NCBI RefSeq assembly: GCF_023055435.1
Contig: NW_025963780.1
Coordinates: 44,888,001-44,952,000, forward strand
Reading direction: 5' to 3'
DNA: 64,000 bases
Source: Haliotis rufescens
Lineage: Eukaryota
The notes under the pieces are model-generated. The model had not been told where the DNA came from. It made no database searches and worked only from the letters and a program-made list of their open reading frames with translations. Below, in pieces: positions 1-64,000 of the stretch (position 1 is the first letter of the stretch; every line of letters begins with the position of its first letter). The position numbers were made by a program, and so were the translations under genes.

Positions 1-464
1 CTAAGCATTAGCTACCCTTACCTAACACTACCAGACTTACAGATGAACACACAACACTGCAGGCAAGATAACAGAACCGTACCAGCAGTGAACAAAGCAG
101 ATGGCATACCCAAAAATAATCTGTACAGTCAGCGGGTGTCGCAAACTGAAATGAAACCCGGCCATACTAGGCTGAAATACTTGCACCATCTAACGTTTGA
201 CCTATGCTAATATAACACAATCACATTTCATGCATGGCATAAACATGACCATAAAAATGACAAATAAATAAATATTCTCAACAATTGCAAAAGCTACCAC
301 ACTTACCAAATGGGTATGAATAATAAACAAACCAGGTCTAGGTCAGTCTTATCAAGAGTGAGTGAGCGCAGAAGTATCAACCTAACACCTTGTATAAATA
401 ATTGAAAAACCTAATATACATAAATATAACCCCAGGCTTAGGTGACAGTTGACCGCTGTCAGTC

Positions 465-522
465 GGCACTCGTGAAGAGCAACCTCCTCGTGGTGAGTGC
501 TGGGTAACGCTAATCGCTCTTC
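465..522 (+). ncRNA. HDV-like self-cleaving ribozyme (P4 essentially absent) at the LINE 5' end
   Basis: P1 GGCACTC 465-471 / GAGTGCT 495-501 with G-U wobble at the first base. P2 GAAGAGC 474-480 / GCTCTTC 516-522. P3 ACC 482-484 / GGT 492-494. L3 TCCTCGT. P1.1 CC/GG at 502-503. J4/2 GCTAA with candidate catalytic C510. Predicted cut 464/465 equals the TSD boundary. Confidence 0.88.
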
Positions 523-593
523 CCCCGTGTGGAACCGGGGCAGAATATTTCCACAGCACCCCATTGCTGGTCGTAAGAGGCGACCAAAGTGGG
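523..593 (+). ncRNA. Unclassified double-pseudoknot RNA module in the LINE 5' UTR, shared with the head of family A
   Basis: CCCCG/CGGGG stem whose loop TGTGGAA pairs with TTCCACA. GCA/TGC stem whose loop CCCA pairs with TGGG at 590-593. Hairpin TGGTCG-TAAGAGG-CGACCA. Compensatory changes relative to family A copies. Confidence 0.7.
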
Positions 594-1102
594 CAGCCCG
601 TTTGCCGTGGGTTGCGTCCCTGTGTCGGCGGAGGACGGGAGTCTGGTGGTTGAGGGCACTGGTTCCAGGAACAGTGTTCCTTTGCCCAATACACCACTTC
701 GACCCTTACTTCGCCTAGACGGGAGGTAGGATGGGCCCGGTCCTATCAATCGGCTGGTCATGCCGAGCCCTGTGCATTCAAAATTGCATTTGCACCAGTT
801 ATGTTTCAGAATTGTATTTTATTTGAGGCTTGGCCCTGATTATTCTGACTGATGTCTCAATTTCAAATGTTTGTATTTCCAATGTATGTATTTCAAGTTT
901 GAAATTTGCCTAGAGTCCTATGCCCAGAAGGCGGTGGTTCATGGGCCAATCTGGTAGAACAATATCTTTTGTTTCTGATTGAGTATATCCTCTTGGTATC
1001 CTTGGTGTCGCCTGTCGGAGGCCCACAGGCAGATGGCATTGTCCTTGTTGACACTCCATGGTGGGTGGGGACCCAAGAGGATGAAACACACTTAATACCA
1101 AC

Positions 1103-2323
1103 ATGGAACCCCCTTTAAAAAAACGCTCTCATGTATCTCATGACTGGTTTGATTCTGAAGATGTTAGTCCAAGGACTTCTCCTGTTACTGTTGACAACTG
1201 GCCTCGATTCTTGGTGATATCTACTTCGGATGGCACCCCGTTAAAGCTGAACCCCTTTGCAATTGAGAAAGCAATACAAGGCATAGCTGGAGATGTGGCA
1301 GATGCCAAAAGATTGCGGTCTGGGTGCTTATTGATAGAATGTAAGAGACAAAAGCAAGCCGTCAATTTGCTCTCACTTCAGTCACTTGTCAGTGTTCCTG
1401 TTGTGGTATCCCCACACAGATCTCTCAATAGTAGCAAGGGAATCGTTCGAGATAGAGGGCGATTCCTGGCAGATATGACTGAAGATGAAATTGTATTGGA
1501 ACTTAAAGGTCAAGGTGTAACGTCGGTGAAGCGCTTTACTGCCAAAAGACAAAATGAAGTTGTTTTAACAAACACTTATCTTTTTACATTTGGATCTCCT
1601 AAAATCCCAGACTCACTTAAAGCAGGCTATTGTAACATCAAGGTGGATAGGTATATCCCTAATCCACTGAGATGTTACAAATGCCAAAAATTTGGTCATG
1701 GTTCTAAGTCATGCACTCATCCATCTGCTTGTCATCGATGTGGTGGCAGTTGTGCCGACAGTGCTGTGTGTGATAATGTGCCATCTTGTGTCAACTGCTC
1801 TGGGGACCACTATTCCTCCTCAAAGGAATGCCCAACTTGGAAATGTGAAGCAAAAATTGTCAAACTGAAACACGAACAGAACATATCGTTTCAAGATGCT
1901 AAGAAACTTGTACTAGCTGAAGCACATCCAACGATGCCTTCTTACTCAGTTACAACCTAGAAAGTTGTTTCAAGGTCTGTTTCCTTTGCATCCATTGGTT
2001 GCCAAACAGATTACACTTGGACAAGAACTGAGTCTCCTCAAGTCATCTCACTTTCTCTGGTTAAAACAACTGCATCTAAAACATCTAGTTCACAGACTAC
2101 TAAATCAATACCTCCTGCTAACAAAAAAAACCCAGACGTTGATTATTCTAAGAATAAGAATAACTCAGATCGTGTCCCAAAAGGTCATAGAGATCCAGTC
2201 TCAATGTTTAATAGGTTTGGTGTGTTTGAGGACATGGACGTGTCCTCTCCACAAAACACACGTTCAAGGAGCCATTCTCCAAAGAAGAAAGACCGAGACC
2301 GGTCTCCTGTCAATGCTCCTTAA
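1103..2323 (+). pseudogene. LINE ORF1 (gag-like nucleic-acid-binding protein with CCHC knuckles), one in-frame stop
   Basis: Motifs PRFLVI, PHRSLNSSKGIV, YIPNPLRCYKCQKFGH, CHRCGG, CVNCSGDH. TAG at 1958-1960, after which the same frame continues (KVVSRS...NRFGVFEDMD...VNAP) to TAA 2321-2323. Confidence 0.9.
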
Positions 2324-5300
2324 ATGTATCATAATACAATCCTACAGTGGAACTGTCGAGGGCTTAGTGCGAATTTTGATGAGGTGAAACTTTTATCAAA
2401 AGAGTTTAATCCAGTGGCTTTTAGTCTTCAAGAAACGTATTTAGGTGACTGCGATAATCTTAGCTTCCGTCAATATGATATGTATCATTCATATGCGAAG
2501 GTTACTAATGGTAAAAGGACAGGTGGTGCGAGCATTCTCGTTCAACAAGGGACAATCCATAGTGCTGTTCCCCTAAATACCAACCTACAGGCGGTTGCAG
2601 TCCGCTTAACTTTGCATATTGCTATAACTTTATGTTCGCTTTATTTACCACCATCATCTGCACTTCAGATTAAAGATTTAGATAATCTGATCACCCAACT
2701 TCCTAAGCCTTTCTTGCTTATGGGCGATCTTAATGGCCACAACCCATTATGGGGTTCCAGTGATCAAAATCATAAAGGGAAAATACTTGAGGAGTTGCTT
2801 CAGAAGCATGATCTCTGTCTATTTAATGATGGTAGCAACACGTATTTACATCCAGCCACTGGTACTTACTCTGCTCTTGATTTAGCCTTTGCTGATCCGT
2901 CTCTTTTTGATGAGTTCTCATGGTCAGTACATGATGACCTGTGTGGGAGTGATCATTTCCCAACCTTACTCAAAACTATCGTTCCTTGTAAAGACCCACC
3001 CATTACTAAATGGAAACTTAACAAGGCAGATTGGCAAACGTTTAGTTCCATGTGCGGTGATGAATTGACCTTCGAAAATTTTACTGATGATCCTGACCCA
3101 ATCAGATCATTTTCGGATAAATTGATCTCCATTGCCACAGAAACCATCCCCAAGACCTCGATTAATCCACTTGTAAAAACACCATGGTATAATGAAGATT
3201 GTAGGAAAGCTAGGAAAAATAGGAAAAAGTCTGAAAGAGTGTTTAATAAACACCCAACAGCCAATAATTTAAACTGCTTAAGAATGTCTAGAGCAAAGGC
3301 TCGTAGAACAATTAAACAAAATAAACGTACAAGCTGGAAAAAGTTTGTTTCGAAAATAAATTCTCGAACCCCCCTTAATAAAGTATGGAATATGATAAGA
3401 AAGATAAAAGGAAAGGGGTCACAGAACAAGTTTCAGCATCTACAATCTAATCATAATGTATTGACATCAAAACAGGATATTGCTAATAAGTTGGCAGAAA
3501 CGTTCAGCCAAAATTCCTCATCTGCCAACTATGACCCAAAATTTCAAAAATTTCAAAATCAGCAGGAAAGGAAAACTCTGAATTTTCGGTCTGATAATGC
3601 AGAGGATTACAATGAATCCTTTTCGTTGACTGAGTTACAAGAGGCTTTGAACAAGGCTCCTGATACATCTTCTGGACCAGATGACGTACATTATCAATTT
3701 TGAAACGTCTTCCTGAGCCTTCTCTTTTAACCCTTTTATCCATATTTAATAGTATATGGGAAAATGGTAACTTCCCTCCTTCCTGGCATGAGGCTACTAT
3801 AATACCTGTGCCTAAACCTGGTAAAGATCACACAGATTCTTCTAATTAGAGACCTATTGCTCTGACAAGTTGTCTCTGTAAAACCATGGAACGGATGATT
3901 AACCGGCGTCTCGTTTGGTTTCTTGAATCAAATAATCTGATCACAGACATTCAGTGTGGTTTTAGACACAACAGGAGCACCATCGATCATCTTGTCCGAT
4001 TGGAATCATTTGTACGGAATGGCTTTGTAAACAAGCAACATGTTGTGTCGATCTTTTTTGATCTTGAGAAGGCTTACGATACCACGTGGAAGTATGGTAT
4101 ATTAAAAGATCTCCACGACATGGGTATACGTGGCCGTATGCCTGATTTCATCACTCGCTTTTTAGAAGATAGAAAATTTAAAGTTAGAGTTGGTTCCACA
4201 TTGTCCGAGATATATGATCAGGAAATGGGGGTCCCTCAGGGCAGTATTTTATCAGTGACACTTTTTAGCATTAAAATCAACAGTCTTGCTAAAGTTTTAA
4301 ATGAAAATATTGATGGTTCGTTGTTTGTTGACGATTTTAATGTTTCATGCTGTGGTGCAAATATGAATAGCATTGAGAGACAGTTACAGCTTTGTCTCAA
4401 TAAAATACAGAAATGGGCCTCAGAAAATGGTTTTAAGTTTTCCAAAACTAAAACCTGCTGTGTTCATTTTTGCAATAAACGGAAACTGCATAAAGATCCT
4501 GAATTGACTTTAAATAATACTCCAATAAAAGTGGTCAAAGAAACCAAGTTTTTGGGTCTTACCTTTGATCAAAAGTTATCATTTATACCCCACATTAAAA
4601 ATCTTAAAGCTAGATGTTTGAAAGCGCTTGACATTTTAAAGGTAGTGTCAAATACTAGATGGGGTGGTGATGGAGAAACACTATTACATCTCTATAGAAC
4701 TTTGATAAGGTCTAAACTTGATTACGGCTGCTTCATTTATGGTTCAGCTCGTAAATCATACATTCAAGTACTTGACACTATTCACCATCAGGGTCTTCGG
4801 TTGTGTCTTGGAGCATTTAGGACATCGCCAATTGAAAGTCTATATGTGGAAGCCAATGAACCCAGTCTTCGCTTAAGACGAATAAAACTGGCATTACAAT
4901 ATATCACTAAACTCCGCTCCCATCCTTCTAATCCAGCATTTAACAATATCTTCAATGCTCCATATCAGCATTTATATCTCAGAAAACCAAACACAATCCC
5001 ACCACTTGGAATTCGCATGCAATCCCATATCAAGGATGCCCATTTAAATCTATCTGCCATTGCCGAATACAAAATCTCAGAAATGCCTCCTTGGCAATCG
5101 ATACAACCTGATGTTAATTTAGAATTAGCGAACCTGAAGAAGTCAGACACTAATCAATTATTTTATCAACAAGAATTTCATGAACTGAAGATCCGATATT
5201 CCTCTTATACCAGTATTTTACACTGATGGTTCAAAAGATGATGAAAAGGTGTCTGCTGCAGCTGTTGCTAACAATTATACTATGTCTATACGTATTACTG

Positions 5301-6010
5301 ACGGAAGTTCGATCTTTACGGCAGAAGCTCAGGCTATATTATTAGCTTTGCAATATATTGAACAGTCTTCTAAAAGAAGTTTTCTCATATTATCTGATAG
5401 TTTGTCCTGTTTACAGGCCATCAAAAATCGAAAAGTGGATCATCCATTTTTAGCTGACATTTTAAGATGTCATCTCAATTTATCCGTAGCTGGAAAAGAT
5501 ATAATTTTTTGTTGGCTGCCCAGTCATGTTGGCATCAGTGGTAACTGTAAAGCAGATTCTTCGGCAAAAGCCGCTCTTAATAAACAAATTTCAAACACAA
5601 ACTTCCCTTATTCTGATCTAAAACCTTCCATCAGACAATATGTGAATGACCATTGGCAAAAAAGTTGGAATACCAAGACTATGAACAAACTTCATGCTAT
5701 CAAACCACAGATTGGAGGTCACGCATATTTTGGTTTACATCGTCATGATGAGGTTGTTTTACAGCGGTGCCGAATTGGCCATAGTTATTATACACATTCG
5801 TTTTTATTGAAGGGTGAAGATCCACCTTTTTGTATACCTTGCCATAGCCCTCTTACTATGAAGCACATTCTGCTGGAATGTGTTGATTTTGCACTTGTCA
5901 GGCAACGTTTTTATGATAATGTTCGTACCTTATCTGAACTTTTTACCACAGTTTCTAATCACTTGATTTTAGCGTATTTAAAGGAAATCAAGCTCTATGA
6001 TAAAATATAG
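2324..6010 (+). pseudogene. LINE ORF2 (AP endonuclease, reverse transcriptase, RNase H, C-terminal zinc finger), disrupted
   Basis: APE: QWNCRGL, LQET, GDLNGH, SDHFP. RT: FFDLEKAYD, GVPQGSILS, FVDD. RNase H: TDGS, LSDSLS, WLPSHVGISGN. ZnF: CIPC...H....C. Lesions: frameshift ~3700, stop at 3847-3849 (SN*RPIAL), frameshift ~5218. Confidence 0.95.
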
Positions 6011-7122
6011 ATTTTTACCTGAACAGTCAGTTTTTTACCTCTGAATGTGATATATGACTGAGATTTTAGTGATTTTCAACATCACTTTTATTCTATTGGT
6101 TGATATCTGATTACGAAAAAGACATTTCTCGCCGCGAATAACTGCAAAATTGCTGATGCGGCGTTAAGCAATATTCACTCACTCACCGCTGTCAGTCATG
6201 CGAATGACTGAGTGCAGAAGTGTCAACCTAAAACCTTGTATAAACAGTGAATACATACCTGCAAACACCTGCATTAATGAAAAGACCTGCAGAATACTTA
6301 CCCACTATTTAATGTGCATTAATGTGAATACATAATATATATACATATAATAATAAGGTGTAAAGGGATAAATGATGATAACACTACACATATATAAATA
6401 TGCTAACAGAATTTATATTAAAAACAAAAAACGCAAAGCCATGGGAGTTGTTACAGTGTTACCATGCACACAGTGACAGTGATTGACAGCTAGGTACAAG
6501 CAACACTGCAATCAACACCATGAAACTTACACGTAATACGCCGGGTGAAAAGCATGCAGCTTCCAGCGGTTGACATGATCAAAACACATGAATAGTGGAT
6601 ACATCAACACCCTTTGATATTACTATGCATTTAACATTACGTGTATGTTTTTTATGGCCGAAAAGTGATAAATGTAAAAACTAAAGAGCATTGGGGTATT
6701 ACTCAAACTTCTCCATACTACGAGTTTTGCTCTATATAAGGACATCACGTGACCCATTCATCAGTCCTTTTCCATTGTCGTGTGACATATTTACTTTTGT
6801 CACAAATATCACAAATAGGCTTTATCCTGTTCACAGCGCCATTGTTGTGAAAGCCTAGTGATATGGAAAAGGTGCTTATCTTACAGCGTAAGCGTGATGA
6901 TGGGGAGATCGAGATCGTTAGCTTCGGTTCATTTCGTCCGTTGTCTTTGCTGTCCAGTCTCAATCTGTCAATTGTTACCTGTCAGATTTGGCGGGTAAGT
7001 TGATCACGTGTCTCGATCACACCCGGAAACATACGAGTAACATCGGGTGGCCAATCCGATGTAACCCAATGTACGAGTGTGGAAGCACCAATCACTACAA
7101 TTATATTAGTATTGGTATAATG

Positions 7123-8975
7123 TACTGAATCGCAAAAGAAACGTCACCCCAAGTAACATTGCATGAAAAGTTAAATATTTAAATATCTGAGTAATGTTTG
7201 TCAAGATTTCTAAAATTTAACTTTACCTTGTCCGGAAAAATGAAATTTGATGATTAAAAAAACAAAGCAGATGACAATAAAACCGATAGCCCAAACGCAT
7301 CACGGCAACGGCCATGGTAACACGTGCAAATTGAAATGCACATGCGTTCCCCCATTTCTTGCCCTATAAAAATCCAACCAGATCGGATAACATTCATTCG
7401 TTGCTGAATCGCTACCACATGCCACGATTGACAAGAAATCAGCGACACCAAGCCCTTGGACGATTGCAAGCTGGACAAACCACCCGGCAAGTAGCCAATG
7501 CATTTCAAGTCCACGTAAGGACCATATACAGGCTCCAGCAACGGTACCAGACCACCAACACGACAGATGACCGACCACGCGGTGGAAGACCAAGGGTCAC
7601 CACCCGACGTCAGTATCGTCAGATTGTGCGACAGCATCTTCAAGATCGCTTTGTTACTGCTGCGGAAATGCTCGACAGACCACGAGGACACACCAGCGAC
7701 AAATTAGTGCGGTCACCGTGCATCGACGATTGATGAGCAGACACCTCTGCTGTCACAGGCCACACCGAGGATCCATTCTGACACCACGTCATCGCCGGGA
7801 CCGTCTTCAGTGGACAACAGGGGGCACGGGTGGCCCAGTCGTCTAGTCGTCTAAGGCGCCGCGATTCGCTGTGCAGAGTTGCGTCCCTTGGGCACGCCAG
7901 AAACCTGTGATTGTGGGTTCGAATCCCGGTTCGCCCCGATTATGTTTCTAGGTTTGTCAGCACCATACCCGTGCTCGTGGGTTTCACCGAAGTGGTAAAC
8001 GTCTGAGACCTGCATCACCTCGGGATTTCCCCCCACATTAAGCTGACACGCCGTGATATTACTGGAATACTGTTAAAAGCGGCGTTAAACCCCACTCACT
8101 CACTCACTCAGTGGACAACACAGCACCAGCATTGGCGCCACCAGCCATGGAGAAGAGTCCTCTTCTCAGACGAGAGCCGTTACTGTATCTCAACAGTAGA
8201 TGGCAGAGAGAGAGAGAGAGAGTCTGGCGACGCCGTGGGTAAAAATGTTATTGTAACAATGCTTGTGTTATTGAGAGAGACTCGTGGGGTGGTCCAAGCA
8301 TCATGGTGTCGGGTGGATTTGGTCTTGCACAGAGGGTCGGCTCTATGATCTTCAAGAACATCGATCCAAGGAGAAGCAATGGTGTCACAGCAGCTCGGTA
8401 CATTGATCATGTTTTTGAGACCACACGCTATACCTCATTTTGCACGTCGCCGCAACCACGAGTTTCAGCATGTTAACGCCCGTGCCCACAGTGCGAGAGC
8501 AACACGAGACTTCCTCAAGCAGAATGGCAACAGAACCCTGCAGTGGCCTGCCCTCAGTCCCGAATTAAATCCCAATGAGCACCTGTGGGACGAGATTCAA
8601 ATACGGCTGAAAGACGTCCGACCAAGGCCGACCACTGCAGTTGAACTGCGTCAGGCGTTCCTCAGAGTGTGGGCTTAAGTGCCTATGGCCTTCATCAACC
8701 GCATCATCCATTCCATGTATCGACGTTGCACGACAGTCATCAATGCACATGGCGGACACACGAGATACTGATTTGTGATGCCATTTTCTCAGAGACTAGT
8801 TTTGTGTTTCACTTTAAGAACATTTGACACTTTAATTTCTACCTTGATGATCAGTTTTGCCAAGTTTCATCTTTTTAATATGTCTCAAAGTATGTTTCAA
8901 GGTCTCAAAGTACAGTGTTTGGACAAAGGTTTTTCATATGTCTATCCATGGTGACGTTTCTTTTCCGGTTCAGTA
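7123..8975 (+). mobile_element. Tc1/mariner DNA transposon, degenerate, with terminal inverted repeats; interrupted by a SINE
   Basis: TIRs TACTGAATCGCAAAAGAAACGTCACC (from 7123) and GGTGACGTTTCTTTTCCGGTTCAGTA (to 8975). Transposase relic from ATG 7419 (MPRLTRNQRHQALGRLQAG, GRPRVTT, FSDES, WPALSPELNPNEHLWD, GGHTRY*) with frameshifts. Confidence 0.92.
7820..8107 (+). mobile_element. tRNA-headed SINE, family B
   Basis: A-box-like TGGCCCAGTCGTCTA and B box GGTTCGAATCC; LINE-like tail with (CACT)n; 13-bp TSD TCAGTGGACAACA at 7807-7819 and 8108-8120. Confidence 0.92.
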
Positions 8976-9078
8976 TATATTTAGTTTCTTTCATTTCAAG
9001 TTTAGTCATCATTTTGTCACATAATTAGGAGAATACTAGTAACAATTAGTTCCTCTCAGATCTTCCAGAGTTTATTTG

Positions 9079-9330
9079 ACCCGTGAAGATCCGGGGTAGA
9101 ATTGGTCTTCAGCAACCCATGCTTGCCCTAAAAGGCGACTAACGGGATCGGGTGGTCAGGCTCGCTGACTTGGTTGATGCATGTCATCAATCCAAATTGC
9201 GTGGATCGATGCTCATGATCTTAATCACTGGACTGTCTGGTCCAGACTCGATTATTTACAGACCGCCGTCATATAGCTGGAATATTGCTGAGTGCGGCGT
9301 TAAACAACAAACCAACCAACAACCAACCGT
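9079..9330 (+). mobile_element. Short non-autonomous retroelement, family A (pseudoknot head, LINE tail)
   Basis: Starts ACCCGTGAAGATCCGGGGTAGAA, ends GCGGCGTTAAA(CAAC)n; TSD AGTTTATTT at 9069 and 9331. Confidence 0.9.
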
Positions 9331-9377
9331 AGTTTATTTAATAGGTTATCACGTTAAGTTCCTTGTTATTAAAACTG

Positions 9378-9661
9378 AGGGGCACGGGTGGCCAAGTCGT
9401 CTAAGGCGCCGCAATTCGCTGTGCAGAGTTGCGTCCCTTGGGCACGCCAGAAACCTATGATTGTGGGTTCGAATCCCGGTTCGCCACGATTATGTTTCTA
9501 GGTTTGTCAGCACCATACCCGTGCTCGTGGGTTTCACCGAAGTGTTAAACGTCTGAGACCTGCATCACTTCGGGCTTTCCTCCCACATTAAGCTGACACG
9601 CCGTGATATAACTGGAATACTGTTAAAAGCGGCGTTAAACCCAACTCACTCACTCACTCAC
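9378..9661 (+). mobile_element. SINE family B
   Basis: Near-identical to 7820-8107; TSD TATTAAAACTG at 9367-9377 and 9662-9672. Confidence 0.92.
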
Positions 9662-10096
9662 TATTAAAACTGGTTAGTCATTCAAATTTAGATAAGCCAT
9701 TATTTAAGTTAAACCACGCTCAAAAAGTATTTAGTTCAACTGCGCAACACCCCCTGAAGAAGTTAATCACTGTCGCGCGACCGAGATTGTAATTGGTAAA
9801 ATCATTTTGGCGATAACACGAACAGCTGAGTTGAGATTGTTGCTTGCGGGTCTAAGTCGTAAAGCACATGCATTTGCACGTGCAACACGCCACTTGCGAC
9901 TTGCTAAAAGCTCTAAGTCCATTCACAATGTGTAATTATTTTGAACTGTCGTCTTAATTATTGTTGTTCAACATGCCTCGTAAGAGATTATCTGACAGCG
10001 AAAGGTGGCGACAAATAGGCAGGAATGCAGGAATGTCCAAGGGGGCTGTTGGTCGTCAGCAGGGTCACTATCATGCCGTTATAAGCAGATTGTCAC

Positions 10097-13000
10097 AGAC
10101 ATGGAGGAAGCTTGGAACATGGAGGGACATGGAGGAACATGGAGGAACATGGGGGAACGTGAGGCCATGGAGGGACATGGAGGATCCTGAGGGCATGAAG
10201 GATCCTGAGGGCATGGAGGAACATGGAGGAAGCTGTTAACATGGAGGGACATGGAGGAACATGAAGGAACCTGAGGCCATTGAGAAACATGGAGGAAGCT
10301 GAGGACATGGAGGAACATGGAGGAAGCTGAGGACATGGAGGAACATGGAGGAAGCTGAGGACATGGAGGAAGCTGAGGACATGGAGGAAGCCGAGGACAT
10401 GGAGGAAGCTGAGGACATGGAGGAACATGAAGGAAGCTGAGGACATGGAGGATCCTGAGGACATGGAGGATCCTGAGGACATGCAGGAACATGGAGGATC
10501 CTGAGGACATGGAGGAACATGGAGGATCCTGAGCACATTGAGGAACATGAAGGAAGGTGTTAACATGGAGGAAGCTGAGGACATGGAGGAACATGAAGGA
10601 AGCTGAGGACATGGAGGAACATGAAGGAAGCTGAGGACATGGAGGAACCTGGGGACATGAAGGAACCTGGGGACATGGAGGAACCTGGGGACATGGAGGA
10701 ACATGGGGACATGGAGGAACATGGAGTAACATGAGGCCATGAAGGAAGCTGAGGACATGGAGGAACATGAGGCTATGGAGGAACATGGAGGAAGCTGAGA
10801 ACATGGAGGAACATGCGAACATGGAGGAAGCTGAGGACATGGAGAAACATGGAGGAAGCTGTGGACATGGAGGAAGCTGGTGACATGGAGGAATATGAGG
10901 ACATGGAGGAACATGAGGCCATGGAGGAACATGAGGCCATGGATGAACATGAGGCCATTGAGGAACCTGAGGACATGGAGGAACATGGGGGACCATTCAG
11001 GAACCTGAGAACATGGAGGAACCTGAGGCTATGGAGGAACCTGAGGCTATGGAGGAAGCTGAGGCCATGGAGGAACCTGAGGCCATGGAGGAACCTGAGG
11101 CCATGGAGGAACCTGAGGCCATGGAGGAACATGGAGGAACCTGAGGACATGGAGGAACCTCAGGACATGGAGGAACCTCAGGACATGGAGGAACCTCAGG
11201 ACATGGAGGAACCTCAGGACATGGAGGAACCTGAGGACATGGAGGAACATGGAGGATCCTGAGGACATGGAGTAACATGAGGTCATGGTGGGATATGAAG
11301 ACATGGGGCAGCATGGAGGAACATGACGTCATGGAGGGACATGAGGACAAAGAGGAACATGGAGGAACCTGAGGACATAGAGGAACATGGATGATCCTGA
11401 GGACATGGAGGATCCTGAGGAACATGGAGGAACATGGAGGTACAAGAGGACATGGAGGAACATGAGGACATGGATAAACATGGAGGAAGCTGGTGACATT
11501 GAGGAACATGGAGGAAGCTGAGGACATGGAGGAAGCTGAGGACATTGAGGAAGCTGGGGCCCTTGAAGAACCTGGAGGAAGCTGGGAACATGGAGGAACC
11601 TAGAGGAAGCTGGTGACATTGAGGAACATGGAGGAAGCTGGTGACATTGAAGAACCTGGAGGAAGCTGGGAACATGGAGGAACCTAGAGGAAGCTGGTGA
11701 CATTGAGGAACCTGGAGGAAGCTGGTGACATTGAGGAACCTGGAGGAAGCTGGGAACATGGAGGAACCTGGAGGAACCTGGGAACCTGGAGGAACCTGGA
11801 GGAAGCTGGGAACCTGGAGGAACCTGGAGGAAGCTGGTGACACGGAAAAACCTGAAGACATGGAGGAACATGGAGGAAGCTGGGGACATGGAGGAACATG
11901 GAGGAAGCTGGTGACATTGAGGAACCTGGAGGAAGCTGGGAACATGGAGGAACCTGGAGGAAGCTGAGAACCTGGAGGAACCTGGAGGAAGCTGGGAACA
12001 TGGAGGAACCTGGAGGAAGCTGAGAACCTGGAGGAACCTGGAGGAAGCTGAGAACCTGGAGGAACCTGGAGGAAGCTGGGGACATGGAGAAACCTGAAGA
12101 CATGGAGAAACCTGGAGGAAGCTGGTTATATTGAGGAACATGGAGGAACCTGGAGGAAGCTGGTGACATTGAGGAACATGGAGGAACCTGGAGGAAGCTG
12201 GGAACATGGAGGAACCATGAGGAAGCTGGGGACACGGAAAAACCTGGAGGAACCTGGGAACCTGGAGGAACCTGGAGGAAGCTGGGAACCTGGAGGAACC
12301 TGGAGGAAGCTGGTGACACGGAAAAACCTGAAGACATGGAGGAACATGGAGGAAGCTGGGGACATGGAGGAACATGGAGGAAGCTGGTGACATTGAGGAA
12401 CCTGGAGGAAGCTGGGAACATGGAGGAACCTGGAGGAAGCTGAGAACCTGGAGGAACCTGGAGGAAGCTGAGAACCTGGAGGAACCTGGAGGAAGCTGAG
12501 AACCTGGAGGAACCTGGAGGAAGCTGAGAACCTGGAGGAACCTGGAGGAAGCTGGGGACATGGAGAAACCTGAAGACATGGAGAAACCTGGAGGAAGCTG
12601 GTTATATTGAGGAACATGGAGGAACCTGGAGGAAGCTGGTGACATTGAGGAACATGGAGGAACCTGGAGGAAGCTGGGAACATGGAGGAACCATGAGGAA
12701 GCTGGGGACACGGAAAAACCTGAAGACATGGAGGAGCATGGAGGAAGCTGGGGACATGGAGGAACATGGAGGAAGCTGGTGACATGGAGGAACATGGAGT
12801 AAGCTGGTGACATTGAGGAACCTGGAGGAAGCTGGGAACATGGGGGAACCTGGAGGAACCTGGGAACCTTGAGGAACCTGGGAACCTGGAGGAACCTGGA
12901 GGAAGCTGGGGACACGGAAAATCTTGAAGACATGGAGGAACATGGAGGAAGCTGGGGACATGGAGGAACATGGAGGAAGCTGGTGACATTGAGAAACCTG

Positions 13001-13892
13001 GAGGAAGCTGGGAACATGGAGGAACCTGGAGGAAGCTGAGAACCTGGAGGAAACTGAGAACCTGGAGAAACATGGAGGAAGCTGGGGACACGGAAAAACC
13101 TGAAAAAAGGAGGAACATGGAGGAAGCTGGGGACATGGAGGAACATGGAGGAAGCTGGGGACATGGAGGAACATGGAGGAAGCTGGTGAGATTGAGGAAC
13201 GTGGAGGAAGCTGGGAACCTGGAGGAAGCTGGGAACATTGAGGAACCTGGAGGAACCTGGAGGAACCTGGGGACACGCAAAAACCTGAAGACATGGATAA
13301 ACGTGGAGGAAGCTGGTGACATTGAGGAACATTGAGGAACCTGGAGGAAGCTGGGAACATGGAGGAACCTGGAGGAAGCTGAGAACCTGGAGGAAGCTGG
13401 GGACACGGAAAAACCTGAAGACATGGAGGAACATGGAGGAAGCTGGGGACATTGAGGAACATGGAGGAAGCTGGGGACATGGAGGAACATGGAGGAAGCT
13501 GTGGACATGGAGGAACAAGGAGGATGCTGGTGACATTGAGGAACCTGGAGGAAGCTGGGAACATGGAGGAACCTGGAGGAACCTGGGAACCTGGAGGAAC
13601 CTGGAGGAACCTGGGGACACGGAAAAACCTGAAGGCATGGAGGAACATGGAGGAAGCTGGGGACATGGAGTAACATGGAGGAAGCTGGGGACATGGAGGA
13701 ACATGGAGGAAGCTGGGGGTATGGAGGAACATGGAGGAAGCTGGGGACATGGAGGAACATGGAGGAAGCTGGGGACATGGAGGAACATGGAGGAAGCTGG
13801 GGACATGGAGGAACATGGAGGAAGCTGGGGGTATGGAGGAACATGGAGGAAGCTGGGGGCATGGAGGAACATGGAGGAAGCTGGGGACATAG
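10097..13892. repeat. Purine-rich complex satellite built from 8-10-bp subunits (CATGGAGGAA, CCTGGAGGAA, GCTGGGGA)
   Basis: Directly visible tandem repeats; subunit usage changes along the array. Confidence 0.97.
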
Positions 13893-14211
13893 AGGATAGA
13901 GGAAGTTCCACTGGTCGGATGAGAGGTGGTTCCTGCTTCGTGTCACAGACAAGCGTATTTGGATCTGGTGAGAAAGATACACGGCAGATACACGGCAGAT
14001 ACACGTCCCGGAACATACGTCACACAGTTCCTTTGGGTAAAGAATCGGTTGTAATGTGTTACTGCCTATCCCATGATTTAATGCAGAACGTGGGCAGTGT
14101 GCAGGGGACTCTGACAAATGACAGGTACAGGTGTCAGATCCTGGGTCCGATCGTTGTTCCACATTTTGATAACCACCCTCTGGGTAACAGACCCGTCTAC
14201 ATGGACAACAA

Positions 14212-14460
14212 ACCTGTGAAGATCCGGGTTAGAATTGATCTTCAGCAACCCATACTCGCGGTAGGAGACGACAATGTTTGTCGTAAGAGACTAACGGGAT
14301 TGGGAATTCAGGCTCGCTGACTTGGTTGATAAAGGTCATGGTACCCCAATTGCGTAGATCGATGCTCATGATAACAATCACTGTATTGTCTGGTCCGGAC
14401 TCGATTATTTACAGACAGCCGTCATTTAGCTGAACTATTGCTGCGTTAAACAACAAACCA
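14212..14460 (+). mobile_element. Family A element, diverged
   Basis: ACCTGTGAAGATCCGGGTTAGAATTGATCTTCAGC head, family A body, GCGTTAAACAACAAACCA tail. Confidence 0.85.
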
Positions 14461-15393
14461 ACATGGATGCCAACACTGTCCCATCACTGGAGTCATGAGG
14501 AGGATGGTTGAGTCGGTTGAGATGGTTTAACCTCGTGAAAGGAGGCTCGTCAGCTTACCAGCCACGACTATCTCGGGCGTACATAAGTCACGGACCAAGT
14601 TTGTCAATAATAAACACAATGAAATGTCCATCAACATATTGTGTTTTCTATTTAGATATTGGGCCAGCCCACAGGTCTCAAACCTAATGGTGAACATGGC
14701 AGGTGTCGCGCAACTTTTTGTCTAAGGTCCTAATTAGAAGAAATATTGTGTCCTTTGGCCTTTTCAAGATAGGCTTGTCCTTGGTTCGTATCGAAGGTTC
14801 TTTCCGACAATGGCCTGTCGGGACTATTCTTTTTAGCGTGGGTTTCACAGAAAGGAAAGTTATACGACTGATTCCCGTTTGTCTTTGTCTAATTAAGCTG
14901 ACCGCGCAGTACCAATTTGTTAATTACGGTTAAAAATGGTTAAAAAACTCATTATTACGTAATCGAAATGAAATGCTTTGAACCATCACGGTCACAGTAT
15001 TGCTTGGTACTTTGAAGGAACTGGTTAGTTGCATCACGTTCATATACATAGTGAGGTACTCCTCTCATCAGTGTATTCTCGGCGTCTGTATGAGTGAGTG
15101 AATGTCGTTAAACGCCGCAGTCAGCAATATTCCAGCTGTACTGTTGCAGCGTGAGGTCATCCTAAAGATTCCACCACTACCTTTTCAGCTGGCTCCAGGA
15201 ATCACCCCTTTTACTTCGTGGAGAAGGCGTTCGACCACGGCATCCGAAGGTCCGAGGTTCGAATCCAGTCCCTGAACATATTATGGCGGGTATACACAAC
15301 CTGTGGCCGAAATCATGAGGAGCGATCCCTCTATCGAGACAGCCTCACCACCGAGCCAATTTACACGCCTCTGAACGCAAGCAGTGCAAACAA

Positions 15394-15606
15394 AGGCGAC
15401 TATGCTTGTCGTAAAAGGCGACCAACGGGATCGGGTGGTCAGGCTCGCTGACTTGGTTGATGCTTGTCATCGATCCCAATTGCGTGGATCGATGTTCATG
15501 ATGTCAATCACAGGATTGTCTGGTCCAGGCTCGATTATTTACAGACCGCCGTCATATAGCTGGAATATTGCTGAGTGCGGCGTTAAACAACAAACCAACC
15601 AACCAA
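15394..15606 (+). mobile_element. Family A element, 5'-truncated
   Basis: 12-bp TSD CAGTGCAAACAA at 15382-15393 and 15607-15618; begins inside the duplicated GTCG hairpin. Confidence 0.9.
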
Positions 15607-16468
15607 CAGTGCAAACAATGAACGCTGGGATCTCTTACAACGAGAGTTCCCACGGGGTCGCTCTCTCAGAGAAGTGTGCCCTTGAAGTACGGTGACCCTA
15701 CCTATGACATGCACGAGAACTATCGTGACACACCATGCGTTCAAAGTAAATCTGTAAACCTCTCTTAAAATTACAGTATTAAGACTTCTTTCTGACACTT
15801 TTATTTTTATGGAAATTAACATAACTAGTTTTGTGATTTAAAACTTTTTTTGTAGCTGTCTTGGGAATTAAGCAGGAGAGCAAAATGACTGACATTTCAA
15901 GGTATAAGAGTACCTCTTCCATCACACATATAATTAAGTGTCAGACGTAATTGCAGGAATCGATTAATGAAAATCTTACGCCAAGTGAAGCACAGGGTAA
16001 ATCTGTTCACTGATAAACATGTCATTAGTGGCCATGTCAAATATTTTGCCCAACTATTTAAAAAATATTCAGTTAATTTGTGTTCTTTTATTCATGTTTT
16101 GATATTATGCGATTTGTTTACATCTGTATTTGATGGGTAATTACGCTGCACATAAACAAAATATTAAAAACAAATCCCGTTTCGCATCGCGCTAAATCTG
16201 ACATGTCGGAGTTTAGATTCTGTATCTCCTTCTGTTTGATGTTCATGCTGTTTGATTGGCACGTGGTCATGGGTTATTTACGTTTCAGCTATCAACAATT
16301 AATTAGTAACTGGATGCTAATAAAACCGATCGACCTTTGCTCGACTATGTCCACTGTTGTTTAAGTCTTCAAGCACTCACAGGGTGATTTGAAACATTTT
16401 GTTGGACAAGTACATCGCATGGTTAAATTCATGTACGTCCCACCTTTAAAAACATTATGAATGTACAC

Positions 16469-16470
<2 letters not shown>

Positions 16471-16501
<31 letters not shown>
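16471..16501. repeat. (TG)n(TA)n microsatellite
   Basis: Visible dinucleotide run. Confidence 0.9.
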
Positions 16502-16670
16502 CATTTATGAATTTACACATCTACGATATGCGTTATCTTCAAACAGTAAGATGCATTCTTCAAACAAAGTTCTGGTAAACAAAGTTAAATCAAACATAGT
16601 CTGAAGCGACAGACTCGAACGCTGCTACACCACTACAACCACTACTACTACCACAACGACTACTACAACT

Positions 16671-17035
16671 GACCGCCTCCGTGGTCTAGTGGTAGAGCCT
16701 CCGCCCGGAGAACGGAAGGTGGCGGTATTAGTGACCAACTCGTGTTATTCCGGGACAAGGTGCAGGTTACGGAAAGACGCGAGTGGTGACGAATGAGGGG
16801 GCGGATTTGAGCCCGTGGCCGCGTCATACCAAAAGACGTTGAAAGACGATACTTGTTACACTGCCTGACGTTCGGCATTAAAGGGCTAAAACAAGTACTG
16901 GTCGGCTCGGAGTAATCTGTTATACTGTGTGTGAGTAGGGTATTCATGTTAAAGTGCGACATGGTATCTCAGTGTGCTAGCTCTATAAACTCGGCATTAG
17001 TCCGGACTAGTTCAAGCGCGCGCGCACACACACAA
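16671..17035 (+). mobile_element. tRNA-headed SINE family D (V-domain-like core), with an insertion in the head and no tail stem
   Basis: Colinear with 20694-21035 (GACCGCCTCCGTGGTCTAGTGGTAGAGC...CGCGTCATACCAAAAGACG...GTCCGGACTAGT); extra ~80 bp before the B box. Confidence 0.8.
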
Positions 17036-17267
17036 CCACAACCACACCTACTGCTGCCGCGACTACTACTACTTATAATAATGACGGTGGGGGGCGGTAT
17101 TCATAAAAAAAAAAAGATTTGTCTTGTCTAAACTTAAGTTTTTTGAAATCTGACTTAGCTAAGTCTGAGACTTAAATAGATATGCATAAAGATGCTAAGT
17201 CCGAAACTTAGCTAAGTCTCCAAAGAAAAACAAAGTCACTTTCGCAGTACGTACCAGGAACGTAACG

Positions 17268-17460
17268 CTGCTCGTAAGAGAGGACGAAAGGGATCAGGGT
17301 TGTCAGACTCGGGTGTAGTGCCACCGCACCCCGACGACTGACATGTAGGATATTACTCATAATATCAACCACTGGTTTCTCTGGCCCAGACTTAATTGTT
17401 ATTTACAAGCCGTTGTCATATTATCTGGAATATTGCAAATGCGGCGTTAAAAACACTCTT
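17268..17460 (+). mobile_element. Old, diverged family A element
   Basis: CTCGTAAGAGAGGACGAAAGGGATC...TCTGGCCCAGACT...GGAATATTGCAAATGCGGCGTTAAA. Confidence 0.7.
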
Positions 17461-18195
17461 ACAAAAGTGTCAAAGACCGCTAATGTCGGTTTCACTGCGA
17501 CTGGTCCAGAGATGTTATTTTGGTTTATATGTCTATTGTCCTATCCTGAAAGTACTTCCGTGAGACAGTGCATCAGAACATCAGCATTGTCCACGACAGC
17601 TCCACACTGTCATACCGTACACGTCACTTAAGGGGCATCTCGAGCGAAGCGAGTGTTCAGCAGGTTACTCGCTCCAGGGCGCTGATCGACGTGTAGCAGT
17701 CCGCGAAGCAAGGGTTATCATTTTACTCCCATTCCATTCAACTTAATCAAGATTTCTTGAACCGTGACTAACGCACTCATGACATAAATGAGAAAAGTAG
17801 AGACTGATTTTTAAAACTTTAACGTTTATTACACACACACTATATTTATTAAACATGAAACTAGAGAAGGCCAATAAGACCCAAACAGATGTATACAGGC
17901 CGCCCCCGTTATAGTGCCACGTTTCGTCCAGCGGAAAGTAAGGCATTAATAATCAGGGAGGTAAAAAACAGACCTTACTGACATGATATATAGAAATGGG
18001 AAATGCCAATATATACTCTTAAAAAAATGAAACGCAAAGCCAGATTTGTGTGAGGTAGGAAAAGACATTTGTACGAGGAACCGTACAGGGTGTTGAGCCA
18101 AAATGTTGTGGAGAGACCACTTGGTGATTGTAGTCATCTCAGTTATCGGTACATAGGAAAAGTCCAAGGTGAAGGTCAGCTACCATCAATAACGA

Positions 18196-19351
18196 TTATG
18201 TCCCCGAGTAATCGATAGCGGCCTGACATTTCCTGCCCATGGAAGAGACGAGTATGCGAATCACATCCTGGGGAATGGTAGCCCACTTGGCCTGCAACGC
18301 AAAAGCTAACTGCTGCAACGTCTGGGGTTGTGGTTGACGTCGGCGTAGCCGTCTATCCAATTCATCCCACAGGTGCTCTATCGGGTTCAAATCCGGGGAT
18401 CTGGAGGACCAGGGGAGAACATCGACGTTGTTGTTGTGTAGACAGGCTCTTGTGATCCGTGCTGTATGCCGTCGAGCGTTGTCCGGCTGGAATACACCTT
18501 TGCCGTTTGCTGCAATTGGGAGGAAATGTGGTAGGAGAATTTTGTTGATGTAACGTTGAGCCGTAAGATTGCCCTGGATATGGACCAAACCTGTCCTGCC
18601 CTGATGAGAGATAGTCGCCCACATCCAAACGCTACCCCCACCAAACCTGTCCACTTCCTGTACGCAGTTTCAGGCGTAAAGTTCTCACCTCCGTCGGTAA
18701 ACTCACTCACTCACTCACTCCTCTCGACAGAGGAGAAATCTTGATTCGTCGCTGAACCAGCCATCTCTCCATCGCAGTTAAGGCCATACACTGTGTTAAC
18801 GACACCAATGCAGTCGTTGTTGACGATGTTGTCGACTAAATATGACGCGTCGAACAGGACGTCTTGCTCGTGGACGTGCTGCTCTTAAACGGTACGGTCT
18901 GGTGGGAGATTCTGCGCAGTCCGGGTATTTGGGATGCGGTTGAGGTGGCTGTGGTCATCCTTTCACATGGGGGCGGTCGGGAAGCCAAGTGGTTAAAGCG
19001 TTCGCTCGTCACGCCGAACCCAGGTTCGATTCCCGACATGGGTGCAATGTGTGAAGCCCATTTCTCGTGTCCCCCGCCGTAATATTGCTGGAATATTGCT
19101 AAAAACGGCGTAAAACCATACTCACTCACTCATCCTTTCTCGTAGGTGGTGCAGTCGGATGTAGCGATCATGGGCGGGGGTGGTTACTCTTGATCGTCCC
19201 AACCTTGGCCGATCACGTGTTGACCCGTGCGATTGTTAACCGATCCCATAGCCTTGTGATGGTGCTGGGCGCTACATTGAAAACCCTGGCTACAGCTGAT
19301 CGGGATTCCCTTTCCTGCAAGCGGCCTATGTACTTCTATTAATCTTGGCAT
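18196..19351 (-). pseudogene. Tc1/mariner DD34E transposase relic containing a family C SINE
   Basis: MPRL start at 19351; DESRF, DRFGGGSVWMW, FQPDNARRH, SPDLNPIEHLWDEL; frameshifts and stops in the N-terminal half. Confidence 0.9.
18969..19129 (+). mobile_element. Short tRNA-headed SINE, family C
   Basis: A box AGCCAAGTGG, tRNA-Asp-like CTCGTCACGCC, B box GGTTCGATTCC; tail CGGCGTAAAACCATA(CTCA)n; TSD TCATCCTTTC at 18955 and 19130. Confidence 0.9.
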
Positions 19352-19845
19352 GTTGTTGAACCGTCACTGATCGATTGACGCAGATGCCAGGCAATCAAAC
19401 ACCTTGCACTTTGATACCGTTCATGGTGCTGCTGCACGTGCAGTACGTCCAGCTCCACGACTCTTTTGTTAATGCACTGGGTGCTTTTTTCCGAATCGTA
19501 CGTGTTTCTCGACTAATGGTTTGCACGTCCTTGTTGTTATCATTTGGATGCGGGATTTTTGTCACTGACAACATAACACATTAATCCTCTTCATTTTGCA
19601 CCTCTTGGTCCGCTAATTTTGCTTTTATGTCAAAAAATATCCGTATTGCGTTTCTTTTGTTGAAGAATATATTTAATCTTGAAGAAAACGATATTTTCAT
19701 TGATATAAAACTTGTGTGATATTTTAAGAAAGTGTGAGTGATTCTCCGCCTGACGATTATCTGTGAAAACAATAGAGATCAATGCCTTGTTGATTTAGAA
19801 GAGAGAACGTTTCCAAAAGATAACCACAATGCCAATTTGTTGTCC

Positions 19846-20081
19846 ACCCGTGAAGATTCCGGGATAGAATAGGTCTTCAGCAACCCATGCTTGCCATGAA
19901 AGGCGACTAACGGGATCGGGTGGTCAGGCTCGCTGACTTGGTTGATGCATGTCATCGATCCCAATTGCGAGGATCGATGTTCATGATGTCAATCACTGGA
20001 TTTTCTGGTCCAGGCTCGATTATTTACAGACCGCCGTCATATAGCTGGAGTGCGGCGTTAAACAACAAACCAACCAACCAA
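19846..20081 (+). mobile_element. Family A element
   Basis: ACCCGTGAAGA head; TSD CCAATTTGTTGTC at 19832-19844 and 20082-20094. Confidence 0.92.
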
Positions 20082-20693
20082 CCAATTTGTTGTCAAAATT
20101 AAAACAAAAATATGGCATTATAACCAGGGAATTGGAACGTTTGTTATGAAAAACATTGGCATTGGCATCACAACCAGGGTGGCTTTATAACCAGGGAGTT
20201 ATGCACGTCGTATATCCGTGTCTGAGAAAAAACATGGTTTTATAACCAGAATGGCATTGTAACAAGGGTGATATTATAACCAGGGTGGCATTTTTACGAG
20301 GGAGGATTGTAGTGACTGTACACGGTGCGGGCGTGAAGTAATATAACTATGCTTATTAGAAGTAGTAAATAATATGTCATCTGCATGACTAAATTGTCAT
20401 TTCGGAATTGAAATGGTTAAGGTTTAAAATAACGTCCATGGCACGACATACTCATCCCAAACACACAATCGCTAAAAATGATTCAAACTGCAGCTTTGTT
20501 TTAAAAATGTCAGTGTTTACACCTAGCAAGATTGCGAAGTTTAAATGGTAGTCCAGTTTACAATCATTGTGGTCATAACAACGTTGATAATGTTTACATA
20601 CAAATAATTTTTAAAACCACAGCTTTTATTGTAATAATATGTCAGTTTGTACAGTGGAGGTTTTCTCACGCCACGTAGTACTGGTGTCAAGTA

Positions 20694-21035
20694 GGACCGC
20701 CTCCGTGGTCTAGTGGTAGAGCGTCCGCCCGGAGAGCGGAAGGTCCGGGGTTCGATCCCCGGCCGCGTCATACCAAAAGACGTTAAAAGATTGTACGTGT
20801 TGTTACCCTGTCTGGTAAAACAAGGACTGGTCGGCTCGGAGTCAGTATACTGTGTCTGAGTGGGGTATTCATGTTAAACTGCGGCATGGTATCTCAGTGA
20901 GCTAGCACTATAAATCGGCATCAGTCCGGACTAGTACAAGCAGCCACACAAACACACACACGCACATGCACGTCGCTATATAAGTGCAATAATCTTGGAC
21001 GCGACGTTAAACCCCATTTCACCTCACCTCACCTC
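20694..21035 (+). mobile_element. tRNA-headed SINE family D with V-domain-like core
   Basis: A box TGGTCTAGTGG, B box GGTTCGATCCC, core GTCATACCAAAAGACGTTAAAA..GTAC, tail CGACGTTAAA...(CACCT)n; TSD ACTGG(T/G)GTCAAGTA at 20680 and 21036. V-domain assignment is from recalled consensus. Confidence 0.88.
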
Positions 21036-21279
21036 ACTGGGGTCAAGTAAATCTTGAACAATTAGTTATTTCCTAGGGGATCGAATAGTTCGTTAATCCG
21101 GAAATATATTAATCGGGAGGCTGTCGTTGAGTGCGGTGACGACTTTGCAAACTGTGTTCATGTAGTATTACAGAACACCCTAAAAGAACACCGTTCTGTT
21201 CCATGAGTTGCTCAGTCCTTCTGGCCAGAGAGTGTTTGTCGATGCTGTACCTTTCAATCAATGACTTCTTTTTTCAGAT

Positions 21280-21520
21280 GGTCGGCCTCTGTGCTCCAGT
21301 GGATAGAGCGTCTGTCAGTATAGCGGTATAGTGGTATAGCGGCAGGATAGCGGAAGGTACGGCGGGTCCATCACCTGGTCTCGCCATACCAAATACTTCA
21401 CCAGATGGTACTTGTTGTTGCCCTGTCTGGCGCACTATGAGGATACAAATAATATTTGTAATATGTATGTACAGCATCGTTTTCTCGCATGCCGTTGTCG
21501 TTACGTTAAGCCATATTTCA
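21280..21520 (+). mobile_element. Old, diverged family D-like SINE
   Basis: CAGTGGATAGAGCGTC...GCGGAAGG...CATACCAAA...GGTACTTGTTGTTGCCCTGTCTGG and a tail-like CGTTAAG. Confidence 0.6.
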
Positions 21521-22097
21521 GTGTAAGAACTTAAAACGAATACTTGCTTTCTTAATATAGGAGAGTCGACAATAACTGTATCGTTATAAGTTATTCATTA
21601 AACTTTGTTTTTCCCTTTAGCCACACAAATACGTTCGGCAGTTCTTCTTAACAGCATTTCGAAATATGTAGTGTAATAAGACTTGAACATATGCTTTGTC
21701 AATCTGTGAATTACACCTTGGCGTGTATTATTATCTTTCTTGACTTATTTTACAGGAACGGTACGGATGTATGGCTGATGATGCGTTTAGATGGCTGATA
21801 CTTATTCTCACCCAAAACCATCCTTACCATGATCCTTCCATTCTGAGTGGATAGAACAGTCCCAACACCGGAATAACTTTCATTTTCATGTCAATAAAGA
21901 TTTCGTGGTCTTTTGTTCAGAACACAGAATGTTTTCACTCATGTATTGCAACCAACACTGTTGCAAAATTAGTAAAAAGGTTGTTTTTCTCGAAAACTGT
22001 AGTTTCATTTAACCGTGGAAACGGGCTTATTTGTATGTTTCTGACAAAATCAGGAATACTTAGTAATGTTACTTTTCAAAGTTAAAATTGTTAAATC

Positions 22098-22366
22098 ATG
22101 CGGGCATTAGCTCATGGATGTATCTGGTTACACGATAACTACCCACATTATGCGTGGCATTAGCTCATGGGTGTATCTGGTTACACGATAACTACCCACA
22201 TTATGCGTGGCATTAGCTCATGGGTGTATCTGGTTACACGATAACTACCCACATTATGCGTGGCATCAGCTCATGGGTGTATCTGGTTACACGATAACTA
22301 CCCACATTATGCGTGGCATCAGCGCATGTGTGTATCTGGTTACACGATAACTACCCACATTATGCA
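22098..22366. repeat. 53-bp minisatellite, ~5 copies
   Basis: Unit TTATGCGTGGCATTAGCTCATGGGTGTATCTGGTTACACGATAACTACCCACA; period seen at 22201 and 22254. Confidence 0.95.
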
Positions 22367-23099
22367 CGGTTAGAAAAAAACCCCCTTTCCCTCTGACATT
22401 TGTGTGTACTTATGTACCTTCAGGTTAACTTATACTATATATATATATTATTTTTAGCAGTCTTGCGTTCTTCCGTTTATCATATGTAACTAATCGGCCT
22501 TCAGAGAGAATCAATATCTGGAATGAGCCATACATCCAACATCAATCCAGAAGGGCTTGGACATTCTCGATTTAGAGAACCACTTAGGAACTACGGGGAA
22601 ATACGGATAATGTGTCTCGAGGGAACTGATTGAAGTTACTTGCATTGACATGCGGGGTAGATAATACGTACGTCATCGTCCTTTGTGAGTAATGTTATAG
22701 ATATCCAGGAAAATGGACCAAAACATGCCTTTACTTCTACGGGGTGTCCATGACGTCCATGAGGTCTAAATACAAACCCCAAACCCCTTCAAAAGAAATT
22801 TCTGCTACAAGAAGAACACATGGTAGGATTCTGACGATATTGTGAGCATATGTTTATGAATCACTATCAAATGGTGATAGTATCAGGCATTCTCTAAAAA
22901 GGTGAGCGTATCCTGCCCCATCGGTGGTACCCGTCACAAACACAAGGTAAATGTTCACTCGAAAAACAACACATGCGGTACATGTAGAAGTCAAAATCGG
23001 GAGTTGCATCGGACATCATTTTTGGCACTGATGCGTCAAATTTGGAAATGTCCCAAAGTATCTACCATAAAACTGAAAGATTTACTGTAGCCCTATATA

Positions 23100-23372
23100 C
23101 GCGCAGTACCACCGTGGGTTTCATCAAGGTGTTAAACCTCTAAGATATGAATCACTTCGTGTATTCTTCCAATATCAAAGGGAGGTCAGGTAGCCTCGTG
23201 ATTAAAGCTCCCGCTTTCCCACATGGGTATATGTGAAGCCCAATTCTGATGTTCTGGCCGTGATGTTGCTGAAACGGCGTAAAACCTTACTCACTCCATC
23301 ATAAAAGTGGCACGTCGTGATAGAACGAAAATAGTGTTCCAATCGGCGTTTCACAAAACGCACTTACTCCCT
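23100..23372 (+). mobile_element. Old family B SINE fragment with a nested family C SINE (~23180-23297)
   Basis: CGTGGGTTTCATCAAGGTGTTAAAC is the family B body. It is interrupted by TAGCCTCGTGATTAAAGC...ATGTGAAGCCCA...CGGCGTAAAACCTTACTCACTC, then the family B tail resumes. Confidence 0.65.
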
Positions 23373-26300
23373 GAATGCCTATCAAATATACATAAGCGTT
23401 ACACTGCCTGCAGGTAACGAAGATAACGATATTGATTTTGCTAAACTCAGTGAAGATGGTTTACTTCTCGCCTATAATAGGAGTGGATATTGACATCAAT
23501 ATCAGGGCTCTATATGAATATTAATTATAAGCGGTTTGGTCAAGCACAAGTACGCCAGGATAATGGGTACTGGACCTACTTGTACAAAACAATTTTAGTG
23601 CTACAATTATTGTAAATCCTTACGATCCCCATGTCAGGCTTCCGCTACTAGCACCACACAGTTGCAAAAAGCGATTGTAGGCATAGATCATTGTAAGCTA
23701 CAATCGAAACTTACAATCTAAGATCGTTGTTGTCACCGAATAGACTTGACAACATGGCAAGACAGGGTAATATAATCTGCTTTACGTTTAAACATTGCCT
23801 CTTAATTTTGTTAAACTGTGTGATTCGAATCGATGTTTCAACAACCCGAAGAACGCACCACAGATTTAACGTCAAAGGTATCGTTAATTGCGATAGTGAA
23901 CCACATGATTTTCGAGTCGATAGCTAAAAGTACCATTCCCACCCAACTCGATGCTGAAAGAAGTGTGAAACAACATACCTTTTCGCCAATCAAGGGAAGG
24001 ATAAAAATGTAAGGTGTCTGCAAGCCATTGGTAATGGCTGTGGCCTTTTTGATAATTCAAGTTCATCTAATCATAGTTTACTCTCTAGATGGAAGTGGTT
24101 TTCCCTTTGTATATAATAACTATTACCCTGGCAATATATATTAGATAACTGCTTACTTGAAATATTATTTATTATTTGTATCACCCTACCATGCATCCTT
24201 CACATTGCTCGTCTTTCTGTGTTTTGAAAAGGTAGTCATGGCATCTTTTCTTGTAGCATCAAAACGCATCCGTGTAGTATATATTTAGGCTTTCATGAAC
24301 ATCTCCCCCATATATGTGCGTATTAAAAACTGACCTTATGACAACATTGGCCGATAATACAGTTACGTGTTCTGTTATAAGGAAATATTATTATCGTATA
24401 TTGTAATTTTCATAACAATTATGTCACTAAATCTTGAGCCAAATTAATGAATATATCTCTTCGTATTTCAATAGTTTCATAAAACATGGGTAGGTATTTC
24501 TCTAGTTGCAACATCAAACTCAGAACTCCTACATAACGACAGTATCAAAGAAGTAAAACATGATATGCTATCATTCAAGTCATCGCTTCCTTCAGATAAT
24601 TGGGAACATTTATAAAACTGTGCAATTGGCAATGGCGAAATGTACGTGCCGTGTTCCACTTAAGGAATGAAGCGTTTCATGGTAAATTTGCTCACGTGAG
24701 GCACTGTCTTCATCAGCTGATGAACGTCAACAAATACAACTTCAATCCTTATATTGACAGATACATAAATCATAACAAAACTAGCCATTCAACATAAAAC
24801 TTTAATTATTTAAAGCGAACTATATCAACGCGGAGAGTCGCGACATCGTGACATTATCCGTCCCAAACATTCCATTTGTAGTGACATCCCTTGGTTTTAC
24901 AAACAGTAGAAAATGGCGGCTACGGAAATGTCATTCACTTGAACTGAGCACCCAGAAAAAGTTAGAGTTGGAAGAAATCCAGACCCAGTTGATGATGAAA
25001 ATGGATTGATATTAACGTTCTGTGAACTTTTGCTGTGTGTTTGAGTCATACTACGGCTGCTGATGACGGGGAATACCGCTTGATGCGGCGAGGTTGGATT
25101 TACCGAAGCAATACACGACAGTGTGGAGCTCAGTGATTTCTTTTGGTAAGTCGAGCATTCTCTGTTAGAGCTTCGAATGGACGCTTTTCGACATATATGA
25201 TCTGTCTGGATTCAAAGCTCGCATCATTCATAGCCTGAATCGATGTCGTCAGCTGTCCGCCAGATTGACAACGTAATCACGTGACATACTGATGTTCATC
25301 GGGAAATGAACGACGGTCAGCTTGGTAGTGTTCACCTAGGCGAGGTCACCCGCTACTGTCAATATTTTGGTTCGCGCCGCAAGTTCTGCGCGTAAAGGGT
25401 ATATTTTGGATTTGTAACGTTGATAATGTTATTTTTTATGACTGACAATACAGCATGTATTCACTGACGAAGGAAGGTTAGTTAAGTTTGCTAGTGTAAC
25501 ACAAGACTTGTTTTATGTTATAACTTGTTTGTACGTACATGTGCTTTGCTAGCATTTCGTTCAAAGAAACGAACAGATAATACTCCCATCTTGATCAGGG
25601 ATATGTTTGGTCATATTAAACCCATTAAAATGGTCAAGTGATATCAGGTGATTGATAAATGTGCCCACGTTTGTCCAAAATGGATATTATTGAAAAATTG
25701 ACCAGGGAAATGCGTTTAATGACCCGACCAAAGAACACGGTGCACGTGCAAAAGCTCTGGAAACATATTTCACGTGCAGCACGCAGGGTCGACTCACACA
25801 GTGTTCTCACAGCTGAGCATGGAGTCCTTGAGGTGATCGGGTTCTCAGAATGAATGTTAGCCATATTAAGCAATGGATTAGATCACTAGGATTTGGATGT
25901 TTAGTCGTTTAAATTGTCAGTTGAAACCCTCTACGTTCCGAGCCAAGGGTTTAACAGACCATTTCGACGATAAAATATCGGATCCGAGTGGCCCAACTCT
26001 ATACTTGAAATGCCACTGCAAATCATTATATGGTGCCTTTCACCTTTATTGTTTATGTCGTTTGTTATTCACTTTTTATATTGCAATAAATAAATATGGT
26101 AAACAATAATTACCTCACAAGCTGCTTATTTCATTATTTTGATTATTTATGTTTTTATTTACCCAACAAATATGTATACATAGAGAAATGAGTGGACTTT
26201 CGCTCGGTCAGATACCATAGAAAGTTCACGAGTTTCGTAAAAATGGTATCTAACGAGAATGAGTGTGGAATTTCATTTATTCCCCACGTTAAATATATAT

Positions 26301-28691
26301 TTAAGTGTAAATTCATAACAACTTTCGTTTGCAAAATCTGGTTGCGTATGAATATTGATATATGCCCAAATATGGGCATTGTTGACATTTCTATGCATAC
26401 GCATTGACAACATGCGCCGACGCTCAAGATCCTTTTGGAAGAAATTCTTCAACTTATGGTAATTCAAGCGCCATGTTGTTAGTACGAAGGGCACCTATAA
26501 GAAAATTTGAAAAGTCACATAAGCGCCGCGCTTTGAATATCGGACCAACAGTCGGTCACTCGCACTGCCCGTGTCCCGTCTGTGCAATCAAAATGGTTCG
26601 GTTTCCTTGATCTATCAGCTGAACTTATATCATGTTCGTACCATTTTGGAAGAGGGAAATCAGAGTGTTCGCCAAAGACATTCATGTTAACTGTACCACC
26701 CTATACTGAAGACGTGAAAGTCAACAAAGTCAAGTCTGCTTGCATGTAAGTGACAGCTTCGAACGATCAAAAGGCAAGGTCACCACCGAATTATGAAAAG
26801 ACAACCGTGGTCTACTCACAGCTTTTTACGCTAGAGATAGGGAATGTTATTGTTCACATTTGGGATGTTTGGGGCCACAAATTCAGAAGTCAGGCACACT
26901 TCCACGGATTTTTCGAAAGATTTGTATCTGGTCGTGCAGTCGTGTACGTTCATTCATGAACAACACCTCCCGAAACAGCGCCACAAAATACGCTTCGAAG
27001 GGGACACTGATGGCACAACCGGATCATCCCAAGTAAGTCTAGATATCTGTCCGGATAATTAAACACACTTCATTTCACCACGCTTATCCTTTTACGTTAA
27101 ATCAAATTGAAAGTTGCGAAAGTGGTCGGGTGCGTCACGCTCATGGGGGATCCTCGCTCTATTGATCGGTAGTCGTACATTGTAAATGGATATAACTCGA
27201 TTATATATAATGTCTGTAGAAGCTCTATGCATAACTTATATAGAATGCAAACCGAATTTGATGCATGTGATTATTTTGTTTTAATAAAGTGTTTGTAAAT
27301 ATCTCTCGTTCTCATTATTAATTTCTTCAGTTCTGCCTTGTAGTTGCAAAATGAATGGCGTCTGGCGATTTTTTATGAATGAAAAAAGTAGTCCCGGTGT
27401 AACAGAGGTCACGGTTATCAAAACGAATAAAACAAGGTCAACCTTGTACGACACACATGTGACGTACGGATTTAGTATCTTACCACCTGTATCTTCACCA
27501 CGTGGGTAATAAAGTCAGATATTGTTTTACATTCACATGTGTTTCAGATTGTCACATACAATTTTCAGTACATCAAAAACATCATCATGTGACATTATAT
27601 CATGTATATACATACATACATTTTACCATACCAAAAGAATTTGTGTATAGATATAGCGGTTGTACAGACATTATGTACATTATAATATTGTATTCGTTTT
27701 GTGCACTGTACACATGTTTTTTGCTGAAAACATGTATTTTGTCCATATAGACATAATAACTTAAACATACTGTAGATATAGCTGCCTATTTAATGACTAA
27801 CTCACACAAAACTGTAGACAACAATAATGCAATACAATCACCGACCGTTCTATTATCAGCCAATCAGGAAACTGTTTTCTGTTAAGGAAATGATTAAAAC
27901 GCAAAACATTTTGCTTGGTTATCCAATCAAATGCAATTGATTTATTCTTGCAGTGATAGAATCAACGGATAAATACTTGGATCCCTCAGAACGACATCGA
28001 CACATACATGTGGACGTACTTTATCTTGAAGAAAGGTCTAACATGTTGGGGAAATTTCAGAATCTCAGTACAAACTGAAAAAAATGAGATTATATATAAC
28101 AAGTGAAACCAAAGAAAGGTAGGGTTGGTGAAATGTTATCTCCGCGATAAGATGATATTGTTATTTCTAATCTAGTATTCGTAGAGGGGGAAACAACAGA
28201 ACTTGTCAAGTCGATTTTCTAAATTTATGCTGCTAATGATCGTGAGAATATCAGCTACAGATTCGTTTCGTCGTTGCTGAGAGAGTTCACCAAACGGGAG
28301 TAGTACAGCCTTGTACAACAGACAACAATCATGCCATTTGAGTGGAGATGAAACTTGTTAGGCTTCGTCATGACTTGCTTATCTGTGAATGCAGTCTTTA
28401 TGAAGCCAGTTCAATGAAGCAAATCTTGTTATTTATCACGTGCCGAGCGACTGAATTATATAACGAAGTGATCGCTGACGTTAACGTCTCTTTCAGGTAA
28501 CGTGATCATGTAATTACGTTGGTGCTGTGCCAATCTGAGTTCTAAATGTGATTTGGATGCAGCTATGTACTCTGGATCAACATAACTTTGCTGGTAAAGT
28601 CAGCAAACATATGCGTAATCAAGGAGAAATCCCACCTACATTGTATGGGAGAACTATACTTTGTCGTCCAATATTTCCAATTACAGTACAG

Positions 28692-28951
28692 ACCCGTGTG
28701 GATCTGTGTCAGAATGCTTGCTGTAGGAGGAGACTATGCTTGCTGTAAGAGAGGACTATGCTTACCGTAAGAGGCAACTAACGGGATCGGGTGGTCGGGA
28801 TCGGGTGGTCAGGCTCGCAGACTAGGTTCAACCGTATCCCAGTTGCGTGGATCGTTGCTCCTTATGTCAATCACAGAATTGTGTGCTCAAGATGCGATAT
28901 TTACAGTCCGCCGTCATGGGATATTGCTGCGTGAGGCGTTACAAAACAAAC
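28692..28951 (+). mobile_element. Family A element with triplicated hairpin unit
   Basis: ACCCGTGTGGA head; three TGCTTG..GTAAGAGG..ACTA-like units; TSD ATTACA(G/A)TACAG at 28680 and 28952. Confidence 0.82.
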
Positions 28952-29010
28952 ATTACAATACAGTTCCATGCAATTTTGTCCAGTATCTTGTATAATAGTA
29001 TAGTATACCA

Positions 29011-29430
29011 TGCAGTGTCTTCCAAAATGCTCCACCTCAGGGCAGTATCAAAAAGTGTCTTCAAATATGCCCCACCTCAGTGCAGTATCAAGTAGTGTTT
29101 TCCAATATGTCCCACCCCAGTGCAGTATCAAGAAGTGTTTTCCAATATGCCCCACCTCAGTGCAGTATCAAGAAGTGTTTTCCAATATGTCCCACCCCAG
29201 TGCAGTATCAAGTAGTGTTTTCCAATATGCCCCACCTCAGTGCTGTATCAAGTAGTGTCTTCCAATATGCCCCACCTCAGTGCAGTATCAAGTAGTGTTT
29301 TCCAATATGCCCCACCTCAGTGCAGTATCAAGTAGTGTTTTCCAATATGGCCCACCTCAGTGCTGTATCAAGCAGTCTCGTCCAATATGCCCCACCTCAG
29401 TGCTGTATCAAGTAGTGTTTTCCAATATGC
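29011..29430. repeat. 40-bp minisatellite, ~10 copies
   Basis: Unit TGCAGTATCAAGTAGTGTTTTCCAATATGCCCCACCTCAG. Confidence 0.95.
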
Positions 29431-29602
29431 AGTACAGTATCATGACATCCAGCATGGCCTACCAATCTTACTCTTTATTCGTAAGGACCGCTATCAAGAA
29501 GACTGGCCCTCTCCGCCACATTAAACCATCACAAGCCTGTAGGAAATCACGACGTCGTAGAGTTTGATATGCTTCAGCCGCTTTTCACGTCATTATTTGT
29601 TC

Positions 29603-29878
29603 GGGGACACGGATGGCCCGGTCGTCTCAAGCGCCGCAATTGGCTATTCAGATTTGCTCCCCTTTCGGCATGCCAAGAACCTATGATTGTGGGTTCGAAT
29701 CCCCGTTCGCCCGCACTACGATCATAGGTTTGTCAGCACCATGCCCGTGCTCGTGGGTTTCACCAGTGAGGACGCCTGAGACCTACATCACTTTGGGCGT
29801 TTCCTCCCACATGAAGCTGACACGCCGTGATGTAACTGGAATACTGTTCAAAGCGGCGTTAAACCCAAGTTATTCGCT
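29603..29878 (+). mobile_element. Family B SINE, diverged
   Basis: Colinear with 9378-9661, including the B box and GCGGCGTTAAACCCAA tail. Confidence 0.85.
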
Positions 29879-30156
29879 AATAATTGATCCTGTTCACATT
29901 TGAATTACCATACTGGTATGATCATATGTTGGTACGTGAAAATATTTCAGCGAATACGTGAAATGATCAAATCATTGGTCAATCATTTGCAATCCTGATG
30001 TACAGGAGTTTTACGAGCTGAACATTCGTGTACGCCCCTCGATGTTCAATTATTACAATTATTATTACTCTTTCATTTAATTCGTACAACATCGTACTCC
30101 ACGCAAATTATAATCATTTCCATATTTAATCATAAGGTGTGTCTGCTATATCATCA

Positions 30157-30308
30157 GGGGTGGTGGGGTAGCCTTGTGGTTAAAGCATTCGGTCGTCACG
30201 CCGAAGACCCGGGTTCTATTCCTCACATGGGTACAGTGTGTGAAGCTCATTTCTGGTGTCCCCGCCGTGATATTGCTGGAAGCGGCGTTAAAACCTACTC
30301 ACTCACAA
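30157..30308 (+). mobile_element. Family C SINE
   Basis: Colinear with 18969-19129; TSD CTATATCA(T/A)CA at 30146 and 30309. Confidence 0.88.
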
Positions 30309-31479
30309 CTATATCAACATAGGTTTATGAATTCCCATCAAATAGTGACAATAACAGGTTTTCGCGAAAAGGTGAACACTCACTTACAGATCCACAAGAA
30401 CGGGGACATACATTATGGTAAAGTTAACTTAGGAAACTGTACAGGACCCCCGTCTGGTCACTGATGCGTCACATTTGGAAATATTCTCCACGTGATTAAG
30501 ACAAACCATTGTGAAAGCTTTGCTTAGACCTCGAATGCTGTAACTCTGAGCATGTGTCGTATGACGTTCGATTGTACCTCAAAAGTTGTGAAATGAAGAC
30601 ACAAATGCCTGGACTTTTGGAACCCTTGCTATGAGACACCTCATCGATGATCATGACATCAAGAAAATCAATAACCCAAATCAGTCAAACATAAAATTCT
30701 GTTAAGTGGTGCTTCAAACATTGTCGGTATGTTCTTAGCCTAACGCCACACCTTCTGACTGTGTCTGACCCCAGTGGCCCATGGCCAAAGAGCTGCTTCT
30801 GGTAAGAAGTAATTATGTTCGTCGAGACATTTCAAGCACGTACTGGCCGCACCGATCGACCTTCATTACATACTCTCTTACTTTGGATAGTATGGACGCT
30901 ATCAGGTAATCAATAACTAAAACATGCATTATTTAACTAATATTCACAAATATGAGCCCGTATAGCACTTAGACAACTTGTGGCATTGCTGTAACGACTG
31001 GGAAACACAAGGTCACTTATATTTCAATGTATCAATAATCTGAAGCAAAAAAACCATTTAGAAATTGGTTGTTGGAACAATTGAGTTATTTTGCCGGTTT
31101 ATTGGAAATATGTTCGGTTGATTTTAGCATGAGAACATAATGTCAAAAATGAAAATGATGAACAATATATCATTATATATCGCTAAAATGATATAGGCGG
31201 ATAAATCAATGCCTAGCAAATTAAGAACATGACAGCAGGAGTCCCTCCAATCAAAACTGTCCGATGGTGCTTGGTCAGCTGAAACAGTACCAGTGCAATA
31301 GGCAGGCAAAGAACACTAAATCATTTACAAACGTTTTGTTTAAAACAACAATTGCAAACATCAATTACTATGGTACTTTCATTCACATTCACAAACTTTC
31401 TGAATTCCCAAATTTCTATAACGATCACGATTACTATCTCGGTGCATTATCGTGCGCCAAGGGTGTATATTGAGTCCGT

Positions 31480-32290
31480 TAATATTTTCATTTTTTATAA
31501 ATGAATACGAATAAACAATACGTAACCGTTGTGCAATCGGTATTCAGTTACATCCAGATGTTGTTCAACTCTTTCGTTGATTATTTGCGGATGACATTGT
31601 AATGTTCTCAAGTACAGTTGGTGACTTGTAAAAGCAAATTGACCCATTAGAAAGTTACTGTGATAAATGGAAACTGTTCCAGTAGAGTTTAAACTAAATA
31701 GCTGTAAACCTACTCAAGAGGAAACATGGTCCTTAAAATGTGATACTCTGGATGTATGCTCTCTGAATATTTCGGTGTTCATTTCAGTGACACTCAAATT
31801 GGTCTATATGTGCAAGAGAAGCATCAGTCGAAGACAAGAAGATCTTATCTGGTATAATGAAGAATATACAAATGCTTGGAGATACAAGTTATAAGTTATT
31901 CTTGAAGACTGTTTTGTGTTTTAATTAATGTAATTTCTCTTTTTACGGTGCTGACGTATAAAACAATCCATTGTTATTGAAAAGGTTCACTTGTATGCAT
32001 GTTAAAGATTTCTTGGTGTAAAAATCAACACATATACGAGTAGTGTATGGTTTAGTCGCTGCATATGTTCACATGTAAAAGTTATGATGTACTGGTTCAA
32101 ACTCCTTAAACTGAATTCATCGAGATACCCTAAGAAATGTTACAATACGATGATGTAATATGACACGAATCGAAAGAATAAAAGGATAACTGATGTGAAA
32201 AAGTCGTTTTGCAATTGTGGTTTTGGAATTTTTTTGTATAAACGATCTGGACAATCTGAAAGTGTATTTATCAATTCTGTTCTACAAGAG
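31480..32290 (+). pseudogene. Highly decayed non-LTR reverse transcriptase relic; clade not assignable
   Basis: LFADD at 31581-31595 followed by IVMFSST..DL*KQIDPLESYCDKWKL; later IEKVHL, YWFKLL, RYPKKCY fragments; many stops. Confidence 0.7.
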
Positions 32291-32299
32291 GCTACAATG

Positions 32300-33090
32300 T
32301 GATGAACCTTTCGGCTACTGGCATGTATCCGACTAGTGGAGCACAGGGAGAGATAGCCAATATGTTCGATGTGTCACAGTCTGTAGGTTGTAGACTTTGG
32401 AACAGATTTATGCTGACTTAAAATAGTAACGATCGGACCCGCGCAGGGCGCCTTGGTTCGACAACACAAGTCAAGGATCCCTCAATCAGAAACAAGGCCC
32501 AAAAAGTCAACAACATTGCTGTTCACTTGCGCCAGACCACCGGAGTCGCTGACCAGGCGATGAGAAATCGTCTGAATGCAGCTAATCTGCATGCACGACG
32601 ACCACTTGTTGTCCCACCGTTAATGAATCGACGAATACCCAGAGGACAATGAATGGGTGGGTCTGTAATGATATGCAGCTGGATCTCTATGACTGCCAGA
32701 ACACCACTGTATATTGGCTGTGGAAGGATCACAGAACAGTGCTATCGAGACAACATACTGGCGCCAATAACTGTGCCGTTTGGTCATTTAAGACGGTAAC
32801 GGCCTGCTAAAAACCGTGCACGTATCGTAACTGACTACCTCCAGCAGCTGAACATTACCAGAATGCAATGGCAAGCCATGCGCCCTGACCTTTACCAGAA
32901 CATGACCGCGAGACGTGTACACCGACGTCACAGGCCACCGCTACGTCATCCGGACAGGGTCATCCGGTGCGGACGAAAACTCAAATTGTCATTCATGCCG
33001 TAAAAACGAATGTTTGACCAATCGTGGGGACATGGCCCATTCTTGATGTTTTCATGTTTTGACTGCACACCCCCGTCTTTCGTGGTTGTT
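32300..33090 (+). pseudogene. Internally deleted Tc1/mariner transposase relic
   Basis: Fragments EIANMFDVSQSVGCRLWNRF, RNRLNAANLHARRP, GGSVMI, YRDNILAPITVP, QWQAMRPDL. Confidence 0.72.
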
Positions 33091-33093
33091 TGC

Positions 33094-34299
33094 GCCCTTA
33101 CAACACACCGCAAACCTGATCTGTTGTTTGTCATGTTAAACCACCCCTTACAACATACCGCCAACCTGATCTGTTGTTTGTCATGTTAAACCACACCCTT
33201 ACAACACACCGCCAACCTGATCTGTTGTTTGTCATGTTAAACCACCCCTTACAACATACCGCCAACCTGATCTGTTGTTTGTCATGTTAAACCACACCCT
33301 TACAACACACCGCCAACCTGATCTGTTGTTTGTCATGTTAAACCACCCCTTACAACACACCGCCAACCTGATCTGTTGTTTGTCATGTTAAACCACACCC
33401 TTACAACACACCGCCAACCTGATCTGTTGTTTGTCATGTTAAACCACACCCTTACAACACACCGCCAACCTGATCTGTTGTTTGTCATGTTAAACCACAC
33501 CCTTACAACACACCGCCAACCTGATCTGTTGTTTGTCATGTTAAACCACCCCTTACAACATACCGCCAACCTGATCTGTTGTTTGTCATGTTAAACCACA
33601 CCCTTACCACATACCGCCAACCTGATCTGTTGTTTGTCATGTTAAACCACCCCTTACAACACTCCGCCAACCTGATCTGTTGTTTGTCATGTTAAACCAC
33701 GCCCTTACAACACACCGCCAACCTGATCTGTTGTTTGTCATGTTAAACCACGCCCTTACAACACACCGCCAACCTGATCTGTGGTTTGTCATGTTAAACC
33801 ACGCCCTTACAACACACCGCCAACCTGATCTGTTGTTTGTCATGTTAAACCACACCCTTACAACACACCGCCAACCTGATTGTTTGTCATGTTAAACCAC
33901 ACCCTTACAACACACCGCAAACTGATCTGTTGTTTGTCATGTTAAACCACACCCTTACAACACACCGCCAACCTGATCTGTTGTTTGTCATGTTAAACCA
34001 CACCCTTACAACACACCGCCAACCTGATCTGTTGTTTGTCATGTTAAACCACACCCTTACAACACACCGCCAACCTGATCTGTTGTTTGTCATGTTAAAC
34101 CACACCCTTACAACACACCGCCAACCTGATCTGTTGTTTGTCATGTTAAACCACACCCTTACAACACACCGCAACCTGATCTGTTGTTTGTCATGTTAAA
34201 CCACCCCCTTACAACACACCGCAACCTGATCTGTTGTTTGTCATGTTAAACCACACCCTTACAACACACCGCCAACCTGATTGTTTGTCATGTTAAACC
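33094..34299. repeat. 51-bp satellite, ~24 copies, some shortened variants
   Basis: Unit ACCACACCCTTACAACACACCGCCAACCTGATCTGTTGTTTGTCATGTTAA. Confidence 0.97.
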
Positions 34300-34942
34300 G
34301 TGTCCTTCCTTCAGCATCACCTGTTATCTCCCTGTATTTCTGTAATTATCTGTTATTTTCGAATATCCCTACTTTTTGGAGAGTATCCAATGAAACAGGA
34401 TGATGCCCCGAAGCTGTGGGTCTGTTAACACAAGTACAATATCGCTGCATGTTTTAAGTCTTTATTTGATTAAAAAGTACAAAACACGCAGTGCGAAACC
34501 TAAAACATGCTCTCAGATTATTAATTCCCATTCCAAAAACGTTATGTTTTCAAATACTGGCACCATATTCCAGATTATTGGCTTTACAGCTTAAAAAGAA
34601 GAGAAGTTTCCGAGCCTCAGAGCTTATTGTTTAGTGGTTGAAACTTCCCAGCTGCAAGCCAACAAAACACACACATCATTTAAATACGAGGGTGCGAAAA
34701 ACAATGAAAAACTGTAACGTGGTAGAGAAAGCCAGGCAAAACATTATTTTGATTATGTTTCAGATACGTCCGAAGTATGTGGACGTCATAGGTTGAAATA
34801 ACAAGTTATGGTATTGATGCAATTCCTTGTGTGATGGTTATAGGTGGCCGTTTGTAAACATTTTGGCTTCTACTGCTAACGCAATTAACTGCTCGGTATT
34901 AATTTTTGACTGCAAAGTGAAACAAAAGTCAAGGCTTCTCAC

Positions 34943-36287
34943 AGTGAGTGGATCGGAGGAGTTGATGAGTTGATGAGTAATCTGTGGATAAGTAGATCAG
35001 TGGATGAGTGATCAGAGGATGAGTGGATGAGAGGATAAGGTCGATGAGAGGATCAGAGGATGAGTGGATCAGTGGATGAGTGGATCAGAGGATAAGAGGA
35101 TCAGAGGATGAGTGGACCAGAGGATGAGTGGATCAGAGGATGAGGTGGATAAGTGGATCAGAGGATGAGGAGGATGAGAGGATGAGTGGATCAGAGGATC
35201 AGAGGATCAGAGGATGAGTAGACCAGAGGACGAGTTGATCAGAGGATGAGAGGATGAGGTGGATCAGAGGATGAGTGGATCGGTGGATGAGACGGATCAG
35301 GGGATGAGTGGATCAGAGGATGAGTGGATCAGAGGATGGGAGGATGAGGTGGATCAGAGTATGAGAGGATGAGAAGATGAGGTGGATCAGAGGACGATGT
35401 GGATGAGAGGATCAGAGGATGAGTGGATCAGGGGATGAGATGGATCAGAGGATGAGAGGATCAGAGGATAAGTGGATCAGAGGATGAGAGGATGAGGTTG
35501 ATCAGAGGATGGGAGGATTAGTAGACCAGAGGACGAGCGGATGAGAGGATAAGGTGGATCGGTGGATGAGATGATCAGAGGATGAGAGGATGAGGTTGAT
35601 CAGAGGATGAGTTGATGAGTGTTGATTGATCTGAGGATAAGTGGATCAGTGGATGAGTGATGAGAGGATAAGGTGGATGAGTGGATCAGAGGATCAGTGG
35701 ATGAGTGGATCAGAGGATCAGTGGATGAGTGGATCAGAGGATCAGTGGACCAGAGGATCAGTGGATGAGAGGATGAGAGGGTGAAAGGATGAGTTGGATC
35801 AGAGGAAGAGTGGACCAGAGGATGAGAGGATCAGAGGATGAGGTGGATCAGAGGATGAGAGGATGGGTGGACCAGAGGATGAGTGGACCAGAGGATGAGA
35901 GTATCAGAGGTTGAGCGGACCAAGGATGAGTGGATCAGAGCATGAGAGGATGAGTTGGATCAGAGGATGAGGTGGATCAGAGGATGAGAGGATGGGTGGA
36001 TCAGAGGATAAGTGGATCAGTGGATGAGTGATCAGAGGATGAGGTTGATCAGAGGATGAGTGAATCAGAGGATGAGAGGATCAGAGGATGAGTGGATCAG
36101 AGGAGCAGAGGATCAGAAGATGAATGGATCAGAGCATCAGAGGATGATCGGTTTAGAGGATGAGTGGATGAGAGGATGAGTGGATCAGAGAATGGGTGGA
36201 TCAGAGGATAAGAGGATGGGGTGGATCAGAGGATGAGATGGATCAGAGGATGAGTTGATGAGTGGATGAGTGATCTGAGTGGATGAT
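34943..36287. repeat. Purine-rich degenerate short-unit array (GAGGATGA / GTGGATCA)
   Basis: Visible 7-8-bp subunits; its last ~520 bp recur at 42519-43038. Confidence 0.93.
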
Positions 36288-36352
36288 CCCGTTTGTCGCC
36301 TCTTACGACAAGCATTAGTCTCTGAAGGCCAAATCCAACCGAAACTTCACGT
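36286..36352 (-). mobile_element. Family A head fragment (duplicated at +6751)
   Basis: Reverse complement reads CGTGAAG..TCGGTTGGATTTGGCCTTCAG...ATGCTTGTCGTAAGAGGCGACAAACGGGAT. Confidence 0.75.
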
Positions 36353-37599
36353 CACCTTATAATTAATATGAATCACATGCTAATAAATAATTAACGATAT
36401 GTTGGTCTTTGATAGTTTCAGACTACATAAGGACTTTTCAGATGTCCACCACATGATGTTTATATTGTTTCTAGTAAACACAAAACTGTTTAAAAAGAAT
36501 TCGAAAATTATAATATGAATATGAATAAGGTTGAATATAAAATTCCCTTTTTACATGTTTGTTCTCAATAGACAATAAAGAAATGTTATACCCAAACATC
36601 CTTGTATCAACCAAAATACGTTCACTTTCTAATAATGTAACTGAAACGCTTTAAAGCTGCATGATTTTATTTGATTTAAACATACACTATGTTAAAGTGT
36701 TCAATGTGTTATTTATGTGTTATAAAAGATAAGTTGTAATTCAAACACTCAAAGCATTGGAAATGTACGCTATGCCTGTGGCATTCTGGGTAGTGAAACA
36801 AAAGATTGAATGTTAATATCTAACCTGTGCTAATAATCTGCACATGCGTGACCTTTCGGTCCACCCCACATCCCCTTACTGATTGCACTTTCCATATAAA
36901 AAATGACACGAAGGAGTGTTGTTATTAACTGTAAAAAACTCAGTCTGCATTTGATGTCTTTTATGAGAACATTTTAATATGCCACCATATATTCCAGAAT
37001 GTAAAGAAAGAAAGAAGTTTGGGATGGTTGTGAAACAACAACATGTTTTATTAAAGTCCGAGTGCATGTTTCGTGATTGTTTTATTGTCAATGTGACGGC
37101 ACCACACGCAACTCCAGTCTTATTTTCGGTGGGAAGGCGCATAAAAGAAAACAGTCGCAATTTATTGTACATAAAACAGTATTAAACATAACATATTTGA
37201 AATATCATTCAAGAAAGAATGGCTCCTTGAAAACAAAGCGCCTCGTGTGTGTCGTTTGATAGGCAATTTAATGTCCATGTTTACATCCATTGTAATGCAT
37301 GGCATGGTTCTTCAAAGGATAGGAGAGAAACGAATATAGTTTGTGGGGGCGGAACAGGGTGTACTCAGGATTGTTATGAAAGTTTCGTTAGGGAGTCTGA
37401 AAATTATATTCGCATACAGTTAAACCTCGTAAGTTTTGACCCCGTTTATCCGGAAACCCGCTTTCCGGACGGCAGCCGTTCAGAGGCATTTACTAACTAT
37501 GACACGATGCATTTCAACATGGCGATGCTATCTCATACCGCGGCCTTCACAGAGAGTCTTCACACCTCCCTACCCACTGGCACCTACTTGCATGGGTCG

Positions 37600-37925
37600 G
37601 GAGGTCTTGCATGGGTCGGGAGGTCTTGCATGGTGACTTGGTTGGTAGCCTGGCGTCGTACCCCAACAACGTTGGCCTTTGCTTATTATACTGATCACCG
37701 GAGTGTCTGGTCCTGACTCCATTGTTTACAGATCGCCGTATGGCAGGAATATTAATGGGTGCCGTGGAAGGAACAAACACTTATTATTGATGAAAATTGT
37801 GTGGCCTGTGCCCCCGGTAGAGCAGAACATGCCTGACCTTCTCGCGAACACCTGGTGTTATCACTGATTCATTCCATCACGTAGCTGGAATATCGCTGAG
37901 TGCCGCGTTAGACAACAAATAAACA
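37600..37925 (+). mobile_element. Old family A body and tail fragments (duplicated at +6751)
   Basis: TGACTTGGTTGG...GTCTGGTCCTGACTCCATTGTTTACAGATCGCCG and AGCTGGAATATCGCTGAGTGCCGCGTTAGACAACAAA. Confidence 0.65.
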
Positions 37926-38133
37926 ATTCAACATGACCATATAATCATATATAAGTTCATGACTATTTTTTTTATTTTACGACCATCGGTGTCAGATAAA
38001 TGAGGCTGACTATTTTTAGTGTCGTTGACGTTTTGAATTTAGGAATGGCTGCGTATTGACAAAGTACAACACTCAGTAACGATAACTCGTTAATACGGAC
38101 ATTTATACTCGCAATGGTGCCGTCCGGATTAAC

Positions 38134-38275
38134 GAATGAGTAAGTATTATTTTACGCCGCTTTTATCAATATTCCAGGAATTCACGTCGGGGGACACCAG
38201 AAATGGGCTTCACACATTGTACCCATGTGTGGAATCGAACCAGGGACTTAGCCGTGACGCTTTAACCACTAGGCT
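38134..38275 (-). mobile_element. Family C SINE (duplicate at 44885-45026)
   Basis: TTTTACGCCGC...AGAAATGGGCTTCACACATTGTACCCATG...GAATCGAACC...TTAACCACTAGGCT is the reverse complement of family C. Confidence 0.85.
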
Positions 38276-38742
38276 TCACGCATAAACTAACATGCATACA
38301 TAAAACGATTCCATGAGTAAGTACTGCACGTTTTATGACATGGTCAAAGTAGGTAGAAGGTTCCACACTGTGGAGCTGGTATCTTGATAAGTACGTCGTT
38401 AGACGGAAGGTCACGATCAATTGGTAATGGCCCATTACAGGTTTCCTGTAACGAAGTAATTAGTTTACGGGTCACCTTGATCATATAACGGGAATCAGAA
38501 CAATGATGATTAACGTTGCTAGACATTAGGGTAGGGTGATAATGACTTGGTCTTTGCAGATGCCTAACACTGTCCGGACTTGAGCGCGGACTCGGCCAGT
38601 CTATCATCTGGAACGAGATGTTGATATCTAAATATGTTATTGTCAACCTTTCTGCACAGCCAACACAATCCATCACCTTTAAGTTAATGACATCGACATC
38701 GGATGTTTGTCATGTATTTATTGATTAAAAATCAGTGATACA

Positions 38743-38938
38743 GTGAGTGAGTGAGTGAGTGAGTGAGTGAGATGGGTTAAACGCCGATATAAGCAGTAAT
38801 CCAGTTTTATCACTGTGTGTCAGCTTAATGTCGGAGGAAAGCCCGAAGTGATGCAAGTCTCACATTTTTACCACTTCGGTGAAACCCACGAGGACGGGTA
38901 TGGTGCTGACAAACCTAGAAACATAATAGGGGCGAACA
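38743..38938 (-). mobile_element. Family B SINE lacking its tRNA head, abutting the 72-bp satellite (duplicate at 45494-45689)
   Basis: (GAGT)n tail, AAACGCCG, GGTATGGTGCTGACAAACCTAGAAACATAAT. Confidence 0.88.
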
Positions 38939-38940
38939 GG

Positions 38941-40501
38941 TGAAGCTGTAGCTGTAGTTGTATAATGTATTGATATCATGTCGGTGAATATTGTAATCAT
39001 GTTCTTTGTAACAAGAGATGAAGCTGTAGCTGTATAATGTAGTGATATCATGTCGGTGAATATTGTAATCATGTTCTTTGTAACAAGAAATGAAGCTGTA
39101 GCTGTATAATGTAGTGATATCATGTCGGTGAATATTGTAATCATGTTCTTTGTAACAAGAAATGAAGCTGTAGCTGTATAATGTAGTGATATCATGTCGG
39201 TGAATATTGTAATCATGTTCTTTGTAACAAGAAATGAAGCTGTAGCTGTATAATGTAGTGATATCATGTCGGTGAATATTGTAATCATGTTCTTTGTAAC
39301 AAGAAATGAAGCTGTAGCTGTATAATGTAGTGATATCATGTTGGTAAATATTGTAATCATGTTCTTTGTAACAAGAAATGAAGCTGTAGCTGTATAATGT
39401 AGTGATATCATGTCGGTGAATATTGTAATCATGTTCTTTGTAACAAGAAATGAAGCTGTAGCTGTATAATGTAGTGATATCATGTCGGTGAATATTGTAA
39501 TCATGTTCTTTGTAACAAGAAATGAAGCTGTAGCTGTATAATGTAGTGATATCATGTTGGTAAATATTGTAATCATGTTCTTTGTAACAAGAAATGAAGC
39601 TGTAGCTGTATAATGTAGTGATATCATGTCGGTGAATATTGTAATCATGTTCTTTGTAACAAGAAATGAAGCTGTAGCTGTATAATGTAGTGATATCATG
39701 TCGGTGAATATTGTAATCATGTTCTTTGTAACAAGAAATGAAGCTGTAGCTGTATAATGTAGTGATATCATGTTGGTAAATATTGTAATCATGTTCTTTG
39801 TAACAAGAAATGAAGCTGTAGCTGTATAATGTAGTGATATCATGTCGGTGAATATTGTAATCATGTTCTTTGTAACAAGAAATGAAGCTGTAGCTGTATA
39901 ATGTAGTGATATCATGTTGGTAAATATTGTAATCATGTTCTTTGTAACAAGAAATGAAGCTGTAGCTGTATAATGTAGTGATATCATGTCGGTGAATATT
40001 GTAATCATGTTCTTTGTAACAAGAAATGAAGCTGTAGCTGTATAATGTAGTGATATCATGTCGGTGAATATTGTAATCATGTTCTTTGTAACAAGAAATG
40101 AAGCTGTAGCTGTATAATGTAGTGATATCATGTCGGTGAATATTGTAATCATGTTCTTTGTAACAAGAAATGAAGCTGTAGCTGTATAATGTAGTGATAT
40201 CATGTTGGTAAATATTGTAATCATGTTCTTTGTAACAAGAAATGAAGCTGTAGCTGTATAATGTAGTGATATCATGTCGGTGAATATTGTAATCATGTTC
40301 TTTGTAACAAGAAATGAAGCTGTAGCTGTATAATGTAGTGATATCATGTCGGTGAATATTGTAATCATGTTCTTTGTAACAAGAAATGAAGCTGTAGCTG
40401 TATAATGTAGTGATATCATGTCGGTGAATATTGTAATCATGTTCTTTGTAACAAGAGATGAAGCTGTAGCTGTATAATGTAGTGATATCATGTCGGTGAA
40501 T
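38941..40501. repeat. 72-bp satellite, ~21.5 copies
   Basis: Unit GAAGCTGTAGCTGTATAATGTAGTGATATCATGTCGGTGAATATTGTAATCATGTTCTTTGTAACAAGAAAT; variant TTGGTAAAT in some units. Confidence 0.97.
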
Positions 40502-41445
40502 AGGTTAATATTATGTTTTCACAACTGAGGAAGACTTTGAAGTCCTTTGATATTTTTATCCTATTGACTTTATGTCAGTAAATATTGTAATGCTATTTGT
40601 CATAACGGGCGAACACACTTTAGCTTATTAAGAAAAACAATTTTGGCAAATAGTGTAACATCATCTTTTACGTGGTTCCGGGCCAGGATTTTTCAGCACT
40701 TGTGACAGGATCTGGATCAACGTCCTCCCCTGGCATTTAACTTGACGAATCTATGTCCTGCCCCCTACTCAGCTCCAAGTGGCTGTCGGTTGGCGGTGTC
40801 TATCATAAACTTTAGTGGTGTTGTGCTTCAGACATTTCTGAAAGAAATATTATTTAACATCAGTACTTTTGGTTCGTCCCCATTACCCACATTTGCATCT
40901 ATCATTATTTGATTAGACTGCGTCTAATTGACTAGACGGACCATGTAATTGGGACGTGGTGAGCGCGGGCAGACTTCTGGTATAAAAAACTAACACCAAA
41001 TTAAAATAATTAAAATAAGACAGAATTACTGTCATTGAACATCTGCAAACTTGCTGACTCTGCATTGAACAACGTGAAAGATAGTTGGGTTTAGATCATG
41101 TTTTACGAATTGTTGTCGAAACGTGCTATTTGATCTGTAAGAATATTATTGGTATATTCGAGGTGTCGCTGGGTTTCCTACCAATGCCAGAGTATGCTGC
41201 TGGTTAATTATTTTCAACTGTGAACAGAATTCAGTGTCATTAAATCTCTTCGAAACGAAGTCCTTGGCATCATAAACTATCTCGAGTTCGTAACTAATGT
41301 AGTTCGTGAGAGATATAACATCATGGTACCCATCAGGGCACTGTCTTGGCTATTCAAAGAGATTCTTCTAAAACGGTATTGGAATTAACAGTTTTCGACT
41401 TAACGAGGTGTTATATACGAACCTTGAGTCGACCAGTCGCGACCA

Positions 41446-41625
41446 GTGAGTGAACATGATTTAACGCCGCTTTTAACATGATTTCATTTCTATCTCGGCG
41501 TGTCAGATTGATTTGTGAGCAAAGCGCTGAGTGTTGTAATTTGTCTCAAGAGCTTTTAAACTTTAGTGGAAGCCAAAATACGGGTGTTGTACTAACACGT
41601 TTAGGAAGATTATCAGGCGAATCGT
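41446..41625 (-). mobile_element. Old family B SINE fragment (duplicate at ~48197-48376)
   Basis: GTGAGTGA...TTTAACGCCGCTTTTAACA...GGCGTGTCAG; colinear with family B but strongly diverged. Confidence 0.6.
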
Positions 41626-42518
41626 ACCAGTGTACCGCGAGCCCAGAGTGAGCATTTTTCATCACATTAATGCACTGTGGATTAGTAGATTTGGAACTCT
41701 ATTGGTAGAATCTTTTCAACAGAGTTAATACATACGTCAGCGCCGGACAATAACCAATCTCGATTATCCTACAAAACAGATTCCATTGAGCATAAAAGGC
41801 AACACAGCGGTGAAAACTATATGAATGGATCACCGAAAATCAGTGATCTGACCAGGTGATCCCCAAAAGGGTAAACATATCCTGCCTAACGGATAATACC
41901 TGCCACGTGCACAATTTGCATAACAAAGTTAGTGTTTGGTGTGCCTGACGTCGCACGGCAGTATTTCTGCCAGGCTACGGCGGCCTGTAATGACACCAGC
42001 GGTTGAAGTGTCCCCTCTACGAATGTTAATAAATGATTCTCAGACAACGTTGTATATGTCTTTTCTCCTCTGTACATCTATCACCACTAGATGCCACTTG
42101 CTACTTTTGTGTTGAAGGCTTCAACTGAACTAATGCATGCTACTTTCAATTTATATTTGTTCAAGGCTTTATCCTGACTTCTGTTAAATATATCTTGTTA
42201 AAGGCGATTTTCGAGAGCTACAGCGGGCGTCAACCTCGTTGTTCCATACATCGTCTTAACAGCATTGCTGCCAGTGATGGATTCACAACATCGCGTGCAC
42301 GTTAAAAACATTCTTCATTGGAAAAATGGGTCGTATTAGGTTTTGTAATACAGATGTGGCGTTTTTCATTACGTTTGACTGTATGAGCATAGTGGCGACA
42401 AACAACACACCAGGCGGGTAGAATGACTCCGCACCAGGACAGTGACACCGCATTGATCAACGATTGGTGTTCCTGGTTCGGTACATTCATTCAGCGGGAG
42501 CGGGCGTCCTGAACGGGA

Positions 42519-45500
42519 AGAGGATGAGAGGGTGAAAGGATGAGTTGGATCAGAGGAAGAGTGGACCAGAGGATGAGAGGATCAGAGGATGAGGTGGATC
42601 AGAGGATGAGAGGATGGGTGGACCAGAGGATGAGTGGACCAGAGGATGAGAGTATCAGAGGTTGAGCGGACCAAGGATGAGTGGATCAGAGCATGAGAGG
42701 ATGAGTTGGATCAGAGGATGAGGTGGATCAGAGGATGAGAGGATGGGTGGATCAGAGGATAAGTGGATCAGTGGATGAGTGATCAGAGGATGAGGTTGAT
42801 CAGAGGATGAGTGAATCAGAGGATGAGAGGATCAGAGGATGAGTGGATCAGAGGAGCAGAGGATCAGAAGATGAATGGATCAGAGCATCAGAGGATGATC
42901 GGTTTAGAGGATGAGTGGATGAGAGGATGAGTGGATCAGAGAATGGGTGGATCAGAGGATAAGAGGATGGGGTGGATCAGAGGATGAGATGGATCAGAGG
43001 ATGAGTTGATGAGTGGATGAGTGATCTGAGTGGATGATCCCGTTTGTCGCCTCTTACGACAAGCATTAGTCTCTGAAGGCCAAATCCAACCGAAACTTCA
43101 CGTCACCTTATAATTAATATGAATCACATGCTAATAAATAATTAACGATATGTTGGTCTTTGATAGTTTCAGACTACATAAGGACTTTTCAGATGTCCAC
43201 CACATGATGTTTATATTGTTTCTAGTAAACACAAAACTGTTTAAAAAGAATTCGAAAATTATAATATGAATATGAATAAGGTTGAATATAAAATTCCCTT
43301 TTTACATGTTTGTTCTCAATAGACAATAAAGAAATGTTATACCCAAACATCCTTGTATCAACCAAAATACGTTCACTTTCTAATAATGTAACTGAAACGC
43401 TTTAAAGCTGCATGATTTTATTTGATTTAAACATACACTATGTTAAAGTGTTCAATGTGTTATTTATGTGTTATAAAAGATAAGTTGTAATTCAAACACT
43501 CAAAGCATTGGAAATGTACGCTATGCCTGTGGCATTCTGGGTAGTGAAACAAAAGATTGAATGTTAATATCTAACCTGTGCTAATAATCTGCACATGCGT
43601 GACCTTTCGGTCCACCCCACATCCCCTTACTGATTGCACTTTCCATATAAAAAATGACACGAAGGAGTGTTGTTATTAACTGTAAAAAACTCAGTCTGCA
43701 TTTGATGTCTTTTATGAGAACATTTTAATATGCCACCATATATTCCAGAATGTAAAGAAAGAAAGAAGTTTGGGATGGTTGTGAAACAACAACATGTTTT
43801 ATTAAAGTCCGAGTGCATGTTTCGTGATTGTTTTATTGTCAATGTGACGGCACCACACGCAACTCCAGTCTTATTTTCGGTGGGAAGGCGCATAAAAGAA
43901 AACAGTCGCAATTTATTGTACATAAAACAGTATTAAACATAACATATTTGAAATATCATTCAAGAAAGAATGGCTCCTTGAAAACAAAGCGCCTCGTGTG
44001 TGTCGTTTGATAGGCAATTTAATGTCCATGTTTACATCCATTGTAATGCATGGCATGGTTCTTCAAAGGATAGGAGAGAAACGAATATAGTTTGTGGGGG
44101 CGGAACAGGGTGTACTCAGGATTGTTATGAAAGTTTCGTTAGGGAGTCTGAAAATTATATTCGCATACAGTTAAACCTCGTAAGTTTTGACCCCGTTTAT
44201 CCGGAAACCCGCTTTCCGGACGGCAGCCGTTCAGAGGCATTTACTAACTATGACACGATGCATTTCAACATGGCGATGCTATCTCATACCGCGGCCTTCA
44301 CAGAGAGTCTTCACACCTCCCTACCCACTGGCACCTACTTGCATGGGTCGGGAGGTCTTGCATGGGTCGGGAGGTCTTGCATGGTGACTTGGTTGGTAGC
44401 CTGGCGTCGTACCCCAACAACGTTGGCCTTTGCTTATTATACTGATCACCGGAGTGTCTGGTCCTGACTCCATTGTTTACAGATCGCCGTATGGCAGGAA
44501 TATTAATGGGTGCCGTGGAAGGAACAAACACTTATTATTGATGAAAATTGTGTGGCCTGTGCCCCCGGTAGAGCAGAACATGCCTGACCTTCTCGCGAAC
44601 ACCTGGTGTTATCACTGATTCATTCCATCACGTAGCTGGAATATCGCTGAGTGCCGCGTTAGACAACAAATAAACAATTCAACATGACCATATAATCATA
44701 TATAAGTTCATGACTATTTTTTTTATTTTACGACCATCGGTGTCAGATAAATGAGGCTGACTATTTTTAGTGTCGTTGACGTTTTGAATTTAGGAATGGC
44801 TGCGTATTGACAAAGTACAACACTCAGTAACGATAACTCGTTAATACGGACATTTATACTCGCAATGGTGCCGTCCGGATTAACGAATGAGTAAGTATTA
44901 TTTTACGCCGCTTTTATCAATATTCCAGGAATTCACGTCGGGGGACACCAGAAATGGGCTTCACACATTGTACCCATGTGTGGAATCGAACCAGGGACTT
45001 AGCCGTGACGCTTTAACCACTAGGCTTCACGCATAAACTAACATGCATACATAAAACGATTCCATGAGTAAGTACTGCACGTTTTATGACATGGTCAAAG
45101 TAGGTAGAAGGTTCCACACTGTGGAGCTGGTATCTTGATAAGTACGTCGTTAGACGGAAGGTCACGATCAATTGGTAATGGCCCATTACAGGTTTCCTGT
45201 AACGAAGTAATTAGTTTACGGGTCACCTTGATCATATAACGGGAATCAGAACAATGATGATTAACGTTGCTAGACATTAGGGTAGGGTGATAATGACTTG
45301 GTCTTTGCAGATGCCTAACACTGTCCGGACTTGAGCGCGGACTCGGCCAGTCTATCATCTGGAACGAGATGTTGATATCTAAATATGTTATTGTCAACCT
45401 TTCTGCACAGCCAACACAATCCATCACCTTTAAGTTAATGACATCGACATCGGATGTTTGTCATGTATTTATTGATTAAAAATCAGTGATACAGTGAGTG

Positions 45501-48500
45501 AGTGAGTGAGTGAGTGAGTGAGATGGGTTAAACGCCGATATAAGCAGTAATCCAGTTTTATCACTGTGTGTCAGCTTAATGTCGGAGGAAAGCCCGAAGT
45601 GATGCAAGTCTCACATTTTTACCACTTCGGTGAAACCCACGAGGACGGGTATGGTGCTGACAAACCTAGAAACATAATAGGGGCGAACAGGTGAAGCTGT
45701 AGCTGTAGTTGTATAATGTATTGATATCATGTCGGTGAATATTGTAATCATGTTCTTTGTAACAAGAGATGAAGCTGTAGCTGTATAATGTAGTGATATC
45801 ATGTCGGTGAATATTGTAATCATGTTCTTTGTAACAAGAAATGAAGCTGTAGCTGTATAATGTAGTGATATCATGTCGGTGAATATTGTAATCATGTTCT
45901 TTGTAACAAGAAATGAAGCTGTAGCTGTATAATGTAGTGATATCATGTCGGTGAATATTGTAATCATGTTCTTTGTAACAAGAAATGAAGCTGTAGCTGT
46001 ATAATGTAGTGATATCATGTCGGTGAATATTGTAATCATGTTCTTTGTAACAAGAAATGAAGCTGTAGCTGTATAATGTAGTGATATCATGTTGGTAAAT
46101 ATTGTAATCATGTTCTTTGTAACAAGAAATGAAGCTGTAGCTGTATAATGTAGTGATATCATGTCGGTGAATATTGTAATCATGTTCTTTGTAACAAGAA
46201 ATGAAGCTGTAGCTGTATAATGTAGTGATATCATGTCGGTGAATATTGTAATCATGTTCTTTGTAACAAGAAATGAAGCTGTAGCTGTATAATGTAGTGA
46301 TATCATGTTGGTAAATATTGTAATCATGTTCTTTGTAACAAGAAATGAAGCTGTAGCTGTATAATGTAGTGATATCATGTCGGTGAATATTGTAATCATG
46401 TTCTTTGTAACAAGAAATGAAGCTGTAGCTGTATAATGTAGTGATATCATGTCGGTGAATATTGTAATCATGTTCTTTGTAACAAGAAATGAAGCTGTAG
46501 CTGAATAATGTAGTGATATCATGTTGGTAAATATTGTAATCATGTTCTTTGTAACAAGAAATGAAGCTGTAGCTGTATAATGTAGTGATATCATGTCGGT
46601 GAATATTGTAATCATGTTCTTTGTAACAAGAAATGAAGCTGTAGCTGTATAATGTAGTGATATCATGTTGGTAAATATTGTAATCATGTTCTTTGTAACA
46701 AGAAATGAAGCTGTAGCTGTATAATGTAGTGATATCATGTCGGTGAATATTGTAATCATGTTCTTTGTAACAAGAAATGAAGCTGTAGCTGTATAATGTA
46801 GTGATATCATGTCGGTGAATATTGTAATCATGTTCTTTGTAACAAGAAATGAAGCTGTAGCTGTATAATGTAGTGATATCATGTCGGTGAATATTGTAAT
46901 CATGTTCTTTGTAACAAGAAATGAAGCTGTAGCTGTATAATGTAGTGATATCATGTTGGTAAATATTGTAATCATGTTCTTTGTAACAAGAAATGAAGCT
47001 GTAGCTGTATAATGTAGTGATATCATGTCGGTGAATATTGTAATCATGTTCTTTGTAACAAGAAATGAAGCTGTAGCTGTATAATGTAGTGATATCATGT
47101 CGGTGAATATTGTAATCATGTTCTTTGTAACAAGAAATGAAGCTGTAGCTGTATAATGTAGTGATATCATGTCGGTGAATATTGTAATCATGTTCTTTGT
47201 AACAAGAGATGAAGCTGTAGCTGTATAATGTAGTGATATCATGTCGGTGAATAGGTTAATATTATGTTTTCACAACTGAGGAAGACTTTGAAGTCCTTTG
47301 ATATTTTTATCCTATTGACTTTATGTCAGTAAATATTGTAATGCTATTTGTCATAACGGGCGAACACACTTTAGCTTATTAAGAAAAACAATTTTGGCAA
47401 ATAGTGTAACATCATCTTTTACGTGGTTCCGGGCCAGGATTTTTCAGCACTTGTGACAGGATCTGGATCAACGTCCTCCCCTGGCATTTAACTTGACGAA
47501 TCTATGTCCTGCCCCCTACTCAGCTCCAAGTGGCTGTCGGTTGGCGGTGTCTATCATAAACTTTAGTGGTGTTGTGCTTCAGACATTTCTGAAAGAAATA
47601 TTATTTAACATCAGTACTTTTGGTTCGTCCCCATTACCCACATTTGCATCTATCATTATTTGATTAGACTGCGTCTAATTGACTAGACGGACCATGTAAT
47701 TGGGACGTGGTGAGCGCGGGCAGACTGCTGGTATAAAAAACTAACACCAAATTAAAATAATTAAAATAAGACAGAATTACTGTCATTGAACATCTGCAAA
47801 CTTGCTGACTCTGCATTGAGCAACGTGAAAGATAGTTGGGTTTAGATCATGTTTTACGAATTGTTGTCGAAACGTGCTATTTGATCTGTAAGAATATTAT
47901 TGGTATATTCGAGGTGTCGCTGGGTTTCCTACCAATGCCAGAGTATGCTGCTGGTTAATTATTTTCAACTGTGAACAGAATTCAGTGTCATTAAATCTCT
48001 TCGAAACGAAGTCCTTGGCATCATAAACTATCTCGAGTTCGTAACTAATGTAGTTCGTGAGAGATATAACATCATGGTACCCATCAGGGCACTGTCTTGG
48101 CTATTCAAAGAGATTCTTCTAAAACGGTATTGGAATTAACAGTTTTCGACTTAACGAGGTGTTATATACGAACCTTGAGTCGACCAGTCGCGACCAGTGA
48201 GTGAACATGATTTAACGCCGCTTTTAACATGATTTCATTTCTATCTCGGCGTGTCAGATTGATTTGTGAGCAAAGCGCTGAGTGTTGTAATTTGTCTCAA
48301 GAGCTTTTAAACTTTAGTGGAAGCCAAAATACGGGTGTTGTACTAACACGTTTAGGAAGATTATCAGGCGAATCGTACCAGTGTACCGCGAGCCCAGAGT
48401 GAGCATTTTTCATCACATTAATGCACTGTGGATTAGTAGATTTGGAACTCTATTGGTAGAATCTTTTCAACAGAGTTAATACATACGTCAGCGCCGGACA

Positions 48501-49272
48501 ATAACCAATCTCGATTATCCTACAAAACAGATTCCATTGAGCATAAAAGGCAACACAGCGGTGAAAACTATATGAATGGATCACCGAAAATCAGTGATCT
48601 GACCAGGTGATCCCCAAAAGGGTAAACATATCCTGCCTAACGGATAATACCTGCCACGTGCACAATTTGCATAACAAAGTTAGTGTTTGGTGTGCCTGAC
48701 GTCGCACGGCAGTATTTCTGCCAGGCTACGGCGGCCTGTAATGACACCAGCGGTTGAAGTGTCCCCTCTACGAATGTTAATAAATGATTCTCAGACAACG
48801 TTGTATATGTCTTTTCTCCTCTGTACATCTATCACCACTAGATGCCACTTGCTACTTTTGTGTTGAAGGCTTCAACTGAACTAATGCATGCTACTTTCAA
48901 TTTATATTTGTTCAAGGCTTTATCCTGACTTCTGTTAAATATATCTTGTTAAAGGCGATTTTCGAGAGCTACAGCGGGCGTCAACCTCGTTGTTCCATAC
49001 ATCGTCTTAACAGCATTGCTGCCAGTGATGGATTCACAACATCGCGTGCACGTTAAAAACATTCTTCATTGGAAAAATGGGTCGTATTAGGTTTTGTAAT
49101 ACAGATGTGGCGTTTTTCATTACGTTTGACTGTATGAGCATAGTGGCGACAAACAACACACCAGGCGGGTAGAATGACTCCGCACCAGGACAGTGACACC
49201 GCATTGATCAACGATTGGTGTTCCTGGTTCGGTACATTCATTCAGCGGGAGCGGGCGTCCTGAACGGGAAGA
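42519..49272. repeat. Copy 2 of the 6751-bp tandem duplication
   Basis: Near-identical to 35768-42521; three substitutions spotted (46504, 47727, 47820). Confidence 0.97.
45692..47252. repeat. 72-bp satellite, second copy of the array
   Basis: Same unit, length and variant order as 38941-40501. Confidence 0.97.
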
Positions 49273-49860
49273 CCTATTAACCTGCTGATCGCGGGCTGAA
49301 CGTTATCACATAAAGCAGGCCTCGTGTCTCGTTAACTATTGTGCTATTTTCGGTAGCAGGCTATTCGACTCACGGAGTCAAGATGTCGCATCCTGGCCTT
49401 ATGTTATTAACCAGCCATGTCCTGTCTGATTCGACTGCTGAGCATCTCATACATTCTGTGTGGAATATGTCAAGGCCAAAGTCGTCTATGGCGCACGGAG
49501 CACGCCAAAGGGCCGTTCAAGATGAATAAATGTACGTTAACTCATTATATAATCAAGTTTTGTTTGTCCCGGACAGACTGACGAAGGAATCGACAAATTA
49601 CATTATTTTGATCTTCTGGAGACGCTAGCTCCCAAAGTACGGTCTCATTATGTGGCTTAAGCTATTGGCGTGAAATGAGTGTATAGTTTTAAAAGGGTAA
49701 TTACAGTACAAATTGAAAGAACGTGGTGAGTTGGCCTCGTTACAACGCTTTCCTTTGGTACAGTACTGGCACTAGTTGTGACCACACATATCTGCCAAGG
49801 TTTGCGTTACAAACCCCTGTGGTCAAGCGTGCCGTTTTACAAATAATAGCGCAAATACTT

Positions 49861-52012
49861 GAAACACTTGCTTGATAACGGTGTTGGAACCTACACGGAA
49901 ACACTTGCTTGATAACGGTGTTAGAATCTACACCGAAACACTTGCTTGATAACGGTGTTGGAATCTACACGGAAACACTTGCTTGATAACGATGTTAGAA
50001 TCTACACGGAAACACTTGCTTGATAACGGTGTCGGAACCTACACGGAAACACTTGCTTGATAACGGTGTTAGAACCTACACGGAAACACTTGCTTGATAA
50101 CGGTGTTAGAATCTACACCGAAACACTTGCTTGATAACGGTGTCGGAACCTACACGGAAACACTTGCTTGATAACGGTGTGAGAATCTACACGGAAACAC
50201 TTGCTTGATAACGGTGTCGGAACCTACACGTAAACACTTGCTTGATAACGGTGTTGGAACCTACACCGAAACACTTGCTTGATAACGGTGTTGGAACCTA
50301 CACGGAAACACTTGCTTGATAACGGTGTTAGAATCTACACGGAAACACTTGCTTGATAACGGTGTTAGAACCTACACCGAAACACTTGCTTGATAACGGT
50401 GTTAGAATTTACACCGAAACACTTGCTTGATAACGGTGTAAGAATCTACACCGAAACACTTGCTTGATAACGGTGTTAGAATTTACACCGAAACACTTGC
50501 TTGATAACGGTGTTAGAATCTACACCGAAACACTTGCTTGATAACGGTGTCGGAACCTACACGGAAACACTTGCTTGATAACGGTGTTGGAACCTACACG
50601 GAAACACTTGCTTGATAACAGTTTTAGAATCTACACGGAAACACTTGCTTGATAACGGTGTTAGAATCTACACCGAAACACTTGCTTGATAACGGTGTCG
50701 GAACCTACACGGAAACACTTGCTTGATAACGGTGTTAGAATCTACACCGAAACACTTGCTTGATAACGGTGTTGGAACCTACACGGAAACACTTGCTTGA
50801 TAACGGTGTTAGAATCTACACGGAAACACTTGCTTGATAACGGTGTTAGAATCTACACGGAAACACTTGCTTGATAACGATGTTAGAATCTACACGGAAA
50901 CACTTGCTTGATAACGGTGTCGGAACCTACACGGAAACACTTGCTTGATAACGGTGTTAGAACCTACACCGAAACACTTGCTTGATAACGGTGTTAGAAC
51001 CTACACGGAAACACTTGCTTGATAACGGTGTTAGAATCTACACCGAAACACTTGCTTGATAACGGTGTCGGAACCTACACGGAAACACTTGCTTGATAAC
51101 GGTGTGAGAATCTACACGGAAACACTTGCTTGATAACGGTGTCGGAACCTACACGTAAACACTTGCTTGATAACGGTGTTGGAACCTACACCGAAACACT
51201 TGCTTGATAACGGTGTTGGAACCTACACCGAAACACTTGCTTGATAACGGTGTTAGAATCTACACGGAAACACTTGCTTGATAACGGTGTCGGAACCTAC
51301 ACGGAAACACTTGCTTGATAACGGTGTTAGAACCTACACCGAAACACTTGCTTGATAACGGTGTTAGAATTTACACCGAAACACTTGCTTGATAACGGTG
51401 TCGGAACCTACACGTAAACACTTGCTTGATAACGGTGTTAGAATCTACACCGAAACACTTGCTTGATAACGGTGTCGGAACCTACACGGAAACACTTGCT
51501 TGATAACGGTGTTGGAACCTACACGGAAACACTTGCTTGATAACAGTTTTAGAATCTACACGGAAACACTTGCTTGATAACGGTGTTAGAATCTACACCG
51601 AAACACTTGCTTGATAACGGTGTCGGAACCTACACGGAAACACTTGCTTGATAACGGTGTTAGAATCTACACCGAAACACTTGCTTGATAACGGTGTCGG
51701 AACCTACACGGAAACACTTGCTTGATAACGGTGTTGGAACCTACACGGAAACACTTGCTTGATAACAGTTTTAGAATCTACACCGAAACACTTGCTTGAT
51801 AACGGTGTTAGAATCTACACCGAAACACTTGCTTGATAACGGTGTTAGAACCTACACGGAAACACTTGCTTGATAACGGTGTTAGAATCTACACCGAAAC
51901 ACTTGCTTGATAACGGTGTTAGAATCTACACGGAAACACTTGCTTGATAACGGTGTTAGAATCTACACGGAAACACTTGCTTGATAACGGTGTTAGAATC
52001 TACACCGAAACA
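49861..52012. repeat. 37-bp satellite, ~58 copies, with 925-bp higher-order periodicity
   Basis: Unit GAAACACTTGCTTGATAACGGTGT(T/C)(A/G)GAA(T/C)CTACAC(C/G); no spacers. Confidence 0.97.
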
Positions 52013-53850
52013 TCGCTCTTAATTGTAAAACAGAAGTTATTCATCCATAATTTCTTATCCTTACTTAGTACTCCCACTTCTAAATGCCTATCAAAGAAGA
52101 AGATCTTAGTATAGTCGACTAACGTTTGATAGTAAGCAAACGGTACTCACTATCACCATGTCTCGAATCTACCCTTGCCTAGCTCGGCGGTCGTCGTTAT
52201 TGAGTGTCATTGCATTCTAAGTTGGAGAATTAGTGACCCGGCTGTTTCATTCTCTTGTGATTTAACGGCACACACTTACCATGTATTGACTTGATGTGTG
52301 TTATCTCCGATATGTTCGCTACCTTATTCCTGTATTGATGTGTTTGTAACTGTGATATCCGAACATACGATTATTTAAATGTACACTAAAATGTTTCTCG
52401 TGTATTTGTGACGATATTTGCCTCCTCAAAAATTCTACATGGCTTGTTGTAAATATTTAATGATACCGTCAGATAGCGTTTGTTCAGCGCTTTAATTTGG
52501 TACTCACATCATCCTTAGCTATTTGTGTTTTCCCAATGTTTAGAAACACTTGGGCTCAGCGCCCCCAACTGTTGTATTCCCTGCTATCCAGGGTAGATTG
52601 GCCTCTCTGATACTCTTTCTAGATCTTGGATTGTTTCCCCCCAAGGATCCGTCAGAGCCTTTGCTACGTGGTGGTCGTACGAAACTTAGGTTTTCTTAGT
52701 AAGTGATTACGGGGAATGTTTATTCTAGTACGGAGTTACTGTGGTTGTATTGAGCTAAACGTATTGACTAGGGTTTCCAATTATCCGTTTTATTTTTGTT
52801 TAATGACCCCCCTAAACACTGGACCACAGCTCCCTGACACCCACACGTATATATCCAGTTTGCCACATTTCCGTTAACGGTGTTTCCAGCAACTTCTAAT
52901 ACTCCATTAATAAACAACCACCACCTGAAATAACAACACTAAGAATAGACACACGATATTAATTTTAGATGCGTTAACATCAGTTCAATAATATATTCAG
53001 CAAATGCATATCACTGGCACATGCCTTATTTAGTTAGGTAATAAACAATATGCTCCAAAAACATATTATCATAAAACTAAAACTCTCAATTTCTCATCAA
53101 ATGCTCGCCCAGGTGTTACCATGACGACGTTCTAATTTAATGAAGACATTGCCAATACAGACTAAATGACCCAGAGGAGTAACGAAATGTTCTAATTAAG
53201 CCGAAATTTCTACTGAAATGATTCTAGTTGTCAGATTTCAAATGATGATAAAGAAAAGAGGAAGGAATACGATATCAGGTAATGCTGTCATTACCCCGAG
53301 AAAGTATTTCCTTTTCTGTTTTCTTTGTCTAGTTATCCGGTTGCTACGTGATTCAACTGTATGACGTTTGGAGCATTTAGAAACTCAGTGATTGATTAGA
53401 AGATCTGTTAGTTGCGCATAAAATCAAAATAACTCTTTTCTGTCATTTATTGTATTAATTGTAATTGAGCATACATGTAAATTTATAAATTGTGGATAGA
53501 ATATGTTTAAACTAAAAGCATCTAGCATCCTAACGAATAAGGTCCTGACTTAATGGATGTGAGCCAAGATCCGACCCCATATAGCTCGCACGTCCGTTTC
53601 TCCCTTGCTTCAACATACAGGCGATGTTCTTAGCACAATATAGGACAGTGTCCAGGAGAAATTCATGCTAACAAATATTTTCTATTGGACCAAACAAAAT
53701 ACGCTGAATCTTTTCAACTGATTATAACGTGGCATCGTTTACGATCTACGTCACTTTGAGCTACAACCCTTTACAATCGTACGTGTGTTCTTCGGTGTCA
53801 CACCGATGTGAAATGAAATGAATAGTTTAAGTTCACTTCATTCATGGAAC

Positions 53851-54130
53851 ACCCGTGAAGACCCGGGGTAGAATAGGTCTTCAGCAACCCATTCTTGCCG
53901 TAAAGGAGACTATGCTTGTCGTAAGAGGCAACTAACAGGATCGGGTGGTGAGGCTCGCTGACTTGGATGATGCATGTCATCATATCCCAATTGCGTGGAT
54001 CGATGCTCATGATGTCCATCGCTAGTATGTCTGGTCCAGACTTGATTATTTACAGATCGCCGTCATATAGCTGGAATATTGGTGAGTGCGGCGTTAAACA
54101 ATAAAGAAACAAACAAACAAACAAACAAAA
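53851..54130 (+). mobile_element. Family A element with duplicated hairpin unit
   Basis: ACCCGTGAAGACCCGGGGTAGAATAGGTCTTCAGCAACCC head; GCGGCGTTAAA and (AAAC)n tail. Confidence 0.9.
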
Positions 54131-55952
54131 CACATCCTACATGGAAAGTGCCTTCCTTACATCCTCTCCACCAGTGTTTACACTGATCACAAACTGCTCA
54201 CGGTATACCAATCAGACCTACAGGCCTGACTCCGGCCCTGGGTAGGAAGAAATCACAACAAAAAACATAATTATTATGATTAACATATTTTATTCGAGTA
54301 TTGTATTGGAGAAAAGGTTATTCCTGATGTAAGGCCACAGGTGTATATGCATGTATATATGAGGTTGGAGTAGGAACAAATGCTATTTACAAGCCCCAAT
54401 AGCTACTTATACAGCTGCGTAGCTCACCCTTCGGCAAGCATGTCAGAAATACAGTAACGAACTCCTCTTAGACGGCGTAATACTAAATCCAAAATACAAA
54501 TTAACTTTAATGCAATACACACTGGAAGCAAAGATGGCCGTTACAAAATAACAAATATTTTGACATTAATTGATGTTAATCTATGAATGTATGTTACGCT
54601 TCTAAATGTCATATTTAAAATTGTCCAGAGTTGTAAATTGATGATTTACAACCTTTGAGAATGCAGCAAAGGTTTATGTTTCTTCCAATGACTTCTTTCC
54701 TCAAATGAAATACATATATCCAGGGAATTATTTGTTTGTTAAATACCCCAGATTACTTAGCATTGTCGAGAATATCCCGGGGAATTTAAAGATTTAAGCA
54801 AAAGAAGCTTAAACAACTTGAGTTTAAATTTCTTGATCATGCTATTAAATAATATAGTCAGCAAAATTCTTTTAGGGGCTGAGTTGCAAAAGTTAAAGGC
54901 TGTAAGCGACTGTAACATGTTATATCCTTGCAGACACCAAGCACTTCTACATTACACGTCGAGTATGTGTAGTCATGAAACTGGAATGTAATACAAAGGG
55001 TCTTGCCATACCTCCAGGTCAAAATGACGAGATCTGATTGGTCCACGTGATTTTGATTAAATACGTTATCATACCTCCATGTCAGAATGATGAGATCTCA
55101 TTGAACCACGTGATCTTGATTAAATACAAAGTATCCATCCTTGGTGGGAAAAACATTTCTCAGGGGGAAAATAAATCACTCATATCCCGCCACGAGCAAG
55201 TCAAGCTGCACGTGGATTCGGAGAGGCATAATACATCCCTTTTGCCCGTCTTCGAAGCAAAAAGCAAGTCAATGAAAGTCACGTCACACAGCACAAGCTA
55301 ACCTCCGCTCAGCTCGAGCAGCTGTTTCCTATTAATTTTGAATTTGTTTTAATTATTTTACAATGTCATACTAAAACATGCCGGTAAGATACATTCGTTG
55401 TCGCAGGATCACGCGGTGCTTTATACGTCCCTCGCCTCAGCCTCGCCTGGTGCAAAACCTAACGTGGGACGCATAAATCCCATCTACCTCTCGTGTTCCT
55501 GCTTTAAGTTAAAGTATGGCATATGCTTCGTTCTATGTGTTCTTATTGAGACTGGAATGCATGTATGGGACTTTGAAGCAACAGAGAACATGCTGAAAAG
55601 CATTACAATACACATAAATGTATACACAAAACCCACATCACGCATGTTACCAATATATTATGAAGACTAAAACTAGAGGGACCGTTCGGCAAATGAAAGT
55701 ATACACAATGCATGCCTTAACATGTGTGAATATAACAGACATAAATGTAGCTATGTTTTAATTACTATAAAGGTTAGTGAATTGAAGACACAGGTAATGA
55801 ACTTAACATTACGTCTGCATGATCACAAGTACTGAGTCTTATGTTCGGTGAAACATGTCACACACATATTGATAATATCTTAATAGAACAATTTCGTTTC
55901 ACCCATGCTTTGAACTTGCCCTGGCTGTTAGTTATTTGTTTGGAAACTACAT

Positions 55953-58680
55953 GTTGCATGTTAAAGATCAGCCTTGACACTATGCATATTAATGATCAGC
56001 CTTGACACTATGCACGATAGTGATCAGCCTTGACACTATGAATGTTTATGATCAGCCTTGACACTTAGCCTGTTGATGATCAGCTTTGACACTATGCATG
56101 TTAATGATCAGCTTTGACACTATGAATGTTGATGATCAGCTTTGACACTATGCATGTTAATGATCAGCCTTGACACTATGCATGTTAATGATCAGCTTTG
56201 ACACTATGCACGTTAATGATCAGCCTTGACACTATGCATATTAATGATCAGCCTCGACACTATGCACGTTAATGATCAGCCTTGACACTATGCATATTAA
56301 TGATCAGCCAGGACACTATGGATGTTAATGATCAGGCAGGATGCTATGCACGTTAATAATCAGCTTTGACACTATGCACGTTAATGATCAGCCTTGACAC
56401 TATGCATATTAATGATCAGCCTCGACACTATGCACGTTAATGATCAGCCTTGACACTATGCATATTAATGATCAGCCAGGACACTATGAATGTTAATGAT
56501 CAGGCAGGATGCTATGCACGTTAATGATCAGCTTTGACACTATGCGTCTTAATGACCAGCCTTGACACTATGCATGTTAATGATCAGCCTGAAAGATTTG
56601 CATGTTAATGATCATCCTTGACACTATATAGTTAATGATCAGCCTTGACACTATGCACGTTAATGATCAGCCTTGACATTATGCGTCTTAATGACCAGCC
56701 TTGACACTATGCATGTAAAAGATCAGCCTGAAAGATTTGCATGTTAATGATCAGCCTTGACACTATGCATGTAAATGATCAGCCTTGACACTATGCATGT
56801 TAATGATCAGCCTTGACACTATGCGTCTTAATGACCAGCCTTGACACTATGCATGTTAATGATAAGCCTTGACACTATGCATTTTAATGATCAGCCTTGA
56901 CACTTTATGTGTTAATGACCAGCCTTGACACTTTGTTAGTTAATGACCAGCCTTGACACTTTTTGTGTAAATGATCAGCCTTGACACTTTGCCTGTTAAT
57001 GATCAGCCTTGACACTATGCATGTTAATGATCAGCCTTGACACTATGCATTTTAATGACCAGCCTTGACACTTTGTGTGTTAATGACCAGCCTTGACACT
57101 TTGTGTGTTAAAGATCAGCCTTGACACTTTGTGTGTTAATGATCAGCCTTGACACTTTGCCTGTTAATCTCCAGACTTGACACTATGCATGTTAATGATC
57201 AGCCGGGATGCTATGCATGTTAATGATCAGGCTTCACACTATGCATGATAATGATCAGCCTGAAAGCTTTGCTTGTTAATGATCAGCCTTGACACTATGC
57301 ATGTTAATGATCAGCCTTGACACTATGCGTCTTAATGACCAGCCTTGACACTATGCATGTTAATGATCAGCCTGAAAGATTTGCATGTTAATGATCAGCA
57401 TTGACACTATGCATGTAAATGTTCAGCCTTGACACTATGTATGTTAATGATCAGCCAGGATGCAATGTATTTTAATGATCAGCCTTGACACTATGCATGT
57501 TAATGATCAGCCGGGATGCTATGCATGTAAATGATCAGCCTTGACACTATGCATGTTAATGATCAGCCAGGATGCAATGCATGTTAATGATCAGCCTTGA
57601 CACGTTTTGTGTTAATGATCAGTCTTGATACTATGCATGTTAATGATCAGCCTTGACACGTTTTTTGTCAATGATCAGTCTTGATACTATGCATGTTAAT
57701 GATCAGCCAGGACACAATGCATGTTAATGATCAGCCTTGATACTATGCATCTTAATGATCAGCCTTGACACTTTGAGTGTTAATGATCAGTCTTGATACT
57801 ATGCATGTTAGTGATCAGCCAGGACACAATGCATGTTAATGATCAGCCTTGATATTATGCATCTTAATGATCAGCCTTGACACGTTTTGTGTTAATGATC
57901 AGTCTTGATACTATGCATGTTAATGATCAGCCTTGACACTATGCATGTTAATGATCAGCCTTGACACTTTGTGTGCTAATGATCAGCCTTGACTTTTTGT
58001 GTGTTAATGATCAGCCTTGACACTATGCATGTTAATGATCAGCCTTGACACTATGCATGTTAATGATCAGCCTTGACACTATGCATGTTAATGATCAGCC
58101 TGAAAGCTTTGCATGTTAATGATCAGCCTTGACACTTTTTAAGTTAATGATCAGCCTGAAAGCTTTGCATGTAAAGATCAGCCTTGACACTATACATGTT
58201 AATGATCAGCCTTGACACTATGCATGTTAATGTCCAGCCTTGGTACTATGCATGTTAATGTCCAGCCTTGACACTATGCATGTTAATAATCAGCCTTGAC
58301 ACTATGCATGTTAATGATCAGCCTTGACACTATGCATGTTAATGATCAGCCTTGACACTATGCATGTTAATGATCAGCCTGAAAGCTTTGCATGTTAATG
58401 ATCAGCCTTGACACTTTTTAAGTTAATGATCAGCCTGAAAGCTTTGCATGTAAAGATCAGCCTTGACACTATACATGTTAATGATCAGCCTTGACACTAT
58501 GCATGTTAATGTCCAGCCTTGGTACTATGCATGTTAATGTCCAGCCTTGACACTATGCATGTTAATAATCAGCCTTGACACTATGCATGTTAATGATCAG
58601 CCAATACACTATGCTGGTTAATGATCAGCCAGGACGCTATGCATGCTAATGATCAGCCAGGATACTTTGCATGTTAATCA
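55953..58680. repeat. 28-bp satellite, ~97 copies, moderately diverged
   Basis: Unit ATGCATGTTAATGATCAGCCTTGACACT. Confidence 0.97.
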
Positions 58681-59639
58681 TGAATCTGGAAGCTATTCAT
58701 CAGAAAATGACATGCAATGTGAGGGCTCAATGACCTTGTTACATTTAATAGTTCTTTCAAATCGATCTCTATCACGACAAATCTATTTCTATTCTAAAAT
58801 ATTGCGAAACCCCGCTTAACAGCAAGCTGCTGTTCCCAATGAAATGTTCAGTAATACATATTCAGATCAACAGGTTGGACTATCAAAGAGTAGGCGTTGA
58901 ATGGATGCTACTCAACATTCGATCGTGCTGTCAAGACAGCTGGTCTTCGTTTCGTTGAAATGCCATGCCAAATTATAAATGTTATTGTCCTACACCACCA
59001 TATCGGATGCCTAAATGACAATAAAAAACACTGTCAAGAAGGCCAAAATATAACTTGGATGAATTCAGTGCAATGCGAAAAGTAAACTGTCAAGCTTTGT
59101 CAAATGTTGACTATAATTCTAATCTAATAATGATATACATACATGTGACTGGGGACCGACCATTGTATATCCATGTCTTGAAGCAGTGACAGCACAGGGC
59201 ACCCCGTACCTCCCCTCAGTATTAAATGAACGGTCCCTTAATCATATATCACAATCACAATAGATCGTATATCACAATCATCTTGACATTGCTCGTCACG
59301 TTGAGAGGGGTGAACGTTAAGTACACAAGTAACACAACTGATATATAGCATGCCTCGCATTTACACGTCCTGTGCTAGTGGCCGCTCATTTAATCATTTC
59401 TGGGGGGAGGCGGTGGCAAGGATATTTGTTTTGGAAAAATATAACATTCTTCCCATAAATGCTGGAAAAGTATTTTGACCTCAGGTTTCGCCAAAACAAA
59501 TCTATTACTAGACATGCGTTCATGTTTTGAAAAATGGTTTTATGCGGGTTCCCAAAATTGTTTGGCTCATCAGAAAAACATCGTGTGTCTTCAGGAGCCG
59601 AGTATAATAATCTGTCTCAATTAAACAAACTCAGCACGC

Positions 59640-62600
59640 CTCCCTTCTCCCCCCACCCACTCCTCCCTCCCACTCGCCCCTCCACCTCCCTCCTCACCCC
59701 TCCCACTCATCCCTTCCACTCATCCCCCCCACTCGCCCCTCCCAGTCCCTTCTCACCCCTTCCACTCACCCCTCCCACTCGTCCCTCACACTCCATTCTC
59801 ACCCCTCCTACTCGCCCCTCATCCCCCCACTCACCTCTCCCGCTCACTCCTTCCACTCACCCTCCCCCTCGCCCCTCCCACTCCCTTCTCAGCCTCCCAC
59901 TCACCCCTCCCAGTCACCCCTCCCACTCACCCCTCTCACTCACCCCTCCCACTCACCCCTCCCACTCCCTTCTCCCCCCTTCCACTCACCCCTCCCACTC
60001 ACCCCTCCCACTCACCTCTCCCACTCGCCCATCCAACTCACCCCCTCACTCACCCCTCTCACTCACCCCTCTCACTCACCCCTCCCACTCACCCCTCTCA
60101 CTCACCCCTCTCGCTCACCCCTCTCACTCACCCCTCTCGCTCACCCCTCCCAGTCACCCCTCTCACTCACTACTCCCACTCACCCCTCTCGCTCACCCCT
60201 CTCACTCACCCCTCCCACTCACCCCTCTCACTCATCCCTCCCAGTCACCCCTCTCACTCGCCCCTCCCAGTCACCCCTCTCACTCACTACTCCCACTCAC
60301 CCCTCTCGCTCATCCCTCCCAGTCACCCCTCTCACTCGCCCCTCCCACTAACCTCTCCCAGTCACTCCTCTCACTCACCCCTCCCACTCACCCTTCTCAC
60401 TCACCCCTCTCACTCACCCCTCCCACTCGCCCATCCAACTCACCCCTCCCACTCACCCCTCTCGCTCACCCGTCTCAGTCAACCCTCCCACTCGCCCCTC
60501 CCAGTCACCCCTACCACCCACCCCTCTCACTCACCCCTCTCACTCACCCCTCCCAGTCACCCCTCTCACTCACCCCTCCCAGTCACCCCTCTCACTCACC
60601 TCTCCCACTCACCCCTTCCACTCACCCCTCCCACTCGCCCCTCCTACTCCTTTCTCACCCTCCCACTCACCCCTCCCACTCAGCCCTTCCACTCCCTTCT
60701 CACCCCTCCCACTCACCTCTCCCACTCACCTCTCCCACTCGCCCCTCCCACTCCCTTCTCACCCCTTCCACTCACCCCTCCCACTCCCTTCTCACCCCTC
60801 CCACTCGCACCTCCCGCTACCTTCTCACACCTCCCACTCACCCCTCCCACTCACCCCTCCCACTCCCTTCTCACCCCTCCCACTCGCACCTCCCGCTACC
60901 TTCTCACACCTCCCACTCACCTCTCCCACTCGCCCCTCCCACTCCCTTCTCACCCCTTCCACTCACCCCTCCCACTCGCCCCTCCTACTCCTTTCTCACC
61001 CTCCCACTCACCCCTCCCACTCAGCCCTTCCACTCCCTTCTCACCCCTCCCACTCACCTCTCCCACTCACCTCTCCCACTCGCCCCTCCCACTCCCTTCT
61101 CACCCCTTCCACTCACCCCTCCCACTCCCTTCTCACCCCTCCCACTCGCACCTCCCGCTACCTTCTCACACCTTCCACTCACCCCTCCCACTCCCTTCTC
61201 ACCCCTCCCACTCGCACCTCCCGCTACCTTCTCACACCTCCCACTCACCCCTCCCACTCACCCCTCCCACTCCCTTCTCACCCCTCCCACTCGCACCTCC
61301 CGCTACCTTCTCACACCTCCCACTCACCCCTCCCACTCACCCCTCCCACTCCCTTCTCACCCCTCCCACTCGCACCTCCCGCTACCTTCTCACACCTCCC
61401 ACTCACCCCTCCCACTCACCCCTCCCACTCCCTTCTCACCCCTCCCACTCACCCCTCCCACTCCCTTCTCACCCCTCCCACTCGCACCTCCCGCTACCTT
61501 CTCACACCTTCCACTCACCCCTCCCACTCCCTTCTCACCCCTCCCACTCGCACCTCCCGCTACCTTCTCACACCTCCCACTCACCCCTCCCACTCACCCC
61601 TCCCACTCCCTTCTCACCCCTCCCACTCGCACCTCCCGCTACCTTCTCACACCTCCCACTCACCCCTCCCACTCACCCCTCCCACTCCCTTCTCACCCCT
61701 CCCACTCGCACCTCCCGCTACCTTCTCACACCTCCCACTCACCCCTCCCACTCACCCCTCCCACTCCCTTCTCACCCCTCCCACTCACCCCTCCCACTCC
61801 CTTCTCACCCCTCCCACTCGCCCCTCCCACTCCCTTCTCACACCTCCCACTCGCCCCTCCCACTCCCTTCTCACACCTCCCACTCACCCCTCCCACTCAC
61901 CCCTCCCACTCCCTTCTCACCCCTCCCACTCACACCTCCCACTCACCCCTCCCACTCCCTTCTCACACCTCCCACTCGCACCTCCCACTCACCCCTCCCA
62001 CTCCCTTCTCACCCCTCCCACTCACACCTCCCACTCACCCCTCCCACTCCCTTCTCACACCTCCCACTCACCCCTCCCACTCACCCCTCCCACTCCCTTC
62101 TCACCCCTCCCACTCACCCCTCCCACTCACCCCTCCCACTCCCTTCTCACACCTCCCACTCGCACCTCCCGCTACCTTCTCACACCTCCCACTCACCCCT
62201 CCCACTCACCCCTCCCACTCCCTTCTCACCCCTCCCACTCACCCCTCCCACTCCCTTCTCACCCCTCCCACTCGCCCCTCCCACTCCCTTCTCACACCTC
62301 CCACTCGCCCCTCCCACTCCCTTCTCACACCTCCCACTCACCCCTCCCACTCACCCCTTCCACTCCCTTCTCACCCCTCCCACTCACACCTCCCACTCAC
62401 ACCTCCCACTCACCCCTCCCACTCACCCCTTCCACTCCCTTCTCACCTCTCCCACTCGCCCCTCCCACTCCCTTCTCACCCCTTCCACTCACCCCTCCCA
62501 CTCCCTTCTCACCCCTTCCACTCACCCCTCCCACTCCCTTCTCACCCCTCCCACTCACCCCTTCCACTCCCTTCTCACCTCTCCCACTCGCCCCTCCCAC

Positions 62601-62828
62601 TCCCTTCTCACACCTCCCACTCACCCCTCCCACTCCCTTCTCACCCCTTCCACTCGCACCTCCCGCTACCTTCTCACCCCTCCCACTCACCCCTCCCACT
62701 CCCTTCTCACCCCTCCCACTCGCACCTCCCGCTACCTTCTCACACCTCCCACTCACCCCTCCCACACGCCCCTCGCACTCCTTTCTCCCCCCTTCCACTC
62801 ACCCCTCCCACTCACCCCTCCCACTCCC
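59640..62828. repeat. C/T-rich complex satellite (CCCCTCCCACTCA / CCCTTCTCA); G-rich on the minus strand
   Basis: Visible 13/22-bp subunits; 336-bp block recurrence (ORFs at 61054 and 61390). Confidence 0.96.
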
Positions 62829-63447
62829 CGGCCCGTGAGTATCACATGGTCGATCCCTCCCTACAGAATGCGACAACTGATATCCGCCTCTCACATTCCT
62901 CCTGGTAGAGATGTAAGGCAAACATATTTAGCTGCTCTGGGTCGGGGCCATTACAATGAACGTCACATTACGTCACTGTATCTACAAATATCTCTGTTTA
63001 TAATACTTCCAGTGGAAATGTCAGGCCGCAGTCTGAATCGTCCAGATTGAGAACTTGGCATCGCGACGATCCGCGTCAAGATCCGCATCCTCAGTCATTT
63101 GGGGATAAGAAGACACAACCAATACCTTGAAATGAATTGAATTAAGCCCTATAGGCACACTTCAGGTCATCCGACTTAGCTCACACAGTTCTAGGCTTAG
63201 CTACACCTACCCACAACTAAGCTATTAAAAAGAAACTTTTCACTTTTTCCCGCAATAAGAAGTTAAAATACCAAATGCTTCCCGTGCAATACTATCCGGC
63301 TGTTAACTCAAAAAGTGAACGCTTGACGCAAGAAAGTCCCGTATGCAAAGCGATGGCTAATAATACATCATCCGTTCAGAATACATGCCAAGAATTCGCA
63401 AAATAAATAAGCAATGTTAACGTTGTGCTTTCGTCCCGCAGATGAAG

Positions 63448-63999
63448 CTATATGTAGTTGTTGGGACATGTCGTTGCGGTGTTGGAGTTGGGGTAGGCGG
63501 CTCCACGACGTGAACACATGACGACCTTCAGGAAGTTACGTCTGAATTTCCGGGCACTTAGGAAATATAGATAGAAGTTGACAGCATGGCTGAGATCACA
63601 CAGAAGGTAGGCCATGTCCCTGAATATGCTCTTCCATCCCTGTTGGACGCTGTAGGGGGAGACGTGCCAGTAGACGTTCACGACGTAGTAGACACACACC
63701 GGCAGCGTCAGCAGCACGAACACTATCGACGCCGTCAACAACATTGCCGTGATCTGGACGTTGAAATTACTGCCTCTTCTGGAGTTGATGCTGTTGGTGA
63801 GGAGGGTCCGTGTTTTGAGTGAGTGCGTCGTGTCGCGGATGATGAGAACGTTGAGCGTGAAGAGTGAGATGCACGGGATGACGGCATACACAACGGAGTC
63901 GATCCAGTGCCAGACCTCTTCCACGAAGTAACGGTACTCCTCTGGTTCACCACACCGCATGACGTCCAGGTAGGAGTCGTAGATGTAGGAGTGGGTCCA
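63448..63999 (-). CDS. Class A (rhodopsin-like) peptide GPCR, FMRFamide-receptor-like; C-terminal part (ECL2 to TM7 and helix 8), 5' end outside the window
   Basis: Frame stays open to the window edge (WTHSYIYDSYLDVMRC). ECL2 Cys; TM5 WIDSVVYAVIPCISLFTLNVLII; TM6 MLLTASIVFVLLTLPVCV; TM7 SHAVNFYLYFLSARKFR. Confidence 0.9.
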   Translation of the reverse strand, partial: WTHSYIYDSYLDVMRCGEPEEYRYFVEEVWHWIDSVVYAVIPCISLFTLNVLIIRDTTHSLKTRTLLTNSINSRRGSNFNVQITAMLLTASIVFVLLTLPVCVYYVVNVYWHVSPYSVQQGWKSIFRDMAYLLCDLSHAVNFYLYFLSARKFRRNFLKVVMCSRRGAAYPNSNTATTCPNNYI

Positions 64000-64000
64000 C

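Follow-up and report, generated by a model that had tools for sequence, protein, structure and literature searches.

A covarying, pseudoknotted RNA fold in the 5′ leader of an abalone LINE and its relatives, shared with the head of a tRNA-less SINE family

Introduction

The 5′ UTRs of LINEs usually evolve fast, and the heads of SINEs nearly always derive from small cellular RNAs. One locus in the 1.33-Gb abalone (Haliotis) genome raises the question of whether a LINE leader can instead hold a conserved RNA structure, and what a SINE might gain by carrying part of it. There, within the 5′ UTR of a LINE copy, a compact module (522-593) lies directly 3′ of an HDV-like ribozyme (465-521), and heads of the same type stand at the start of short elements elsewhere in the window, by which we mean the whole stretch of 64,000 nucleotides that was analysed. 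The original prediction described the module as a functional double pseudoknot of an unclassified kind, ending at 593, and suggested for it a new self-cleaving ribozyme, a block to 5′ exonucleases, an IRES-like element or a signal for loading ORF2p. Here, the fold is examined in independent relatives of the LINE, its boundaries and its position relative to 5′ ends are determined, and the possible functions are weighed.

Materials and Methods

Relatives were gathered through an alignment of ORF1 homologues (A1) and then from 80 ORF1-bearing metagenome contigs with 38-60% ORF1 identity. ORF1 alone was used as bait, and the module sequence played no part in the choice. The module was sought upstream of ORF1 by nhmmer and then by a covariance model of the non-coding leader motif. 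Pairing was evaluated on a plain MAFFT alignment of 11 sequences (A2) and on a model-aligned set of 17 sequences (A4), each against controls with slid partner strands; the row of one relative (L092) includes N letters, which were kept unchanged. Since model-aligned rows favour nested helices, the MAFFT result, the unmodelled helix PK2 and a partner-swap test are reported separately. PK2 and S1 were left out of the covariance model, and the alignment is thus unfitted to both. The partner-swap test, which depends only lightly on alignment, compared each strand's own partner with the partner strands of other sequences in 11-13 non-redundant lineages, with 20000 permutations.

Results

The LINE and its 5′-terminal ribozyme

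The module belongs to a single, young LINE copy (Table 1), both ends of which adjoin a 12-bp target-site duplication; the 3′ tail is (CACT)n, followed by the duplication copy after 6187. Pfam recognizes pieces of the endonuclease, reverse transcriptase and RNase H domains, spread over several broken frames. The Gag-like ORF1 has three CCHC-like knuckles that form invariant columns in the homologue alignment, is 69-72% identical to proteins of Haliotis rufescens and H. rubra, and also has relatives in Gigantopelta and Saccostrea by protein search. The LINE is here provisionally called I/Nimb-like.

The element starts with a minimal HDV-like ribozyme, which Rfam reports below threshold (RF02682, 28.5 bits, E 0.0019; also RF00094) and which a custom helix descriptor also picks out. 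Genome copies of the LINE begin at the position equivalent to 465. The Rfam HDV models align to the ribozyme at 463-544 and not to 523-593 as a unit.

Table 1. Positions of the LINE, the leader RNA elements and the family A SINEs in the window.
Feature	Position	Strand	Remarks
LINE copy	465-6187		
LINE ORF1	1103-1960		Gag-like
Minimal HDV-like ribozyme	465-521	+	LINE 5′ end; helices P1, P2 and P3
Ribozyme P1	465-471/495-501	+	
Ribozyme P2	474-480/515-521	+	
Ribozyme P3	482-484/492-494	+	
S1	523-527/536-540	+	C-run with G-run; encloses 528-534, the 5′ strand of S2
S2	528-534/549-555	+	Crosses the 3′ strand of S1 and the A-rich linker 541-548
AGAAT linker	542-546	+	Conserved
S3 hairpin	556-558/565-567	+	Extendable to 554-558/565-569
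S3 loop	559-564	+	5′ strand of PK2
Hairpin H	570-573/581-584	+	4-bp stem; nearly invariant 7-nt loop 574-580
PK2 3′ strand	589-593	+	Pairs with S3 loop 560-564; second pseudoknot
H2 hairpin	594-600/608-614	+	Stacks directly on PK2; 7-nt loop 601-607 conserved
Leader continuation	615-640	+	Conserved in alignment; helix 618-620/637-639
Family A SINE copy	9079-9325	+	~70-nt module-type head, body, 3′ stem-loop tail and (AACC)n; 9-bp target-site duplication
Other family A heads	14212, 15362 (partial), 19846, 28693, 53851	+	
Other family A heads	36295, 43046	-	

A fold under selection in diverged LINEs

All of the helices, the linker and the hairpin that had been predicted were found in their places. 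The strands follow the order S1a-S2a-S1b-S2b and then S3a, loop, S3b, hairpin and PK2b, so that the arrangement of S1 and S2 plausibly represents an H-type pseudoknot topology. The motif of hairpin H has 5 matches in the window against 0.02 expected. The minimum-free-energy fold of the single sequence (z -1.19) has no unusual stability, a value that is uninformative because pseudoknots lie outside the folding model. LINE copies within the genome likewise say little about structure, as they are 92-100% alike and decaying neutrally.

The metagenome relatives are far more diverged, and in about 15 of the 80 contigs the module lies upstream of ORF1 and on its strand. In the MAFFT alignment A2, 90.9% of the cells in the proposed helices are paired, compared with 35-47% when the partners are slid, and 17 of 31 pairs have changed on both sides. 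In the model-aligned A4 the figure is 90.5% against 35-45% in the slid controls, while 23 of the 31 pairs still pair through two-sided changes, and none of 500 shuffles reached the observed covariation. The individual helices contribute unequally. S2 has two-sided changes in 7/7 pairs (90.9% paired) and S3 covaries in 3/3 pairs (95.8% paired); hairpin H is 100% paired, with compensatory changes in three of its four pairs. H2 covaries in 4/7 pairs and is 99.2% paired, a proportion of 97.5% being found on 45 sequences. In the partner-swap test, the permutations that did as well as the observed partners, out of 20000, numbered 0 for S2, 0 for S3, 22 for PK2 and 1 for H2. Moreover, RNAalifold recovers unaided the long-range helix PK2 as well as S2, H and H2, and adds a CCC/GGG helix. 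The fold is therefore under selection and common to many diverged LINEs, and the covarying stems together with conserved unpaired motifs bear out the functional fold that had been proposed. G-U pairs are frequent in S2, S3 and H2, which indicates sense-strand RNA.

The two pseudoknots fare differently. PK2, to which the alignment was not fitted, covaries in 4 of its 5 pairs on A4, and its variants in the relatives include CCCC/GGGG, CCTCC/GGAGG, CTCC/GGAG and CCTTC/GAAGG; the second pseudoknot, between the S3 loop and the downstream run, is thus demonstrated. For the first, S2 is strongly covarying while S1 is uninformative: S1 is complementary in all relatives (76.7% of cells paired on A4) and invariant, so that real covariation is absent, and in the swap test 3014 of 20000 permutations were as good, which is not significant. 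As S1 never varies, the first pseudoknot is unproven by covariation, although plausible, and of the predicted double pseudoknot it is the PK2 half that covariation supports. A tRNA-like cloverleaf, formed by the 5′ C-run and a downstream G-run, was also considered and was rejected for the LINEs because covariation assigns the G-run to the S3 loop.

The domain extends beyond the predicted end

The end at 593 could not be maintained. The conserved domain runs on through the covarying H2 and the helix of the leader continuation, for which RNAalifold pairs 114-116 with 134-136, to about 640. The conserved domain spans 522-640 and belongs to the sense-strand RNA of the 5′ leader in an I/Nimb-like LINE lineage. 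H2 is the most widely kept piece of the leader, being detected by nhmmer in about 40 of the 80 ORF1-anchored loci, and it has no counterpart in the SINE heads described below.

The leader from 594 to 700, its most widely kept part, comprises H2, whose loop is invariant, together with a CCC/GGG helix and a GGATCCTGG...TTGAG block. This 594-700 block is kept in ~40/80 of the ORF1-anchored relatives, even where the upstream module is missing.

Position of the module relative to ribozymes and 5′ ends

The proposal of a new self-cleaving ribozyme would place a cut at the module's own 5′ edge. It might be suggested by the pseudoknotted architecture and by the family A SINEs, whose 5′ end is invariant at the module edge, and ribozymes are common at LINE 5′ ends (PMC5786205, PMC8501958). 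However, an exact 25-mer across the junction of ribozyme and module has 849 occurrences in the genome, whereas a genome search for LINE-type module starts lacking the ribozyme gave 3 matches, all of them ribozyme-bearing variants, which leaves 0 true cases. Self-cleavage or a transcription start at 522 would leave LINE copies beginning there, so that the ratio of 849:0 argues against both, and the module is not a 5′-end-forming site in this LINE. The strand order of the module also differs from the nested HDV order P1-P2-P3-P3′-P1′-P4-P2′. Apart from the HDV-like ribozyme at 465-521, no described ribozyme was matched, in agreement with the original prediction: models of twister, twister-sister, pistol, hatchet and hammerhead found nothing up to E = 10 in 380-780 or 9050-9340, none of them reached the gathering score anywhere in the window, and Rfam gave no family match for the module, the SINE or the leaders of the relatives. 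Self-cleavage at the module edge is accordingly highly improbable.

The relatives show that ribozyme and module need not adjoin. One relative (L117) has an HDV-like ribozyme at 26-81, which passes the strict helix descriptor and closely resembles the minimal ribozyme of abalone, and its module is at 233; in this lineage the ribozyme thus lies ~150-170 nt upstream of the module. A second relative (L138, ribozyme about 180-235) probably has the same arrangement. In a module-less family (L097), a weak full-length alignment of the drz-agam-1 type is found at 700-786, before H2. Ribozymes and module therefore occur in varied combinations on one conserved leader core. Given the distant ribozyme in L117 and the terminal module in the SINE, the module works both inside a leader and at a terminus.

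The idea that the module is 5′-terminal in all relatives was set aside. It is insecure: contigs do often begin there, but the relatives L070 and L068 have an 11-mer in common in their flanks, and upstream of the module in L117 and L138 the sequence continues as far as a ribozyme.

A tRNA-less SINE family headed by the module

The family A heads that had been predicted at 9079, 14212, 19846 and 53851 exist, and they carry an alternative S2 whose strands are again complementary. The covariance model matches these heads, at 9077, 14210, 19844 and 53849. Family A copies start at the module edge, and in about two dozen of them target-site duplications adjoin the head, mostly 0-2 nt upstream of the C-run. 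Their similarity to the LINE stops after the PK2 strand; the SINE keeps S1 through PK2 and does not have H2. Tails are of the (AACC)n type and resemble the LINE tail. Rfam found no tRNA or other small-RNA similarity, including 5S and 7SL, in a family A copy, and ARAGORN found no tRNA in the window. Family A is a tRNA-less SINE that borrows a LINE head plus a LINE-like 3′ stem-loop tail. It numbers roughly 1e4 copies, an estimate drawn from 209 matches whose flanks contain a 5-mer by chance.

Two other accounts of family A were rejected. Family A is not the reverse complement of a SINE tail, because the 3′ microsatellite, the target-site duplications and the tail in common with a tRNA-SINE at 9383-9660 fix the + orientation; RNA polymerase III A and B boxes were dropped, as small-RNA homology is absent.

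The terminal head invites the explanation that the domain is an internal RNA polymerase II promoter, whose DNA would set the first base, the RNA fold being secondary or a second function. About 1e4 SINE copies need a source of transcription, and the domain is terminal in elements that have target-site duplications and no similarity to tRNA, 5S or 7SL. Among 100 family A 5′ junctions sampled by chance, 66 read GA before the C-run, and of those that keep the first A about 80% have a G in front of it (tallied by eye); this enriched G could be a templated base or could derive from a cap. A promoter has also been proposed in print (PMC4758252), and the dual system of Pr77 offers a precedent (PMC3383444). 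On the other hand, DNA binding sites cannot account for the compensatory changes, G-U pairs included, that four helices show; the upstream ribozyme is kept in 849 LINE copies and no LINE copy starts at the module; and the module of L117, about 150 nt behind its ribozyme, does not set the start site there. A promoter cannot be the whole story of the domain, and as its principal explanation we consider it unlikely, though to be taken seriously.

The SINEs bear equally on the suggestion of an IRES-like or initiation-factor-recruiting element that would translate ORF1 from uncapped, ribozyme-processed RNA. The module does lie between ribozyme and ORF1, the RNA must be uncapped after cleavage, and H2 with the downstream leader is kept in LINEs only. 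Yet ORF1 begins ~500 nt downstream of the module, and non-coding SINEs keep the first 70 nt and have been amplified to ~1e4 copies with them, which weakens the suggestion. Since a non-coding SINE keeps S1 to PK2, the function should be one that a parasite RNA needs, and a pure translation element is very unlikely.

Further observations on SINEs and on the window

Several other features of the SINEs were recorded. The family A tail forms a stem-loop, CGCCG...CGGCG, similar to that of the LINE. A tRNA-derived SINE at 9383-9660, with A and B boxes, has a 3′ region and a (CACT)n tail like those of family A and the LINE, and presumably uses the LINE partner group of family A. A 22-nt unit containing hairpin H is tandemly repeated in many SINE copies (for example, 28693-28800 in the window and L054:2210-2400), the number of units ranging from 2 to >5, and single-unit and two-unit subfamilies are both present. 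Rare LINE-type leaders combine a SINE-type S2 strand with H2, and one ribozyme-bearing copy has a SINE-like S2 5′ strand (G000:C35:36340935-36340993, G000:C157:10193624-10193682 and G000:C101:8612427-8612457); these mixed leaders are possible relatives of the LINE that donated the family A head.

Elsewhere in the window, 36239-36439 and 42990-43190 (both on the - strand) are identical and 6751 bp apart, and pairs of inverted-repeat arms are offset equally, which together indicate a recent tandem duplication of ~6.75 kb. There are three long satellite arrays, at 49750-51900 (37-bp units), 55840-58000 (28-bp units) and 59650-63000 (13/20-bp units). An Rfam tRNA match at 20699-20770 (31.2 bits, threshold 29) may represent a degenerate tRNA gene or the head of a SINE; ARAGORN calls no tRNA in the window.

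Discussion

Relation to described elements

The domain proved unclassified in one sense and described in another. The RNA-family databases have no entry for it, as stated above, a full-text literature search for the motif strings returned no paper, and viral contigs scanned by pattern and by ORF1 gave no match. Nevertheless, Matetovici et al. 2016 (PMC4758252) had already reported a LINE-derived domain of ~70 bp that heads the LP-SINEs of Haliotis, Littorina, oysters and scallops, and matched it to the opening 68 bp of three LINEs, Nimb-17_LMi of locust, I-3_DR of zebrafish and RTE-9_CPB of turtle. That head shares with the present one its length and its place at the 5′ terminus of tRNA-less SINEs with target-site duplications and 3′ microsatellites, as well as a homology to the 5′ UTR of I/Nimb-like LINEs that is confined to this domain; the correspondence lies at the level of description. 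This account, together with the ORF1-anchored metagenome relatives, bears out the original prediction in that a similar motif exists in other invertebrates. The LP-SINE head was read as a LINE promoter, experiments were called for, and RNA structure is absent from the account (PMC4758252); the topic was not taken up in the later literature searched. The fold, the covariation, the H2 core and the upstream ribozyme are additions of the present analysis to that account. The ~70-nt sequence domain fits one already described, as LP-SINE head and Nimb LINE 5′ domain, and its RNA fold corresponds to no known RNA family.

Pr77/L1TcRz, the ~77-nt 5′ hallmark of L1Tc and NARTc for which DNA- and RNA-level roles have been proposed (PMC3383444), is similarly common to a LINE and its non-autonomous partner and kept across otherwise different elements. 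Pr77 is itself an HDV-like ribozyme, however, whereas here the ribozyme is a separate unit, the topology of the module differs and there is no sign of cleavage.

The 5′ region of R2 reportedly combines an HDV-like ribozyme with a conserved 5′ pseudoknot bound by the R2 protein (work of the Eickbush and Turner/Kierzek laboratories). The abalone LINE has the same order, with a ribozyme at the RNA 5′ end and conserved pseudoknotted RNA behind it. In contrast, similarity of sequence or model to R2 is absent, R2 is a single-ORF and site-specific element, and a protein partner of the module is putative.

An exonuclease block or a 5′-end-defining RNA

A 5′ hydroxyl end is not a substrate of Xrn1, and the 849:0 ratio would therefore also fit a fold of the xrRNA kind, one that stalls exonucleases, stabilises the template and, in module-first elements, trims read-through transcripts to the module edge. 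The xrRNAs of flaviviruses and plant viruses are likewise compact folds of ~70 nt in which a loop pairs downstream and a further hairpin follows. The double pseudoknot, the G-C-only first stem and the A-rich crossing strand would be in keeping with such a block, which would be transferable between LINE clades and phyla, since the exonuclease that it stalls is universal among hosts. Stable 5′ folds have moreover been shown to raise the performance of R2 templates (PMC11331408). Against this, the module resembles no Rfam family and is a candidate by its architecture, a likeness of fold; it is not obvious how a classical H-type pseudoknot would ring the 5′ end, and in L117 and L138 the module lies well inside the leader. 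We regard an exonuclease block as quite unlikely.

A broader form of the idea is that the module is a new class of 5′-end-defining RNA, either an exonuclease-stalling knot or a context-dependent ribozyme. This too is unlikely in our estimation. If it were true, LINEs and SINEs without a promoter would remake their 5′ ends exactly, by an RNA evolutionarily interchangeable with HDV-like ribozymes on a shared leader core.

A possible platform for recognition

The module is in our view best read as an RNA-level cis element, probably a protein-recognition platform borrowed by SINEs, and we give this reading as a whole about even odds. Taken by itself, the claim that it acts as RNA and as a scaffold for recognition is a tentative one, held at somewhat less than even confidence. 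The stems would hold out the invariant unpaired AGAAU linker and UAAGAGG loop as a recognition surface, and invariant unpaired motifs on covarying stems are what would be expected of one. Such a surface might be recognized by the Gag-like ORF1 protein with its three CCHC knuckles, by ORF2p or by a host factor. A reported RTE element, of a clade without ORF1, has the domain, which speaks against the ORF1 protein as the partner in all cases and favours ORF2p or a host factor. Recognition may single out the transcript for assembly into a ribonucleoprotein and for retrotransposition, and it is for the sake of that recognition that SINEs would copy the module; as they do so without H2, the role of H2 should be dispensable in trans. 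Alongside the platform, the domain may also serve module-first elements as a DNA-level promoter. It could count against the platform that SINEs need a promoter, and the junction G, read as a cap signature, could favour a start at the module edge.

Significance

A leader fold of ~120 nt with two pseudoknots, of which the second is demonstrated and the first plausible, persists across LINE families with only 38-60% identity in ORF1, and a SINE family of roughly 1e4 copies has adopted its first 70 nt as a head. Leader modules have evidently been shuffled in these elements, with the ribozyme adjoining the module, standing at a distance from it or occurring without it, and with the module as the first bases of SINEs. 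The domain adds a candidate family for RNA databases. Moreover, the covariation gives the LP-SINE puzzle, that is, how tRNA-less SINEs are made and recognized, an RNA model with testable base pairs.
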